A DNA stretch of 64,000 nucleotides from an uncultured delta proteobacterium (GTDB lineage: Bacteria; Desulfobacterota; BSN033; UBA1163): positions 271,529-335,528 of the forward strand of contig CAVPSJ010000015.1 of assembly GCA_963708295.1 (NCBI GenBank), given 5' to 3'. The notes below the pieces were generated by a model. It had not been told where the DNA came from and did no database searches. It saw only the letters and a program-made list of their open reading frames with translations. Within the stretch, counting starts at the first letter, position 1; each line of letters begins with the position of its first letter. Below are positions 1-64,000 of the stretch, in pieces. A program made the translations under genes and the position numbers.

Positions 1-2
1 AG

Positions 3-1052
3 TTGAAGAAAGAAGAGGAGAGACTCGCAGCCGTCCAAAAGAGCGGGAAGATGCTCAAGGAAGAAGTGGATGAAGAGGATGTGGCTGAAGTGGTTTCCAA
101 GTGGACCGGCATTCCGGTTTCGAGGATGCTGGAAGGAGAGATGGAGAAGCTGGTCCATATGGAGGAGAGGCTGAAGCAGCGGGTCATCGGTCAGGATGAC
201 GCGGTCGTCGCCGTTTCGAACGCCGTGAGAAGGGCCAGGGCGGGATTGCAGGACCCCAATCGGCCCATCGGTTCCTTCATTTTCATGGGACCCACGGGTG
301 TCGGAAAGACAGAGCTTGCGCGGGCCCTGGCTGAGTTTTTGTTCGATGATGAGCAGGCGATGGTCAGAATCGATATGTCCGAATACATGGAGAAACATTC
401 TGTCGCCCGGCTGATCGGCGCGCCGCCCGGGTATGTGGGATACGAGGAAGGGGGTTTTCTCACCGAGGCGGTTCGAAGAAGACCTTATTCCATTGTCCTC
501 ATGGACGAGATTGAGAAGGCACATCCTGAAGTGTTCAACATCCTCCTGCAGATTTTGGACGATGGGAGGCTGACCGATGGCCACGGTCGAACGGTTGATT
601 TCAAGAATACGGTCGTCATCATGACCTCCAACATCGGAAGCCAGTGGATTACCGACCTGGGAGAGAAGGACTACGAGGAGATGCGGCGTCGGGTGCTGGA
701 CGCGGTCAGGGCGCATTTCAAGCCCGAGTTTTTGAACCGTGTTGACGAGTTGGTCATCTTCCGCAGTCTGGGGCTGGAGCAGATTAAGGCGATTGTTGAA
801 ATTCAAGTGAAGAAACTTGAGAAGCGCCTGCTGGAAAGACGAATACAACTTAAAATAACGGAAAGAGCGAAAGAATGGTTAGCCAACGAGGGGTTTGATC
901 CTGCCTATGGAGCGCGACCACTTAAACGAGTGATTCAAAAGGAGATTCAGGATAAGTTAGCCTTGCGGATTTTAGAAGGCAAATTTAAAGAAGGCAGTGC
1001 AGTCACTGCGGACGTGGATGAAAGAAAAGGGGAACTGGTATTCAAGGCATAG
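3..1052 (+). CDS. clpB: ATP-dependent chaperone ClpB, C-terminal part (5' end outside window)
   Basis: NBD2 motifs [40 protein letters not shown] and [10 protein letters not shown]. Confidence 0.95.
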
Positions 1053-1073
1053 AGTTATAACTTAACAATGTTC

Positions 1074-1102
1074 TTGACAATATTTTAAAAAACTGTTATG
1101 AA
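1074..1102 (+). promoter_or_regulatory. sigma70 promoter for tRNA-Val/thrS
   Basis: TTGACA-17 bp-TATGAA with extended -10 TG at 1094-1095. Confidence 0.7.
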
Positions 1103-1159
1103 TACAACGTTTTGCCAAAGTCTGCCTGCTCTGTGCGGCGGAAGGCAAAGGAGTTCTGA

Positions 1160-1234
1160 AGGCACGTAGCTCAGGGGGAGAGCGCTACCTTGACGCGGTA
1201 GAAGTCTGGGGTTCAAATCCCCACGTGCCTACCA
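1160..1234 (+). tRNA. tRNA-Val(GAC)
   Basis: Acceptor stem AGGCACG/CGTGCCT, anticodon arm CTACC-TTGACGC-GGTAG, GTTCAAATCC T-arm, encoded CCA. Confidence 0.97.
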
Positions 1235-1307
1235 TTGGCCGAAACCTGCCCCGGAAGGCCCGCTTGCAGGCGGGTCAAGGGGCACAACATATACGAAACT
1301 TCCTCTT

Positions 1308-1340
1308 CGGGAAGCCCCGACCTGTGGGCGGGGAGCTTCA
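1308..1340. repeat. IS200/IS605-end-like hairpin repeat (second copy 37233-37265)
   Basis: CGGGAAGCCCCGACCTGTGGGCGGGGAGCTTCA, nearly identical to 37233-37265. Confidence 0.6.
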
Positions 1341-1475
1341 AACCAATTCTTTAAAAAGTGAAACATAACTTATTGAAGAAACATACAATTTGATGAAAAC
1401 AACACGAAGAGGCATCATTCAGATTTATTTTGAGTGATGCCTCTTCCGCTTCAGTTCAAGCAGGATGACCGAAGA

Positions 1476-3369
1476 ATGAATGAACAGGTGACCCTCACCA
1501 TCGATGGCGAGAAGCGATCGGTCCCGAAGGGAATGAAGCTCGAAGCATTGGCCGGTCCGCGGGACAAGGACGCTGTTGCAGCGCAGGTCAATGGAGCGGT
1601 CCTTGATCTCAGTAGGACGGTGGAGAAAGATGCAGCCGTTTCATTCATCGCCATTCATTCGAAAAAAGGGTTAGAGATATTGCGCCATTCTGCCGCGCAT
1701 GTCATGGCCGAGGCAGTGAGGGAACTGTTTCCGAGCGTTAAGATGACCTTTGGTCCCTCTACCGAAAATGGCTTCTATTATGATTTCGACTTTGATCGAA
1801 CCTTTACACCTCAAGATCTTGAGACGATAGAAAAAAGGATGTCCGAGATCATTGCGAAGGACGAGCCCTTTCTTCGTAAAGAGGTGTCAAAAGAGGAAGC
1901 CGTCAAGACCTTTGAAGAAATGGGGCAAACCTATAAAGTGGAACACCTGGAGGAGCTTCCCGATCGTGTTTCTCTCTACCGGCAAGGGAGTTTCGTGGAT
2001 CTCTGTGAAGGCCCCCATCTCCCTTCGACGGGGAGGATTAAGGCCTTTCGGCTCTTGAATGTATCGGGGACTTATTGGAGAGGGGACGCCCGGAATCAGG
2101 TCCTCCAGAGGATTTACGGAACGGCGTTTCCGACCCAGCAGGCCTTGGAGGAATTTCTCCACATGCTTGAGGAGGCCCGCAAACGGGACCACCGAAAACT
2201 GGGGAAGGAGCTGGATCTCTTCAGCCTGAGCGAAGAGGCAGGCCCGGGTCTGGTGATCTATCACCCCAAAGGCGCCATGCTCCGGACGATCCTGGAAGAT
2301 TTTGAGAAGAAGGAACATTTGAAACGGGGATATCAGATCGTCATCGGCCCCCATCTCCTCCGGATGGAGCTTTGGCAGCAGTCGGGCCATTTCGAAAACT
2401 ATCGGGATAAGATGTACTTCACCAAAGTCGAGGACGTGGAGTATGGAATCAAGCCGATGAACTGCCTTGCCCACATGCTCATCTATAAATCCCAGATTCG
2501 AAGCTATCGAGATCTTCCGATCCGATATTTCGAGTTGGGAACGGTCTACCGGCATGAGAAATCCGGCGAGCTCCATGGTCTTCTTCGGGTCAGAGGGTTT
2601 ACTCAGGATGATGCCCATATCCTCTGCCGGCCGGATCAATTGAACGAGGAGATCTGCTCCATCATCGAATTCGTGGATGATGTGATGAAGATCTTTGGTT
2701 TCGAGTATGAGATCGAACTCAGCACCCGGCCGGAAAAGTCGATCGGCTCGCAGGAGGATTGGGAGAGGGCGACGCAAGCCCTGATTCATGCCCTCAAGAC
2801 AAAAAACCTTCCCTACGATGTGCAATGAAGGGGAGGGGGCTTTTTACGGTCCGAAGATTGACATCAAGCTCAAAGATGCCCTTCACCGAAGGTGGCAGTG
2901 TGCGACGATTCAGGTGGACTTTGCCCTGCCCGAACGGTTTGACCTGACCTACGTGGGAAGCGATGGAGAACGGCACCGGCCCGTCATGCTTCACCGGGTG
3001 ATCCTCGGCGCGATGGAGAGGTTCATCGGAGTGTTGATTGAACACTATGCCGGGGCATTTCCGGTCTGGCTCGCTCCGACCCAGGCGATTCTGATGACCG
3101 TGACCGATCGGCAGATCGAGTACGCCGAGGGGGTTTACCGCCAGCTCGTTCAAAAAGGAGTGCGCATGGAAAAGGACTTCCGGAATGAGAAGCTGGGGTT
3201 CAAGATTCGGGAAGCCCAGCTTCAGAAGATCCCCTACATGCTTGTGGCCGGGGATCGGGAAGTGAAAGAGGGAACCCTGGCTCCACGAAAACGAAGCGGC
3301 GAAACATTGAAGTCGATGACGGTAGAGGATATCGTCAAACAAATCGAATCCGAATACCCAATAATATAA
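1476..3369 (+). CDS. thrS: Threonine--tRNA ligase (+1 frameshift near 2823, probably a sequencing error)
   Basis: TGS domain, [25 protein letters not shown], then [10 protein letters not shown] and [10 protein letters not shown] in the next frame. Confidence 0.96.
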
Positions 3370-3415
3370 TTGAATTGCAGATTGAAAAATCTGAGATCCA
3401 AAGCAAACCAAGAAT

Positions 3416-3493
3416 GTCATTCCGGAGAAATCCGGAATCCAGTGTTTTGAAGGTATTCCGAACTAACTGGACCCCGGTTTTTACCGGGGCGAC
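3416..3493. repeat. GTCATTCC...GGAATCCAG / CTGG...GAC double-hairpin REP-like element
   Basis: GTCATTCCGGAGAAATCCGGAATCCAG ... CTGGACCCCGGTTTTTACCGGGGCGAC, bracketed by a 27/29 direct repeat (3374-3402, 3529-3557). Confidence 0.65.
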
Positions 3494-3594
3494 GCCTAAA
3501 TAAGATAAGAATAGATTGCAGATCGCAAATTGCAGATTGAAAAGTCTGAAATCCAAAATCTGAAATTTGAAATCGAAAGAAGGAGGTGATGCTT

Positions 3595-4119
3595 ATCGCA
3601 AGGGATGTTCGAATTAATCGAGAGATTCGAGCGAAAGAGGTAAGGGTCATTGACCCGGAGGGGAAGCAGTTGGGGGTCTTACCAGCCTACGAGGCGCTTC
3701 GGCTGGCAACGGGTTTTGAGTTAGACCTGGTGGAGGTTTCACCGAAATCGGAGCCGCCCGTCTGCCGCATCATGGATTACGGGAAGTTCAAGTATCAGCA
3801 GAGCAAGAAGGCGCATGATGCGAAAAAGAAGCAGGTCGTTGTCCATCTTAAAGAAGTGAAGATGAGGCCGAAGACCGAGGAGCACGATTTTCAATTTAAG
3901 CTTAAGCATATCGAACGATTTCTGAAAGAGGGAAATAAGACCAAGGTGACCATTGTTTTTCGGGGAAGGGAGCTCGCCCATCCTGACCTGGGGAGAAACA
4001 TGCTGGGCAGGATTACGGAGGAGGCCAAGGAGTGGGCGAAGGTCGAGCTGGCTCCCAAATTTGAAGGAAGAAATTTCATCATGGTCTTAGCTCCTCTCCA
4101 GAGTCAAAAACCATCTTAA
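3595..4119 (+). CDS. infC: Translation initiation factor IF-3, probable non-canonical ATC start
   Basis: RINREIRAKEVRVI, PPVCRIMDYGKFKY, FRGRE. SD GGAGG 3582-3586 is 8 nt before ATC 3595, while the GTG/ATG codons overlap the SD. Confidence 0.95.
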   Translation: MARDVRINREIRAKEVRVIDPEGKQLGVLPAYEALRLATGFELDLVEVSPKSEPPVCRIMDYGKFKYQQSKKAHDAKKKQVVVHLKEVKMRPKTEEHDFQFKLKHIERFLKEGNKTKVTIVFRGRELAHPDLGRNMLGRITEEAKEWAKVELAPKFEGRNFIMVLAPLQSQKPS

Positions 4120-4208
4120 AGAGACTTGTGTCGGTGTGAGTGTCGGTGTCAGCTTTGCCTTGCACACACAGACACTGTCACTGTCACGATGAATCAAAGG
4201 AGAAACAC

Positions 4209-4407
4209 GTGCCAAAATTGAAGACCAATCGAGGAGCAGCAAAACGGTTTAAGAAGACCGGGACGGGGAAGATAAAAGCCAAGAGGGCCTTTGCACGTCA
4301 TATTCTGACGAAAAAGTCGACCAGTCGAAAGCGAGGCCTCCGGAGGCCGAAGGTGCATCGAGAAGACGGACTCCAAGGGGATCAAGAAGCTGGTCCCGTA
4401 CATTTAA
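4209..4407 (+). CDS. rpmI: 50S ribosomal protein L35 (+1 frameshift near 4356)
   Basis: [21 protein letters not shown]...HILTKK. Removing one base restores [16 protein letters not shown]-stop, giving 65 aa. Confidence 0.95.
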
Positions 4408-4463
4408 AAATAAAAAAACGCTTAGCGCATAGCGCATGGCGACTATCAGGAGGATGATCAATC

Positions 4464-4829
4464 ATGCCGAGGGTAAAAGGAGGACCAAAGACAAGACAGA
4501 GACGGAAAAGGGTCCTTAAAATGGCAAAAGGTTATCGGGGAGGGCGAAGCCGGCTCTACCGAACGGCCGTCGACGCGGTCCATCGGGCTCTGGCTTATGC
4601 CTATCGCGATCGAAAGGCCAGGAAAAGAGATTTCAGAAGGCTTTGGATTGCTCGCATCAATGCGGCGGCGAGGCTTCAAGGGGTCTCTTACAGCCGTTTG
4701 ATGGACGCTTTGAAGAAAGCCCATATCGAGATGGATCGAAAGATATTAGCCGATTTAGCGGTGAAGGATCCGGGCGCCTTTTCCAAGATTGTCGCGATGG
4801 CAAAGACGAGCGCTGCTGGAAAATCTTGA
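4464..4829 (+). CDS. rplT: 50S ribosomal protein L20
   Basis: [39 protein letters not shown]. Confidence 0.98.
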
Positions 4830-4854
4830 AGCCTGCCCGCAGGAGAAGAACCTC

Positions 4855-5871
4855 GTGAAAGAGGAGTTGGAAAAGCTCCGAAACGAAGTCTTGATCTCAA
4901 TCTCTCAGACCTCGACGGAAAAAGAGCTTTCTGAAATCCGGGTGGGGGTTTTAGGAAGGAAGGGGAGCCTCACTCAGCTTCTCAAACGTCTGGGGTCCCT
5001 TCCCGAGGAGGAGCGCAGAGAAATAGGGAGAAGGGCAAATCAGGTCAAAGGTGACCTCGAGGAAAGGATCGAAGACACCCTTCTGCAGATTCAAGAACGG
5101 GAGCGAAGGGAGGTCCTGGAGAAAGAGAAAGTCGATGTGACCCTCCCCGGCAGGCGGGTTCCTTTTGGAAAGAGGCATCCTCTCACCCAGACCCTGGATG
5201 AGATCATCGACATCTTTTCCCGCCTGGGGTTCGAGGTTGCGGAAGGACCCGAGGTGGAGCTGGACTACTACAACTTCGAAGCCCTGAATATTCCGAAGGG
5301 GCATCCTGCCAGAGAAATGCAAGCCACCTTCTTCATCTCGGATGAGGTGGTGCTCCGAACGCATACCTCACCGATGGAGGTGAGGACGATGGAAAAGCAT
5401 CCTCCTCCCGTGCGAATCATCTCTCCCGGCCCCGCTTACCGGCGGGATTCGGATCCAACCCATTCCCCGATGTTTCACCAGGTAGAGGGACTTTTGGTCG
5501 ATAAAGGGATTACCTTTGCCGACCTGAAAGGCGTCCTGACCGTCTTTGTTCACCAGATGTTCGGCAAGGGAACGAGGCTTCGATTTCGGCCCAGCTTTTT
5601 CCCCTTCACCGAGCCGAGCGCGGAGATTGACATCGAATGTATCATGTGCGGCGGAAAGGGATGCGGGGTTTGCTCGAACACCGGCTGGTTGGAAATTTTG
5701 GGTTCTGGAATGACAGACCCGGCAGTATTCGGATTTGTGAACTATGACCCTGAAGAGGTGACGGGTTTCGCATTCGGGATGGGCGTCGAAAGAATCGCCA
5801 TGCTCAAGTACGGGATCAACGATATCCGGCTCTTCTTCACGAATGATCTGAGGTTCCTGAGGCAGTTCTAG
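4855..5871 (+). CDS. pheS: Phenylalanine--tRNA ligase alpha subunit
   Basis: HPAREMQATF, LRTHTSP, THSPMFHQVEGL, FPFTEPS, GFAFGMGVER. GTG start after AGGAG. Confidence 0.97.
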   Translation: MKEELEKLRNEVLISISQTSTEKELSEIRVGVLGRKGSLTQLLKRLGSLPEEERREIGRRANQVKGDLEERIEDTLLQIQERERREVLEKEKVDVTLPGRRVPFGKRHPLTQTLDEIIDIFSRLGFEVAEGPEVELDYYNFEALNIPKGHPAREMQATFFISDEVVLRTHTSPMEVRTMEKHPPPVRIISPGPAYRRDSDPTHSPMFHQVEGLLVDKGITFADLKGVLTVFVHQMFGKGTRLRFRPSFFPFTEPSAEIDIECIMCGGKGCGVCSNTGWLEILGSGMTDPAVFGFVNYDPEEVTGFAFGMGVERIAMLKYGINDIRLFFTNDLRFLRQF

Positions 5872-6060
5872 ATGAGAGGGAGCCACACGGGATTTTTTAA
5901 ATTCGAAGCACGAAATCCGAAGTACGAAACAAGCACGAATTTTCAAAATACAGATGACCGAAACCGAGGTTTAGAATTTTGAGAATTTGAATTTTGAAAT
6001 TGTTTCGAGTTGGTCCGAGGCGGACGCTTCGCCCGATATTCGGTTTTAGGACTTGAAAAG

Positions 6061-8469
6061 ATGAAGGTCAGTCTGAATTGGCTCAAGGATTACGTTGAGA
6101 TCCGGATGGACTCCAAAGATCTCACCCACCTCCTCACCATGGCAGGTCTGGAGGTCGAAGGAGCTATTTCCACAGGGGAAGGGCTGGAGAAAGTGGTCGT
6201 GGCGGAGATCCTGTCGGTTCGGAGACATCCCAATGCAGACCGACTTTCCCTGGTCGAGGCGAAGACCCATCAGGAGTCGTTTTCGATCGCTTGCGGGGCA
6301 ACGAACATCAAGGAAGGCCAGAAAGTTCCCCTGGCCCTGGTGGGAGCCCGGCTCCCGAACGGGATTGAAATCAAGAGATCAAAGATCCGGGGGGTCCTCT
6401 CCGAAGGGATGCTTTGCTCGGAGATTGAGCTTGGTCTGGGCCAGGAAGCCTCCGGAATCATGATCCTGGCCCCCGAGCTTCCTCTGGGATCGGGGGTGGG
6501 AGAGGCCCTGGGTTTGAAGGATACCATTCTCGACATCAGCATCACACCCAACCGTCCGGACTGGCTCTGTGTGATCGGGGTGGCGCGAGAGATTGCTGCG
6601 CTCACCGGGCAAAAAATGAAGTATCCCTCCCTTTCTCTTGCCGACCGGGGAGAAGAGATCCATCGGAAAACCTCTGTCACGATTCTGGACCAGGACCTAT
6701 GCCCCCGTTATGTCGCGAGGATGATCGAAGGAGTGAAGATCGGTCCTTCTCCCCGTTGGATGAGCAATCGATTGGAAAAAGTAGGCATCCGGTCCATCAA
6801 TAACGTGGTCGACGTGACCAATTATATCATGATGGAATACGGGCAACCGCTCCATGCGTTCGATTTTGAATTCCTGGAAGAAGGTCGGATCGTCGTTCGG
6901 AGGGCAAAGGGCGGCGAGGAATTCGTCACCCTGGATGGAGTGAAGAGGACCCTGGATGGGGAAATGCTCATGATCTGCGACGGCGTCAAACCGGTAGCCA
7001 TCGCCGGCGTCATGGGCGGCCTCAATTCAGAGATCAAGGATGATACCACGACGGTCCTGCTGGAAAGCGCCTATTTCGACCCCACGGGGAATCGGAGGAC
7101 CTCAAAAAAGCTCGGTCTGGAGACGGAAGCGGCCTATCGGTTCGGAAGAGGGATCGACTACGGGGGATGCCTCTCCGCGGCGGACCGGGCCGCCCAATTG
7201 ATTCAAGAATGGGCGGGAGGAAGGGTCGTGGAGGGAGCCGTGGATGTCTACCCGGCGCCGATCCGGCCCAAGCCGATCCGTTTACGGGGAGAAAGAATTC
7301 GCCAGGTTTTGGGAACGGAGGTCTCCGCCAAAGAAGCAAGGAATTACCTGGAAAATCTGGAATTGGAAGTCCAGGAGGAGAAAGAAGGCGTCCTCCTCGT
7401 CGTGCCGGCTTCCTTCCGGGGGGATTTGGAGAGAGAGATCGATCTGATCGAAGAAGTGGCACGCCTGAACGGATACGATCGAATTCCGATCACCCTTCCG
7501 ACCGGGTCTCCCTCGTCGGAGAAGAGAAGCAAAGAGTTTCTTACGGAGAGGAGGGCGATCGATCTTCTCAACGCCCATGGATACAATGAGGTGATCAATT
7601 ACAGCTTTACTTCTCCAGCCTTCGCAGACCGGATTGGACTCCCTCCGGATGATCCGAGGCGACAGCCTCTCCGGATCCTCAACCCTTTGGCGGAGGATGT
7701 CTCCGTCATGAGAACCACACTCATTCCCGGCCTGATGGAGACCGTCCAATACAACCTCTCCCGTAAGAATTCGAACCTCAAGCTCTTTGAATTGAAAAAA
7801 GTCTTCCTTCCTCAGGAAGGAGGGAGACTGCCCAGGGAAGTCAAGCTTTTGGCGGGCGTGGCGTTGGGGTTTGACAGAGGTCCCCATTGGGCTTCTCCGC
7901 AGAGGCCGGTGGATTTTTACGATATCAAAGGCTGCGTGGAAGACCTTTTGGACACCCTGCAGATCAAGGACGCGAAGTTTGTTAAAGCAGAGGATGTCCC
8001 CTATCTCCATCCGGGAAAAGCATCGAAGGTGGTCCTGGATCAGGAGGTCTTGGGGGTTTTAGGAGAAATTCATCCGGAGGTGTCGGGCCGTTATGAAGTT
8101 CGGGGAAAGGGTTATCTCTTTGAAATGGACTTCAGTAAAATGGTGAAAGAAGCAGGGGAAGAAAGGCGGTTTCAGGCTCTGCCCAAATTCCCGGCGGTTG
8201 AAAGGGATCTTTCCGTGGTCGTCGATCAAGCCATGGAAGCAGAAAGAGTGATGGAAGCCATCCGGACGTTCCGGCAACCTCACGTCGAAGAGGTCACCCT
8301 TTTCGACGTGTATGAAGAACCGCCGATCCCGGAGGGGAAAAAGGGAATTTCTTATCGAATCCGGTACCAGGCCAAAGATCGGACGTTGACGGATGAAGAA
8401 GTGAATCAATACCACGAGAAGATCCTCTCCAGATTAAAGGAGGTCTTTCAGCTCGATTTGAGGCAATAA
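6061..8469 (+). CDS. pheT: Phenylalanine--tRNA ligase beta subunit
   Basis: MKVSLNWL, HPNADRL, ITPNRPD, GQPLHAFD, EIDLIEEVARL, RTLTDEEV. Confidence 0.97.
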   Translation: MKVSLNWLKDYVEIRMDSKDLTHLLTMAGLEVEGAISTGEGLEKVVVAEILSVRRHPNADRLSLVEAKTHQESFSIACGATNIKEGQKVPLALVGARLPNGIEIKRSKIRGVLSEGMLCSEIELGLGQEASGIMILAPELPLGSGVGEALGLKDTILDISITPNRPDWLCVIGVAREIAALTGQKMKYPSLSLADRGEEIHRKTSVTILDQDLCPRYVARMIEGVKIGPSPRWMSNRLEKVGIRSINNVVDVTNYIMMEYGQPLHAFDFEFLEEGRIVVRRAKGGEEFVTLDGVKRTLDGEMLMICDGVKPVAIAGVMGGLNSEIKDDTTTVLLESAYFDPTGNRRTSKKLGLETEAAYRFGRGIDYGGCLSAADRAAQLIQEWAGGRVVEGAVDVYPAPIRPKPIRLRGERIRQVLGTEVSAKEARNYLENLELEVQEEKEGVLLVVPASFRGDLEREIDLIEEVARLNGYDRIPITLPTGSPSSEKRSKEFLTERRAIDLLNAHGYNEVINYSFTSPAFADRIGLPPDDPRRQPLRILNPLAEDVSVMRTTLIPGLMETVQYNLSRKNSNLKLFELKKVFLPQEGGRLPREVKLLAGVALGFDRGPHWASPQRPVDFYDIKGCVEDLLDTLQIKDAKFVKAEDVPYLHPGKASKVVLDQEVLGVLGEIHPEVSGRYEVRGKGYLFEMDFSKMVKEAGEERRFQALPKFPAVERDLSVVVDQAMEAERVMEAIRTFRQPHVEEVTLFDVYEEPPIPEGKKGISYRIRYQAKDRTLTDEEVNQYHEKILSRLKEVFQLDLRQ

Positions 8470-8591
8470 TAAAAAGAAGTTTTGAGTTTTAAGTTTTGAG
8501 TTAAATTCAAAATTCATAATTCAAAATTTAACCTTTTGAGGGGGAAGTGTCCGTCATGGAAGATTCCCGAAAAGAAAGGAGGATGTCGGCG

Positions 8592-8876
8592 ATGACGAAG
8601 GTGGATATCGTTGAGGGGATTTATGAGAAGGTGGGGTTTTCGAAGAAAGAGGTGGCTAAAATCGTCGAGTATATTTTTGATATCATCAAAGATACCTTGA
8701 TCAAGGAAGATAAGATCAAGATTTCCGGGTTTGGAAATTTTGTCGTCCGGAAAAAGAGGTCGAGACGGGGCCGAAACCCACAGACCGGGAGCGACATCGA
8801 GATCACCGCAAGAAGGATCTTGACGTTTAAACCCAGTCAGGTCTTAAAGGGAGGCCTCAACCGTAAGGAGTCCTGA
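8592..8876 (+). CDS. ihfA: Integration host factor alpha subunit
   Basis: MTKVDIV, KISGFGNF, GRNPQTG, TFKPSQVLK. Canonical position after pheT. Confidence 0.93.
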   Translation: MTKVDIVEGIYEKVGFSKKEVAKIVEYIFDIIKDTLIKEDKIKISGFGNFVVRKKRSRRGRNPQTGSDIEITARRILTFKPSQVLKGGLNRKES

Positions 8877-8943
8877 TTTTTTCAGTTCTTCTTGAAGCCT
8901 GTTTTTCCGTTTGATGAACGACAGGGGCGGTGAAAGAAGAAAG

Positions 8944-9339
8944 ATGGCCGGGCTACTCAAAAAACATGAGGTGGAGGACTCCATTTCCCATGAAAGGCTT
9001 TATTATCGGATAGGAGAGGTGAGCCGCCTGACGGGTCTCAAACCCCATGTGCTTCGTTATTGGGAGTCGGAGTTCAGAGTGATCAGGCCCCACAAGGGCG
9101 GGTCCTCACAACGGCTCTACCGGAGGAAAGACCTGGACCTCATCCTGAAGATCAAGAAACTCCTGTATGAGGACGGGTTCACCATCGCCGGAGCAAAAAA
9201 GAAGATCCGAGACCTCGAGCGATTTGAAAATAAGCAGATGAAATTGAAACCCATTGAGAAAGGATCTGACGAAAACGCTCATGAGTTTCTGGTCGCTGTT
9301 CAGGAGGAACTGAAGGGGATCAGAGACATGCTGGAATAG
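8944..9339 (+). CDS. MerR-family transcriptional regulator
   Basis: YYRIGEVSRLTGLKPHVLRYWESEF and GFTIAGAKKK. Conserved ihfA-merR-tRNA-Pro order. Confidence 0.92.
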   Translation: MAGLLKKHEVEDSISHERLYYRIGEVSRLTGLKPHVLRYWESEFRVIRPHKGGSSQRLYRRKDLDLILKIKKLLYEDGFTIAGAKKKIRDLERFENKQMKLKPIEKGSDENAHEFLVAVQEELKGIRDMLE

Positions 9340-9360
9340 CTCCTTTGCCCGAGAAGGGAC

Positions 9361-9389
9361 TGGACTTTTGGAAGGAAATTGAATATAGT
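9361..9389 (+). promoter_or_regulatory. sigma70 promoter for tRNA-Pro
   Basis: TGGACT-17 bp-TATAGT. Confidence 0.55.
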
Positions 9390-9519
9390 AATTAAAGGTT
9401 GGAGTAATGGAGTATGGAGTAATGGAATAAAAATGACAGGTAAGACTTATAAAGCATAATTCTTCTTGTGGGAATCAAAACCCCAGCCCTCCAATACTCC
9501 ATCATTCCACGGTTTTTAT

Positions 9520-9596
<77 letters not shown>

Positions 9597-9645
9597 TTTC
9601 CCTCCATTTCACCCGCGGTTACAGTACCGATATTCTGCCGACCTT

Positions 9646-10132
9646 TCAGACATTCCACTGGATGCCCTCTCTGGGCTCGGCTTTTTCTTTGACGCTGGCC
9701 AACCCTCTATCCGCCACTCCCCTGCCGGCCGTCTGATCCGCCATGCGGAAGACCACGAGAATCATTTCCAAGAAGACCCTGCTGAAAACCGCTGTTAGAC
9801 AGAAACACCACAGGACCCCAATCAGAAGCGCAGAAAGTCCAAGCCGGAGGGAGGTTTCAAACCCGCGCGAGGATGAAGAAAAGGGCCACCAGACCCGCGC
9901 AAAGAATCGACAGGATGTAAAGAAACTTTATCATTTTTACGGGAACAGACCGACGGAATGAAAAATCAAAAAGGGGATGGAGAAAATCAAACTGATGCGA
10001 GGGGGACACATCCTCCAAGCCCCTCAGGCGGGAGAGCCTGTCTTCTATCGGGTTGTTCGCCAACGATTCCCCACAGTTGGCGCAGAGATTTGCTCCGTTC
10101 TTGTTCGAAGCGCCGCAGTTTGTGCAAAACAT
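9646..10132 (-). CDS. Zinc-ribbon plus DUF4282-like membrane protein (frameshift near 9866)
   Basis: N-terminal CxxC..CxxC, LFDFSF followed by a TM helix. The shifted frame continues with a second TM and FSRVFLEMILVVFRMA to TGA 9646-9648. Confidence 0.65.
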
Positions 10133-10159
10133 AGGTGTCTCCTTGAGTATTCCGTAAGC

Positions 10160-11365
10160 TTAACTTACGGGCTTAATCCCTTTGATCTTCCAGTGGCCGT
10201 CTTCTCTCTTCAGGGTAACGTCCAGAACGGTTCTTCCGTTATGGGGTTTCCCGCCCACTTTCTCGGAGGTCGTGATCACCCACTCCAATCTGACGTCGGC
10301 CGTATCCCCTGATATCGTCTGTTTCTTCAAAGCATAAGAAAGGTCATGGTAGTTAAAAGTTTCCCACATTTTGAGAGTATCCTTCCGTTTTCCTTCTGCC
10401 CCTTTAAAATCGCGAGAGTAGCAGGACATGAAGAGATCGATGTTCTTCTGAAGGTTTGCGCGTCTGATATTTTCAAAGACAGACTCTATTTTCTCGACTT
10501 CTATGTTCTCCGTTCCGGCCTGTGGATCGGGCGGAGAAGACAGTGGGGAAGGAGAAGACGTGACTTCTATTGAAACGGGTTTGGCGGAAGGGGGATACTG
10601 CGTCCAGAACAAATACCCACCTGCAATGATCAAAAAAAGGATGACCCCTCCTGTCGTCAAGGTGAGCGGCCGGAGAAGGCCCCCTGCGAACTCGGAGGAA
10701 TCGACATTTCCCCCGGCCGGACCCGGCAAGAGAGAAAGGAGGTGACGAAATTTTCTTAAGTTTCCCTGGATGGATTTCATTTCCTTTTTTAGTTCTTTCC
10801 TCTCTCTCAGGAAGTCGGACTTTGTCACGGCGCTTTCCTTATAAAGCGATTGAAATTCCTCGAGCCGTTTCTGAACGGGTTTCAACTGATCCTCCAGCAG
10901 ATCGATTTCTCCCGTTGCCCTTTTTCGAATCGATTCAAGCTCTTTTTCGATTTCCTGATGCAGGGGTGACAAAGACTCCAGCCGATTCCTATAGCGAGCG
11001 ATTAACGGATGGATTACATCCGTGGAGATGTTGTTTCCCTGTGTCTCCAGCTTGCTCATGCAGGATTCTAACTCTCTTTCTTCTTCCAACAGGTTCAGCC
11101 ACTCCTTCACCCATCTCTTGACCGATTTTTTTTCTAAAGGAGGGACATCCGCTTTTTCGGATGGAGCTCGCATCAACAGGGAGCCGCATTTCCTGCAATA
11201 CTTTCCGCTTTTGTGGGAGGCTTGACATCTTGGGCAAGTGAGACTGACCGCTGCTTTCTCTTTTGCGGCCGCAGGGTCATCTACGGCTAGAAGGAACTTC
11301 CCGCATTTCTTACAAAATTCCTCCGAGGGACCATGTTCGATGTTACATTGAGGGCAAATAACCAT
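10160..11365 (-). CDS. Double zinc-ribbon / coiled-coil / TM / NTF2(SnoaL)-like domain protein
   Basis: Four CxxC motifs, long heptad region, TM GVILFLIIAGGYLFW, Pro/Ser linker, C-terminal FMSCYSRDF...LKREDGHWKI. SD AGGAGA before ATG 11365. Confidence 0.7.
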   Translation of the reverse strand: MVICPQCNIEHGPSEEFCKKCGKFLLAVDDPAAAKEKAAVSLTCPRCQASHKSGKYCRKCGSLLMRAPSEKADVPPLEKKSVKRWVKEWLNLLEEERELESCMSKLETQGNNISTDVIHPLIARYRNRLESLSPLHQEIEKELESIRKRATGEIDLLEDQLKPVQKRLEEFQSLYKESAVTKSDFLRERKELKKEMKSIQGNLRKFRHLLSLLPGPAGGNVDSSEFAGGLLRPLTLTTGGVILFLIIAGGYLFWTQYPPSAKPVSIEVTSSPSPLSSPPDPQAGTENIEVEKIESVFENIRRANLQKNIDLFMSCYSRDFKGAEGKRKDTLKMWETFNYHDLSYALKKQTISGDTADVRLEWVITTSEKVGGKPHNGRTVLDVTLKREDGHWKIKGIKPVS

Positions 11366-11833
11366 TTTCAGTCTCCTGAAATCTTGGACCCATTCGACGG
11401 CTCCGAAGGGCTCACCATCCCGAGTGAAGTAAAGAGATAGGCCGGGGGCGTCGAATGGGTTGATTTCCTGAACCATTAAGGGGAGTTATAATGCATTTTA
11501 TGTGCCACAAAGAAAACAAATTTTTTTCCTCAGATTTCAATATCTTTTGGCACCACTGAAAAAAGGAATGGATCAAAATCGAAGGGTATGGACAAAAATT
11601 GTCCATCTGACCGCTCTCCCTGCCGGGCCTGTTTCCAAGCCCATGACAAACGCTCCCTCACCCCTATCCCTCTTCCAAGAACGGTGTCGTAACCGTGATG
11701 GGTGGAAGATTCCGGCGGAACGGAAACGGGCTCCTCGTCTTTATGACACCGCCTTCCAAAGGAAGAGCAAAGGAAGAGGGAGGCTGAGGGGTCTCTGGAC
11801 TTCGTGCAAAATTTGAGCTAAAACTGCAGGGTT

Positions 11834-12998
11834 ATGAAAAAAAGATTTACCGTTCGATCGATCGAAAGAATCTTTAAGCAGCCATTTTCTATTGCCACTC
11901 ATGCCCATTTATTATGGAAGGGGAGAGATTCTTTTCAGATCATATTCGATGCGGTCGGGCGTGCAGAGAAATTGATCTGTCTTCAATTTTATATATTCAA
12001 GAATGATGAAACCGGAATCGCCTTATCCAGATTTGCTGAAAAAGAAAAGCCGGGAGGGCGTGAAGGTTTATGTTTTGCATGACCATTTTGGATCCTTCGG
12101 AACGCCGCGAAGCTTTTGGAAGGAAATGAGGGCGGCGGGTATTCAGATCAGGGCCTCCCATCCCTTTCGGTGGACTGCCCCTTTTCGTTATGTTCATCGG
12201 GATCACAGAAAGCTCATCGTCATCGATTCGAAGAAGGCCTTTACCGGCGGGCTCAATATTGCAAATGAATATAGCGGGTTTCACATCCGGAAGCGAAGCA
12301 GGGGGTGGCGCGACACGGGGATACTCGTGGGAGGTCCCATCGTGAGCGAACTTTTGGATACGTTCAAAAAAAGCTGGACCACCTGGGGAGGAGAAGAGAT
12401 TCTTTTTGAGGGCGAACGAGAGGAGATGCGGGGCAACCTCCCGGAGGAAGGGATTCCTGCGCTTCCCATTTTCGTCTATTCCGGGAAGGGCAGAAGAAGA
12501 ATGAGGAACCTTTTCCGCTACAGCATCGACCATGCACAGACCAGTATTCTCTTGACCACAGCTTATTTCATTCCGAGCCGCAGGCTGATTGAACGACTTG
12601 AGCGATCGGTGAGGCGCGGGGTTAAGGTGAGACTCCTCGTGCCGGGCAAGAGCGATGTTCCCGCCGCCTCCTATGCGGGAAGAGCCTTTTTTTCGAGACT
12701 CTTAAAGGCCGGGGTCGAAATCTATACCTACCTGGGAGAGATGCTTCACGCGAAAACCTATCTGTTTGACCAGGGCTGGAGCATCATCGGGTCTACGAAC
12801 CTCGATTACCAGTCTCTTCGGTATAACGACGAGGGAAACGTTGGAATTCTGGATCGACCGTTTGGTTCGCAGATGGCAGAGGTCTTTGAGGAGGATCTAA
12901 AAAAATCTGCCAAAATCAATGAAGAGGCCTGGCGCCGGAGGCCGTTTTTGGAAAAGGTCAAGGAACACTTCTTTGCCCTTTTTAGAAAAAGGCTTTAG
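11834..12998 (+). CDS. cls: Cardiolipin synthase / phospholipase D family (frameshift near 12030)
   Basis: Two HKD motifs (HRKLIVID, HAKTYLFD), FYIFKNDETG, GGLNIANEY, WRDT. Confidence 0.88.
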
Positions 12999-14624
12999 CT
13001 TTGTTTTCACTTTACCGCCACGCGTCTGACGCAGCTTGAACCTCTGAATCTTTCCCGTCGTGCTCTTCGGCAGCTCCGGGAGGAACTCGATCCACCGGGG
13101 ATACTTGTACTTTGCCATTCGCTCGAGAACCCAGTTTTTTAGTTCCTGGGCCATTTCTTCAGAAGGTGCATAGCCGTCGCGCAGGACCACAAAGGCCTTC
13201 GGTTTGACGAGGTCCTTTTCATCTTTGTGTCCTACGACCGCGACTTCCCGGACGGCGGGATGGAGGTCCAGACAGTTTTCTACCTCCAGGGGTGAGACCC
13301 AGATTCCACCCACCTTCAACATGTCGTCGCTCCGGCCTGTACACCAATAATAACCGTCTTGATCGACGTAATACTTGTCACCCGCGTTAATCCATTCCCC
13401 CTGCATGGTGAGCCGTGTTTTTTCCCTCCTGCGCCAGTACTGCTGGGCTGCACTGTCCCCTTTGACGTGCAGGGTACCAATCTCCCCCTCTGGCACTTCC
13501 ATTCCCTCGTCGTCTACGAGCTTCAGTTGATATCCCGGGACAGGCTTGCCGGTTGAGCCCGGCCGGATATCATCCATTCTGTTCGACAAGAAGATATGGA
13601 GCATTTCCGTCGAGCCGATACCGTCGATGATGTCTACCCCGAAACGCTGCTTCCATCGGTAGTAGATGTCGGTGGGCAGCGCCTCTCCGGCGGAAACGCA
13701 GATTCGTACGGAGGAAAACTCGTGGTTCGTGTTCGGGTCCGGCTTCGTGCCCGTCTGTCTGTCCTGCTTCGCCTTGACTTCGAGCATCTGCCCGTAGAGG
13801 GTCGGTATGCCGAAGAAAACCGTCGGACGAAATCGTTCCAGATGTCGGAAAACATTCTCAGGGGTCGGCGCGTCGGGATTGAGCACGGCCGATGCGCCTA
13901 CCGACATGGGCAGATACATGCCGTTGCCGAGACCGTAAGCAAAGAAGAGCCTTGCCGCCGAAAAACAGATGTCGTCCTCCGTGAGACGAAGAATGCCTCG
14001 TCCAAAGGCCTCGGAGGTCACCACCATGTCATACTGGGAGTGAATCGCCCCCTTCGGGGAACCGGTAGACCCTGAGCTGTAAAGCCAGAAGCAGGCGTCA
14101 TCCTTGGTCGTAAACTCCGTCTTGATCGTCGCCGGAGCATGCCGGTACTTCTGCCGGAATGGGATCCGCGCCCCCTCTTTTTCCGAGATGACGATCAGGT
14201 CCCTGAGGTAGAGCAGATCTCCCTTGATTTGTGAGACCACCGGCATGAGCTGTTCCGAGACAACGAGCACCCGTGCTCGGCTGTCGTTGAGGTAGTACTC
14301 ATAATCCTCCGGGGTCAGCATCGTATTCAACGGAATCGGCACGGCGCCGATTTTTACGGCCCCCCAGAAGATCGCGTAAAACTGGGGGACGTCGAGCATC
14401 AGCATAATGACCCGGTCGTCCACCTGTACGCCGAGTTCGCGCAGGCCGTTGGCTGTTTTGTTCACCATCTTCTGTATGTCGTTGTAGGTGTAATTGCGGT
14501 ATTCCGAATAGACCGCTACTTTGTGGCCTCTTCCCTGCCGGATATTTCTGTCTACAAAGTAGTCTCGCCGCATTAAAAAACTCTTGGGATTCTCCGTGAA
14601 TCATTCGTTACCTGCCTCTCTCAT
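12897..14624 (-). CDS. Benzoate-CoA ligase family protein (indels near 5' end; 3' end may be artefactually extended)
   Basis: FNAA-DYFVDRN, FWLYSSGSTGSPKG, FFAYGLGN, DGIGSTEMLHIFLSN, DDMLKVGGIWVSP, YKYPRWIEF, TGKIQRFKLR. Confidence 0.88.
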
Positions 14625-14995
14625 GCCGTCCTCCTCATGATCCCTTCTCCTCCGTTTTTGTCTAAAACATCTAACCACTCATTTTGACGTATTTAATATA
14701 GTATAGCTGTAGCAGCGTTCTAATTTCAAGAAGAGGGTTCAATGGAGGAATCAACGGAGGAGTAGTTCATGGGTAAGATGGCGGCCTGAACAGCCGGGAG
14801 GATGGGCGCGCGGCGCAGGGGTTTGGAGTGGTGGCCGTTCCTTCGGGACCCCCTTTGCCGCATCCGGTCTTTTTGTTTGACATGCGACTGACTTCTTTTT
14901 ATATTCAACTCATTTGCAGGCTGATGGACATGGAATAAGAAAGGATTGGAATGGCGTCAAAACAAACTGTCCTATTTCGTGAGAGGAGAGAGAAA

Positions 14996-16108
14996 ATGAA
15001 AAAGAGTCCGCCTCAGGGGATGGATCGCCGGACATTTCTCAAGGCCAGCGGTGCGATCGGCTTAGGAACGGTGGCAACTTTTGGCCCCGGCGGGGACATT
15101 TCAGCACCGCCGGGCTCGCCGGTGGCCGGCAAGAGCACCGGGGAAATGATCGATATGTTCCCCCACATTCTGCCCGCGAAATATAATAAGGCTTTACTAA
15201 AGAAGGCCAAGCCCTGTTATTACCTCGAAGCAAACCGGGTCCGGCCGGCACTGGCCAATCTTGAGGAGAGATTTAAGTTTATGGACAAGGTCGAGGGGCT
15301 TCGTGAAGTATTAACCCTTGGCTCGCCACCCCCGGAATATGCGCTTTCTCCGAGGGATGCCGTCGACCTGGTTCGAATGGCGAACGATGAGATGGCGGAG
15401 TTAGTCGACAAGTACCCGGACCGTTTTCCTGCTGCCGTGGCTTCGCTTCCTATGAATGACCTGGATGCCTCGCTCCGTGAAATAGACCGGGCTGTTCATG
15501 ATCTCAAATTCAAGGGGGTCCAAATCTTCACCTCTATCAACGGAAAAGCGCTGGATCGTCCCGAGTTCTTTGCGATTTATGAGAAGATGGCCCAGTATGA
15601 TCTTCCGATCTGGCTCCACCCCTGCAGAGATCAGGACGTTCCGGACTATCCTGGCGAAAAGGCGGCAAAGTACGGCCTGTTTCTTTTTTTTGGGTGGCCT
15701 TACGAGACCACCCTGGCATTAGGGCGTCTCGTTTTCAGCGGTGTGATGGAAAAATATTCCAATCTGAGATGGATCGCCCATCACTGCGGCGCAATGATTC
15801 CATTCCTGACCGCGCGGATCGCTCCTCAGCCACTGCAGGATGGAGAAATCATGAAACTCGCCAAGCCCCCGATCGAGTACTTTAAGAGGATTTATGCCGA
15901 TACTGTTTTGGGCGGGAATACGGCGTCCATGATGTGCGGCTACGCCTTCTTCGGCGCCGATCATATGCTTTTCGGGACAGACTACCCCTATCCGGGGGAC
16001 GCCGCGCACGAAGCCATCATTGAAGCCATTGGGCGAATGAATATCACGGGGCAAGAGAAAGCCAACATTTTTTCTAAAAACGCAAAGCAGTTATTGAAAC
16101 TGGCCTGA
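14996..16108 (+). CDS. Amidohydrolase-2 family protein with Tat signal peptide
   Basis: MDRRTFLK twin-arginine motif, IDMFPH, PIWLHP, GWPYETT, HHCGAMIPF, LFGTDYPY. Confidence 0.88.
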   Translation: MKKSPPQGMDRRTFLKASGAIGLGTVATFGPGGDISAPPGSPVAGKSTGEMIDMFPHILPAKYNKALLKKAKPCYYLEANRVRPALANLEERFKFMDKVEGLREVLTLGSPPPEYALSPRDAVDLVRMANDEMAELVDKYPDRFPAAVASLPMNDLDASLREIDRAVHDLKFKGVQIFTSINGKALDRPEFFAIYEKMAQYDLPIWLHPCRDQDVPDYPGEKAAKYGLFLFFGWPYETTLALGRLVFSGVMEKYSNLRWIAHHCGAMIPFLTARIAPQPLQDGEIMKLAKPPIEYFKRIYADTVLGGNTASMMCGYAFFGADHMLFGTDYPYPGDAAHEAIIEAIGRMNITGQEKANIFSKNAKQLLKLA

Positions 16109-16213
16109 TTAAGAAATTGAACGTGTATCGGACGAGTTGAATGCTCCACCCACTTCTCTTCCGTCCAAGGTAGGTATGTGAATCAACGATTCCCGCGAGA
16201 AATGTGTATAAGT

Positions 16214-16257
16214 AAAAGAAGCAGGCGAGAGTGGGCTACGGTCAACAACCCACTCCC
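16214..16257 (-). terminator. Intrinsic terminator-like hairpin
   Basis: GGGAGTGGGTTG-loop-TAGCCCACTCTC followed by GCCTGCTTCTTTT on the minus strand, between convergent genes. Confidence 0.5.
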
Positions 16258-16259
16258 TT

Positions 16260-16420
16260 TAGTCCAATTCTCATCAGAGAGTTGGTCTTTGGAGGCCCAC
16301 TTCGGAAGCCTACTTCGGCAATTCAAATGTTCTGGTGTCTCCGTCTATCTTTGCCTTGCGTCTGGCGACATGGGTTTGACGGCTATCGATAGCCGCACGC
16401 CCACCCGCGCCTTAATTGGG
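16260..16420 (-). ncRNA. Structured non-coding RNA candidate, possibly IS110/IS1111 bridge/seek-RNA-like
   Basis: Nested stems GGCG/CGCC and GGGT/ACCC, perfect palindrome CGGCTATCGATAGCCG (16380-16395), further hairpins, no credible ORF. The IS110 resemblance is from recall only. Confidence 0.4.
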
Positions 16421-16438
16421 TTCACAAGGAAAGTTTCC

Positions 16439-16909
16439 TTATTCGTCGATCATCATGCGGTCGTGAGCACCCTTGGGTTGTGGCGGGGTAAAAATATTAA
16501 AGATCAATAATTCTTTGCCAGGAAGCGCACGGGTCGCATGGGCCACACCTCGGGGACAGACATGCAGGTCGCCGGCTTTAATTGGGACCCATTTGCCGTT
16601 GACATACATTTCTCCTTCCCCCTTATACACAAACACAATTTCATCCACCGTGACGTGAATATGCCTCCCGATACCTTTGGGATCTTTATTGGACCCGATA
16701 AATACCGCGGAGCGGGGGGATGAAAAAACATTGTCCGAACGCCCCACTTCGCCTTCTTTTATAGGGTTCTTCGCAAACCACTCGTCAAGATGAATCAGGA
16801 CACCTTCCCCTGGGCTTGCGTCGATGAGGTATTTTGCCGTAGGAGCCGCTAATACTTGTCCAATTACAAAAGCCGCCAATATGGACCCAATAATTAAAAT
16901 AGTACGCAT
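16439..16909 (-). CDS. Exported cupin-domain protein
   Basis: Signal peptide, cupin motifs GRHIHVTVDEIVFVYKGEG and GDLHVCPRGVAH. Confidence 0.88.
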   Translation of the reverse strand: MRTILIIGSILAAFVIGQVLAAPTAKYLIDASPGEGVLIHLDEWFAKNPIKEGEVGRSDNVFSSPRSAVFIGSNKDPKGIGRHIHVTVDEIVFVYKGEGEMYVNGKWVPIKAGDLHVCPRGVAHATRALPGKELLIFNIFTPPQPKGAHDRMMIDE

Positions 16910-16991
16910 TTGACAATCCTCCTTTTTGGTTTTTTTGTAAAACGGGTCTAATCTATTTGTGACCGAGAATATTTTGAAATTAAAACGTGAC

Positions 16992-17384
16992 TCAATCCTT
17001 TTTCGCTTGGAGTTTTGCTAAGCCTTGGTCGATAAGATAGGCAAAAGTACCTCTCCCAACCAAATTGCGTGCGGTCCCCTCTCCATCTGTTTGTTTTGCA
17101 TGATCGAGTAACGAGTCCCAATCTTTGACGCTTTTACCCGGTTCCCCCAAACCGACCAATGCTGCGAGTTCAGCACGTTCATCTTTAGGTAAATCACTGA
17201 CCATTGTTTCTAATTGAATTCGTATCGGATCGCTGAAATATTCTTTCATCCTTTCACTGTTCCGTTCATCTTTTGCAAGGTCCGAAGATTGGGGTTTATC
17301 AGTATAAACATCATGTAAATCTCTGGCTAAGTTCCTGATCCTTAGGATGACTTCTCTTTTTAGTTTCATGACTGGTCTCATCAC
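16992..17384 (-). CDS. DUF3775-like protein
   Basis: LPKDERAELAALVGLG...WDSLLDHA...TARNLVG...LIDQGLAKL pattern. Confidence 0.6.
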   Translation of the reverse strand: MMRPVMKLKREVILRIRNLARDLHDVYTDKPQSSDLAKDERNSERMKEYFSDPIRIQLETMVSDLPKDERAELAALVGLGEPGKSVKDWDSLLDHAKQTDGEGTARNLVGRGTFAYLIDQGLAKLQAKKD

Positions 17385-17974
17385 CGTGAAGAGTTTGGCT
17401 TTGTCGGATGAATCGTATTTTCGTCTTAGGAATACAACTCACAAATATCAGGAATACTTTTTTTGTCAATAGCAAAAATAAGATTGTGAAAATTATCTTT
17501 TTCAGCAGCAGAAATCGTAACCACCGGCGCCGCTCTTTTTGTTAGGCCCAACTGCCCTCGATTGTACTGGCAAGATTTGCCGACATAACGTCAGCTAAGG
17601 ATGTTGGCTGAAGATAACCTACTACCCCACACTCGAAGACGCCTCTTGAAGTTAAAGATGTCGGATTGAAACACACAGGAGCAAGCGATCAGCCCCTCTT
17701 GTGGAGGGGCCAACTCCTTCGCCCCTAAAGATCCACTCTCCAATCATCTCATGAATCCATCGGGTATCCCGGGTTCGGATGGAAGGAAGGGGCAGAGAAT
17801 GGAATCTGGGAATCTGAATAATCGATGGGAATCGTTATAGAGGTGTCTTCTTGAGTGCTAAGAATTCTGCTGCTCTCGCGCTTCATTCTTGGATTCCTTG
17901 GATCCAGGGCAGCCAACGCAGATTAGGGATCGGGTATCGCGCCCGATCCCTGCTTCCGCGCCGAAAACTTGCTG

Positions 17975-19039
17975 TTAGAAGTAGTGTCCTTCGCGCACTG
18001 TTTTGATTCGATACAGCCGCATCGGGAATGCGGTTACGACGTACAGCGAACCGGTGTCGGCGTCCCGGCCGAAACCGAGATTCGTCGTCAATCCTTCACT
18101 CGGTACCGGAAGGCGCTCCACGATTTGTCCTTCCGGGTTCAGCACCACAATGCCCCTGCCCGGAGCCTTGGCATTGCCGTTATGCATCGCCAGATACAGG
18201 TTGCCCTGACGATCCATGGTCATCCCGTCGACCATCAGTTCGTCATTGCGGAAGAACAGCCGGCCGTGAGAAATGTTGCCGCCTGAGTCGAGGTCGTAGA
18301 CCACAACGCCGCCCAGCGTGATGCCGAATTTATCGACGGCAGGGCCGTTCGGGTTGGTTGGCAAGGGCTTGGCATTAGCGGCCGAGACGTACAGCCGCTT
18401 ACCATCAGGCGAGACTTCGATGCCGTTTGGCCTGAAGATGTCGGTCGAGAGCTGCGTGACCTTCCCGTCGGGATCGGCCCGGTACACCGCGTTCGGCAGT
18501 TCCATCGGCTCCTGGCCACCGTAACGTGCGTCGGTGAAATAGACCCGTCCCTTTGCGTCGCTGGTGAGGTCGTTCGGACCGTTGAAGTGCTTCCCCTGGT
18601 AGCGGTCGGCGACCACGGACATGGCTCCGGTGGCGAGCTTGCGTCGCATTATCGCGCGCCCGCCTCCCTTTCCCTCGCCGCCCGAGTCCTGGGCAATCAG
18701 CAGATCGCCATTGCGGTCAAAGTGCAGCCCGTTTGACATCCCGCTCGGCTCCAGGTACTTGGTCGTCTGGCCGGTGGCGGGGTCGAAGCGAAAGATGGTA
18801 CCACCGGGATTATCCGGTCCCGGAGGAAGTGCACGCGTCATGCTGCTAAAATAGACGATGCCGTTGGCGGCGGCCACCACGCCTTCGCCGAAAACCATGC
18901 CTTCCCGTGATACCTCTTTCCACGTGGCGCCCGGTGCAACAAATCCGGTCGGCGTCTGCCGCATTCCCGCGCAGGCAGTAAGCAACGCGCAGACAAGCCC
19001 CACTATTCCGATCCTAATGAAACGTTGTGATTTGGCCAT
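17975..19039 (-). CDS. SMP-30/gluconolactonase family lipoprotein
   Basis: Lipobox LTAC, FGEG, SNGL, FNGPNDL, YFTD, PNGIEVSPDG, DGMTMD. Promoter TTGACA-17-TACATT upstream. Confidence 0.9.
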   Translation of the reverse strand: MAKSQRFIRIGIVGLVCALLTACAGMRQTPTGFVAPGATWKEVSREGMVFGEGVVAAANGIVYFSSMTRALPPGPDNPGGTIFRFDPATGQTTKYLEPSGMSNGLHFDRNGDLLIAQDSGGEGKGGGRAIMRRKLATGAMSVVADRYQGKHFNGPNDLTSDAKGRVYFTDARYGGQEPMELPNAVYRADPDGKVTQLSTDIFRPNGIEVSPDGKRLYVSAANAKPLPTNPNGPAVDKFGITLGGVVVYDLDSGGNISHGRLFFRNDELMVDGMTMDRQGNLYLAMHNGNAKAPGRGIVVLNPEGQIVERLPVPSEGLTTNLGFGRDADTGSLYVVTAFPMRLYRIKTVREGHYF

Positions 19040-19712
19040 GATCTCCTCCTGTGTAAGTGAAGTGAGTGAAAAGAAAGTGATTTGGATGGGTTGAATGTAC
19101 GAAAAAGGGAGTAGTCTGTCAAGAAATAAGAACACTGATGATTACCCAATACATATCGTGCATGCTTAGACAAAATACCGGGTTGTTGATTTCGGGAAGA
19201 GCTTTTCTTTTTTCCAAAACCCTGTTGGTCCGGATATCGATTTAACGCTTCCACCAAGTCCTTAGGGACAAACATAATCAGGAATCGAAGATTACGATGA
19301 AAGCATCTGGTGTATTTTACTTACTTATGGCTTCTTAGTGTCTTTCTCTGTCTTGATTACTGTTTGTTCATAAGGTTCAGACATGAGCCGCTCCCAATCA
19401 TCAAGGGGTCTGTCACCTTTGCCACTCTCAGGATGCCATTCCTTAATCCGTCTTGGCTTAGATTTACTGTTTGTCTTAATTGCCATTTGTCTTTGCCTCC
19501 TTCTGAGGCTTAACATACTTCGTCAGTTTGTACCAGACCCTATTAGACCCTGCCCCTTTATCTGAGACCTCAAACTCAGCGTGTATCTTTTCAATGGTCA
19601 TTCCACTTCCTTTAAGCCAGCGAATGTGACGCATAAATTTGCATCAGGCCACTTCCCCCATATAAGATGCATTGCTTGGTCTTCTGTGGATTTTCTTCCG
19701 GTTATTACGACT

Positions 19713-19874
19713 TGACCTTCCCCCGATTTGATGGACACAGCTAATAATTTGCATAATAGGGTAGGAGGTGCCTATGGGGGGGGGAAGAATCGTCACTTCA
19801 GCCGGGAGTTCAAGCGAGATGCAGTGCAGTTAGTCACAGAGAAAGGGATGCCGGTAGGCAAGGTAGTGGAATGA
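19713..19874 (+). mobile_element. IS3-family left-end remnant with truncated OrfA
   Basis: IRL-like TGACCTTCCCCCGATTTGATGGACAC, SD AGGAGG, then KNRHFSREFKRDAVQLVTEKGMPVGKV-stop. Confidence 0.75.
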
Positions 19875-19880
19875 TTCTCT

Positions 19881-21071
19881 TCATCCATCTCTCCATCTTA
19901 GGGCCTCCGACGAGATCAATTCTCGGCGCACTTGCCGACGTCGCTCCCTTGGAAAAGAAATCGTGATTGCCGTCCATTTCCCCGCTTCGCTTTCGACCCA
20001 GATCTTTCCTCCCTGCTCCTCCACCACTCTTTTTGCAAAGGTCAGTCCAAATCCCACTCGATCGGGTCGTGTAGAAAAAAAAGGATCAAAAATTCGACCG
20101 ATGTTCTCTTTTGCAATCCCTTCCCCATTATCAGAGATAGAGATCCCCACAGTTTCCTCATTCCCCAAAATGGTCACATTCAATCTCGCCCGCTCCTTCC
20201 CCACAGGTATCCGTGTTATTGCTTCCAGGCTGTTTTCAAAAATATGCGACAGAGCCTTGATCGCCAAACTCTTATCGATGAAGAAACTCCCTTCACCCTT
20301 TAAAGCTTCTGTGTCTAAGTTGACGCAGACCCCCTTCTCAGTTGCCATTTTGGAAATGGTCTGGAGCGCTGCGTCAACTACCTCCTGAATCTTCTCCCTT
20401 TGAAGAGTAGGCCTCGGAATCAGAATGTACTCCTCCACCCGCTGAATCATCGTCTCCAGTCTCCTCGTCTCTCGAACGACTTGATCAAGATAGAACTCGC
20501 GCTTTTCAGAGACTAAGTTTGGCTTGAGAAGACGCTGCGTAAATCCTCCGATAGAGACAATCGGGTTTCGAACCTGATGGGCAATTTCTTCCACAATTTT
20601 TCCGAGGCTTACCCAATGCTCCGCTTCCAATCTCTCCCTCTCCATTTTTTTCAACCGCTGAATTTCCTGTAAGGAAAAAGTTAAAAAAACCTCTCCCTCT
20701 TCCTCGAAAGAAGCGGTGGAGATGTAGACAAAGATTTTTGTCCCGTTCTTCTGTCTTAAAAGGGCTTCCCCTTCAAAGCCGTTTTTGTAAACGGTAAAAT
20801 AAACAATATTCGGAAGAAAATAGGTCAGATCGTCTTCCAGGAAGAGGACGCTCATCCGCTGCCCCTCAATCTCGCTCCTCGCATAACCGAAAACACGCTC
20901 AGTGAACAGGTTGCTGTACACAACCTTTAAGTGGGCATCGGTGATGATAAAGGCCACTTGAATCAAATCGAGGAGGTCGTGTCTGCTTTTTGTAATCTCA
21001 ACCCTCATTGATTCCATTCCAATTGATTTTGATAAACGATGGAACATCGACGTCTTTATCCTTTTTACCAT
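19881..21071 (-). CDS. PAS-domain sensor histidine kinase (start may be 21008/21017)
   Basis: PAS fold, H-box IAHQVRNP, N-box ENSLEAI, DNGEGI, FDPFFST, GFGL. Confidence 0.92.
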   Translation of the reverse strand: MVKRIKTSMFHRLSKSIGMESMRVEITKSRHDLLDLIQVAFIITDAHLKVVYSNLFTERVFGYARSEIEGQRMSVLFLEDDLTYFLPNIVYFTVYKNGFEGEALLRQKNGTKIFVYISTASFEEEGEVFLTFSLQEIQRLKKMERERLEAEHWVSLGKIVEEIAHQVRNPIVSIGGFTQRLLKPNLVSEKREFYLDQVVRETRRLETMIQRVEEYILIPRPTLQREKIQEVVDAALQTISKMATEKGVCVNLDTEALKGEGSFFIDKSLAIKALSHIFENSLEAITRIPVGKERARLNVTILGNEETVGISISDNGEGIAKENIGRIFDPFFSTRPDRVGFGLTFAKRVVEEQGGKIWVESEAGKWTAITISFPRERRRQVRRELISSEALRWRDG

Positions 21072-21458
21072 AGGTTTGGGTTTATCGGGAACTAAAAAAA
21101 ACCTCTTGGAGGCTTCCTACTGGAACCTTCTGAAAATCCAATGTGACAACCCGCTCCAAACGGTTGAGGTTGGATTGAGATGGTTGGCTCCTGGAAACGA
21201 TATGTCTTTTTCTTGAAAAGAGCCTAAAAATCAAATGAGACAAGTCGATGAGGATGATAAGGGCAGGAGGCATCCCATGCGGCATATTATTTTCCATACT
21301 TCATCAGCCTTTATCGTGTTGATTTCCGTTTGAAAGTTCCTCCTCCCCGACAGCCAGATATCTTTCAACGATCTGTACCTTCCGAAAGGTTTGGGTTTGA
21401 AAGACCTATCAAAACTTTGAATCAGAGGATAATGACCACCTATCGATTACCAATAAAC

Positions 21459-21492
21459 AAAAAAGGCAGGACCATCTTCGATCCTGCCTTTT
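21459..21492 (-). terminator. Rho-independent terminator of PEP-CTERM gene
   Basis: AAAAGGCAGGA / TCCTGCCTTTT stem with U-tract on the minus strand. Confidence 0.75.
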
Positions 21493-21514
21493 CCTCCTCG
21501 AATCTGGGATTGAT

Positions 21515-22165
21515 TCACATTTTGAAGAACCTCTTCCTCCCGTACCCTGCAAGGCCGATTAACCCGGAGCCAAGAAGGAACAGAGTGGCGGGTTCGGGAA
21601 CCGGCATATTGCTGATATCACCACTCAGAAGTTCGCTACTTCTGAAAGCTCCAGGTGGCGAACCTGATGCAAGAAAGCTTATATTAAAGTTTCCCGAATA
21701 AGTCATATTGGGTAGTCCAAAATAGGCAAGCAATTCCGGATCCTTGGTATCGAAGAAACCTGGGATTGCAACTTTATAAGTAGGACCGACAGCAGCGACT
21801 TGCATACTCGTGAAACTCCCGGTAAGCAGAGTTGTAGATCCGTCTGAAATAGTAATCGATCCACCAGGACCAAAATACCAATGGGATGAATCAGTCGTTA
21901 CTAAATTGCCTGTATGAAAGTTTAAGAAGTAACCAACAAGAGGCTTTGGCACACCACTGTTAAGTGGGGTTCCAATGCCGGTCACGTTATCGACGTCAAT
22001 GCCGGTCCCATAAAGCGGGGTAATCCCACCCGTGTAGTACACAGATCCCCCTGTCGGAGCAATGACGCCAAAATCAATTATGCCGTCGGCCATGACCGGT
22101 GATGGAGTGAAGCTTAACCCCAATGCCAGAATCAATCCTGCTGCTACGATTAAAACTTTCTTCAT
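21515..22165 (-). CDS. PEP-CTERM sorting-domain surface protein
   Basis: Signal peptide, Gly/Thr/Ser-rich body, C-terminal VPEPATLFLLGSGLIGLAGYGRKRF. Confidence 0.95.
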   Translation of the reverse strand: MKKVLIVAAGLILALGLSFTPSPVMADGIIDFGVIAPTGGSVYYTGGITPLYGTGIDVDNVTGIGTPLNSGVPKPLVGYFLNFHTGNLVTTDSSHWYFGPGGSITISDGSTTLLTGSFTSMQVAAVGPTYKVAIPGFFDTKDPELLAYFGLPNMTYSGNFNISFLASGSPPGAFRSSELLSGDISNMPVPEPATLFLLGSGLIGLAGYGRKRFFKM

Positions 22166-22311
22166 TTTCTATCCCTCCCTCAAAGTTGTTTCTTGTCTTA
22201 GCCGGCAAATCTTGAAATGTTGAGAAACAAGAATGATTCAGATTTTCTGTTTATCGACTCCTTTTTCCCTGAACTTAAGCCAAAATGAAAATGCCGATCT
22301 ACTAAGGATTT

Positions 22312-22396
22312 AGCCTTCGGCAGTTCGGCCATTTTCTTGGAAAAAACATCACTTTCCGTCCCCCCACTCAGGAAAGGCTTGGTTCTGCGGGAAGCA
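22312..22396 (-). promoter_or_regulatory. GEMM-I (c-di-GMP-I / c-AMP-GMP) riboswitch, divergent
   Basis: Minus strand AGAACCAAGCC...GGGACGGAAAGT...GGCCGAACTGCCGAA, in the leader of the PEP-CTERM gene. Confidence 0.6.
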
Positions 22397-22425
22397 TCTG
22401 GATACTTCATTCCTTAGCATTAATC

Positions 22426-22442
22426 AGCAATATTAATGCCAA
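22426..22442 (-). promoter_or_regulatory. sigma54 (-24/-12) promoter
   Basis: TTGGCA-TTAATA-TTGCT (GG-N10-GC). IHF-like site TATCAGCCATTTA at 22459-22471. Confidence 0.75.
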
Positions 22443-22763
22443 ATGCTAAAAGTTGCTGTAAATGGCTGATAACTTGAGACAATTCTTAACAACTGGATAT
22501 TTAGAGAAAATGCGAAAATGGAAGATTTTTTCCTAAAGATCCCGAATCATTTCGTCAAAAGGATGAAAAAGGGTGAAAGGCGGTGAAAAACTTCGCTCAC
22601 CTCTTTTTCAGGTCGATTTTGAATTGAAATTCATCGATTCGAGGCAAAATCGGCGAAGTACCCTTAGAGGAAGTTATCCACGCGCTTCTCCAATGCCTGT
22701 CAGCGATGGGTTTGAATAAGAGGGAAGGATAAAAAGATGGGCGATGCGGAGAACGCAAGAGGA

Positions 22764-23948
22764 TCAGGAAGGCGCGGGTTTTGAAAGTGAAGAAGCCACT
22801 TTCTTGTCTCTCACAAGAAACTGAAAATAGATGAGACTGAAGGTGCCGACGAGAGATAAGCAAACGAACATCATCGGATAGCTGGTGACTTGGATGACCA
22901 TGCCCATGACCGCCGGTCCCATGAATATCCCCAGGTCCGTCATTCCGGTCAGCGTCCCCATCGCTAAACTTCGGGAGGAACCCACACGATCAAGAATATA
23001 AACCACCAACGCAGGGTAGAAAAAGGCGTGCCCAATTCCCCAAATCAACCCGGCGAGAACAAACATGGAAAGCGTTTTAGAAAAAGCGATGATGATCGTG
23101 GAAACAATGAGAATGATAAGGCAAGGAAGGATGATTTTTTCGCTGCTGTAGAGATCCGAAACCCTGGCGCCCAAGACGCGGCTCAAAATAATCATGATGG
23201 CGATCATGGTGAAAAACAGTCCGGGATTGATCCCGCCCTGTCGGATGGCATAGAGAGGGAAGAAGGTGGTTATTGCTCCCCAGATAAAAAAGAAGAAGAA
23301 ACCCATCGTAGACGCCGGGAGCGCTTCCCGGCTGATCAAGAACCTGCTTGCGATGGAAGAGTCCTCCATCGGGGCGACTTGCCTACTTTTCAATTTGATA
23401 AGAATAAAGAAAGAGCCCAAGGATAGACCCAGGCAGACCAGGAAGAGCATGGTGAAGTCGAAGCGGTTGATCAGAAACATTCCGAGGGACGGACCCAGCG
23501 CCAGGGAGATATTCAGGGCCAGGAGAAAGTAGCTGAGGCTCTGTCCGCGGTGAGCTTCGGGGCTGATATTCGCAATCAATGTAAAGGAGGCGGTGTAGAA
23601 GAAGGCGTATCCAACTCCTTGAAAGACCCTGACCAAGAAGAAAGGCCAAAAGGGGAGGGCGACGAAGTAGCCGATGGAACCCAACCCGAAGAGGAGGGCA
23701 CCGGTGATCATCATTTTTTTCTCGGGGGTTCGCAAGAGAATTTTACCCGTCAAAGGTCTGAGGACGAGTGAAGAAACGGTGAAGACTCCGATCAGAACCC
23801 CGATCTCCGTTTCCCTGGATCCCAATCTTGAAAGGTAGATCGGGAGGGTGGGAATGAGGATATGGTTTGCCAAGGTGAAGGTGAACTGGGCAAAGAATGC
23901 AAGGATGAAATCGCGAGTGAGTATCTTCCGGATCGCTTCTGTTCTCAT
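22764..23948 (-). CDS. MFS transporter
   Basis: About 12 hydrophobic helices, LRPLTG, RVFQGVG, HRGQSLS, GPSLG. Confidence 0.9.
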   Translation of the reverse strand: MRTEAIRKILTRDFILAFFAQFTFTLANHILIPTLPIYLSRLGSRETEIGVLIGVFTVSSLVLRPLTGKILLRTPEKKMMITGALLFGLGSIGYFVALPFWPFFLVRVFQGVGYAFFYTASFTLIANISPEAHRGQSLSYFLLALNISLALGPSLGMFLINRFDFTMLFLVCLGLSLGSFFILIKLKSRQVAPMEDSSIASRFLISREALPASTMGFFFFFIWGAITTFFPLYAIRQGGINPGLFFTMIAIMIILSRVLGARVSDLYSSEKIILPCLIILIVSTIIIAFSKTLSMFVLAGLIWGIGHAFFYPALVVYILDRVGSSRSLAMGTLTGMTDLGIFMGPAVMGMVIQVTSYPMMFVCLSLVGTFSLIYFQFLVRDKKVASSLSKPAPS

Positions 23949-24206
23949 CTCTTATTTTTTCCGTATGACCAACATACAGTATTCTATTTTGTGATGAATT
24001 TTTCAACCGCCCTATCTTCTCTTGCTAAAGCCTCTCCCAGGAATCTCCAGGCGGGGGCTTATAAATAAATGGGGAAGGACAAGGTTCAGGAACCTCTTGA
24101 CAGTGGGCACGTATGAATGTACGTTAGCGATGGAGCAAGTGGGTTTCACAACGGTCCTGTTGCCGCACCTCAGGGCATTAACCATGGATTCAAAGGGGAG
24201 GGGCTT

Positions 24207-24482
24207 ATGGAAAACGAAGAGACTTACCAAAGAGCGAGAAGGCGCGTGGAGGCCAAAATCGGATTTTACATCCATCTGGCTGTCTATGTCGGAGTCAACA
24301 TTTTGCTGATCGTCATTAACCTCCTCACCGCTCCTCAATATCTCTGGTTTAAATGGCCTCTGATGGGCTGGGGGATTGGAGTTTTCTTCCACGGGATGTC
24401 CACCTTCTTTTTCACCGGAAAGAAATTCAAAGAGCTCAAGGACAGGATGATCGAAGAGGAGGTCAAAAAAGAATCCCGCTGA
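24207..24482 (+). CDS. 2TM-domain protein
   Basis: YQRARRRVEAKIGFYIHLAVYVGVN...WPLMGWGIGVFFH. Promoter TTGACA-17-TACGTT upstream. Confidence 0.85.
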   Translation: MENEETYQRARRRVEAKIGFYIHLAVYVGVNILLIVINLLTAPQYLWFKWPLMGWGIGVFFHGMSTFFFTGKKFKELKDRMIEEEVKKESR

Positions 24483-24616
24483 AGAGGAAACCTCTCGCAC
24501 GGAGACGGGGAAGATCGATGGTTCGGAGCTCATCGAGTCGGGCCCTGGGATCAGCGGGAAACTTTATCGGCTTCTCCAGGAAAGGTTTTACGGGGAAGGG
24601 TAGCCATCTTCCCTTT

Positions 24617-25930
24617 TCAGGGAATCAGACTCAGATCCCCGGTGAAGGCAGCTTCCAGCACCGGCTTCATCAGCCGATCCAGATCTCCCTTTTCAGCATC
24701 CATGGGGGTTGGCATATTCTGTAATTTCATCTTTAGCTGCGGATTCCTCGCCGCAGCAAGCATTCGATCGAGATGCTCCCGGGTTGCTCCCGCCTCTCTC
24801 AAGGTCGTTGGAAAATTCAAATCCCTGGCAAAGGAAATCATCCCATTGGCCACAGCCAATCCAAGGGGTCTCCCGCTCAAATTCCAGATTTCCTCTTTGA
24901 TGTAGCCCGCCTCCTTGAAGATCGCTCCAATCAGATGGAGAGGGTCCTGAATGACCGGGGCGAAGAGGACGGTGTAGTAGGGATTGAGCAGAGCGCACGC
25001 CCTCCCATGGCTGAGGATATCGATCAGCGAGAAGCTGCCCAGATGCGGTCCTCCTGTCCCCCCAAGCATGATCGCATATCCACCCAGATCCGTCCCGAGT
25101 CCGAGGCAAATTCTTCCCTCCAGATCTCTTCTGTCTTTCTTGACTCTCTGAAGTCCATAGACGACCAGCCGGGTGCACAATGCAGCGACCTCTTTCATTT
25201 TCTCATAGGCCGCACCTTTCGTTCCGATCAAAACCTCCCAGGCGTGGGCGATTCCGTCCAAACCTCCATCCAGCGTGAGGCTCATCGGCGCGTCGAGCGT
25301 TACGGTGTAATCAAAGACAGAAGCAGGAGGAAGGATCGCCTCATCGACGATCAGTTTCTTCTGATTTGTGGCCGGATCGGTAATATTAGAATATTTCGTA
25401 AGATGGGCTCCGGAACTCGCAGCGGTTTGCACCGGAATGACGGGCAAGACCGGTCTCCCTGTCCTCTCCCTCATCTTCGTAACCAGCCCTGTTCCAAAGT
25501 AGGGCTCGATGGAATCAGCCTCCCCCGGGGAGGTTCCGAGAATCTCGATCACTTCAGACGGGGAATAGGTATTGAGAACAGCTGCAGACTTTGCGGCATC
25601 GATCGTACTCCCTCCCCCCAGGGCTACGATCATGTCCGACCTGGACCGGGCAAACTGAAGGCCGATCCGGTACACATCCTCCCGGGGTGCATTGGGTCCT
25701 GCCCCCTTGGCCGTTTCAAAAACGATGCGGTTAGCCTTCAGGCTTGTTTTTACCCTCTCAAAAGGCCTCTCGATCCACGGCTGCCCTAGCTCCGTGACGA
25801 CAAGGAGGGCTTTTTTCCCCTGTTCCCTGGCGTAGTCTCCGGTCGCCTCGAGGACATTCTCTCCGAATGCATAGGATTTACCCTTCCAGTCTTTCAACAC
25901 TTTCTTGGCTCGATCCATGTATTCTTTCAT
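24617..25930 (-). CDS. Iron-containing alcohol dehydrogenase family
   Basis: ALGGGSTIDAAK, TAASSGAH, GLDGIAHAWE, GGPHL, SHGRAC. Confidence 0.88.
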   Translation of the reverse strand: MKEYMDRAKKVLKDWKGKSYAFGENVLEATGDYAREQGKKALLVVTELGQPWIERPFERVKTSLKANRIVFETAKGAGPNAPREDVYRIGLQFARSRSDMIVALGGGSTIDAAKSAAVLNTYSPSEVIEILGTSPGEADSIEPYFGTGLVTKMRERTGRPVLPVIPVQTAASSGAHLTKYSNITDPATNQKKLIVDEAILPPASVFDYTVTLDAPMSLTLDGGLDGIAHAWEVLIGTKGAAYEKMKEVAALCTRLVVYGLQRVKKDRRDLEGRICLGLGTDLGGYAIMLGGTGGPHLGSFSLIDILSHGRACALLNPYYTVLFAPVIQDPLHLIGAIFKEAGYIKEEIWNLSGRPLGLAVANGMISFARDLNFPTTLREAGATREHLDRMLAAARNPQLKMKLQNMPTPMDAEKGDLDRLMKPVLEAAFTGDLSLIP

Positions 25931-25979
25931 TGTCAACCTCCCGAACCGCACGGCAGGACGATTCTCATCAATACTGTCA

Positions 25980-27476
25980 TCAATACTGAAGGTTCACCGT
26001 GATGCACTTGCGCTGCGTATAGCTGTCGAGCATCCCTTCCAGGGAGTATTCTCGACCGATTCCGCTCTGTTTGAAGCCCCCGTAGGAAGTTCCGGGTAGG
26101 ATTCCTAAGCCCTGGTTCACCTGGACCCATCCCGACTCGATGGCGTGGGCTGTCCGGAGGGCCTTTCCAATATCGTGAGAATAAACAAAAGCGGCCAATC
26201 CATAGTGGCTATCGTTGGCCATCCGGATCGCTTCCTCTTCTTTCTCCCAGGGAATGGCCACAAGCACCGGACCGAAAACTTCCTCCCTTGCGATTCGCCA
26301 TTCATTCTTAATGTGGCTAAATATCGTAGGTTTCATGAAATAGCCTTGCGCGAGAGGACCTTCTTTCGGGGGGAGGCCACCGGTCACCAATCGGCTTCCT
26401 TTCTGTTCGAGTCCGTCTTGGACATAGGCACACACCTTTTCGAATTGAATCCGGTTGATGATCGCTCCGATATCGGTTGCCTCATCGAGAGGATCTCCGA
26501 TCTTGAGCGATCCGAGTTTCTTCACCAATTGATCCACAAAAGAATCGAAGATAGACGCATGGAGGAAGAGGCGCGAACCGGCGGTACAGGATTGTCCCTG
26601 CCGTGTAAAGCGCATTCCGTTGATGACACTCTGCACCACGTGCTCGTCGCTGGCGTCAGGAAAGACAATCTGCGGGCTTTTCCCGCCCAATTCCAAAGTG
26701 ACGGGCACAATCCGTTCTGCCGCCGCGGCCATGATGCTCTTTCCCACTTCCGAGGAGCCTGTCAACGACAATTTTCCTACGCCCGGGTGTCGGGCCAGGA
26801 TCGCTCCACATTCACTTCCGGTCCCGGTGATTACATTCAGGACACCCTTCGGAAGGTGGGCATTGCAGAGGGCTGCCATTTTCAAAACAGCCAAGGGCGC
26901 ATCGGAAGCCGGCTTCAGGACCAGCGCATTCCCCACGGTCAGGGCCATCGTAATTTTCAGTGCTCCCAGAAGGACCGGTGAGTTCCAGGGGATGATCCCT
27001 GCCACCACGCCGATCGGCTCTCGCCTGCTGTAACACAAAACCTGCTCACCCAGCGGAACGGTTTCACCCTTTTGCTCGCTCGCCACGCCACCATAGAATC
27101 GAAACAGGTCCGCGGCAAGGGCGACCTCGCCCCGGGATTGAGTGCGAAGGGCATTGCCGGTCTCAAGGGAAAGGGTCTTGGCGATATCTTCGGATCGTGC
27201 CTCGATGTCCGCTGCGATTTTCAACATCCCTTTTCCACGATCCCTGGGGGCCATTCGCTTCCAGCTCTCAAAGGCCTTGGCCGCTGCCTTCACCGCGCGA
27301 TCGACATCGACTTCCGTTGACCTGGGAACCTCCGCGATGACGGTTCCTCTCCTGGCCGGGGTCTCCACGGGAAGAAACCGTCCGCCTGAACTCGCCGTCC
27401 ACTCGCCATCGATCAACATCAACGGTCGTTCGATGTCTTCTTTCGGTTGTTTCTTACTCTCTCCGGTCGTTTCCAT
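25980..27476 (-). CDS. Aldehyde dehydrogenase family
   Basis: IIPWNSP, LTGSSEVG, LELGGKSP, GQSCTAGSR, EEVFGPV, GGFKQSGIGRE. Confidence 0.95.
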   Translation of the reverse strand: METTGESKKQPKEDIERPLMLIDGEWTASSGGRFLPVETPARRGTVIAEVPRSTEVDVDRAVKAAAKAFESWKRMAPRDRGKGMLKIAADIEARSEDIAKTLSLETGNALRTQSRGEVALAADLFRFYGGVASEQKGETVPLGEQVLCYSRREPIGVVAGIIPWNSPVLLGALKITMALTVGNALVLKPASDAPLAVLKMAALCNAHLPKGVLNVITGTGSECGAILARHPGVGKLSLTGSSEVGKSIMAAAAERIVPVTLELGGKSPQIVFPDASDEHVVQSVINGMRFTRQGQSCTAGSRLFLHASIFDSFVDQLVKKLGSLKIGDPLDEATDIGAIINRIQFEKVCAYVQDGLEQKGSRLVTGGLPPKEGPLAQGYFMKPTIFSHIKNEWRIAREEVFGPVLVAIPWEKEEEAIRMANDSHYGLAAFVYSHDIGKALRTAHAIESGWVQVNQGLGILPGTSYGGFKQSGIGREYSLEGMLDSYTQRKCITVNLQY

Positions 27477-27703
27477 GAGCAGACCCTCCTCGGAATCACC
27501 CTTCCCTCTCAAATAGTTTTATTCTCACACGATCAAGATTGAGTTTCAATAAGATTTTTGAAGAGAGTTGCTTTAGGACGAGGATGACGAGCTGGTCCGT
27601 AATTGAGTAGACGGTTGATTAACCCACCCCCACCCCCTGAACCATGTAAGGTTCAGGGCATTGTCCTGCACCCCGCGTGGTGCAGGGCTTTCCCTCCCCC
27701 TGG

Positions 27704-27933
27704 GAGACTGTGTCACAATGGAACGTCTGAGGGGAGAGGCAGTCGGCTTCCAAAGCTTTAGAACGCGGGTCTTTTAGGAATGGGGAACCGTCGTTGGCTA
27801 AAAATCGGAATGTGTTCATAGGGTTGGCGACCCTGAATCCAAACGGTTATAAAGGTTGCCGCTCTAAATCTTCTCCACCCGACCGCCTCTCCCCTTTTTT
27901 GAAAAGCGTTTTTTCATATTGCGACACAGCCTC
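27704..27933. mobile_element. 230-bp MITE with 16-bp TIRs and TGG target duplication
   Basis: GAGACTGTGTCACAAT versus reverse complement GAGGCTGTGTCGCAAT (14/16). TGG at 27701-27703 and 27934-27936. Confidence 0.7.
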
Positions 27934-28210
27934 TGGAGGGGAGGGAAAGAATGATCTTCGTCTCCCTGGGGGGGGGGATTATATTCTTCCTCCACCTTCA
28001 AGGGGGAGGTCAGGGAGGGGATGGGGTTCCGTTAGTGATAGAAATCATAATGGCGCGCTTTTCTTCCGAGGCGATGCGCCCCGTTTCGGTGAGGAAACAA
28101 AAAACCCCTGGCGGAAGTGTCGAAGGGAAAATGCCCAGGGGAGTTGCAGTTGCGGGAGGGATACTACAGGGGAAACAATGTGGCGGGAAAGAAACTAACA
28201 AAGTCCTGGT

Positions 28211-28393
28211 TCATTCGTCAGTATCCTCCTTTTTCTCGTAGAATGACTTGATGCCCAGACTACCCACGCCCGTCATAATCTTTTTCTTTCCATCCTGCGA
28301 TTCGAGTACAACCATGTTGTTCACGACCTTCTTGACCGTATACTTAGCCCCGTCCAAAGTACTTTTAAATATGTCTCCCTCCTTTGCTTCCAC
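28211..28393 (-). CDS. Small hypothetical protein (60 aa)
   Basis: GTG start with purine-rich SD, own promoter TTGACA-17-TAGTGT, downstream CCCCTGG/CCAGGGG-U6 hairpin (28099-28141). Confidence 0.65.
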   Translation of the reverse strand: MEAKEGDIFKSTLDGAKYTVKKVVNNMVVLESQDGKKKIMTGVGSLGIKSFYEKKEDTDE

Positions 28394-28556
28394 GGCGGCT
28401 TCTCCCTTCCCCTTCCCGCCACGATTCTTACACTACTCCGAACCCACATTTGTGTCAAGAACTATTTAGGGTTTGCTCATCCCCAGTTTTTCCCTCGCCC
28501 GCGACCGGGTGAATCCCCTCCCGGGTATCCGGCAAGCGCTTTGTAACCCTTTGACA

Positions 28557-29417
28557 TCATGCCTTAATCCATTGCGGCGGATGCAGGCGGCCTTGAGTGA
28601 CATCCCGCATTTTAACGCCGCTGATGGCTTCGTAAATCATGCCATTTAAGCCATAAATCCAGACGTCAAACGTGAGCGATTCCTGATCGACCTTCACCGG
28701 CACGACCCGGCCAAGATACCTGCCTCCTTTCTTTGTCTTTTGATAAATAAATCTCTTTTCAAAACCTGTGGGAAAGGCGACCCTGTCGCTGAAGCGTTGT
28801 CCCCAGACGCAAGCTGCGTGCATGGCCGCGTCCAGAGGAAATGGCGAACCAAGCAAATTTTCATCGGCTTCATCATTCCCGCCGGAAAGATAAGCCAGAG
28901 CGCCCTCGGGTGAAACTGCCAAATCGTCGATGATGTTTTGATAAGCTGCTCCGAAAGGTACCAGCTCACGATAAATGGTTGCCGCAGGCACGCGGATGCA
29001 TTTTCCCTCCAGCTTCTCCAAAACCCGGAAAGGAGCTACAGGGCGGAAAGCGGAATCGTCAGTTGCGAATTCCACACAGGCATGCTCGAGGACGCGGCAG
29101 ATGGCGCTTGTTTTTGATTTTAGCGACGTCAAGAGCGCGGCGGTCATACGATGCCCACCGGCATACTCTATCTCCACGGATACGGCCAAATGCTGTGTTT
29201 CCGGCGGAACAAACAAAAAGTGGTGGAAGCTGGCCTTTGACAGACGGTTCATCCTCATCTGCGGGAAATGAAGGTTAACCACACGAGCCAGAGCGATTAA
29301 AGCTTCCACCGCGGGCAGAATCACTTTTCCTTCGAACCGGTGATCGCGCAAATAGGGAGATACCTCAATGACCGAAGGATAGCGGGTTTTCCTGTTTATT
29401 TGGGGAACGATGTCCAT
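28557..29417 (-). CDS. Free-standing polyketide-synthase-type (double hotdog) dehydratase
   Basis: LRDHRFEGKVILPAV (HxxxGxxxxP), FGAAYQ, PFPLDAAMH (DxxxH/Q). Confidence 0.8.
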   Translation of the reverse strand: MDIVPQINRKTRYPSVIEVSPYLRDHRFEGKVILPAVEALIALARVVNLHFPQMRMNRLSKASFHHFLFVPPETQHLAVSVEIEYAGGHRMTAALLTSLKSKTSAICRVLEHACVEFATDDSAFRPVAPFRVLEKLEGKCIRVPAATIYRELVPFGAAYQNIIDDLAVSPEGALAYLSGGNDEADENLLGSPFPLDAAMHAACVWGQRFSDRVAFPTGFEKRFIYQKTKKGGRYLGRVVPVKVDQESLTFDVWIYGLNGMIYEAISGVKMRDVTQGRLHPPQWIKA

Positions 29418-29875
29418 AGCTGAACCGTCTTAGGATCCACGGCCACGGGTGTGCCCGCCAAATTCAAGGCGCAGTGTTTGGTAAAGCCGGTACAGATCAG
29501 ATGTCCCTTCTCCGCGTGTGTGATGACGTAGTCGAACTGCAAACGGACCCGCTCCAGATTTACCGGACGCGTGTGAATATACATCAAATCATCGTAGTAC
29601 AAAGGCTGATTAAAACTGATGCCCAAATCGAAGATCGGATAAACGTAGCCGCTGGCCTCGATCTCTTTGTAGGGGTAAGCCAGGTCCCGCATCAACGAGG
29701 TACGGCCGAATTCAAAATAACGCAGGTAATTGGAATGATAAACCACTTCCGAGCGATCGGTATCGGCGTAGAGCGTCCTCTGTTGAGAACGATGCCAGAT
29801 AAAGCCGCTGGTGCGGTCGCGGACATATCTTTCATCGTTATGATAAATTTCCGGTTTAAACGGCTTGGGCTTCAT
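29396..29875 (-). CDS. Acyl-CoA/ACP thioesterase (YbgC/4HBT hotdog family)
   Basis: YADTDRSEVVYHSNYLRYFEFGRT, PLYYDD. Confidence 0.88.
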   Translation of the reverse strand: MKPKPFKPEIYHNDERYVRDRTSGFIWHRSQQRTLYADTDRSEVVYHSNYLRYFEFGRTSLMRDLAYPYKEIEASGYVYPIFDLGISFNQPLYYDDLMYIHTRPVNLERVRLQFDYVITHAEKGHLICTGFTKHCALNLAGTPVAVDPKTVQLWTSFPK

Positions 29876-29876
29876 T

Positions 29877-31142
29877 CTACACTCCCCTGAGAATGACACA
29901 GCAATTGGTTCCGCCGAATCCGAAGGCATTGGAAAGAGCAATTTCATATCCTTGTCTGCGAGCGGCATTCGGCACAACATCAATGTCGGAAAGACCGGGA
30001 TCGGGAAGATGATTCATCGTGGGCAGGATGATTCCGTTCCTCATTCCTTCGATGGTCAGTGCGGCTTCGATGGCAGCCGTCGCTCCCAGGGTATGTCCTA
30101 ATTGAGATTTATTGGAAGAAACGGGAATCTTTTCTATTCTCTTGCCGAAAACATCCCGCAGGCACTTTATCTCCGTTTGATCTCCTGTAGGCGTGGAAGT
30201 GCCGTGGGCGTTGATATATTGAATATCTTCCGGCTTTAACCCTGCATCTTCGATGGTTTCCCTGATGGCCCGTATAATGGTCGTCGCATTCGGGCTGGTG
30301 TAATGATGGGCATCCGATGTCCAGCCGACACCCAACACCTCGGCTTTGGGTTTCAAGCCATGAACGTTAAGCGATTCTTCCGCCGCGAGAACAACCACGC
30401 CTGCCCCCTCCGATAGGACGAACCCTTTGCGATCGACGCTGAAAGGACGGGAGGCCTGTCCGGGATCGTGATAAGCGCGATCGCCCGGACGAACTTTGAT
30501 CGTGGCGTTCATGTTGGCGAAGCCGTGAATCAATTCCGGTAAAAGGGGCGCGTCGGCGCCGCCAGCCAGGGCAAAATCGCAATCGCCATCCCGAATCATC
30601 CTTGCTCCGATGCCGATGGCATGATTCCCCGAGGCGCAAGCGCCCTGGGGCGAAAAAATAGGACCGGCAAATTTTAACAGCATTCCGGCTTTACCGGAGG
30701 GGAGGTTCGCGCATAGATTAGGCACCAAATAGGGGCTGACCCTCAGGGGCCCACGTTGTTCCAAATTGTGCATGGCAACGCGAAAAGCATCCGATCCGTT
30801 CAGGGCCGAACCGATCAGGCAAGCCATCCGGGGAGCAGTCTCTTCATCGATGGGAACTCCCGAGTTTTCCAGCGCCTCCTTGCAGACAGCCATCGTTAAA
30901 ATCACGAAGGCGGCATTCCAGTTATAAACTTCTTTCGCACTGGTGAAGTCAAGCTTGAGCGGATCCCAGTCCGGAATTTCTCCAACGATGTCGCAGGCCG
31001 ATTCCACGTTGCACCGCGTCACCTTCCTGAAGCCCGTTTCACCCTGGATGGCCCTTTTCCATGTTTTCTCAAAGGTGCTTCCAAGCGGGGTGGCCGCGCC
31101 GTAACCGATCACAAAAACTCTTCTGTTCTTAGGAGCTTTCAT
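29877..31142 (-). CDS. Beta-ketoacyl-ACP synthase II (FabF-like), copy 2
   Basis: GACASG, NAHGTST, SQLGHTLGA, RPFSVDRKGFVLSEG, SNAFGFGG. Confidence 0.93.
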   Translation of the reverse strand: MKAPKNRRVFVIGYGAATPLGSTFEKTWKRAIQGETGFRKVTRCNVESACDIVGEIPDWDPLKLDFTSAKEVYNWNAAFVILTMAVCKEALENSGVPIDEETAPRMACLIGSALNGSDAFRVAMHNLEQRGPLRVSPYLVPNLCANLPSGKAGMLLKFAGPIFSPQGACASGNHAIGIGARMIRDGDCDFALAGGADAPLLPELIHGFANMNATIKVRPGDRAYHDPGQASRPFSVDRKGFVLSEGAGVVVLAAEESLNVHGLKPKAEVLGVGWTSDAHHYTSPNATTIIRAIRETIEDAGLKPEDIQYINAHGTSTPTGDQTEIKCLRDVFGKRIEKIPVSSNKSQLGHTLGATAAIEAALTIEGMRNGIILPTMNHLPDPGLSDIDVVPNAARRQGYEIALSNAFGFGGTNCCVILRGV

Positions 31143-31158
31143 ACGCCGCTATCACGAT

Positions 31159-32412
31159 TTATGCAAGCCTGCGCAACACTAAACAGGAATTGCATCCGCC
31201 GAAACCAAAGGCGTTCTTCAATACGAATTCTTGGCTCAACTTTCTGGCGCCTTCGGCGACGCAGTCCATCACCATTCCCGGATCGGGGGCATAATTGATC
31301 GTCGGAAGCAACGTTTCTTCGGTCATCCCTTCCATGGCCAGAATCGTTTCAATAGCGCTCGACGCTCCCATGGCGTGTCCCAACTGGGATTTATTTGCCG
31401 ATACGGGCGGAACGTTTTTTCCGAAAATGTTCGAGAGGGCATCCGCTTCCACTTTATCGCCCACCTTCGTCGACGTGGCATGGGCGTTAATCGCGTCGAT
31501 ATCGTCGGGCCGCAATCCGGCATGGGTGAGGGTTTCTTCAATACATCTTTGGACCGTCTCCAGCCTGGGCGAAACAAAATGGCCGGCGTCGGATGTCATG
31601 GACCAGCCGGCCATTTCTATTCTGGGCGTGAGTCCATGCGCCTTGGCAAATTCTTCAGTCGCCAAAATAATGCAACCCGCGCCTTCGGAAACGACAAAAC
31701 CTCTTCGATGGATGGAAAAAGGCCTGCTCGTTTTTTCCGGTGGTTCTTCCGGCTGCCCTTCTTTCGGACGGTACGCCCCGTTCATGGTGGCGAATCCGGC
31801 GACAATCGGTTCAACGAGGGGGAAATCCACAGCGCCGCCGATCACCACATCCGCCCTGTTTCCCTGCAGCATCATCCCGCCGATGATGAGCGAGGCGACC
31901 CCGGTAGCGCACGCCGTAACGGTTGAACAGATGGGACCCGTTGCTCCGGTAAGGATGGAAACCTTACCGCCCACCATATTAATGCAGGAATTGGGGTTGG
32001 TAAAGGGGTGAGGCATCTTGCCTTCCGCAACCATCAGGCGATCCGCCTTTAGAACAGCGTCGAGACCGCCAACGGCAGTGCTGAAAGTTACCGCAACCCG
32101 TGGCGCGATATCGGGTGTTATTGAAATTCCACTTTTTTCCAGAGCACGATGCGCGACCAGAAGAGCGTATTTAAAGATCGGCGAGGTCCAATACCCCATT
32201 TCCCGCGGCCGCAAAAAAGGATAGGGCCCCACATCGACCTCGGCGACTTCTCCGGCAACGCGCACGGGAAAGTCGGCGCTAAGCGGGAATCGGGTCAACT
32301 TTCCGATTCCGCTCTCCCCGGCGACCGCGCGCTGCCATTGATGACCCAGATCCGTTCCTAAAGGAGAAACGGCATCGTAGCCCAATATCACGGCCTTCTT
32401 TGAACCCATCAC
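31159..32412 (-). CDS. Beta-ketoacyl-ACP synthase II (FabF-like), copy 1
   Basis: TACATG, NAHATST, SQLGHAMGA, RPFS...GFVVSEG, NAFGFGG. Confidence 0.93.
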   Translation of the reverse strand: MMGSKKAVILGYDAVSPLGTDLGHQWQRAVAGESGIGKLTRFPLSADFPVRVAGEVAEVDVGPYPFLRPREMGYWTSPIFKYALLVAHRALEKSGISITPDIAPRVAVTFSTAVGGLDAVLKADRLMVAEGKMPHPFTNPNSCINMVGGKVSILTGATGPICSTVTACATGVASLIIGGMMLQGNRADVVIGGAVDFPLVEPIVAGFATMNGAYRPKEGQPEEPPEKTSRPFSIHRRGFVVSEGAGCIILATEEFAKAHGLTPRIEMAGWSMTSDAGHFVSPRLETVQRCIEETLTHAGLRPDDIDAINAHATSTKVGDKVEADALSNIFGKNVPPVSANKSQLGHAMGASSAIETILAMEGMTEETLLPTINYAPDPGMVMDCVAEGARKLSQEFVLKNAFGFGGCNSCLVLRRLA

Positions 32413-32505
32413 ATCCTTCCTGAAAGATACGAAAAATTCCTTCCCGGGGAAAAGGAAACCCCGGAGGATGATCGTCCATGCGCCTCTATCAACGATGGTT
32501 GGGAC

Positions 32506-33501
32506 TTACCACGGAATAAACCGGTACAGCTTGGCGAACATCTCGTAAACTTCGATCCAGTTTTGCAAATCTTTGGTCGAATTCATATGCTCCCGCTTGT
32601 TGACCATAATCCAGCTCATGTGCGCCGCTCCATCCTTGCACGTGAGACAATCGCGCGTTGCCGACGTGCAGCATCGGTGAACGGTTTGCAAATCGGAAGC
32701 CCAGCGGATAAAATGGATCAGACGGCGGGGTTGCGGTTTTCTGTGATCCCGGGACTCCGTCACGGACGGACATTCCTCCCAGCCAAAACGGCGACCCATC
32801 ATCTTCCCGGTCGTGATCACTTCATGGTAGTATTTGCTCGAGATGACCGTTTGAGAGTATCGGTCCAGCATGCCGTCCATTTCGCAGCGTAAATCTTCTA
32901 GCTCGCCTTCGCGCCAGGAAAACCCGTCCACCCCCTCGTCATTCGACAGAAGCTGGAGATGCACTTTCAAGCCGACATCCGCAATTCGTTTGATGACCGG
33001 TTCGATCTTTCCCACCTGCCGCGGCGTGATGGTGTACAGATAGTAGGTGTAAGGGTCGCCGGCATAATTTCTACTGGAAACGGCAAAGGTATCGCGCCCG
33101 CGAAGAATCTTTTCATCCCCGGGGCCGCCCCACAGTGAAATCCCCACCATCATATCGGGAAACTGATCACGGGAAACTTTAATCTGTCCGTTGGTGGCGC
33201 AATACGTCGGCAGGCGTTTGTAAAAAGCCTCAACGCGGTCCAGGCAAAGCGTCGGCTCTCCGCCGATCAGGATCGCCAGATTCACACCGCGCTCTTTTTC
33301 TTTATCGATAAAATTTTCCCATTTCCGTATATCCATTTCCTCCGCTACTTGATGCTCCCCCGAAGAAAAGAAGAAGCACCCCTTACAGCGTAAATTACAG
33401 CGGTTCGTTACATCATAGATGGAACTGCGGATGTTAAGATTGGCAATTCGCTTGTAGCGGGCTTGCCAATCGTTATCCAGCAGGGAACTCACTGTCTTCA
33501 T
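32506..33501 (-). CDS. Radical SAM protein (paralogue B)
   Basis: CNLRCKGC, IGGEPT, ATNG, C-terminal C...CCTSATRDCLTC. Confidence 0.9.
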   Translation of the reverse strand: MKTVSSLLDNDWQARYKRIANLNIRSSIYDVTNRCNLRCKGCFFFSSGEHQVAEEMDIRKWENFIDKEKERGVNLAILIGGEPTLCLDRVEAFYKRLPTYCATNGQIKVSRDQFPDMMVGISLWGGPGDEKILRGRDTFAVSSRNYAGDPYTYYLYTITPRQVGKIEPVIKRIADVGLKVHLQLLSNDEGVDGFSWREGELEDLRCEMDGMLDRYSQTVISSKYYHEVITTGKMMGRRFGWEECPSVTESRDHRKPQPRRLIHFIRWASDLQTVHRCCTSATRDCLTCKDGAAHMSWIMVNKREHMNSTKDLQNWIEVYEMFAKLYRFIPW

Positions 33502-33546
33502 CCACTCGGCCCTTCCATGTCCGTGGTGTTCTTCCCCTGGCCATCC

Positions 33547-33590
33547 CCGTTCACCCTGAGCCTGTCGAAGGGCAAACTCAGCACGAACGG
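33547..33590. repeat. TGAGCCTGTCGAA-type dispersed palindromic repeat
   Basis: CCGTTCACCCTGAGCCTGTCGAAGGG...GAACGG. The same core recurs at about 37362 and 37414. Confidence 0.6.
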
Positions 33591-33659
33591 CTTCATCCTC
33601 AGTGCCTGTACGATGATGGACGATTAGGATCTATGATAGTATCTATGCCGGCATCCTTG

Positions 33660-34739
33660 TTAATGTGGAGCGATCTGTGTCGGCTCGATCGGCTCGGCAC
33701 AAAGGTTTTCCCCTTTTTCATAGTCCATGACCCAGACCGACAGATAAGTGTCGACATAATCAAGCCAGGATTTAAATGAGGCCAGGTTATGGGCATGGCG
33801 GTAAAGGCGCGCCGTGACGACAGCGGACCCGGCGGCGTAATGACGGCAATCGTCGCAATCCGTATCCGGCACGCAGCAGGCAACCGACCTGTCCCAGTTC
33901 AAGTCCGTTCTGTATTGCCGGAAAGATCTGCCCAGACCGATATCCTGGGAAGGATTCTGGCGGGGATAGGAACAACGGTAAAGATCGTGCAAACCTTTTT
34001 GATGGGTGTGTGCCACGGCATTGTAAACGGAAAAAAGAATATTTTGCGGATATTTATTCAAAAGCGCTATCATCTTTTGTTTTGTTCGTTGAAGAGATTC
34101 ATCATCATGGCGCAGGGGGCCGGTATAACCGACCGGAGAAGAAAACACATTAAAGGTTAATTTACAACCGTGGGTCACAAGCGCTTCGACGACCTCATGG
34201 ACTTCATCGATATTTCCCCGCGTAAAAGTGTAAACAAACACCGCCCGCGGATCATTTTTATAATTTTCGATCTGCGCTTTCAAAAGATTTTTCGCTTTTC
34301 GGATGCGCAGGCTGGTTTCGTCATTGCCCCAGACGGAGATGTGAACCTTATAACGGACCGATTCCGGGATTTTTCTAAAACCATTCGTCGCGATACTGCC
34401 CAGCGGCATCTCCTGATAGCACACCTCGAGCAACTCCGGCACCAAAGACGGCTCTGCTCCTGCCAGAACGACATAGGTAATGCCGCGAGCTTTTTCGCCT
34501 TGCATCAGCCTTCGCCATGCCTGCACGTCGCCCATTTCCCGGGCAAATTGTTTATCCCCTTCAAAATAATAACAGCCGTCACAACGGATATTACAGCGGT
34601 TACTCATGTCATACGTTGACTCCCGCAGAAAAAAATATTTCCTGACTTTTTCCCACCGCGCCTTTACCTCCGGCCGGGCCAAGAGCTCGGAAAATTTCGG
34701 TTTGGCAGGTTCCAAAAAATCTTTAGGGTTAATCGTCAT
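33660..34739 (-). CDS. Radical SAM protein (paralogue A)
   Basis: CNIRCDGC, LAGAEPS, ATNG, C-terminal C...CCVPDTDCDDC. Confidence 0.9.
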   Translation of the reverse strand: MTINPKDFLEPAKPKFSELLARPEVKARWEKVRKYFFLRESTYDMSNRCNIRCDGCYYFEGDKQFAREMGDVQAWRRLMQGEKARGITYVVLAGAEPSLVPELLEVCYQEMPLGSIATNGFRKIPESVRYKVHISVWGNDETSLRIRKAKNLLKAQIENYKNDPRAVFVYTFTRGNIDEVHEVVEALVTHGCKLTFNVFSSPVGYTGPLRHDDESLQRTKQKMIALLNKYPQNILFSVYNAVAHTHQKGLHDLYRCSYPRQNPSQDIGLGRSFRQYRTDLNWDRSVACCVPDTDCDDCRHYAAGSAVVTARLYRHAHNLASFKSWLDYVDTYLSVWVMDYEKGENLCAEPIEPTQIAPH

Positions 34740-34759
34740 AGACCGGTCATCTCTGTCGA

Positions 34760-35032
34760 CTAATTTTTCGTGGCAAGTTTTTCTTCGATATAATCGGCGA
34801 TCAGACGAATTGTTTTCAATTTTGGATAGTCGTCTTCATCAATCACAATTTTATATTCATCCTGCAGGACCAAGGCAAGGGTGGCCAAATCCATACTATC
34901 AATGCCCAGTTCATCCACCAGGTCCATATCCGGATTGAATGTATCGGCAGTCACATCTTCCAGCTTAAGTTCTCCGATGAGGACTTCGGCCACGTGACGG
35001 ACAATGCCTCTCATATCGATATTTTCAGGCAT
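34760..35032 (-). CDS. Acyl carrier protein
   Basis: Acidic 90-aa protein with ELGIDSMD phosphopantetheine motif. SD GGAGG. Confidence 0.92.
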   Translation of the reverse strand: MPENIDMRGIVRHVAEVLIGELKLEDVTADTFNPDMDLVDELGIDSMDLATLALVLQDEYKIVIDEDDYPKLKTIRLIADYIEEKLATKN

Positions 35033-35346
35033 TCGAACCCTCCTTCGACACGTTTCTTGTTCTTTCCTATCTCTTCCGCAAGGATAAAAGATACGGGTTT
35101 ACTCGCGACGCAGCCGTTCTCGGGGAGATGGCCCTCTGCACATGCCAATCCATTGCTGTGATATTTTACCCACCCCAACGAACTGTCCGGATTGACAAAC
35201 TGAAGGAGCTGTCCCCGTAAAAGCAATCAGCTTTTTGTGAGAGCGAGAATTGTCCGCTGTCCCCACCGCAGCCAAGAGCGGCGAACCGTTTGTTTCATCT
35301 GTGCTCCTTGAGGCGTTTATGGGTCAACGGCCATTTTCTTAGCAAA

Positions 35347-35375
35347 AGTGTACTAGATCAAAGACCGAGTGTCAA
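35347..35375 (-). promoter_or_regulatory. sigma70 promoter of ACP/radical SAM operon
   Basis: TTGACA-17 bp-TACACT on the minus strand. Confidence 0.7.
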
Positions 35376-35517
35376 TGGGACCGAGGACCACACGATGTCT
35401 CCATGGGGACATGATTACTTTGCTATCTCATTAGATCTCAAACCCCTTGACGGAGGTTGGCCGCCAGGGATATTCTGATAGAATATTAAATCCATAGGAA
35501 AGCGGAGAGGACGGAAG

Positions 35518-36528
35518 ATGAATGAGGGGCGGAAGATGAATATTGTCCGTGCTGCGGTGGTCCAGGATAGTCCAGTTGTTTTTAATCGGAAAGCCACCGT
35601 TGAAAAGGTCTACTCCTTAGTGAACCAAGCGGGCAGAGAAGGGGCAAGACTGGTCGTCCTTCCTGAGGCGTTCGTCTCAGCATACCCCGCAGGACTGGAC
35701 TTTGGAGCCCGGATTGGCTCCCGGACGCCAGAAGGGCGTGAGGATTTCAGGCGATATCACGAAAGTGCTGTGGATGTGCCCGGTCCGGCCTGTGAGGCCC
35801 TCGGGAAGGCTGCGCGGGATGCCCGGGTTTTTCTGGTCGTCGGCGTCATCGAGCGTGACGGCGGAACGCTTTATTGTACGGTCCTTTTCTTTTCCCCGGA
35901 TGGAGGATTCATGGGAAAACATCGAAAGTTAATGCCCACCGCCATGGAGCGCCTGGTCTGGGGATTTGGGGATGGTTCGACGCTGCCCGTATTTGATACC
36001 CCTCTCGGAAAAATTGGAAGCGTCATTTGTTGGGAAAACTACATGCCCATGCTCCGCATGCACATGTTCGCCCAAGGAATCCAGATCTACTGTGCCCCAA
36101 CGGCCGACTCCCGGGACACCTGGCTTCCTTCGATGCGCCACATCGCCCTGGAGGGACGCTGCTTCGTCCTCAGCTGCTGCCAGTACCTCACCCGGGCCGA
36201 TTGTCCGGAGGACTATGCCGCCGGCCGGGGAAACGACCCGGCCACGGTTCTGATGCGGGGGGGAAGCTGCATCATTGGCCCCCTGGGCCAGATTTTGGCT
36301 GGCCCAAATTTTGAAGGGCCGTGTATCCTGATTGCGGATCTGGATTTGGATGAGATTCCAAGAGGCAAATATGACTTCGACGTCGTCGGCCATTATTCCC
36401 GGCCGGATATTTTTCGCCTTTATGTCAACACTCGTCCTACCCCACCGGTGGTGGTATCTTCAGGAGACGAGGAGGAAACGAATCTTCCACGGAAGCCTGG
36501 CCAAGGGCCTCGCGGTGATCCAGCGTGA
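35518..36528 (+). CDS. Nitrilase (carbon-nitrogen hydrolase family; start may be 35536)
   Basis: E-K-C triad: PEAF, HRKLMPT, ICWENYMP. Also DFDVVGHYSRPD. Confidence 0.93.
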   Translation: MNEGRKMNIVRAAVVQDSPVVFNRKATVEKVYSLVNQAGREGARLVVLPEAFVSAYPAGLDFGARIGSRTPEGREDFRRYHESAVDVPGPACEALGKAARDARVFLVVGVIERDGGTLYCTVLFFSPDGGFMGKHRKLMPTAMERLVWGFGDGSTLPVFDTPLGKIGSVICWENYMPMLRMHMFAQGIQIYCAPTADSRDTWLPSMRHIALEGRCFVLSCCQYLTRADCPEDYAAGRGNDPATVLMRGGSCIIGPLGQILAGPNFEGPCILIADLDLDEIPRGKYDFDVVGHYSRPDIFRLYVNTRPTPPVVVSSGDEEETNLPRKPGQGPRGDPA

Positions 36529-36549
36529 TACTGATCCTTCGCGTCAATA

Positions 36550-36933
36550 TCAATCTACTCCTCCCAGCCTCGGGGGGCGTATCGCCTTCCTCCGCATGTT
36601 GTCCCAATAATCACTTGTATTCTGCTCTCGAATTCGATACCGATGTTTCAGGGAAACAAATTCCCAGGGATGCTCAGCATCGTCATAATAACCCACCGGT
36701 CTTGCATCCAAGCCGAGCCTCTTGGAACTTTCCTGGAGCCAGACGAATCCGCAGTGAGTACACCGGTACAGGCTTTCCCCTTCCTTTTTCTCGGCCCACA
36801 CTTCTCGGCTGAGCCAATTAGGGTTTCCCCTTATTCGATTCAATTTGGTTTTATGTCCCCCGGTGCAAGTTCGTGAAGGGCAGTGCGCTTCATATCGTTT
36901 CGACGACGTTTGTCCCCTTTCCGAAAAAGCCAT
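36550..36933 (-). CDS. Hypothetical protein with possible zinc ligands
   Basis: 127-aa ORF with CPSRTC and CTHCGFVW. Confidence 0.55.
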   Translation of the reverse strand: MAFSERGQTSSKRYEAHCPSRTCTGGHKTKLNRIRGNPNWLSREVWAEKKEGESLYRCTHCGFVWLQESSKRLGLDARPVGYYDDAEHPWEFVSLKHRYRIREQNTSDYWDNMRRKAIRPPRLGGVD

Positions 36934-37634
36934 TTTTCATCTTTCAGGTTATTCTTTGTACTTGTGTTGGAAGCACTTTTGAGATACGCTGGAATGTCTC
37001 CCGTATTTCAATTGATCTTCCTTTCCATTTCCTCTCCCTGCAAGAAAGGAATTTTCAGTTCCCCTTTGATGGATAACTCATGGATCGGTCTCGAATGAAG
37101 AGGGTTTTCGATTTATGGTTGAAACATAAGGAAGGCCTCCAGAGGATATCATCATCCCCCTGGAGACTTCATACAGGCATTTTCCTGAAACCCTTTCGCA
37201 TCCATCACTCCAACAGGCTGATGTTGCGTGCCCGGGAAGCCCCGCCTGTGGGCGGGTATCTTCACAAGACTTTACTCGTTTTGAACGGAAAGGTCAATAA
37301 GAATTATTCCTGCCGTGAGCCTTTCGATTCCCGGTCTATTCTTCGACTTCCCTCGGGAGGGTGAGCCTGTCGAACCAAAGACCGGGGCTTGCCTTCGACC
37401 CGATTGATTCGACTGAGCCTGTCGAGCGCCTCCAGGTCGAGCGACTCGCCGAAATCTCAGGCCGAGGAGTCGAGGTTCACCCTGCATCAGCTTTCTTTCC
37501 CATCTCTACGGGTGAAGGGCTGCTCAGGAGGAGTATTTTTCTTGACATACAACTCTCTTTTTCTTATATATAACTCACTCCTTGGTTTGACCATTTCACA
37601 AGATCGCCAGCTCTCACTGCCAGAAAGATCCAAC

Positions 37635-38075
37635 ATGACCATAGACCGAATCAGCGGGGTCTTTCTCTTTCTCCTCGGACTCTTTGTCGCCTGGGAGGAC
37701 CGCGTGCTTCCCCTGGGCACCCATGGTCGTCCAGGCCCTGGATATTTCCCTCTGTTGCTTTCCGCCCTCCTCGGAATCCTGGGGCTTCTGCTGTTCCTCC
37801 GGGGTCGGTCATCCGCTCCTTTGCGTTCCATCCGCTGGGAAGAAGCGGGGCATGCCGCGGCGATTCTGGCGTGTAGCTTCCTGGCCACATTCGGAATTGA
37901 AAGGCTCGGCTACCGCATCACCATGATCCTCATCCTGGGATTTCTTTTCGGCGTTGTGGAACGTCTGAAACTCTGGCAGGTCTTTGTTCTGACGATCGGT
38001 CTCTCTCTCGGCTCCTTCTGGGTTTTCGATTCCCTTCTTCGGGTCATTCTTCCGAGAGGAGGTTTTGGATTCTAA
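37635..38075 (+). CDS. tctB: Tripartite tricarboxylate transporter TctB
   Basis: PGPGYFP, ERLGY, four TM helices ending LPRG. Promoter TTGACA-17-TATATA at 37542-37570. Confidence 0.85.
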   Translation: MTIDRISGVFLFLLGLFVAWEDRVLPLGTHGRPGPGYFPLLLSALLGILGLLLFLRGRSSAPLRSIRWEEAGHAAAILACSFLATFGIERLGYRITMILILGFLFGVVERLKLWQVFVLTIGLSLGSFWVFDSLLRVILPRGGFGF

Positions 38076-39598
38076 TGGGAGATACCTTCCATCATCTGCT
38101 TTTGGGTTTTTCAACGGCCCTCACGGCAACCAATCTCTTTTATGGCTTTCTGGGCTGTTTCATAGGAACGATCGTCGGTGTTCTTCCGGGAGTCGGCCCC
38201 CTCGCAGGGATCAGCATGCTCCTCCCTACGACCTTCGGGCTCAACACGACCTCCGCCATCATCCTTCTGGCCGGGATCTATTATGGGGCGATGTACGGGG
38301 GATCGACGACGTCCATCCTCATGAGAATCCCCGGGGAGGCGGCCTCTGTTGTCACCTGCATCGACGGATATGCCATGGCGCAGAAGGGCCGGGCCGGCCC
38401 GGCCCTTGCGATTGCCGCCATCGGCTCGTATGTCGCCGGGACGCTGAGTATCGTCGGGTTGATGTTTCTTGCGCCTCCCCTGGCCAGGTTCGCTCTCCGA
38501 TTCGGTCCCCCGGAATATGTCAGCCTTCTTGTCTTAGGGCTCATCGTCCTTGGATACATGACCGGAGGATCGGTCATCAAAAACCTATCGATGATCATTC
38601 TGGGCCTCCTCTTCGGTATGATCGGGATCGATCAGATGACCGGGTATTTCCGGTTTTCATACGGGATTGTGGCCCTGGGAGATGGCATCGGGATTGTTCC
38701 GGTCGCTGTGGGTCTCTTTGGAATTGCTGAGATCCTTGCCACGGCCGGACAGTCGGGTAGGCCGGAAGTGATGAAGCCTCGGTTCAAAGACCTCATCCCG
38801 TCGCGTCAGGAGTTCAAAGAATCGTGGTGGCCCATGGGCCGGGGGACGGTACTCGGTTTTCTGATCGGTATCATCCCGGGCTCCGCCCATATCATTTCAA
38901 CCTTCGTCTCCTATGCCGTGGAGAGAAGGATATCGAAGCATCCCGAAAAGTTCGGCAAAGGGGCGGTGGAAGGGGTTGCCGGGCCGGAGTCGGCCAACAA
39001 CGCAGCAAGCTGCGGAGCCTTGGTGCCCATGCTGGCCCTTGGCGTTCCCACAGGTGGAATCCCCGCGGTCCTGCTTGCGTCCCTCATGGTCCATGGAATC
39101 AATCCGGGGCCTCTCTTCATCAAGGAGCAGCCTATTGTTTTCTGGGGGCTCGTTGCAAGCATGTATGTCGGGAACGTGATCCTCCTGCTTCTCAATCTTC
39201 CCCTGGTTGGCCTCTTTGTCAACTTCCTGAGAATCCCCTATAGAATCCTCTATCCGACGATCCTGATGTTTTGCGTGGTCGGGGTCTATGCGGTTAATTC
39301 GAGCTTTGTTGACGTGGGCATCATGAGCGTCATGGGAGTCCTGGGGTACATTTTACGCAAGTTTGACTTTGAGACCGCGCCCGTCGTCCTCGGGGTTGTC
39401 CTGGCGCCGATCATTGAGGTGAGTTTCAGGCAATCCCTTGCCATGTCGGATGGGCGATATTCCATCTTTGTTCAGCGCCCGGTATCCGTTATCTTTCTGA
39501 TGTCCGCTGTTGCAATGATTCTCCTTGCCGTTAGGCCTCTGATTTGGAAGAAGAGCGGCTTCCGGGACCGCTTGACGGAGGCGGAGAAGGGCGGATAA
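38075..39598 (+). CDS. tctA: Tripartite tricarboxylate transporter TctA
   Basis: GVLPGVGP, YYGAMYGGS, IPGEAASVVTCIDGY, GPESANNA. Confidence 0.95.
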   Translation: MGDTFHHLLLGFSTALTATNLFYGFLGCFIGTIVGVLPGVGPLAGISMLLPTTFGLNTTSAIILLAGIYYGAMYGGSTTSILMRIPGEAASVVTCIDGYAMAQKGRAGPALAIAAIGSYVAGTLSIVGLMFLAPPLARFALRFGPPEYVSLLVLGLIVLGYMTGGSVIKNLSMIILGLLFGMIGIDQMTGYFRFSYGIVALGDGIGIVPVAVGLFGIAEILATAGQSGRPEVMKPRFKDLIPSRQEFKESWWPMGRGTVLGFLIGIIPGSAHIISTFVSYAVERRISKHPEKFGKGAVEGVAGPESANNAASCGALVPMLALGVPTGGIPAVLLASLMVHGINPGPLFIKEQPIVFWGLVASMYVGNVILLLLNLPLVGLFVNFLRIPYRILYPTILMFCVVGVYAVNSSFVDVGIMSVMGVLGYILRKFDFETAPVVLGVVLAPIIEVSFRQSLAMSDGRYSIFVQRPVSVIFLMSAVAMILLAVRPLIWKKSGFRDRLTEAEKGG

Positions 39599-39668
39599 GA
39601 CACAGTCTCCTAGGGGTGAGGGGAGATCATCTTTCACAATAGCGTGAAATACAAAAGGAGGAAACAAC

Positions 39669-40658
39669 ATGAAACGTCACAGAATTTTTTGGGGTATGAT
39701 GGCAATTTGCATTGGTTGTTTGGGGCTTGCCGCCGGACTTTCGGCGGCTCAGGAAGTGTACCCGTCTCGACCCATTCAGATCATCGTTCCTTTTCCCCCC
39801 GGCGGTGTGGCAGACCTTGTGGCACGCCCTTTTGCCACCGCTCTTGAAAAGCTTCTGAAGCAACCGGTGGTTGTCGTCAACAAGACCGGCGCCGGCGGTG
39901 CGGTCGGGATGCAGACTGCGGCCGTGGCAAAGCCGGATGGCTACACCTTGATGGTCGCCCTCTCCAGCATTTCAGTCATGCCGGAGGTAGACGCCCTGTT
40001 TAACCGGCCTCCAACCTATAAACTCGAAGATTTTGCCCCGATTGCCCTTCTTACATCGGATCCAACGATCCTTGCCGTCAGGAAAGAGACTCCCTGGAAG
40101 ACGGTTTCTGAATTTGTTGCCGATGCTAAGCGAAGGCCTAACGAGATCAAATACAGCTCTTCGGGTGTTTACGGAACGATGCACGTGGCGATGGAACTCT
40201 TTACGCATGCTGCCGGAATCCAGTTGCGTCATATCCCGACCGCAGGCGGGGGACCGGCTCTGACTGCGCTCCTGGGAGGACATGTCGATTGCTCCTCCAT
40301 CGGACCGAACGTTGCGATCCCGCAAGTGAAGGCCGGAGCCCTCCGGGTGCTCGCTTCCTGGGGAGACAAGCGACTCGCTGCCCTGCCCGATGTCCCCACG
40401 CTCATGGAACTTGGATATAAAGACGTCGAATTTTACATCTGGTCCGGCTTTTTCGCCCCCAGGGCAACGCCTCCTGCTGCCATCAAAGTACTGAGAGAAG
40501 CCACTCAAAAGGCCGTCAATTCGCCGGAGTTTAAAACAGCCCTGGAGAAGATGGAAACACCCATCGCCTACCTTGACGCAGACGATTTTCAGAAGTTCTG
40601 GGACAAGGATGCGAAGCGATTAATCCAGGGAGTGAGAAACATAGGGAAGGTGCAGTAA
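39669..40658 (+). CDS. tctC: Tripartite tricarboxylate transporter substrate-binding protein (Bug/TctC)
   Basis: YPSRPIQIIVPFPPGGVAD, NKTGAGG, KPDGYTL, LPDVPTL. Confidence 0.95.
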   Translation: MKRHRIFWGMMAICIGCLGLAAGLSAAQEVYPSRPIQIIVPFPPGGVADLVARPFATALEKLLKQPVVVVNKTGAGGAVGMQTAAVAKPDGYTLMVALSSISVMPEVDALFNRPPTYKLEDFAPIALLTSDPTILAVRKETPWKTVSEFVADAKRRPNEIKYSSSGVYGTMHVAMELFTHAAGIQLRHIPTAGGGPALTALLGGHVDCSSIGPNVAIPQVKAGALRVLASWGDKRLAALPDVPTLMELGYKDVEFYIWSGFFAPRATPPAAIKVLREATQKAVNSPEFKTALEKMETPIAYLDADDFQKFWDKDAKRLIQGVRNIGKVQ

Positions 40659-40843
40659 CCCAACCACCGGATCGCATCAACGTCAGCGATCGGTGTCAGA
40701 CAGCATGAGTTTCTTAGGGATCCAGCTGTGGCAGTGGGGCTTCCCCTACGAATTCATGTTTTGTTTTCATAGCCACGCTACGCGCTATCTGTCCTCGGTA
40801 GGAGGATGCGCTATGCGCTGTGCTATTTTTTCAGGAGAATTTT

Positions 40844-41722
40844 ATGAAGCGAATCGGTTTTATAGGAACGGGCCTCATGGGGCAACCCATGGCGAGGCGC
40901 CTCCTGGAGGGTGGATATCCCTTAACGGTCTGGAATCGCACGACACAAAGGGCTAAACTTCTGTTGGAGGCAGGGGCGGTCTGGGCGGATTCTCCGAAGA
41001 CCGTAGCTCAAGCCTCCGACGTTGTGATTACGATGGTTACCGATTCAAAGGCATCCGAAGAAGTCATTTGCGGAAAAAACGGGGTGCTCGAAGGGGTCCA
41101 CCCGGGCCTGATTCTAATCGACATGGGGAGTATCGGACCCGAAGTCTCCAGATCCATTTCGATTCGGGCGAAGGCCAAGGGGATTCCCATGCTCGATGCG
41201 CCGGTGACGGGGAATCCGAAAGTGGCTTCGGAAGGGAAATTGGGGATCATGGTCGGTGGCCCCAGGGAGACTTTTGATGCGTGCCTTCCGATCTTCGAAA
41301 AGATGGGGATCAAGATCGTATATGTGGGCGACAATGGTACTGGAACGACACTCAAACTAATCAATAACCTGATCCTCGGAATAGCGATCGAGGCTGTTGC
41401 CGAGGCCTTTGTCCTGGCAAAAAAGGTTGGAATCGATCCGCAAAAGGTGATCGAGATTACCTCCGTTGGGGGCGCTCGAACAGGGGCCATGGAGACACGG
41501 GGTCCGAGGATGGCCAGGCACGATTTTTCGCCCCATTTCTCGACCAACAACATGTACAAGGATCTATCAAGCGTCATGAAGCTGGCTGAGGAAGCCGGCG
41601 TTTCCCTTCCGGCAGCCAGTATCTCAACGGAGATGCTCAGGGCGGCGAAGTCCCAGGAAAAAGGAGACCTTGATTCGTGCGTCGTCATGACGGTGCTGGA
41701 GGGTCTGGCGAATATCACGTAA
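40844..41722 (+). CDS. NAD(P)-dependent beta-hydroxyacid dehydrogenase (HIBADH/GarR family)
   Basis: GFIGTGLMG, LDAPVTG, MVGG, KLINN, YKDL. Confidence 0.92.
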   Translation: MKRIGFIGTGLMGQPMARRLLEGGYPLTVWNRTTQRAKLLLEAGAVWADSPKTVAQASDVVITMVTDSKASEEVICGKNGVLEGVHPGLILIDMGSIGPEVSRSISIRAKAKGIPMLDAPVTGNPKVASEGKLGIMVGGPRETFDACLPIFEKMGIKIVYVGDNGTGTTLKLINNLILGIAIEAVAEAFVLAKKVGIDPQKVIEITSVGGARTGAMETRGPRMARHDFSPHFSTNNMYKDLSSVMKLAEEAGVSLPAASISTEMLRAAKSQEKGDLDSCVVMTVLEGLANIT

Positions 41723-41739
41723 AATATGATCACATAGGG

Positions 41740-42021
41740 AATGTCTCACTGAAGCGTGCGGAACCCCGGCGACCCGACCCCGCGCCACGCGGGGCCTCCG
41801 AAAATATTATAAAACGGATGGATCATATTTTTTCAGGTTGGGTAACACTCACTATCGGTAGCCCGGTTGTCGCTGCGTTACTGAGCCGTTCAGCTTTAGG
41901 GACAAGCTGAGGTTGCCGCCATAAGATTTTCTCCGACATTCCTGTCGGATCTCAGCGAGCCATGGGAGAGTGAGGCATTTCTGCCTGGTCTCAGGATTTC
42001 CGCACGTTTCAGTGAGGCATT
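41740..42021. mobile_element. 282-bp MITE with 24-bp TIRs
   Basis: AATGTCTCACTGAAGCGTGCGGAA versus reverse complement AATGCCTCACTGAAACGTGCGGAA (22/24). No transposase. Confidence 0.7.
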
Positions 42022-42092
42022 ACTCACGCAGATTGAAAGAAGTATGATACCGACTTCAACCGGAAAATCTAAGGAGAAGAGGAGAATAGACC

Positions 42093-43256
42093 ATGTACCA
42101 ATTGATTCAATTTAAGACACCATCCATCCTCTTTGGGATGGATACCATCAACCAGATCGGCCAGGAGGCAAAGAAGCTCGGGGCCGGAAGAGTTCTCCTG
42201 GTGACGGGGCCCAGGGTAAAGGCGGCGGGGATTCTTGAGAAGGCGGTCTCTTTTTTGAAAGGTGAATCCATTTCTGTGGAAGTCGCGGTCGAGGACCGGG
42301 ATACCCCGGAACCCGCCACCACGGTGGTGGAAGAAGTGGCTGAGATTGCCAGGAAAGGAAATTTCGACGTGATCGTGGGACTGGGGGGAGGGAGTATTCT
42401 CGATGTTGCCAAAATGGCCTCCGCTTTATTGACCAATCCCGGGAAGACAAAAGACTATTTTGGAAAGGAGAAGGTTCCTAAACGCGGGAAACCCACCATC
42501 ATCATTCCAACGACTGCAGGGACAGGGGCCGAGGTGACCAAGCACGCCATCTTTCTCGACCGGGAGTCGAACGTGAAAAAGGCTGTCGCCTCCTCGAACC
42601 TTTTGCCTGACGTGGCCATCGTTGACCCTATGCTGACGGTCAGTTGCCCGCCTCCTGTCACGGCCAGCGCAGGGATCGATGCCTTCCTCCACGCGGCAGA
42701 GCCGTTCCTTTCGAAGATGGCAAACCCTATGACCGATGCCATGTCTCTGGAGGCGATCTCCATTACCAGCCGATGGCTGGGGCCGGCCTTCGCTGACGGA
42801 CAGGATCTGGATGCCCGCTACTATATGTCTCTGGGTAGCCTGATGTCCGGCATTGTTCTTAACAATTCCGGGACGAGTCTTGTCCATGCCATGGCTTACC
42901 CCGTGGGCGGGGAATACCACACGCCTCATGGAGTCACCCTCAGCGCCCTTGTCGTTGCGTGTTTTGATTATATCCGGGTGGCAAAGCAGGAAAAGATGGT
43001 TCGTCTCGGCCGGGCCATGGGCGAGCCAGTGGACGGGCTTCCGCCGAGAGAAGCTTCAGCCCGTGCCCTGGATGCAATCCGCCATTTGATCCAGAGTGTG
43101 GGACTTCCGGCCTCGCTGAAAGACCTGAAGATCACCGATACAGGCAGGATCCCAAGATGGGCGGTGGAGGCGCATAAAGAACAGAGACTTCTCTCCCGTT
43201 CCCCCCGGATCCTTTCCGTAGAGGATATCCAGAAGATCTATGAGAAGGCCTTTTAA
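42093..43256 (+). CDS. Iron-containing alcohol dehydrogenase
   Basis: GLGGGSILDVAK, PTTAGTGAEVT, GIDAFLHAAE, LVHAMAY, PHG. Confidence 0.93.
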   Translation: MYQLIQFKTPSILFGMDTINQIGQEAKKLGAGRVLLVTGPRVKAAGILEKAVSFLKGESISVEVAVEDRDTPEPATTVVEEVAEIARKGNFDVIVGLGGGSILDVAKMASALLTNPGKTKDYFGKEKVPKRGKPTIIIPTTAGTGAEVTKHAIFLDRESNVKKAVASSNLLPDVAIVDPMLTVSCPPPVTASAGIDAFLHAAEPFLSKMANPMTDAMSLEAISITSRWLGPAFADGQDLDARYYMSLGSLMSGIVLNNSGTSLVHAMAYPVGGEYHTPHGVTLSALVVACFDYIRVAKQEKMVRLGRAMGEPVDGLPPREASARALDAIRHLIQSVGLPASLKDLKITDTGRIPRWAVEAHKEQRLLSRSPRILSVEDIQKIYEKAF

Positions 43257-43305
43257 TAAGTCATCGTAAGAACCTCCCCTTAAAGTCTTTGAAAAAATTC
43301 GTTGT

Positions 43306-43506
43306 TTCACCGCGGAGACGCAAAGAGCGCAGAGGGGATTTGCTTTTGATCCAATCGGGAGATGGCGATTGGATCAAAGCCCCCTCTTTGAAAACACATT
43401 TTCTCAGCATGCTGGTTCCACGAAGGGATGGGCATTTTTGATTTGCGGCTGTCTCCCCGCAAATCAAAAGAGACTTCCTCCGCGTTCTCTGCGGCTCTGC
43501 GGTGAA
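43306..43506. repeat. 201-bp symmetric element with 9-mer-repeat terminal arms
   Basis: TTCACCGCGGAGACGCAAAGAGCGCAGAG / CTCCGCGTTCTCTGCGGCTCTGCGGTGAA (24/29 inverted), plus two internal hairpins. Confidence 0.7.
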
Positions 43507-43580
43507 TTCATGTCGATCTGATTAAAGATCTTGTCCAGAGGGCTAAATTGATTAAGGATCGAAGCTTTTTGAAGAAACGG

Positions 43581-44438
43581 TCAACGGCCCCGTTTTTTTA
43601 GAGTCTCCTTCAGCTTGGGAAGCTCTCCGTCAACCATATTATAGGTATGTTGAGTTTCCGGGAACCGGCGGGCCCGCACGTCGTTTGCATAGGCCGAAAG
43701 GGCCTTTAGCGTTTCTTCTCCAAGGCTTGCATATTTCTTGACGAATTTTGGAGTGAACGCCTGGAAGATGCCGAGGATGTCGCTCACAATCATCAATTGA
43801 CCGTCTGCATCTATCCCGGCCCCGATGCTATACACGGGAATGGTCAACTCATCTCGAATGATTTTACAGACCTCCGGCGGAACGGCCTCTACCAGGAGAG
43901 AGTAAGCTCCTGCCGTCTGGATCGCTTTGGCATCCTCGATCAACTCCAGGGCGGTCTCGGCCGTTCGTCCCTGGGCTTTGAACCCGCCCAGTTGGCCCGA
44001 ACTCTGGGGTGTGAGACCGATGTGTCCCATGACCAGCATCCCGCCTTCTGCAATCGATTTGATCTGAGGGCAAACCCGCCGCCCCCCTTCGAGCTTGATC
44101 GCGTCGACCCGGGCCTCCTTGAAAAAGCGGCCTGCATTACGGACAGCCTCGTCACAGTTGACCTGATAGGAAAGAAAAGGCATGTCGCCGATGATAAAGG
44201 TATTGGGGGCGCCCCGGCGAACGGCCTCGGAGTGCCAGATACATTGATCCATGGTGACAGGAATGGTTCCTTCGTAACCATAGATACACATGCCGAGGGA
44301 GTCTCCCACAAGAATCATGTCCATGCCTGCCTGCTCTGCAAATTGGGCCGTCCAGTAATCGTACGATGTGACCCAAACAGCCGTTTGGCCGGAATCCTTC
44401 ATTTTCTGAAGATCAAGCCTGGTCAGTTTCTTTCTCAT
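43581..44438 (-). CDS. panB: 3-methyl-2-oxobutanoate hydroxymethyltransferase
   Basis: ILVGDSLGM, GDMPFLSY, IKLEGG, GHIGLTPQS, GGFKAQG, IGAG, PKFVKKY. Confidence 0.96.
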   Translation of the reverse strand: MRKKLTRLDLQKMKDSGQTAVWVTSYDYWTAQFAEQAGMDMILVGDSLGMCIYGYEGTIPVTMDQCIWHSEAVRRGAPNTFIIGDMPFLSYQVNCDEAVRNAGRFFKEARVDAIKLEGGRRVCPQIKSIAEGGMLVMGHIGLTPQSSGQLGGFKAQGRTAETALELIEDAKAIQTAGAYSLLVEAVPPEVCKIIRDELTIPVYSIGAGIDADGQLMIVSDILGIFQAFTPKFVKKYASLGEETLKALSAYANDVRARRFPETQHTYNMVDGELPKLKETLKKRGR

Positions 44439-44549
44439 TTTAATTCTCCTTCCATCGAGGGGTATATTGGAATGAGGGATAGGCTTTCGCAGTGATGGTC
44501 TGGTGACGGTGGCTCAATTTTATAATTTATTGACTTTTGAGGGGGTAAT

Positions 44550-44594
44550 TGGTGGCGGTGCAGGGATTTGAACCCCGGACACTGCGGATATGAG
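44550..44594 (-). mobile_element. att site: duplicated 3' half of a CAT-anticodon tRNA (Met), boundary of an integrative island
   Basis: Minus strand CTCATAT-CCGCA-GTGTC-CGGGG-TTCAAAT-CCCTG-CACCGCC-A-CCA, with the 5' half absent. IHF consensus AATCAATAAGTTA at 44649-44661 and ATTACTGCA direct repeats at 44727/44738. Confidence 0.85.
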
Positions 44595-44716
44595 TTTGAA
44601 CCCAGAGAATCGGCAAGATGGGAATAATATTAAAGAAAATTCTTTTCTAATCAATAAGTTATAAAATTTTCTCGCTTACTTTTTATTACCGTTTTTTACC
44701 TCAAAATACCCCATTT

Positions 44717-45112
44717 TTGCATCAGGATTACTGCAATATTACTGCAGGATGTCCGGGCTTGTCAATCCACTTTTCTTTCGAAATGGTGGCAACTTCCTTA
44801 ACATTTGAAGCTCCCCATTTCTCCCTAACATTATTTGTATCTGGAAACCGCATGCTCAACCATGCTGCTCCAAACTACCAAAACTCCCATCCTTTAGTAA
44901 TTACCCTCCGACTTTCCCTTTACCCTGAACGAACCTTGGGAGATCGTATCAGAAAATGGAGGTTGGAACAAGGGCTATTTCAGGTGGACTTGGCCAAGAG
45001 GATCGGGGTGAGTAAGATGACGATAGTTAATTGGGAGAAGGGGAGGACCAAACAAATCAAGCAAAACTTCGAGAGATTAGAGAAAATTTTGAAGGATTTT
45101 CGCTTCAAGTAA
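44717..45112 (+). CDS. XRE-family HTH protein (start uncertain, possibly a remnant)
   Basis: TLGDRIRKWRLEQGLFQVDLAKRIGVSKMTIVNWEKG. Confidence 0.65.
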   Translation: MHQDYCNITAGCPGLSIHFSFEMVATSLTFEAPHFSLTLFVSGNRMLNHAAPNYQNSHPLVITLRLSLYPERTLGDRIRKWRLEQGLFQVDLAKRIGVSKMTIVNWEKGRTKQIKQNFERLEKILKDFRFK

Positions 45113-45236
45113 TTTTTGTACTTGACAATGTAGATCCAATTTTCTTACTATTCTCCCGTTTAATTCGCCAGGGCTGAAAGGTTTCCATAGCACTTAACAA
45201 GAACTCCAAATCAGGGAAACCATTCTGGAGGTGTAT

Positions 45237-46199
45237 ATGCAGGAAGTGGTTAATGGTCTCAAATCTATCTTCATCGCCTGTGATGTTGTCCATCCGAAAG
45301 ATAAGGTACTGGTGATAGCAGACGATGATGGCAAATCAATGTGGCTGGGATACCTGTGTCTGGGAACCATCAAAGCAATGGGTGCTGAAGCTAATCTTAT
45401 CGTGATGGATCCACCGGAGCAGAGAGCTGCTGAACCGCCAATCACAGTGTCCGCCGCTATGAAAACAGTTAACGTCTGTGTTCGGGTGTCCGATAAAGCC
45501 CCCCTCGTTCATACTACCGCCCGTAAAGAAGCAAGTGCCCTTGGTGTAAGATACTGTCCGATCGAGATACCTGTGGAAGAAATTAAAATGGGGGCTTCAG
45601 CTAAAAAAGTCAAACTTATTAAGCAGCGGACCGAAAAATTGGCGGAAATTCTGGGTAAATCTAAGACCGCCAGGATCACTACTCCGGAAGGAACAGACCT
45701 CACCGTAAGTATTGCCGGTCGCCCTCCTATTCCCCTCCACCCCTTAAGCCCTCTGGTAGCTGGTATTCCTGCCTATGCCGAAGCGGCCGTTGCCCCTATT
45801 GAAGGCACTGCCGAGGGGAGAATCGTGGTGGACATCGCCTTTATCGACTGGTGCTGTCTCCTCCGAGAGCCGATGCATCTAACGGTCAAGAAAGGCAAGG
45901 TAGTAGACATAAAAGGTTACCAGCCGGAAGTGGAAAAAGTCTCCAAGGTGTTGGATACCTATGAAAATGCCGACAACATCGGTGAACTGGGCATAGGCAC
46001 CAGCCATACCATTCCCCTGCCCATTTACGGAATCCGAAGAGACGCCGCCAGAATCGGCACCGCCCATTTTGCCCTGGGCAGAAATAATGATATCGGTGGT
46101 AACACACTTAGCGAAATTCACTGGGATATGCTGATGAATCAGGCAACTGTGGAATTTGATTCCAAGGTGGTTCTGAAAGCTGGAAAGTTTTTAATTTAA
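45237..46199 (+). CDS. Aminopeptidase T / M29-like metallopeptidase fold protein
   Basis: ITTPEGTDL, EAAVAPIEGTAEG, IGELGIGT, GTAHFALGRN, IHWD. Confidence 0.8.
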   Translation: MQEVVNGLKSIFIACDVVHPKDKVLVIADDDGKSMWLGYLCLGTIKAMGAEANLIVMDPPEQRAAEPPITVSAAMKTVNVCVRVSDKAPLVHTTARKEASALGVRYCPIEIPVEEIKMGASAKKVKLIKQRTEKLAEILGKSKTARITTPEGTDLTVSIAGRPPIPLHPLSPLVAGIPAYAEAAVAPIEGTAEGRIVVDIAFIDWCCLLREPMHLTVKKGKVVDIKGYQPEVEKVSKVLDTYENADNIGELGIGTSHTIPLPIYGIRRDAARIGTAHFALGRNNDIGGNTLSEIHWDMLMNQATVEFDSKVVLKAGKFLI

Positions 46200-46694
46200 A
46201 CTTGGTTAAAAACTATCGCACTTGAGATTCTAAGCAGAGTCTGTCCATAAACTCACTTATTTTCTTGAAAAGACTGGTAAGCTACGACGAAGTGGACGGG
46301 TTCACCAATGTTTGTGAAGCCATTCAGGCGAGGTTCGTTTCGTAAACCTCCGTTGAGATCGCGTCTGTGTGAGTTCTTTAGAGACCAATTCTGTAACGGT
46401 TGTTCGTCCCAGAGTTTAATCTTTAAGGCAATACTCTCAACTCGATAATCTTCAATTCCCAAGGTTCGTTGACTCCAAGCATTAGTAAATATTGTCCTTG
46501 TCAAGCGAAATTTGGTTTATAGTTTGAATCAAATTTCTAACCAGATTTCAGGCCGAAGGTCGAAGAGCCGAAAAGAAAGGCTGCTTTATATCTATTTCAG
46601 TAAGACGATGCTTAAATTCGCAAAAAAATCCTTGACAAGAAAAACTAATCTTGATATATCGCATATCACATCTGATATTTTGACTTGTTAACCA

Positions 46695-46966
46695 GCAGAA
46701 AAACTGAAAAACCTCTTAGATACGTTGTAAGACCAAGCCCACACTTTTGCCGAGTTGGGTGTGAATAGTAACCACAAGATTCCAAAAAGATTGCCGGGTA
46801 CCCTAATGGACGATGGATTGGAGGACTTGTTGGTGTTGGCCCCGGTCGGAATGATCATATCGATAGAAAATCCGCAACAGACGTTCATTTAGACTTACCC
46901 ATCGCCTAGGCAACCCTTCTATTGAATGGGTGATCCATTCTTAAAGACGGCGCTCTTAAGATCTGA
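46695..46966 (+). pseudogene. Decayed 3' fragment of a paralogous M29-like peptidase
   Basis: AEKLKNLLDTL*DQAHTFAELGVNSNH / GRNDHIDRKSATDVHLDLPIA*ATLLLNG*SILKDGALKI aligns by eye with the C-terminus of 45237-46199. Three in-frame stops plus a frameshift. Confidence 0.7.
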
Positions 46967-46975
46967 AGCGAATAT

Positions 46976-47736
46976 ATGAAAAACGCTAAGAAAGTACTAC
47001 AGAATTTTGATGACACCGGGGCGGTAGTTGCCCTAAAAAACATTTCCAAGACTATATTGAGGGATGAAACATACGCATCTCTGAAAAAAGCTATACTCAC
47101 TGGCAAAATTGCTCAAGGCGAGAAGCTCACGATTAGAAAGCTCAGCGCACTAAGTGATTTTAGTCCCACGCCCATTCGAGAAGCTCTTCTTAAACTCGAG
47201 CAAGACGGTGTTGTAACTCGTGCTTCGAGCGGACAATTTTTTGTGCGCCGGTTTTCAGAAAAAGAGGTGGGGCAAATCTTCCAGCTGAGAATTCTCCTGG
47301 AGACCTATGGCGCAACCGAAGCCATGGGGTATGTGACAGAAAACGATATCATTTATCTGGAGGAAAATATAAAAGAATCCGAAATTGCTCTTGGACAAGG
47401 CCTCATCAGTGCTGTGAGTTTACTCAATACCGAGTTTCACAACTTCCTGACAGGCATCCCGAAGAACGAAATACTTCAAGATTTACTGCAAAGGATCAGT
47501 GATAAGATTTGGATCAACAGATCAACAGCTCTCTGGGCGTCAGGCAAAGCTGCAAAACCGCCATTATCCAGCATAGGAAGATCGTCGAATCAATCAAGAA
47601 CGGAATTGTCAAGGAACTGAAGCAAATTCTGAAAGAACATATTCTGACGGCACAACAGATTGTGATCGAGGAGACGGCAAAAAACGAAAGAACCTTGAAA
47701 TCCTCCTATGAGCAGCGCGCTACTAAGAAAGAATAG
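46976..47736 (+). CDS. GntR/FCD transcriptional regulator (frameshift near 47550)
   Basis: SPTPIREALLKLEQDG, LRILLE, NTEFH, then QHRKIVESI...EHI in the shifted frame. Confidence 0.85.
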
Positions 47737-47824
47737 GAGAACATACTCTGTTGAGGTTGGGCCGGGAAACGGAATTCTTGATGAAAATTTAATGCGATAA
47801 GAAGAGGTGGTAAAAGGTACAAAG

Positions 47825-49198
47825 ATGTCAAAAGAGCAGACATTCTGGAATTTAAAGAAAGAATCGGAACGATGGGAAGGGATGAAATAAGAAGCCTCCA
47901 GATAAGCAAACTGCAGAAGCAATTGGTCTATAATTATGAGAATTCAACTTTCTACCGCCACAAATTCAAAGAAGCGGGTTTAGACCCAAGAAAAGTTCAG
48001 ACACCCGAAGATCTCAGAAACTTACCTCTGACGACCAAGGAAGATCTTCAGGAGAATGCAGGAAGAATCAATCGAAACCTTCGGTCACCCCTATGGGCCG
48101 ACAGCGATCACCTGTGCGCCCATTGAGAAAGTCGTGAGGATCAATTCTACCTCCGGTACGACGGGCACGCCCACGTTATATACCCTGACGCTGCACGATG
48201 TGGATATCGTCAACGAAGTTCATGCCAGAAGCTTCTGGATGGCGGGAATCAGGCCGGGCCATGTCATCCTCCAGGCCATGTCCCTGAGCATGTTCGTTGG
48301 AGGACTTCCCCTCTCCCAGATGGTTATGCATATGGGAGCATGCATTGTCCCCATTGGCGTGGAAGGGGGGACGAAAAGGGTTCTCGATTTTATTCGACTT
48401 ACTTCTCCCATGGCCATCTTTGCAACCCCATCCTTCGGGCAATATTTGATTGAGCAATCTCCTCAGTTGATTGGGAAAGAGGCCAACGAACTCGGAATCA
48501 AATGCTTCTTTACTGCTGCTGAACCGGGCGGAGGAAATCCAGAACTGAGAAAGTTGCTTTCCGAAGGCTTTGGTGGGGCGAAGATTTTTGACCATACGGG
48601 AGGAGGGCATGCGTTCCATGCCGCAAGCTGTGAGGAGCCTCCGGAAACCTATGGCGGGATGCATCTGATGTCAGGCGACTACTGTCTCGTTGAATTGGTC
48701 GATCCCAAAACGAAGAAGAATATCGAGATCGAAAACGAGGCCATCGGTGAAATGGTCTTGACATCCCTGGATTGGGAAGGCGGTCCATTCATGAGATATG
48801 CCTATGGAGACATCATCCAGGTTTTTACAGACCCCTGTCCTTGCGGAAGAACGGGGATGAAATTAAAGATCATCGGCCGTGCAGATGATATGCTCATCGT
48901 AAAAGGGGTGAACGTCTATCCTGAAGCCGTGAGGAAGTCAATCCTGCGGTTCGCTCCTGATGTAACAGGTTACTTCAAGATCGTTCTCGATAAACCGGGG
49001 CCACTCGTGGCTTCCCCTCTGAAAATTAGGATCGAATATAGCTCCGGAATAGATGAAAAAGCTATTCTCTCTCTGGATCGGCGGATGGTCGAATATTTCA
49101 AAGAGAATTTGAGGGTTTCGCCGAAGTTCATTTGGGTTCCTGAAGGTTCGATACCGCGGGAGACGAAGAAGATGAAGTTTATTGAAGTCAAATCCTAA
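47825..49198 (+). CDS. Phenylacetate-CoA ligase (PaaK) family (frameshifts near 47860 and 48055)
   Basis: LPLTTKEDL, STSGTTGTP, AEPG, RYAYGD, CPCGRT, GRADDMLIVKGVNVYP. Confidence 0.88.
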
Positions 49199-49351
49199 CA
49201 GAAGTTAGCCGAGGTTCTTAGTTTGACAGAAAACCATTTTTGAATCCGAGGGGATTATTCCTCGACCGACAAACTCGAAGATGATCAAATTAGACGGGTA
49301 AGTCCATTAAACTTTTGTACCTCATAGATCAGCTTAAAGGGGGCGATTATT

Positions 49352-50245
49352 ATGAAAAAGAATATTGGGTTCATTGGTATTGGTACAATGGGTAAGCCAA
49401 TGGCATTAAATCTTGTAAAGGCCGGATATTCACTGGTTGTCTATGACATTAACCCAAAGCCTTTAGAAGAAGTAAAGGGAAAAGGGGTTGCTATCGCCCA
49501 ATCGGGAAAAGATGTCGCCAGCCGATCAGAAATCATCATCACAATGCTTCCGAAGTCCGAACATGTTGAGGAGGCGATCCTAGGGGTAAATGGAGTGCTC
49601 GAAGGAGTCAAGAGCGGGTCCACGGTCATTGACATGAGTACTATTGACCCAAGTGTTTCGAAAACGATAGCCCAGGTCCTGTTAACAAAGGGCGTCAACA
49701 TGTTAGATGCTCCGGTGACCGGTGGGGATACGGGCGCACAGGCTGGCACTCTAACCATAATGGTTGGCGGGAACGAAGATATTTATAGCCAGTGTATGGA
49801 TATCTTCAAAGCCATGGGCAAGAATATTTTTTACTGCGGTCCCAATGGAAATGGGGAAATTGTCAAGATTGTCAATAATTTCTTTGGGGGGGTTCACGCA
49901 ATATCCACGGCCGAGGCTCTTTCCCTGGGCGTCAAGGCAGGGGTCGATTTCAAGGTTTTGTACAACGTTATCAGCGAAGGTACAGGGGCGACAAATTTTA
50001 TGAAAAATTATTGTGCGATGAAAGCCTTCAAAAATAATTTTGATCCTGGTTTTATGGCAGAGCTCATGCATAAGGACCTAGGATTGGCCATGAGCCTCGG
50101 TAAAGAGACCGGGGTACCGCTACTGATGGGAGGCCTCACCTACCAGATGTTTTCGCAACTAATGGCCTCGGGACTGGGGAAAAAGGACTTTTCGATCATC
50201 ATTAAGGTGTTTGAGGATCTGCTTAATGTGAAATTGAAATTGTAA
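49352..50245 (+). CDS. beta-hydroxyacid dehydrogenase (HIBADH / tartronate semialdehyde reductase family)
   Basis: GFIGIGTMGKPMA, IDMSTI, LDAPVTGG, KIVNN, MHKDL. Confidence 0.92.
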   Translation: MKKNIGFIGIGTMGKPMALNLVKAGYSLVVYDINPKPLEEVKGKGVAIAQSGKDVASRSEIIITMLPKSEHVEEAILGVNGVLEGVKSGSTVIDMSTIDPSVSKTIAQVLLTKGVNMLDAPVTGGDTGAQAGTLTIMVGGNEDIYSQCMDIFKAMGKNIFYCGPNGNGEIVKIVNNFFGGVHAISTAEALSLGVKAGVDFKVLYNVISEGTGATNFMKNYCAMKAFKNNFDPGFMAELMHKDLGLAMSLGKETGVPLLMGGLTYQMFSQLMASGLGKKDFSIIIKVFEDLLNVKLKL

Positions 50246-50305
50246 TGAAGATGCTCCTGTATTTTGCTCAAGACAAAAACCAATTCTAAAAAAGGAGGAT
50301 GAAAG

Positions 50306-51331
50306 ATGAGCCAGACGATGAGGTACATATGGACAGTATTTCTTTGTTGTTTATGTTTCTTCCTAGTTGGACTTTCTTTTTCTATCAACCCTGCTTGCTC
50401 CCAAGCCAAGTTCACTTACTCAACTCAGTTCCCGGCCAATCATGCACACACGCTGGTGACCAATGAGTGGATCAACGAAATCCAAAAGAGGACAAATGGA
50501 AAGGTTCAAATCACTGTTTTCCCCAGTGGAACATTGACTCCTCCTGATCAATGTTACGATGGTCTGCTAAGAGGATTATCAGATTTTGGCATGGCAACCT
50601 TTGGATATTCTAGGGGAAGATTTCCTTTGTCAGAGGTCATTGACCTCCCGCTCGGTTACAAGAGCGGTTTAGGTGCGACAAGATTAATAAATAGATTTTA
50701 TGATAAATTCAAACCAATAGAATTTGATGGCGTAAAGCCATTGTACTTTCATGCTCATGGGCCTGGTCTTATCCACACGAAGAAGCCCGTGTATAAACTC
50801 GAAGACCTGGCGGGGATGAAGATTCGCTGCGGAGGCCTGATTACAAAGACGGTAAAGGCCCTTGGGGGAGTGCCGGTATCTATGCCTCAGAGCGAGGCCT
50901 ATGATGCGTTAAGCAGAGGTATTGTCGATGGCTCGATTGCACCATACGAAGCGCTGTTTGGGTGGAAGTATGGGGAACTCGTCAAGTATTCAGTCGAATG
51001 CTGGGGAGCTGGTTACAGTTCCGGTTTTATCGTGGCCATGAATAAGAATAAGTGGAATGCCTTGTCCCCTGACATTCAGAAGATCATTGAACAAGTCAGT
51101 GAAGAATTTATCGACAAAACCGGAAACGCCTGGGATCAAATGGACAAAGAAGGGAAAAACTTCGCAATAAAATTGGGGAATAAGATCATATCTCTCTCGG
51201 ATAATGAGAATGCGAGGTGGGCAAAAGCAGTTAGACCTGTCCTGGATGAATATGTGAAATATGCCCAGGGGAAGAATTTGCCTGGGGACGAGGCACTGAA
51301 ATTCTGTCTCGAGGAGCTGAAAAAGCTTTAG
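50306..51331 (+). CDS. dctP: TRAP transporter substrate-binding protein
   Basis: Signal peptide, FPSGTL, GRFPL, EDLAGMKIR, EAYDALSRGIVDG, MNKNKWNAL. Confidence 0.92.
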   Translation: MSQTMRYIWTVFLCCLCFFLVGLSFSINPACSQAKFTYSTQFPANHAHTLVTNEWINEIQKRTNGKVQITVFPSGTLTPPDQCYDGLLRGLSDFGMATFGYSRGRFPLSEVIDLPLGYKSGLGATRLINRFYDKFKPIEFDGVKPLYFHAHGPGLIHTKKPVYKLEDLAGMKIRCGGLITKTVKALGGVPVSMPQSEAYDALSRGIVDGSIAPYEALFGWKYGELVKYSVECWGAGYSSGFIVAMNKNKWNALSPDIQKIIEQVSEEFIDKTGNAWDQMDKEGKNFAIKLGNKIISLSDNENARWAKAVRPVLDEYVKYAQGKNLPGDEALKFCLEELKKL

Positions 51332-51409
51332 TGAGGAAGAAATGGGGGGAAGTTGAGAAAACTTTCCCCCATTTTAGAGCGGCGATAATAAGCAAAGGAG
51401 AGAAAACCC

Positions 51410-51886
51410 ATGGTGAGGCTTTTAAAGGAAGTCGAAAGACTCACACACCATCTGAGCATTGGCGCGGGAGTCTTCCTTGTATTCATGATGTGTCTCACAG
51501 TAGCTGACGTGATCTTGAGATTCTTCTTTAATAGACCCATCATGGGAACTTATGAAATCATAGCTTTTTCGGGAGCGATTGTAATGGGACTTGTAAATCC
51601 TTTGACCTCCCAGAAAAAAATTCATGTCTGTACCGATTTTTTGATTTTAAAGTTTCCGCTCAGGACGAAGAAAGCCATCCGAATTGCTACGAGATGTTTG
51701 GCAATAGGATTATTCTTGATGTTTGGCTGGAACCTCATAAAGTTCGGTACGAATTATCGGGAAGCAGCTGAAGTTTCCTCTACTTTAGCAATGCCATTCT
51801 ATCCTATTGCTTATGGATTAGGGATCTCCGCATTCATTCAATGTCTGGTGTTTCTCTGCCAGATTATAGGAGAGAAGCATGAATGA
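51410..51886 (+). CDS. dctQ: TRAP transporter small permease
   Basis: ADVILRFFFNRPIMGTYE, four TM helices. Confidence 0.88.
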   Translation: MVRLLKEVERLTHHLSIGAGVFLVFMMCLTVADVILRFFFNRPIMGTYEIIAFSGAIVMGLVNPLTSQKKIHVCTDFLILKFPLRTKKAIRIATRCLAIGLFLMFGWNLIKFGTNYREAAEVSSTLAMPFYPIAYGLGISAFIQCLVFLCQIIGEKHE

Positions 51887-53184
51887 GGTAATGGTAGGGA
51901 TCGTAGGCCTGGTAGCGGTGCTGGCTTTCTTCCTCACAGGCATTGAATTAGCTTTTGCCATGGCATTAGTTGGGTTTTGGGGTTTCAGCAGTCTTGTTTC
52001 TGTAGAAGCGGGATTGGAATCTCTTGGCCAAAGACTTATTCAATGTCTTCAGTTCATATGGGTTTACTGTTGTTCCCTTATTTATTCTTATGGGGCAGAC
52101 GGCCTACCATGCGGGAATCGCTAGGAGACTATACAGTGCCGCTTATAAATTTATTGGCCACGTCCCCGGAGGCCTGGCCATGGCCACCGTGGGAGGAGCA
52201 ACTGCCTTCGGTGCGATTACTGGCTCCTCCAGCGCTACTGCAGCAACCTTTGCGAGCATAGCGATTCCCGAAATGAATCAATATAAGTACGACAGCAAAC
52301 TTTCTGCGGGGATCTGTGCTGTAGGAGGCACACTCGGCAGCCTCATTCCGCCAAGTGTGGTGCTCATCGTCTATGGGATGATCACGGAACAATCCATTGG
52401 GAAGCTATTTACAGCAAGCATCATTCCAGGATTGATGATTGCCTTCTTATTTACGACGATCATCTATACAATGTGTAAAATCGATCCCAAACTGGGTCCC
52501 GCGGGTCAGGTATCTACATGGAAGGAACGAATAAGATCTCTCTCGGGTGTAGGCTGGGTCCTCTTGGTTTTCATCGTCATGATCGGAGGAATGATCATGG
52601 GGGTGTTTACGCCCACAGAGGCGGGGAGTGTTGGATGTGCTCTCGTGCTCCTTTTGTCCATGGCACAAAGAGACATCACCTTCAAAGCATTTGCTCAATC
52701 GATAATTGAAGCAATGACATTGGCATGCATGACCCTTATGCTCATTGTGGGCTCCACAATCTTTGGCCATTTTCTCATGGTTACGAAGATACCGTTATAC
52801 GTAACAGGCTGGCTTGTGCAGCTCCCCTTGCACCCTTCAGTTGTCATGTTCCTAATTCTTATCCTTTATCTGATTGGGGGGTCTTTTATCGACGATTTGG
52901 CCTTTATGGTCCTCGCTACCCCCATTCTGTATCCGGCTGTTCTGAGGCTTGGGTTTGATCCGATATGGTTCGGTATAATCCTTCATATCTTCGTGATGAT
53001 CGGGATCGTCATCCCTCCGGTGGCGCTTAATGTTTTTGTAGTAAAAAATCTTACTGGACTTCCGTTTGGTTTAATCTATCGAGGAGTCTATCCTTTTTTG
53101 ATTGGTCTAATTGGTGTTGCCATTTTATTGTTCTTGTTTCCTCAAATCGCACTATGGCTCCCGTCCGTATTTGCGGCTCGTTGA
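51879..53184 (+). CDS. dctM: TRAP transporter large permease (frameshift near 52020)
   Basis: VVPLFILMG, PGGLAMA, GGTLGSLIPPS, FTPTEAG, FDPIWFG. Confidence 0.9.
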
Positions 53185-53303
53185 ATGGCATGATATTCGT
53201 CCAAGGATGTCCAGCCAATCGAGTGTAGAGTGAGATGCAATCCAGTATCATCGTAGGCTAGGACTTCTTTGGAGAAGGAAGAACGGAAAAATTAGGAGGT
53301 AAA

Positions 53304-55149
53304 ATGGATATCGGAGGATACGTGAGGAAGGTCCTGAGAATAGATCTATCCAGTGAAAGGGTTTCTATCGAAGAATTGGAATCCTCATTTATTGAGAAAT
53401 GGGTGGGCGGAGTCGGCTTTGGGGCGAAATATCTGTATGATGAGGTTCTTCCGGGTGTCGGCTGGTCAGACCCGAAGAACCGGGTGATCTGGGCCTCTGG
53501 TCCGCTTGCAGGAAGCGGTGTGTATGGAGCCGGAACCTTCAATGTTGTTTCGAAAGGTCCGATGACCAATCTTGCAGGTTCTTCTCAGGCAAATGGTTTT
53601 TTTGGGGCCTATCTGAAATTTTCCGGGTACGACGCAATCGTATTGGAGGGAAAAGCGCCCAGTCTAGTCTATCTTGTGATCAAGAATGGGAGGGCCGAGA
53701 TCAAGGATGGACGTCCTTGGGCCGGAAAAGATATATGGGAAACGGAGGATGGTCTTAGAAAGGAGATCGCTGTAAAAAAAGGTGATGTCAGCGTCTTCGC
53801 AATCGGGCCGGCCGGTGAGCAGGGGGTATTCTATTCTTCTATTGTTGGGGATGGAGGCCATGTGGCCGCCCATAATGGTTTAGGGGCCGTGATGGGATCA
53901 AAGAACCTGAAGGCAATAGTGGCGTACCGCGGCGAGAGAAACTTCGAAGTCAAGGACCCGGAGCGTCTGAAGGAGAAGAACGCTGCGCAGTTCGAAGTCG
54001 CAAAGGTAGCTGGCCCCATATACCGATGGGGGACGGGTGGGGCATTTTCCGCATTGTACGGAATAGGGTGTCTCCCGGTCAAAAACTACACCACCAACAT
54101 CTATCCTGGGCATGAGCGGATGAACGGGCAGTATATGCGAAACAACTTCGAGATTCGACCCAAACCCTGTTATATGTGCCCGGTGGTTCATTGCAAAGAA
54201 GTTACAGTCACGGAAGGTCCATATAAGGGGTTTAAGGCCGAGGAGCCGGAGTATGAGCAGCTCGCGGCCTGGGGTCCGCAGATTGGGAACACAGAGCTCG
54301 GTGCCGTAGTCATGCTCTCCAATGAGGTGGATCGTCTAGGCATGGACGCCAATGAGGCCTCTTGGACCATCGGATGGACCATGGAGTGCCACGAAAAGGG
54401 AAGTATTCTCCCGGAATGACCTTGACGGGCTCGATATGAAGTGGGGCAATGTCGAAGCAGTCAAGGCCATGCTCAACAAGATTGCGAAAAGGGAAGGGAT
54501 TGGTGATCTCTTGTCGGAGGGGGTCATGCGGGCCTCTCAAAAAGTCGGGGGCGAGGCAGCAGACTGTGCTATCTACGCGTTGAAGGGGTGTACCCCGAGA
54601 AGTCACGATCATCGAGGGGGGAGATGGGCAGAGCTTCTTGATACCTGCCTTACCAATACAAGTACCATTGAGTCGATGAGGGGCCCGGTTCAGCCTGAGT
54701 TGGTCGGTCTTCCTCCCGTAACTGATCCTTTTTCCCCTGAAGAGGTCTCAACAATTAATGCGAGGTTCAACGGAATAGGACAATTCGAAGACTGCTTGGG
54801 AATATGCCGATTTACCTCTCCCGACCCTAAACTTACACTGGAATGGGTGAATGCCGTAACAGGCTGGTCGTTGAGCCTTGAAGATGCCTTTTCCATTGGT
54901 CGCCGGGTGATTAACCAACTCCGGGTATTCAATTTCCGTCACGGGATGAAAAAAGAAGACGAAAGGCCTTCAAAGCGTTATGGCTCTATTCCGACCGACG
55001 GTCCTGCAATAGGCAAAAACATTATGAACAAATGGGAGAGCATGGTGGAGAATTACTACATTCTGATGGGATGGGATGCAAAGACCGGCAAGCCTCTTCC
55101 CAAGACATTGAAGGAACTCGGTCTCGAGGAACTGATCAAGGATCTGTAA
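53304..55149 (+). CDS. aor: Tungsten-type aldehyde:ferredoxin oxidoreductase family (frameshift near 54400)
   Basis: LKFSGYD, IGPAGE, GAVMGSKNLKA, CYMCPVVHC, EPEYE, DRLGMD, DCLGICRF, YYILMGWD. Confidence 0.9.
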
Positions 55150-55154
55150 GACGG

Positions 55155-55469
55155 ATGAATCGTGTTACGATTGAATTATGGTTGTGGTTAGGCGAAGAAT
55201 TGAAAGGGGATTTTGAATCGCGATCGGAGATGTGTTCTGCGAGAGAAGAAGTCATAGAAGAGGGAATAAGCATTGGAGACCTATTGGCCCGTTTGGCAGA
55301 CCGTTACCATCCGATTGCGCAAAAAATCTTCGACAAACGGGGGAAAAGGGTGTATCCAAATTTTGTGGTTACTTACAATGACCGAGTCATCAGTCCCCAT
55401 ACTGTCCTTGAGCAGGTCTTGAATGATGGGGATAAAATTACAATTATTCCTATGTATACCGGAGGCTGA
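55155..55469 (+). CDS. MoaD/ThiS-family sulfur carrier
   Basis: LNDGDKITIIPMYTGG with C-terminal GG, directly after aor. Confidence 0.88.
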   Translation: MNRVTIELWLWLGEELKGDFESRSEMCSAREEVIEEGISIGDLLARLADRYHPIAQKIFDKRGKRVYPNFVVTYNDRVISPHTVLEQVLNDGDKITIIPMYTGG

Positions 55470-55692
55470 GAAAAAGAAGAGAGCGAGAGACAAGAAGAAG
55501 GGCAGATCTGGTTGGCCTATTCTAAATTGAAATATCCAAGCTCCTTTATGGAGTATATTCATGGTGGTTTTTTTGACGGAAGAAATGCTGCGCAGGATCT
55601 ATAAAAAACTGATTGACCGAGAGTGGTGTCCAGGTAACTGATTTTGATTTAGATCGGTACTTTTCAATTTGTTGAATAGAAAGGAAGAAACT

Positions 55693-55928
55693 TTGGATTC
55701 AATCAGGCAGTGCTGGGTTGAAGAAAAGGCAAAGAAGACAGTTGGAAAACTGGTGGCTCATAAAATTACGGACAGTTTATGTCTTATGTCAAGACAAAAA
55801 AGAGGGCGGTTGAAGAACTTTGGAAACACATCACCCTAGGGCAGAGGATCGGTGTGGGGGGATCCGTTATGATAAGGGACTTAAGGATTTTGGAAAAATT
55901 ACAAGCCCGGGGCTGCCCTTGCAGCTAA
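55693..55928 (+). pseudogene. Truncated LUD-domain (lactate-utilisation-like) gene remnant
   Basis: MDSIRQCWVEEKAKKTVGKL / YVKTKKRAVEELWKHITLGQRIGVGGSVMIRDLRILEKLQARG then stop. The rest is missing. Confidence 0.55.
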
Positions 55929-56185
55929 AGCCAACAGTCACATATCGATCGACTTCTTCGTGGATCGCATGCCAAAGAAAATGAGGTATATAGTAAATAG
56001 AATCGGTGAGATACTGCTAAGTAACCTTATTGGAGAGGAAGACCAGGGTATGGAACAAATAATAGCTTTTTGGAAATAATTATATACAGATCAGTATAGG
56101 AGTTCATCATTTTCGTGAATTAATAATTCGTGCAATGCAGGGAGATTTGAAGCCTGTTTTCTAAAACAGTTTAAAGAAGGGAAAA

Positions 56186-58119
56186 ATGAAAAGTCCGCTG
56201 TTAGAGCCATTCGCAATAGGCGAAGTGGTTCTGAAGAATCGAATAGTTCAATCGGCCATGGCAACGAACTTTGGCGATAAAGATGGGTTTGTTACACCTC
56301 GCCATATAGACTATCTGGAGGCTCGCGCCAGAGCGGGGACCGGACTCATAATTGTTGAATTCACCTATGTTCGTAGGGACGGCAAGACTTCACCCGGCCA
56401 GCTGGGAGTTAGTGAGGATAAATTTGTTCCGGCGATGCAAACACTCACTGATGCAGTTCACCGGCATGGAACCAAAATAACCCTACAACTCCACCATGGC
56501 GGGAGACTGGCGAATTATCGAGAAAGCCATACACCGGCAATTGCTCCCTCTCCAATCGCGTTCAAGACAGCCGCGGGCAGTGAAGTGCCCAAAGAGCTCA
56601 CCTTAAAAGAAATTGAAGAGCTGATCTCCTGCTATGCCGAAGCTGCAGCAAGAGCCAAAAAAGCAGGCTTTGACAGCGTGGAAGTGGCATGCGGCTCATG
56701 GATACTTGATTGATCAATTTCTTTCGCCCACTTCGAACATCAGGCAGGATCGATTTGGGGGAAGCGTTGAGAATCGGGCTAGATTCCTTCTGGAGATCAT
56801 AAAGGAAATCAAGGGGAAAATGGGGAGAAACTATCCTGTCTGGTGCCGAATAAATGGACAGGAATTCGGAGTGGAAGGCGGGATATCGAAATCCGATGCT
56901 CAAAATACTGCACGCCTGGCTCAGGCTGCGGGTGCAGATGCAATCCATGTTACATCCTGCGGGCCCACCAGTCCGATCAACATGACGACTCCCGTTTTTG
57001 TCCCGGCGGTAATAGCCGACCTGGCGGGAGACATCGAGCGGGTGGTCACCGTTCCGGTCATAGTAGTAGGGGAGATGACTCGCAGAAACTGTGAGCAAGT
57101 TCTGCAAGAAGGTAAGGCCGACCTTGTCGACTTTCGGCAGGCAAGCACCTTACCGACCTGAGTTTGCCAGAAAGGTGGCTTCCAACAAATTGGAGGATTT
57201 GACCCCCTGCATTTACTGCATGAAGTGTCGAGACGACGTGCCCGTTCCCATCGGAGGCATCAGGTGTTCGGTTAACGCTGCATTAGGAAAAGAGGCTGAT
57301 TATAGGATCACTCCGGCTCCCAATTCGGCGGCGGTTACTCATAATAGGTGGAGGCCCGGCGGGAATGGAAGCTGCGGAGTGGCCGCGCTCTGAAAGGACA
57401 CTCGGTAACTTTATGGGAAAAAAAGACAAAGCTAGGAGGGCAGCTGCTATATGGATGCATACCTCCACATAAGGACGAGAATCGAGGTGTTGAGGGGTTA
57501 CCTGGAGAGGCAGATAATAAAAGCTGGAGTTAAGGTAGAATTGGGTTTGGAGGCAACAGCAGAGAAAATACAAGCATTTAAACCGGACATCGTCGTCTTT
57601 GCGGCCGGAGGACTTCCTTTCACCCCCCTCGATTCCAAATAGGGGGGATATTCCCGTTTTACAGTCTGTGGATGTTTTAAGCGGGGCGGCAGAGGGTGGG
57701 AGAGCGTGCAGTTATAATAGGCGGTGGGCTGGTGGGCTGCGAATTAGCCGAATACCTTGCAGAAAAAGGGAAAAACGTCACGGTGACCAATATCCTTCCC
57801 GAAATGGCAGAAGGAGTCAGTCCTGGACTCAGAGGTTATCTCCTTGATAGGCTGGTTGAAAAGGGGGTCGAGCTTCTTAACGAGTGTAACGTACGATCAC
57901 TTCGGGCGTGAGGGAGTTTTTCTTTCGACCAAAGAAGGAACCCGGCGAACTATCCAGGCGGATACCATTGTTCTGGCTGCGGGTTTTACCCCATGCCGGC
58001 AGCTTTATGAAGAAATCAAGGAAAAGGTACCGGAAATCAAGCTTGCAGGCGATTGTGTGGAAGCAAGATCAATACGGGACGCGATAGCAGATGGTTATAG
58101 GGTGGCATTGATGCTTTGA
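56186..58119 (+). CDS. NADH:flavin oxidoreductase (old yellow enzyme TIM barrel + Fe-S + FAD domain; several frameshifts)
   Basis: [67 protein letters not shown]. Confidence 0.87.
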
Positions 58120-58253
58120 AACTGATGAATCTGTAGAAAATCACCCAGCCGCTTGGGCATAACGATCGAATCCCATTTGGAAATATGCAAAAAATAGAAA
58201 ATTAGTTAATTTCATTTTAGGCGATTACAACCTATTACCGAAAGGAGGATAAA

Positions 58254-59304
58254 ATGAGATGTAGATCCGTTATTCTCACAGTGGCAGTAATCATTGCTGT
58301 TACCTCATTGATCATTAGCTCGGCGAATGCGGCCCCGGCGAAGGTGTGGACCCTAAAGCTCTCTATCGAGGTGCCGGATACAGCTCCGCTCTGTGTTCAT
58401 GGATTCAAGCCCTGGGCACAGGAAGTGGAAAAGGCAACCAGCGGTAGGGTGAAGGTAGTTATCTACCCTGGCGGGACTCTGTGTAAGGTCGGCGAGATGC
58501 TCGATGCTATCGGAACCGGCATTGCCGATCTCGGATTTGCATGGCCAGGCCTCCATGAAGGTGTTGCCCCATTATCCATGGCAGGCACCCTGCCCATGAT
58601 GTTCGAGAAGGCCGAAACCGGCAGCAAGGCAATCTGGGATACCTTGAAAAAATCCCGGCGGTCCAGGCAGAATATAAGGGTTATAAGCTCGTGTCACTCT
58701 GGACTACTGATGCCTATTTCTTCATGACGACCAAAAAACCGATTCGAACGATGGAAGATTTTAAGGGAATGAAGATAAGGGGAGCCAATGCGCTGTCGAT
58801 AGATTTCATGAAGCGCTTGGGAGCAGCGCCCGGCAATGCTGCGAATGCCTGACGTTTACATGGCCTTAGATAAGGGCACTCTGGATGGTACAACAGCCAT
58901 AGGAGAGGCTATCCTCGGCTATAGATTTTATGAGGTCATCAAGTACTATATGAAGCCTGGCCTGCTTCCGACTCACATTTCCTGATCATGAACCTTAATG
59001 TCTGGAATTCAATGCCCCCCGACGTTCAGAGCCAGATCATGAGCGTCAGCGGTGGAGTTCTAAGTGCCAAAATCGGCCGTAACGTGTTTGACGCTGCCAC
59101 CCAAGAATTTCCCACAGCGCATTAGCCGAGAAGGAGCTAAGTTTGAGATAATTAACCTTTCACCTGAGGAAGTGCAACGGTGGAGAAAGACTGCTGCGGA
59201 GCCAGTCCAACAAGATTGGGTGAAGGGAGCTCGAGAAGAAGGGTCTACCTGCGCAGCAGGTTCTTGATGAATTTAAGAAGAATGTAGCGAAATATGGTAA
59301 ATGA
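58254..59304 (+). CDS. dctP: TRAP transporter substrate-binding protein 2 (several frameshifts)
   Basis: Signal peptide, YPGGTL, EDFKGMKIR, DVYMALDKGTLDG, MNLNVWNSMPPD across frames. Confidence 0.8.
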
Positions 59305-59357
59305 TAATGATATGGAACAAACTGTAATTAATTGTGTGAAAACAGTTACCGGAATCC

Positions 59358-59870
59358 TTGATCAGACAGTCGCGAATTCTAGAAAAAGTGGCTAATTCAC
59401 TGAGCCACAAGTTAGTTTTTGTCGCTGCAGTAATCCTCACTGCGATGATGCTGTTAGTGGCCGCGGCTGTTTTTATGCGATACGTCTTTAACAGCCCAAT
59501 GTTAGGTGACATAGAGATTGTTGAATTCATGATGGTTGGGCTGGTCTCTTTCAGCTTGGCTTACTGTGCCGTAGAAAAAGGCCATGTGGCTGTAACCTTC
59601 GTGCTTGAGTGGGTACCATACCGGGCACAAGCAATAATTAACGTTTTTTTGAGCCTGGTGAACCTGGGCTTTGTTGTTATGATAGCCATATGTTCTGTAC
59701 AGCAGGCTGCAGTTTTGTGGGACCGCGGCTCCGCTTCAATCATGTTAAAATTGCCCCTTTTCCTTTTCCCCTTGGTCCTGATGTTAGGTAGCGCGGTTTT
59801 TTCTCTGGTCATATTGGTAAGGGTTCTTGATTCTTTATCCGGTTCTATATCCAAAGGGGTAAAGAAATGA
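59358..59870 (+). CDS. dctQ: TRAP transporter small permease 2
   Basis: MRYVFNSPMLGDIE, GHVAV, four TM helices. Confidence 0.85.
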   Translation: MIRQSRILEKVANSLSHKLVFVAAVILTAMMLLVAAAVFMRYVFNSPMLGDIEIVEFMMVGLVSFSLAYCAVEKGHVAVTFVLEWVPYRAQAIINVFLSLVNLGFVVMIAICSVQQAAVLWDRGSASIMLKLPLFLFPLVLMLGSAVFSLVILVRVLDSLSGSISKGVKK

Positions 59871-61169
59871 GTCCACTCGAAATCGGCTTCGTTTGCCTGG
59901 GAATCCTTTGCCTCCTCTTATTCATGGGGGTACCAGTTGGTATCACTATGGGGGTGGTGGGCTTCGCCGGTATGGTATGGGTATCCGGGTTAAGCGCGGG
60001 CTTGGGAATTCTTAAGACGGTCCCTCTCGCAGCCGCTTCCAACTACGACTATAGTGTAATCCCCCTGTTCTTACTCATGGGTGGGTTATGCTTCCATTCA
60101 GGATTGAGTGAAAGTCTCTTTCGGACTACAAACAAATGGTTAGGGCGTCTGCCTGGCGGTCTCGCAATGGCTACCGTAGGCGGGTGTGCTATTTTTGCTT
60201 CTGTCAGTGGTTCCGCCGTCGCAACAACGGCAACGATCTGTTCAGCAGCTCTTCCCGAGATGAGAAAGATATAAATACGATTCTGGTTTAGCTACTGCCT
60301 GTATCGCCGCAGGGGGGACAATTGGTGTTTTGATTCCCCCCAGCGTCCCTCTGATGATTTACGGGATCCTCACGCAGCAGTCGATTGGTAAGCTTTTCCT
60401 TGCCGGTTTCATTCCTGGAGTACTACAGGCTATCTTTTATATTGTTACGATTTACATTCTCTGTAAGCGCAATCCTCTTCTAGGGCCACGAGGTCCCAAG
60501 ACAACCTTCAGGGAAAAGGTTTCATCTTTAAAGGACATATGGAAAGTTCTGTTTTTGTTTATTTTTGTGATCGGGGGCATATATCTAGGTGTTTTTACCC
60601 CTATTGAAGCGGCCGGAATCGGTGCTTTTTTCGCTTTCATCATCTTCGCCCTCGCAGCAAGAGGACTCCGCCAGAAGTTTAGAGAAGTTCTCCTTGACAC
60701 TTGCAAAACCACCGCGATGGTTTTGCTCATAATAATTGGTGCAGCGATATTCAATTACTTCCTGGCAGTGACCAGACTTCCCGCCGAGGTTGCCAATATC
60801 GTTGCCGATTTACACGTTAGCCGCCACATTATTTTTGCTCTAATTGTTGTAGTTTACCTGATTATTGGCACCGTAATGGATGAATTGGCAATGATATTGC
60901 TTACGATTCCAATTTTCTTTCCATTAGTGGAGTCTCTTGGGTTTAACCCTATATGGTTTGGGATAATAATCATAAAAGTGTTTGAGTTAGGGGCTATTAG
61001 TCCTCCGGTCGGTATGACTATATATGTGACCTATGGAATGGCCAAAGATGTTCCCTTGCCTGTAATTTTCCGTGGAGTAGTCCCGTTCATAATTTCTGAT
61101 ATATGCCATACATTTCTTTTGATAGTCTTTCCACAAATTGCCTTGTTCTTGCCTGATCTTATGAAGTAG
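59867..61169 (+). CDS. dctM: TRAP transporter large permease 2 (frameshift near 60270)
   Basis: VIPLFLLMG, LPGGLAMA, IPPSV, SIGKLF, FTPIEAA, FNPIWFG, SPPVG. Confidence 0.9.
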
Positions 61170-61377
61170 AGGCGAGGTGCTGAGAATAGATCTTCTCGTG
61201 GAGATTCTCTGATGGCAGGGCTGCTTGCCGGGCAGTCCTTGAATTACCAGAAGTTGAGAAATCCGCGGAGAACGTTTCTTCTGGTGCAAGTAGTCCTGAA
61301 TGCCAAAAAAGATAGCAGAAAGCTTGAGAAAACATCGTGAGAGCCATAGCAGGCAAGAATGAAAGAAGACACGTTCA

Positions 61378-62697
61378 ATGAAACGGAATGTATACTTTGA
61401 AAAAGCGCGCGAGATTCCAATCATCGCGAGGAAGGACGTTTTGGTAGGGGGAGGAGGTCCGGCAGGTCTGTCCGCTGCGGTCTCTGCAGCCAGGGCGGGA
61501 GCGGACGTTCTTCTGGTGGAACGGTATGGGTATTTGACGGGGGCCCATGCCTCGGCAATCATCGGGACGTTTTGCGGAATATTCAATTTGGTCGGACGGA
61601 AGACCAAATCAGCTGATCAAAGGACTTACGAGCCGAACTCCTGGATAACCTCAAATTGCACAACGGGTTAAGCGAGCCTATCCGAGACGGCAATGCGGCC
61701 ATCGTGGTGTACGATCCATTCTTGTTCAAGCAGCTCGCCGAGGAGTTGGTTCTGAAGTCAGGGGCCGAAATCCTTATGCACGCTTGGATTGCGGATGTCA
61801 TCATGGAAGGGTAACCAAATCAAGGGTTTGATCATTGAAAGCAAGGCCGGGAGACAGGCAATCTTGGGGAAAGTGGTCATCGATGCAACCGGAGATGGCG
61901 ATATTGCGGCTCGGGCGGGCGTTCCTTTTAGATTGGGCGAGAAAGGATTCATGCAGTTCCCTTCGACGATGTTCCGGATGGAAAATGTTAATCAAGAGAA
62001 GGCGAAACCTGTCACATTCGCGGAGCTACGGCAACAAATAAGAGCAGCAAAGGAAACAGCGAGATTTAGACTCCCCCGGGAAGATGGGCTTTTCTTTTTC
62101 ACCCCGCGAAAGGGTGAGGTTGTTTGCAATGTGACGACCGTCAGCAGGGGAGGAAAAGTAATCAATGGCACAGACCCTGTAGATTTGACCTTTGCGGAGA
62201 TTGAAGGGAAGCGGCAAGCCAGAGAGTATGAGCGATTTTTCAGGGAGAAAATTCCAGGGTTCGAAGAATCCTTTATCGATGATACCGGAGAAATTGGAAT
62301 ACGAGAAACAAGAATCATAAATGGGGAATATATCTTAAGAAACGAAGACGTAAGGGAAGGTAGGAAGTTTGAGGACGCCATCGCGAGAAGCTCATGGCCG
62401 ATTGAACGGCACACGTTGCACGAAGTTAAATTGGTATGGTTAGAAGAAGGAGATTATTACGAAATACCTTTTCGTTGCCTTTTGCCCCAGAAGGTGGAAA
62501 ATCTCCTCGTTGTTGGTAGATGCATTTCGGCAGAACATCAGGCACAGGCATCGGTGCGAGTGGCGGGGCCGTGTTTTGCGGAAGGAGAAGCGGCAGGAAC
62601 AGCAGCTGCAATGGTAGTTAAAGGAAAAATGCGATTGCGCGATCTGGATCCAGTGGAGTTGAGAAGACAACTTCAGCGGAATGGAGCTAACCTATAG
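61378..62697 (+). CDS. FAD-dependent oxidoreductase (FAD_oxidored family; frameshifts near 61615 and 61810)
   Basis: VGGGGPAGLSAA, IDATGDGD, GIRETR, YEIPFRCL, NLLVVGRCIS, GEAAGTAAA. Confidence 0.87.
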
Positions 62698-62832
62698 AGA
62701 TCGGGGAGGAAATTGTACTGAAAGAGGAAGAAAACCGGATGGCCAAGAGAAGGGTGAAGGATAAGCTATTTTGGAATTACAGGCATTCCGTATTGCGGCA
62801 AAATAAATTTCCACCTGGTTAGGGGGTGACAA

Positions 62833-64000
62833 ATGCGACTAAACAGTGATGAGTTGTCCATGCTGGATGGCAAACAAGGACCTGCTAGGCAGAAGGCGAT
62901 GGAACTGCTCGTAAAGTACGGGGAAGCCCTCGGGGCAGAGCGTCTGGTCGATACGAATAACATTTGTGCTGGTGTGGCGGGGTCGGCACCAGCAGCCAGG
63001 GAGTTTGCGGTTAAATCCGGCAATATGGACGCGGTTTTTTCTGAGTTTCACCTGGACAGTGCGGAGTCCGTCGAGATCCCTGACGTAAAAGCCTTTAGCT
63101 GTCACATAAACCAGGCCATCGATCCGGCCAATTGGAGGATTCAGCGGGTCCCTCCCGAAATGTACGAATTATGCATGAGGCACGAGTGGTTTTTTGCGAG
63201 AATAGGTGTTCAGTTATTAAATACGTGTGCACCCTATCTCGTGGGAAACATCCCAATCAAGGGCCAGCACTGCGCCTGGATGGAATCCTCCGCGGTACCG
63301 CTCTGCAATTCAGTCTTCGGAGGCCGTACGAATACAGAGGGATGCGAAAGCACTGGTGCAGCAATGCTCACCGGAAAGATTCCCTACTGGGGATACCATC
63401 TCGACGAAAATCGTCTGGGTACCCATCTGGTTGATGTTGGGTTCGATCTGGAAACCGTCATGGATTGGGGGCTTTTGGGGTATTACGCCGGCGAAGTCGT
63501 CCAGGAGAAGGTTCCTGTTCTCAACGGAATCAAACAGATACCCAATCTTACTCGCCTTCAACATTTTGCCGCTGCCATAGCGTCATCCGGCGGCGTCGAG
63601 ATGTTTCACATCGTGGGAGTCACCCCAGAGGCACATTCACTGGATCAGGCTTTTGGCAAGAAGAGGCCGGCGACCAGCTTAAGGTTCGGCTCGGTTGAAA
63701 GGCGGGAGGCCTATGAAAAATTGAACTCCTCTGCCAAAGATTCAAATGTGGATTTTGTGGTCCTTGGCTGCCCTCACTATGGAATAGAAGAGATTTGGCG
63801 TGTGTGTCGGTTGTTGGAGGGAAAACGAATCCATGCCAGTACAAACCTCTGGATTTTTACACCGAGGGCGATCAAGGATATCGCCGATCGAAGCGGATAT
63901 ACCGAGATCATTCGAAATTCAGGCGCTCTACTGATGACCGATAATTGTCCCGCTCTAGGTCAGGTAAGCCCGAAGGGGGTGAGGGTGGTTGCAACAGATT
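62833..64000 (+). CDS. Aconitase X catalytic subunit (DUF521), runs off the window
   Basis: Open frame absent from the ORF track: MRLNSDELSMLDG, YGEALGAERLV, TCAPYLVGN, AWMESSA, NSVFGGRTN, MFHIVGVTPEA, LGCPHY, TDNCP. Confidence 0.88.
   Translation, partial: MRLNSDELSMLDGKQGPARQKAMELLVKYGEALGAERLVDTNNICAGVAGSAPAAREFAVKSGNMDAVFSEFHLDSAESVEIPDVKAFSCHINQAIDPANWRIQRVPPEMYELCMRHEWFFARIGVQLLNTCAPYLVGNIPIKGQHCAWMESSAVPLCNSVFGGRTNTEGCESTGAAMLTGKIPYWGYHLDENRLGTHLVDVGFDLETVMDWGLLGYYAGEVVQEKVPVLNGIKQIPNLTRLQHFAAAIASSGGVEMFHIVGVTPEAHSLDQAFGKKRPATSLRFGSVERREAYEKLNSSAKDSNVDFVVLGCPHYGIEEIWRVCRLLEGKRIHASTNLWIFTPRAIKDIADRSGYTEIIRNSGALLMTDNCPALGQVSPKGVRVVATD

Follow-up and report, generated by a model that had tools for sequence, protein, structure and literature searches.

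The window, a stretch of 64,000 nucleotides from an uncultured delta proteobacterium, carries on its minus strand a cassette of seven intact genes (35032 to 28557). With moderate confidence, the cassette is read as a still functional, detached version of a conserved module that normally belongs to a larger aryl-polyene-like or 'ladderane-type' envelope-lipid cluster of anaerobic Desulfobacterota. The cluster type is already known as "ladderane-like" lipid gene clusters. The cassette is a member of this unsolved orphan class.

The cassette runs in the order acyl carrier protein (ACP), radical SAM enzymes rSAM-A and rSAM-B, ketosynthases KS1 and KS2, thioesterase (TE), and dehydratase (DH). Each gene is assigned to a domain family, all share the minus-strand orientation, and none contains an internal stop, which bears out the gene set, order, co-orientation, and absence of frameshifts given in an earlier note on this DNA. 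Calculated from the coordinates, the gaps are 20 bp from ACP to rSAM-A, 158 bp from rSAM-A to rSAM-B, 93 bp from rSAM-B to KS1, and 16 bp from KS1 to KS2. The tight spacing that had been reported further downstream is likewise found, with KS2 and TE 1 bp apart when the ATG at 29875 is taken as the TE start and a 22-bp overlap of TE with DH. The sigma-70-like box that the same note named as the promoter (TTGACA-17-TACACT, 35347..35375, minus strand) is present. It lies ∼310 nt before the ACP start and, at 10/12 positions, is the best such match in the 8.2 kb scanned. It is a consensus match only, in a scan that returned 14 sites against 6.4 ± 2.4 in shuffled sequences, and it falls outside the nucleotide block shared with relatives, whose start lies near 35089.

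The ACP (34760..35032, minus strand, 90 aa) has the DSM phosphopantetheine-attachment motif, matches PF00550 (E 1.1e-09), scores under the cut-off of every NCBIfam ACP model, and has a dN/dS of 0.07-0.17. Both ketosynthases are of the FabF type, match PF00109 and PF02801 (E 1e-25 to 1e-38), and are ∼41% identical to each other. KS1 (31159..32412, minus strand, 417 aa) and KS2 (29877..31142, minus strand, 421 aa) score 324.8 and 385.3 bits against TIGR03150, under its cut-off of 493.75 bits, and their best solved relatives are the FabF structures 4ls5 (E 1.9e-72) and 3o04 (E 1.7e-83), respectively. The Cys-His-His triad is conserved in 22/22 sequences of KS1 (Cys168, His311, His346) and in 18/18 of KS2 (Cys169, His313, His350). 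The TE (29396..29875, minus strand, 159 aa) is a YbgC/4HBT-type hotdog protein that matches PF13279 (E 2e-12) and exceeds the 68.7-bit cut-off of TIGR00051 with 78.2 bits; its DTD motif is conserved in all 15 sequences compared, and its best solved relatives are YbgC-like thioesterases. Orthologous thioesterases are 159-162 aa long, and the start at ATG 29875 yields 159 aa. The longest open reading frame for the TE would begin at 29983. The DH (28557..29417, minus strand, 286 aa) is a stand-alone PKS-type double-hotdog dehydratase (PF14765, E 3.2e-09; PF21089, E 5.5e-07) in which the catalytic His26 (HxxxGxxxxP) and Asp196 (DxxxH) are invariant in 16/16 sequences; a search of PDB sequences returned zero matches at E up to 1, and the gene is the least constrained of the seven (dN/dS about 0.3).

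The radical SAM enzymes are paralogs of ∼27% identity. rSAM-A (33660..34739, minus strand, 359 aa) matches PF04055 at E 1.6e-05 and 25.6 bits, under Pfam's 29.5-bit cut-off; its CX3CX2C motif (C49, C53, C56) is invariant in 56/56 aligned relatives, as are G94, E96, N119, G120, R147, C288, C295, and C298. rSAM-B (32506..33501, minus strand, 331 aa) matches PF04055 at E 2.4e-08 and is under the strongest constraint within the cassette (dN/dS 0.06-0.08), with the CX3CX2C cysteines C35, C39, and C42 and the cysteines C278, C285, and C288 invariant in 25 sequences. Both enzymes have a C-terminal CC-x6-C-x2-C motif, the probable site of one auxiliary Fe-S cluster in each. In profile searches, the pair falls into no named family: all NCBIfam models score far under their cut-offs, the top ones for rSAM-A at no more than 35 bits with cut-offs of 180 or more. 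An AF2 model of rSAM-A (pLDDT 90.7) has its nearest folds in SkfB (6efn), anSMEcpe (4k36), and BlsE (7vob), with Z scores of 17.7, 17.5, and 17.2, and the rSAM-A family profile matches SkfB at 6.9e-17. These SPASM/twitch enzymes, together with SuiB (5v1q) and CteB (5wgg), have a partial TIM-barrel core and a C-terminal Cys-rich auxiliary-cluster segment, as do the cassette enzymes; however, identity is 11-22% with TM at most 0.52, a single CC-x6-C-x2-C motif is found here and the full SPASM motif is absent, and the partner is an ACP and not a peptide or sugar. Fold and profile matches at this level (TM up to 0.52, Z ∼17) are generic and point to no reaction. rSAM-A and rSAM-B are neighbors in nearly all loci and, in one metagenome-assembled genome with 6% contamination (L139), are fused in frame into a single 706-aa protein. 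The pair probably modifies a chain built on the cassette's own ACP, and the radical modification of an ACP-bound chain proposed in the earlier note is plausible.

Purifying selection acts on each of the seven genes. Their dN/dS is 0.04-0.30 against three relatives in all comparisons with unsaturated dS, and 0.08-0.30 against the same-genus ortholog at a dS of about 0.4-0.55. The full seven-gene order is found in 54 of 80 related loci; a further 21 end at a contig edge but agree up to there, and five deviate. Because of this recurring order and the dN/dS values, the cassette genes are more than chance open reading frames. The ACP lies upstream of rSAM-A in 75/80 loci, the ACP match in the remaining five being absent (L063, L065, L067, 5' end cut) or weaker. 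The conserved presence of the radical SAM pair beside ACP and KS in other genomes, which had been proposed as a check, is thereby borne out. Relatives number at least 582 in species-representative genomes, and the cassette is carried by 30 of 401 sampled Desulfobacterota genomes, spread over 18 of 254 genera. Within the same genus, 5 of 15 genomes carry it, the present one counted. The seven genes are divisible, since Desulfobacter curvatus has ACP, rSAM-A, and DH without rSAM-B, KS, and TE, and three loci (L064, L082, L083) have ACP and both radical SAM genes without KS, TE, and DH nearby.

In relatives, the cassette is surrounded by genes for a B12-radical SAM enzyme, a polysaccharide-deacetylase-like protein (PDA), an ApeI/FabA-like dehydratase, extra ACPs, a PlsY-like acyltransferase, GT25, a phytoene-desaturase-like oxidase, and an MMPL-methyltransferase fusion (MMPL-MT). 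Among 25 loci that span no more than 20 kb, 23 have one or more accessory genes close by: the ApeI/FabA-like dehydratase in 18, the B12-radical SAM in 11, PDA in 10, the PlsY-like gene in 8, a KS-CLF fusion in 7, MMPL-MT in 5, and GT25 in 4. Locus L032, from the same genus, reads amine oxidase, TerC, and MMPL-MT, followed in divergent orientation by PDA, the cassette, KS, ACP, and a B12-radical SAM. Across the 401 sampled genomes, which are related to one another, MMPL-MT is found in 28/30 carriers of the cassette versus 6/371 non-carriers, three of the carriers (G173, G318, G370) matching the methyltransferase part only. The link is not obligatory, because MMPL-MT occurs without the cassette in G011 (same genus), G141, G322, and G330 and is not detected in two carriers (G106, 93% complete; G414, 88% complete).

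In the present genome, every accessory gene is separate from the cassette, on another contig, C4. The C4 locus (181-196 kb) contains MMPL-MT, 81% identical to that of L032, with PDA, two ACPs, a FabA-like dehydratase, an AMP-ligase, LpxL-like and PlsC-like acyltransferases, a FabG-like ketoreductase, and a LolA-like protein; no KS was found within it. Co-occurrence suggests that the cassette co-operates with this locus. Matches to phosphopantetheinyl transferase (PPTase) and to malonyl/acyl transferase number four each in the genome, all of them outside the window; two of the malonyl/acyl transferase matches are embedded in very long open frames. The earlier remark that the other components of known lipid clusters are missing is true in the window, but B12-radical SAM, desaturase-like, FabZ/FabA-type, glycosyltransferase, and acyltransferase genes flank the cassette of relatives.

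That distribution does not sustain the view of a self-contained compact pathway, in which the seven genes, with help from primary FAS enzymes alone, would yield a free product, either a modified fatty acid or a small polyketide, released by the TE as a signal, antibiotic, or cofactor-like molecule and not as an envelope lipid. The cassette does stand alone in the window with its own promoter-like site and thioesterase, tblastn of six flanking proteins of L012 (upstream and downstream) against the window gave zero matches, and two of the 25 loci (L129, L130) likewise have no accessory genes nearby. The adjoining lipid genes in the other 23 loci and MMPL-MT in nearly all carriers nevertheless make such a product unlikely, as does the PlsY-like gene that directly follows DH in 8/25 loci, including L012 and L136, the closest to the window among the 25. 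Nucleotide homology with relatives stops exactly at both cassette ends, and 600 bp beyond the downstream end there is a repeated MITE-like element; the isolation is therefore more readily read as the outcome of relocation than as an ancestral stand-alone state.

Relocation might also have left a silent or decaying remnant, stranded from its partner genes. Besides the detachment and the MITE-like element, this would fit the presence of the cassette in a third of same-genus genomes and the phytoene-desaturase-like gene at the C4 locus, which aligns with its ortholog in two different frames. With seven intact frames, all catalytic residues kept, and same-genus dN/dS values that count against selection having been relaxed for most of the divergence, decay is highly improbable, and any silencing would have to be very recent. 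It is also improbable, if less so, that the radical SAM pair acts on a protein or on the carrier itself, or makes a small cofactor, with KS, TE, and DH merely co-located. The nearest folds and profiles are indeed peptide or small-molecule enzymes (SkfB, SuiB, CteB, anSME, BlsE), but these matches reflect mainly the common radical SAM core, and no precursor-peptide-like gene is seen beside the pair among ORFs of 70 aa or more. The ACP, moreover, is immediately upstream of rSAM-A across families of 63-91% identity, and in one polysaccharide locus a 40%-identical outgroup rSAM is followed by an overlapping ACP gene.

For a relocated, functional module of an envelope-lipid cluster, the chemistry may be inferred from the gene content. 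The dedicated ACP would carry an acyl chain that the two catalytically complete FabF-type ketosynthases would lengthen with malonyl units and the PKS-type DH would dehydrate, while ketoreductase, malonyl transferase, and PPTase would be supplied in trans by genes at other genomic sites. rSAM-A and rSAM-B, each with its SAM cluster and probably one auxiliary Fe-S cluster, would remove hydrogen from the chain tethered to the ACP in an oxygen-independent reaction, acting at different positions or in successive steps. The carbon radical could be resolved by C-C ring closure or a cross-link, or it could pass an electron to the auxiliary cluster and leave a double bond. On a rough split, ring closure or cross-linking is a tentative assignment, desaturation an equally tentative one, and some other reaction slightly more doubtful. 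The hotdog TE would release or edit the chain, which would pass to acyltransferases, the PlsY-like one right after DH in relatives and the LpxL-like and PlsC-like candidates on C4 here; MMPL-MT and its LolA-like partner would then methylate the product and export it to the envelope.

Aryl polyene (APE) clusters combine a type II ACP-based line, a KS pair, hotdog dehydratases, a thioesterase, and a methyltransferase with an acyl-AMP ligase, acyltransferases, a LolA-like protein, and an MMPL-type exporter; they are not known to contain radical SAM enzymes. These components are all found in relatives' loci or on C4, and a gene upstream of the cassette in relatives has Pfam ApeI-like matches. In contrast with APE clusters, the cassette DH is of the PKS double-hotdog type, an aryl starter is not evident, and a KS/CLF pair is absent from the cassette because both ketosynthases keep the triad and are predicted to be active.

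Deltaproteobacterial and anammox clusters that join FAS-II genes to radical SAM genes were described as orphan in 2009 (Rattray et al. 2009, PMC2649909), and antiSMASH calls such clusters 'ladderane' BGCs in Desulfobacterota (PMC9902471). The pathway is therefore unsolved, not previously unseen. The earlier note's statement that no characterised pathway is recognised stands: the headings of a 2026 review on radical SAM enzymes that modify lipids name only Tes, Mss, Gms, GrsA/B, Gmm, Cds, HpnH/J/P/R, and Jaw5, and its text treats the ladderane enzymes as unknown (PMC13459092). As described for Kuenenia stuttgartiensis (kuste3335-3352) and Desulfotalea psychrophila (PMC2649909; gene list in Javidpour et al. 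2016, PMC4790861), the orphan clusters resemble the relatives' full cluster in their ACPs, several FabF paralogs, two neighboring non-B12 radical SAM genes (kuste3342/3343), a membrane protein beside a SAM methylase (here fused as MMPL-MT), phytoene-desaturase-like oxidase, polysaccharide-deacetylase-like protein, glycosyltransferase, acyl-AMP ligase, and FabZ/FabA-type dehydratase, as well as in their presence in deltaproteobacteria and unknown function. rSAM-A and rSAM-B are likened to kuste3342/3343 and DP1853/DP1855 by gene inventory and not by sequence. The window itself has just seven of these genes; kuste3348 is described as lacking the catalytic triad, whereas both ketosynthases here keep it, and the PKS-type double-hotdog DH and YbgC-type TE are missing from the published kuste gene list. 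A further unsolved cluster from an anaerobe likewise encodes a radical SAM enzyme and two FabF homologs alongside a dedicated ACP (PMC10139942; preprint 10.64898/2026.05.19.726425). As reported there, one FabF is an inactive, chain-length-factor-like partner, the radical SAM is B12-dependent, and FabZ and PDH are present; here, both KS triads are complete, the radical SAM enzymes have no B12 domain, and the window has neither FabZ nor PDH.

Oxygen-independent formation of C-C bonds on inert lipid chains is known from Tes/GDGT-MAS, Mss, and the related pair GrsA and GrsB, which share one heading in the 2026 review; as presented there, these enzymes work on finished membrane lipids and not on ACP-bound chains (PMC13459092). 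Against the Tes model NF045702, the cassette enzymes score 23-31 bits with a cut-off of 450, and the structural match to GDGT-MAS (7tom) has a Z score of 12.9. GrsA and GrsB act at different ring positions, and this split, if correct, is a precedent for a division of labor between rSAM-A and rSAM-B.

The cassette consists of seven co-oriented minus-strand genes, which encode in order an acyl carrier protein (ACP, 34760-35032; PF00550), the paralogous radical SAM enzymes rSAM-A (33660-34739) and rSAM-B (32506-33501), two ketosynthases (KS1, 31159-32412, and KS2, 29877-31142; each with PF00109 and PF02801), a thioesterase (TE, 29396-29875) and a dehydratase (DH, 28557-29417; PF14765 and PF21089, both over their cut-offs). 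All seven assignments claimed in the earlier note are backed by Pfam and NCBIfam, and the genes are as tightly spaced as described there, with gaps of 20, 158, 93, 16 and 1 bp between the first six genes and an overlap of 22 bp between TE and DH. The TE start is placed at the ATG at 29875 because this gives a protein of 159 aa, as in the orthologs. The promoter proposed for the operon survives in part: the TTGACA-17-TACACT box is present on the minus strand (35375-35347) and is the top sigma-70-like match in the region, but it is a consensus match only, located ∼310 nt 5' of the ACP gene and outside the conserved block. An Rfam scan of 27400-35600 (E up to 1) detected no riboswitch in the 310-nt leader; the sole match, isrA at E 0.53, is at chance level.

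The catalytic residues of the cassette enzymes are conserved. The ketosynthase triads are retained in all sequences compared, in KS1 as Cys168, His311 and His346 (22 of 22) and in KS2 as Cys169, His313 and His350 (18 of 18). By this Cys-His-His criterion both proteins are predicted to be condensing ketosynthases and neither a chain-length factor (CLF), and hence the pair is unlike the KS/CLF pairs of type II polyketide synthases and the FabF2/FabFmut heterodimer of anammox bacteria (preprint 10.64898/2026.05.19.726425). Both miss the 493.75-bit cut-off of the FabF equivalog TIGR03150 (KS1, 324.8 bits; KS2, 385.3 bits), and the housekeeping FabF sits with acpP on another contig of the same genome, C11. 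Judged by their sequences, KS1 and KS2 have the fold and chemistry of FabF, and neither is the housekeeping enzyme. The thioesterase belongs with the YbgC/FadM type (TIGR00051, 78.2 bits against a threshold of 68.7), and its catalytic Asp motif, DTD, is conserved in 15 of 15 sequences. The dehydratase carries the HxxxGxxxxP histidine and DxxxQ/H aspartate of PKS-type double-hotdog dehydratases, with His26 and Asp196 invariant in 16 of 16 sequences; a search of PDB sequences with DH gave no matches at E up to 1. Selection on the cassette was measured against orthologous loci, including L032 of the same genus (dN/dS 0.08-0.30) and L012 of a close relative (0.06-0.29). The seven-gene operon of the earlier note is confirmed.

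Relatives of rSAM-A occur at no fewer than 582 loci in a scan of one genome per species. Among the best 80 of these at least 582 loci, 54 have the full seven-gene order, 21 are end-truncated and consistent with the cassette order as far as the sequence runs, and five deviate. The variant of Desulfobacter curvatus DSM 3379 reads ACP, A, DH, PlsY, GT25, MMPL-methyltransferase and SPASM radical SAM; three loci (L064, L082, and L083) have ACP, A and B alone, followed by unrelated genes; and at L085 a 4.5-kb insert separates B from KS1. These deviating loci indicate that the cassette is a modular unit. Its distribution is patchy and its sequence is strongly conserved. In a set of 41 close relatives, orthologs (E below 1e-220) are present in five of the 15 genomes of the window's genus, its own included, and in none of the 26 remaining genomes outside the genus. 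An even sample of the phylum Desulfobacterota places the cassette in 30 of 401 genomes and 18 of 254 genera, with none in the 11 other sampled genomes of the window's own family, while identity across families is 63-91%. The cassette is abundant as well as highly constrained. Carriers include key syntrophs (Smithella-type) and Desulfobulbales, and among the 120 matches listed for a Desulfocapsa ortholog used as query, the named ones are Desulfobulbaceae, Desulfocapsa, Desulfobulbus and Desulfoarculaceae.

The earlier note took the operon for a candidate new anaerobic lipid or polyketide pathway. The cassette holds up as a real, selected biosynthetic module; it does not hold up as a free-standing new pathway, since relatives embed it in a larger system. 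The note had also listed B12-radical SAM, desaturase-like, FabZ-type, and glycosyl- or acyltransferase genes as absent, which is true of the window but fails for the relatives, as such genes adjoin the cassette in 23 of 25 loci (each of up to 20 kb, from different families). In these 25 loci, an ApeI/FabA-like dehydratase directly precedes the ACP gene in 18, a separate B12-radical SAM gene flanks the cassette in 11, and a PlsY-like acyltransferase immediately follows DH in eight. Located beside the cassette are a polysaccharide-deacetylase-like protein (10 loci), a KS-CLF fusion (seven), an MMPL-methyltransferase fusion of ∼1040 aa (five), and a GT25 glycosyltransferase (four). At L032, a phytoene-desaturase-like amine oxidase, TerC and the MMPL-methyltransferase lie on the opposite strand, followed by the deacetylase-like gene, the cassette, a third KS, an ACP and a B12-radical SAM. 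A tblastn search of the window with six proteins flanking the cassette at L012 gave no match; the queries were a 139-aa ORF, a second ACP, a B12-radical SAM, a deacetylase-like protein and an ApeI-like dehydratase from upstream, and a PlsY-like protein from downstream. Nucleotide homology between the window and its relatives is confined to ∼35089 to 28556, the exact extent of the cassette.

The cassette belongs to an orphan class that is already known, and stands here as a detached representative of it. This detachment, by which a minimal seven-gene unit is defined, is the feature particular to the window. Being detachable yet under purifying selection, it offers a minimal module for heterologous expression. 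The MMPL-methyltransferase is the accessory gene examined across the phylum sample: as raw counts over 401 genomes that are related to one another, it is found in 28 of 30 cassette carriers (three through the methyltransferase part only) and in six of 371 non-carriers (two of them weak). The fusion protein matches only generic methyltransferases in the PDB, and the anammox AmxMT1 entry 8HD2 (named in PMC9821293) is not among these six matches. The ALDH and Fe-ADH genes downstream of the cassette were considered as pathway members and rejected, as no homolog adjoins the cassette in any of the 80 loci.

Several of the accessory genes are present elsewhere in the window's own genome, on contig C4. 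An ortholog of the L032 amine oxidase is matched at C4:176881-178384 as two pieces in different frames, which points to either a frameshift or an error of assembly near C4:177685. The adjacent MMPL-methyltransferase and the deacetylase-like gene of C4 are 81% and 76% identical to those of L032, respectively. The genes that follow encode an ACP, a FabA-like dehydratase, a second ACP, an AMP-ligase and an LpxL-like acyltransferase, and then a FakA/DegV-like protein, a PlsC-like acyltransferase, a FabG-like reductase and a LolA-like protein; this accessory stretch contains no ketosynthase. The C4 stretch resembles an aryl-polyene-type backbone that lacks condensing enzymes, and the cassette may supply this backbone with its two ketosynthases, a complementarity that is supported by the co-occurrence of the MMPL-methyltransferase with the cassette. 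The genome has four matches each for a PPTase and for malonyl/acyl transferase domains, none of them within the window, and two of the transferase matches fall within very long open reading frames (2381 and 2681 aa). Contig C4 also harbors a second FAS/radical-SAM cluster at C4:221000-245000, comprised of two KS, two methyltransferases, a FabA-like dehydratase, two B12-radical SAM genes that are each split into a B12-binding ORF and a radical SAM ORF, a FabD-like transferase, an LpxL-like acyltransferase, a BcrAD/HgdD-like activase set, a SPASM radical SAM and a GT2.

Aryl polyene clusters typically combine a KS/CLF pair, a ketoreductase (KR), ApeI/ApeP dehydratases, an adenylating enzyme, a methyltransferase, an acyltransferase, a LolA-like protein and an MMPL exporter. 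Measured against this gene list, the window and its cassette are not an aryl polyene cluster: the window has no KR, ApeI-like dehydratase, ligase, methyltransferase, acyltransferase or exporter, and the cassette lacks a CLF. Most of these parts are found on C4 and beside the cassette in relatives, and the wider system works like an aryl polyene cluster plus radical SAM enzymes. The anammox ladderane 'cluster I', described with a B12-radical SAM, FabZ, PDH and an inactive FabF partner (PMC10139942), differs. When the cassette was compared with its set of amxACP, amxFabZ, FabF2 with inactive FabF, PDH and B12-radical SAM, both ketosynthases differed in being predicted active, the window lacked FabZ, PDH and the B12-radical SAM, and the best solved relatives of the ACP among PDB sequences were ordinary ACPs only. 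The nearest published description is that of the FAS-II and radical SAM clusters of Kuenenia (kuste3335-3352) and Desulfotalea psychrophila (PMC2649909; gene list in PMC4790861). By gene content, the one level at which they are likened here, the inventories run parallel, and the shared features include a neighbouring pair of non-B12 radical SAM genes as well as a membrane protein beside a SAM methylase. The name Desulfotalea is absent among the 120 matches listed in the search seeded with the Desulfocapsa ortholog. In surveys based on antiSMASH, 'ladderane' BGCs of unknown function are recorded for Desulfobacterota (PMC9902471). Searches of the openly accessible literature gave anammox and ladderane papers and genome-mining surveys, none of which characterises the cassette.

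The two radical SAM enzymes are paralogs with ∼27% identity, and the CX3CX2C motif of the superfamily is invariant in both. On PF04055 (cut-off 29.5 bits), rSAM-B scores 34.8 bits and rSAM-A falls just short at 25.6 bits; the assignment of rSAM-A as a radical SAM enzyme despite this score is supported by a profile match to SkfB (6.9e-17) and by its predicted fold. The conserved cysteines are C49, C53 and C56 with C288, C295 and C298 in rSAM-A, and C35, C39 and C42 with C278, C285 and C288 in rSAM-B. Neither protein matches the SPASM domain (PF13186), whose seven-Cys motif binds two auxiliary clusters, and only three C-terminal cysteines are invariant in each. The single conserved C-terminal CC-x6-C-x2-C motif points to a SAM cluster and one auxiliary cluster, and so the architecture of A and B is likely twitch-domain-like. 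Nor does either protein match the B12-binding domain PF02310 of cobalamin-dependent radical SAM enzymes, or reach the 450 bits of the Tes/Mss model NF045702 (A, 23.2; B, 30.9; radical SAM core only). All NCBIfam models stay at or below 35 bits, far from their cut-offs of 180-650.

A small family emerges from a complete HMMER search of 1.84 billion cluster representatives, of which 487 match at E ≤ 1e-3 and 244 at E ≤ 1e-10. The AF2 model of rSAM-A is confident (pLDDT 90.7), and the solved folds nearest to it are generic SPASM/twitch enzymes. Foldseek matched the model to SuiB and SkfB at TM 0.52 or less, and VIA-align placed SkfB (Z 17.7), anSMEcpe (17.5) and BlsE (17.2) in a tie, with GDGT-MAS at 12.9; the family profile reaches GDGT-MAS at 1.5e-5 in the PDB. 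In the ESM Atlas, only unnamed 'putative radical SAM' clusters were matched, mainly from Thermodesulfobacteriota, and the members of 10 distant cluster representatives, from Alphaproteobacteria and Sphingomonadaceae, are named 'hypothetical protein' only.

Two relatives bear on how the pair may act. An outgroup with 40% identity to rSAM-A, P0129, is encoded on a metagenome contig (L145:7001-8255), the only locus found with the outgroup as query. Its setting is that of polysaccharide biosynthesis, with WcbI, a GDP-mannose 4,6-dehydratase, a sulfotransferase and no KS nearby, and an overlapping ACP gene lies directly 3' of it. From this one outgroup case, partnership with an ACP seems to be a property of the radical SAM family that extends beyond the cassette operon. 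At L139:9340-11460 (G414:C29), A and B form one uninterrupted in-frame fusion protein of 706 aa with a 20-residue linker, a single case in an 88%-complete MAG, which hints that A and B act together.

The genes, their catalytic residues and conserved order, the ACP adjacency and the co-occurrence of the MMPL-methyltransferase are direct observations, and a route compatible with them can be proposed. The dedicated ACP would bear a chain that the two ketosynthases elongate and the PKS-type DH dehydrates, with a reductase and malonyl transferase acting in trans. A and B would then take hydrogen from the tethered chain, and the chain radical could form a C-C bond or, by oxidation through the auxiliary cluster, a double bond; the data are compatible with either ring closure or desaturation. 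The TE would free or edit the chain, a PlsY-like or other acyltransferase would attach it to an anchor, and the MMPL-methyltransferase and LolA-like protein may methylate and then export the product. A more far-reaching reading, which we regard as possible but rather doubtful, is that A and B are founders of an unnamed ACP-dependent radical SAM family whose reaction on carrier-bound acyl chains would be novel, for instance closing rings in a polyenoyl-ACP or cross-linking it without oxygen, and that the resulting lipid class is new, exported to the envelope and produced by syntrophs and sulfate reducers that are widespread in anaerobic peat, sediment and digesters.

Identification of the product would explain the 'ladderane' BGC calls in non-anammox anaerobes and might furnish a new biomarker lipid for peat and sediment that are anoxic. 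It would also add an ACP-dependent branch to the few lipid-modifying radical SAM enzymes, for which the headings of a 2026 review include no such member (PMC13459092). On the more far-reaching reading above, orthology of the pair to kuste3342/3343 would also make it a more widespread entry to the radical steps, still unsolved, of lipid biosynthesis in anammox bacteria.

Downstream of the cassette by 600 bp lies a MITE-like palindromic element of ∼260 nt with nested inverted repeats (27688-27949). It gives 75 HSPs by blastn against its own genome, including no fewer than nine further copies that each span at least 200 bp, with 79-96% identity, on contigs C15, C5, C12, C17 and C13. These copies tie C15, the contig of the window, to the rest of the assembly, and the repeat is in keeping with rearrangement. 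A mobile unit bracketed by direct or inverted repeats was sought and rejected, as none were found and the MITE-like element, on one side, is the sole repeat. Adjacency to the cassette is not conserved in relatives for a PEP-CTERM protein (21515-22165, minus strand) or for a TctB, TctA, TctC tricarboxylate transporter operon (37389-40658, plus strand). Between DH and the MITE-like element, a 60-aa ORF with a GTG start (28211-28393, minus strand) has a TTGACA-like box ∼40 nt upstream.
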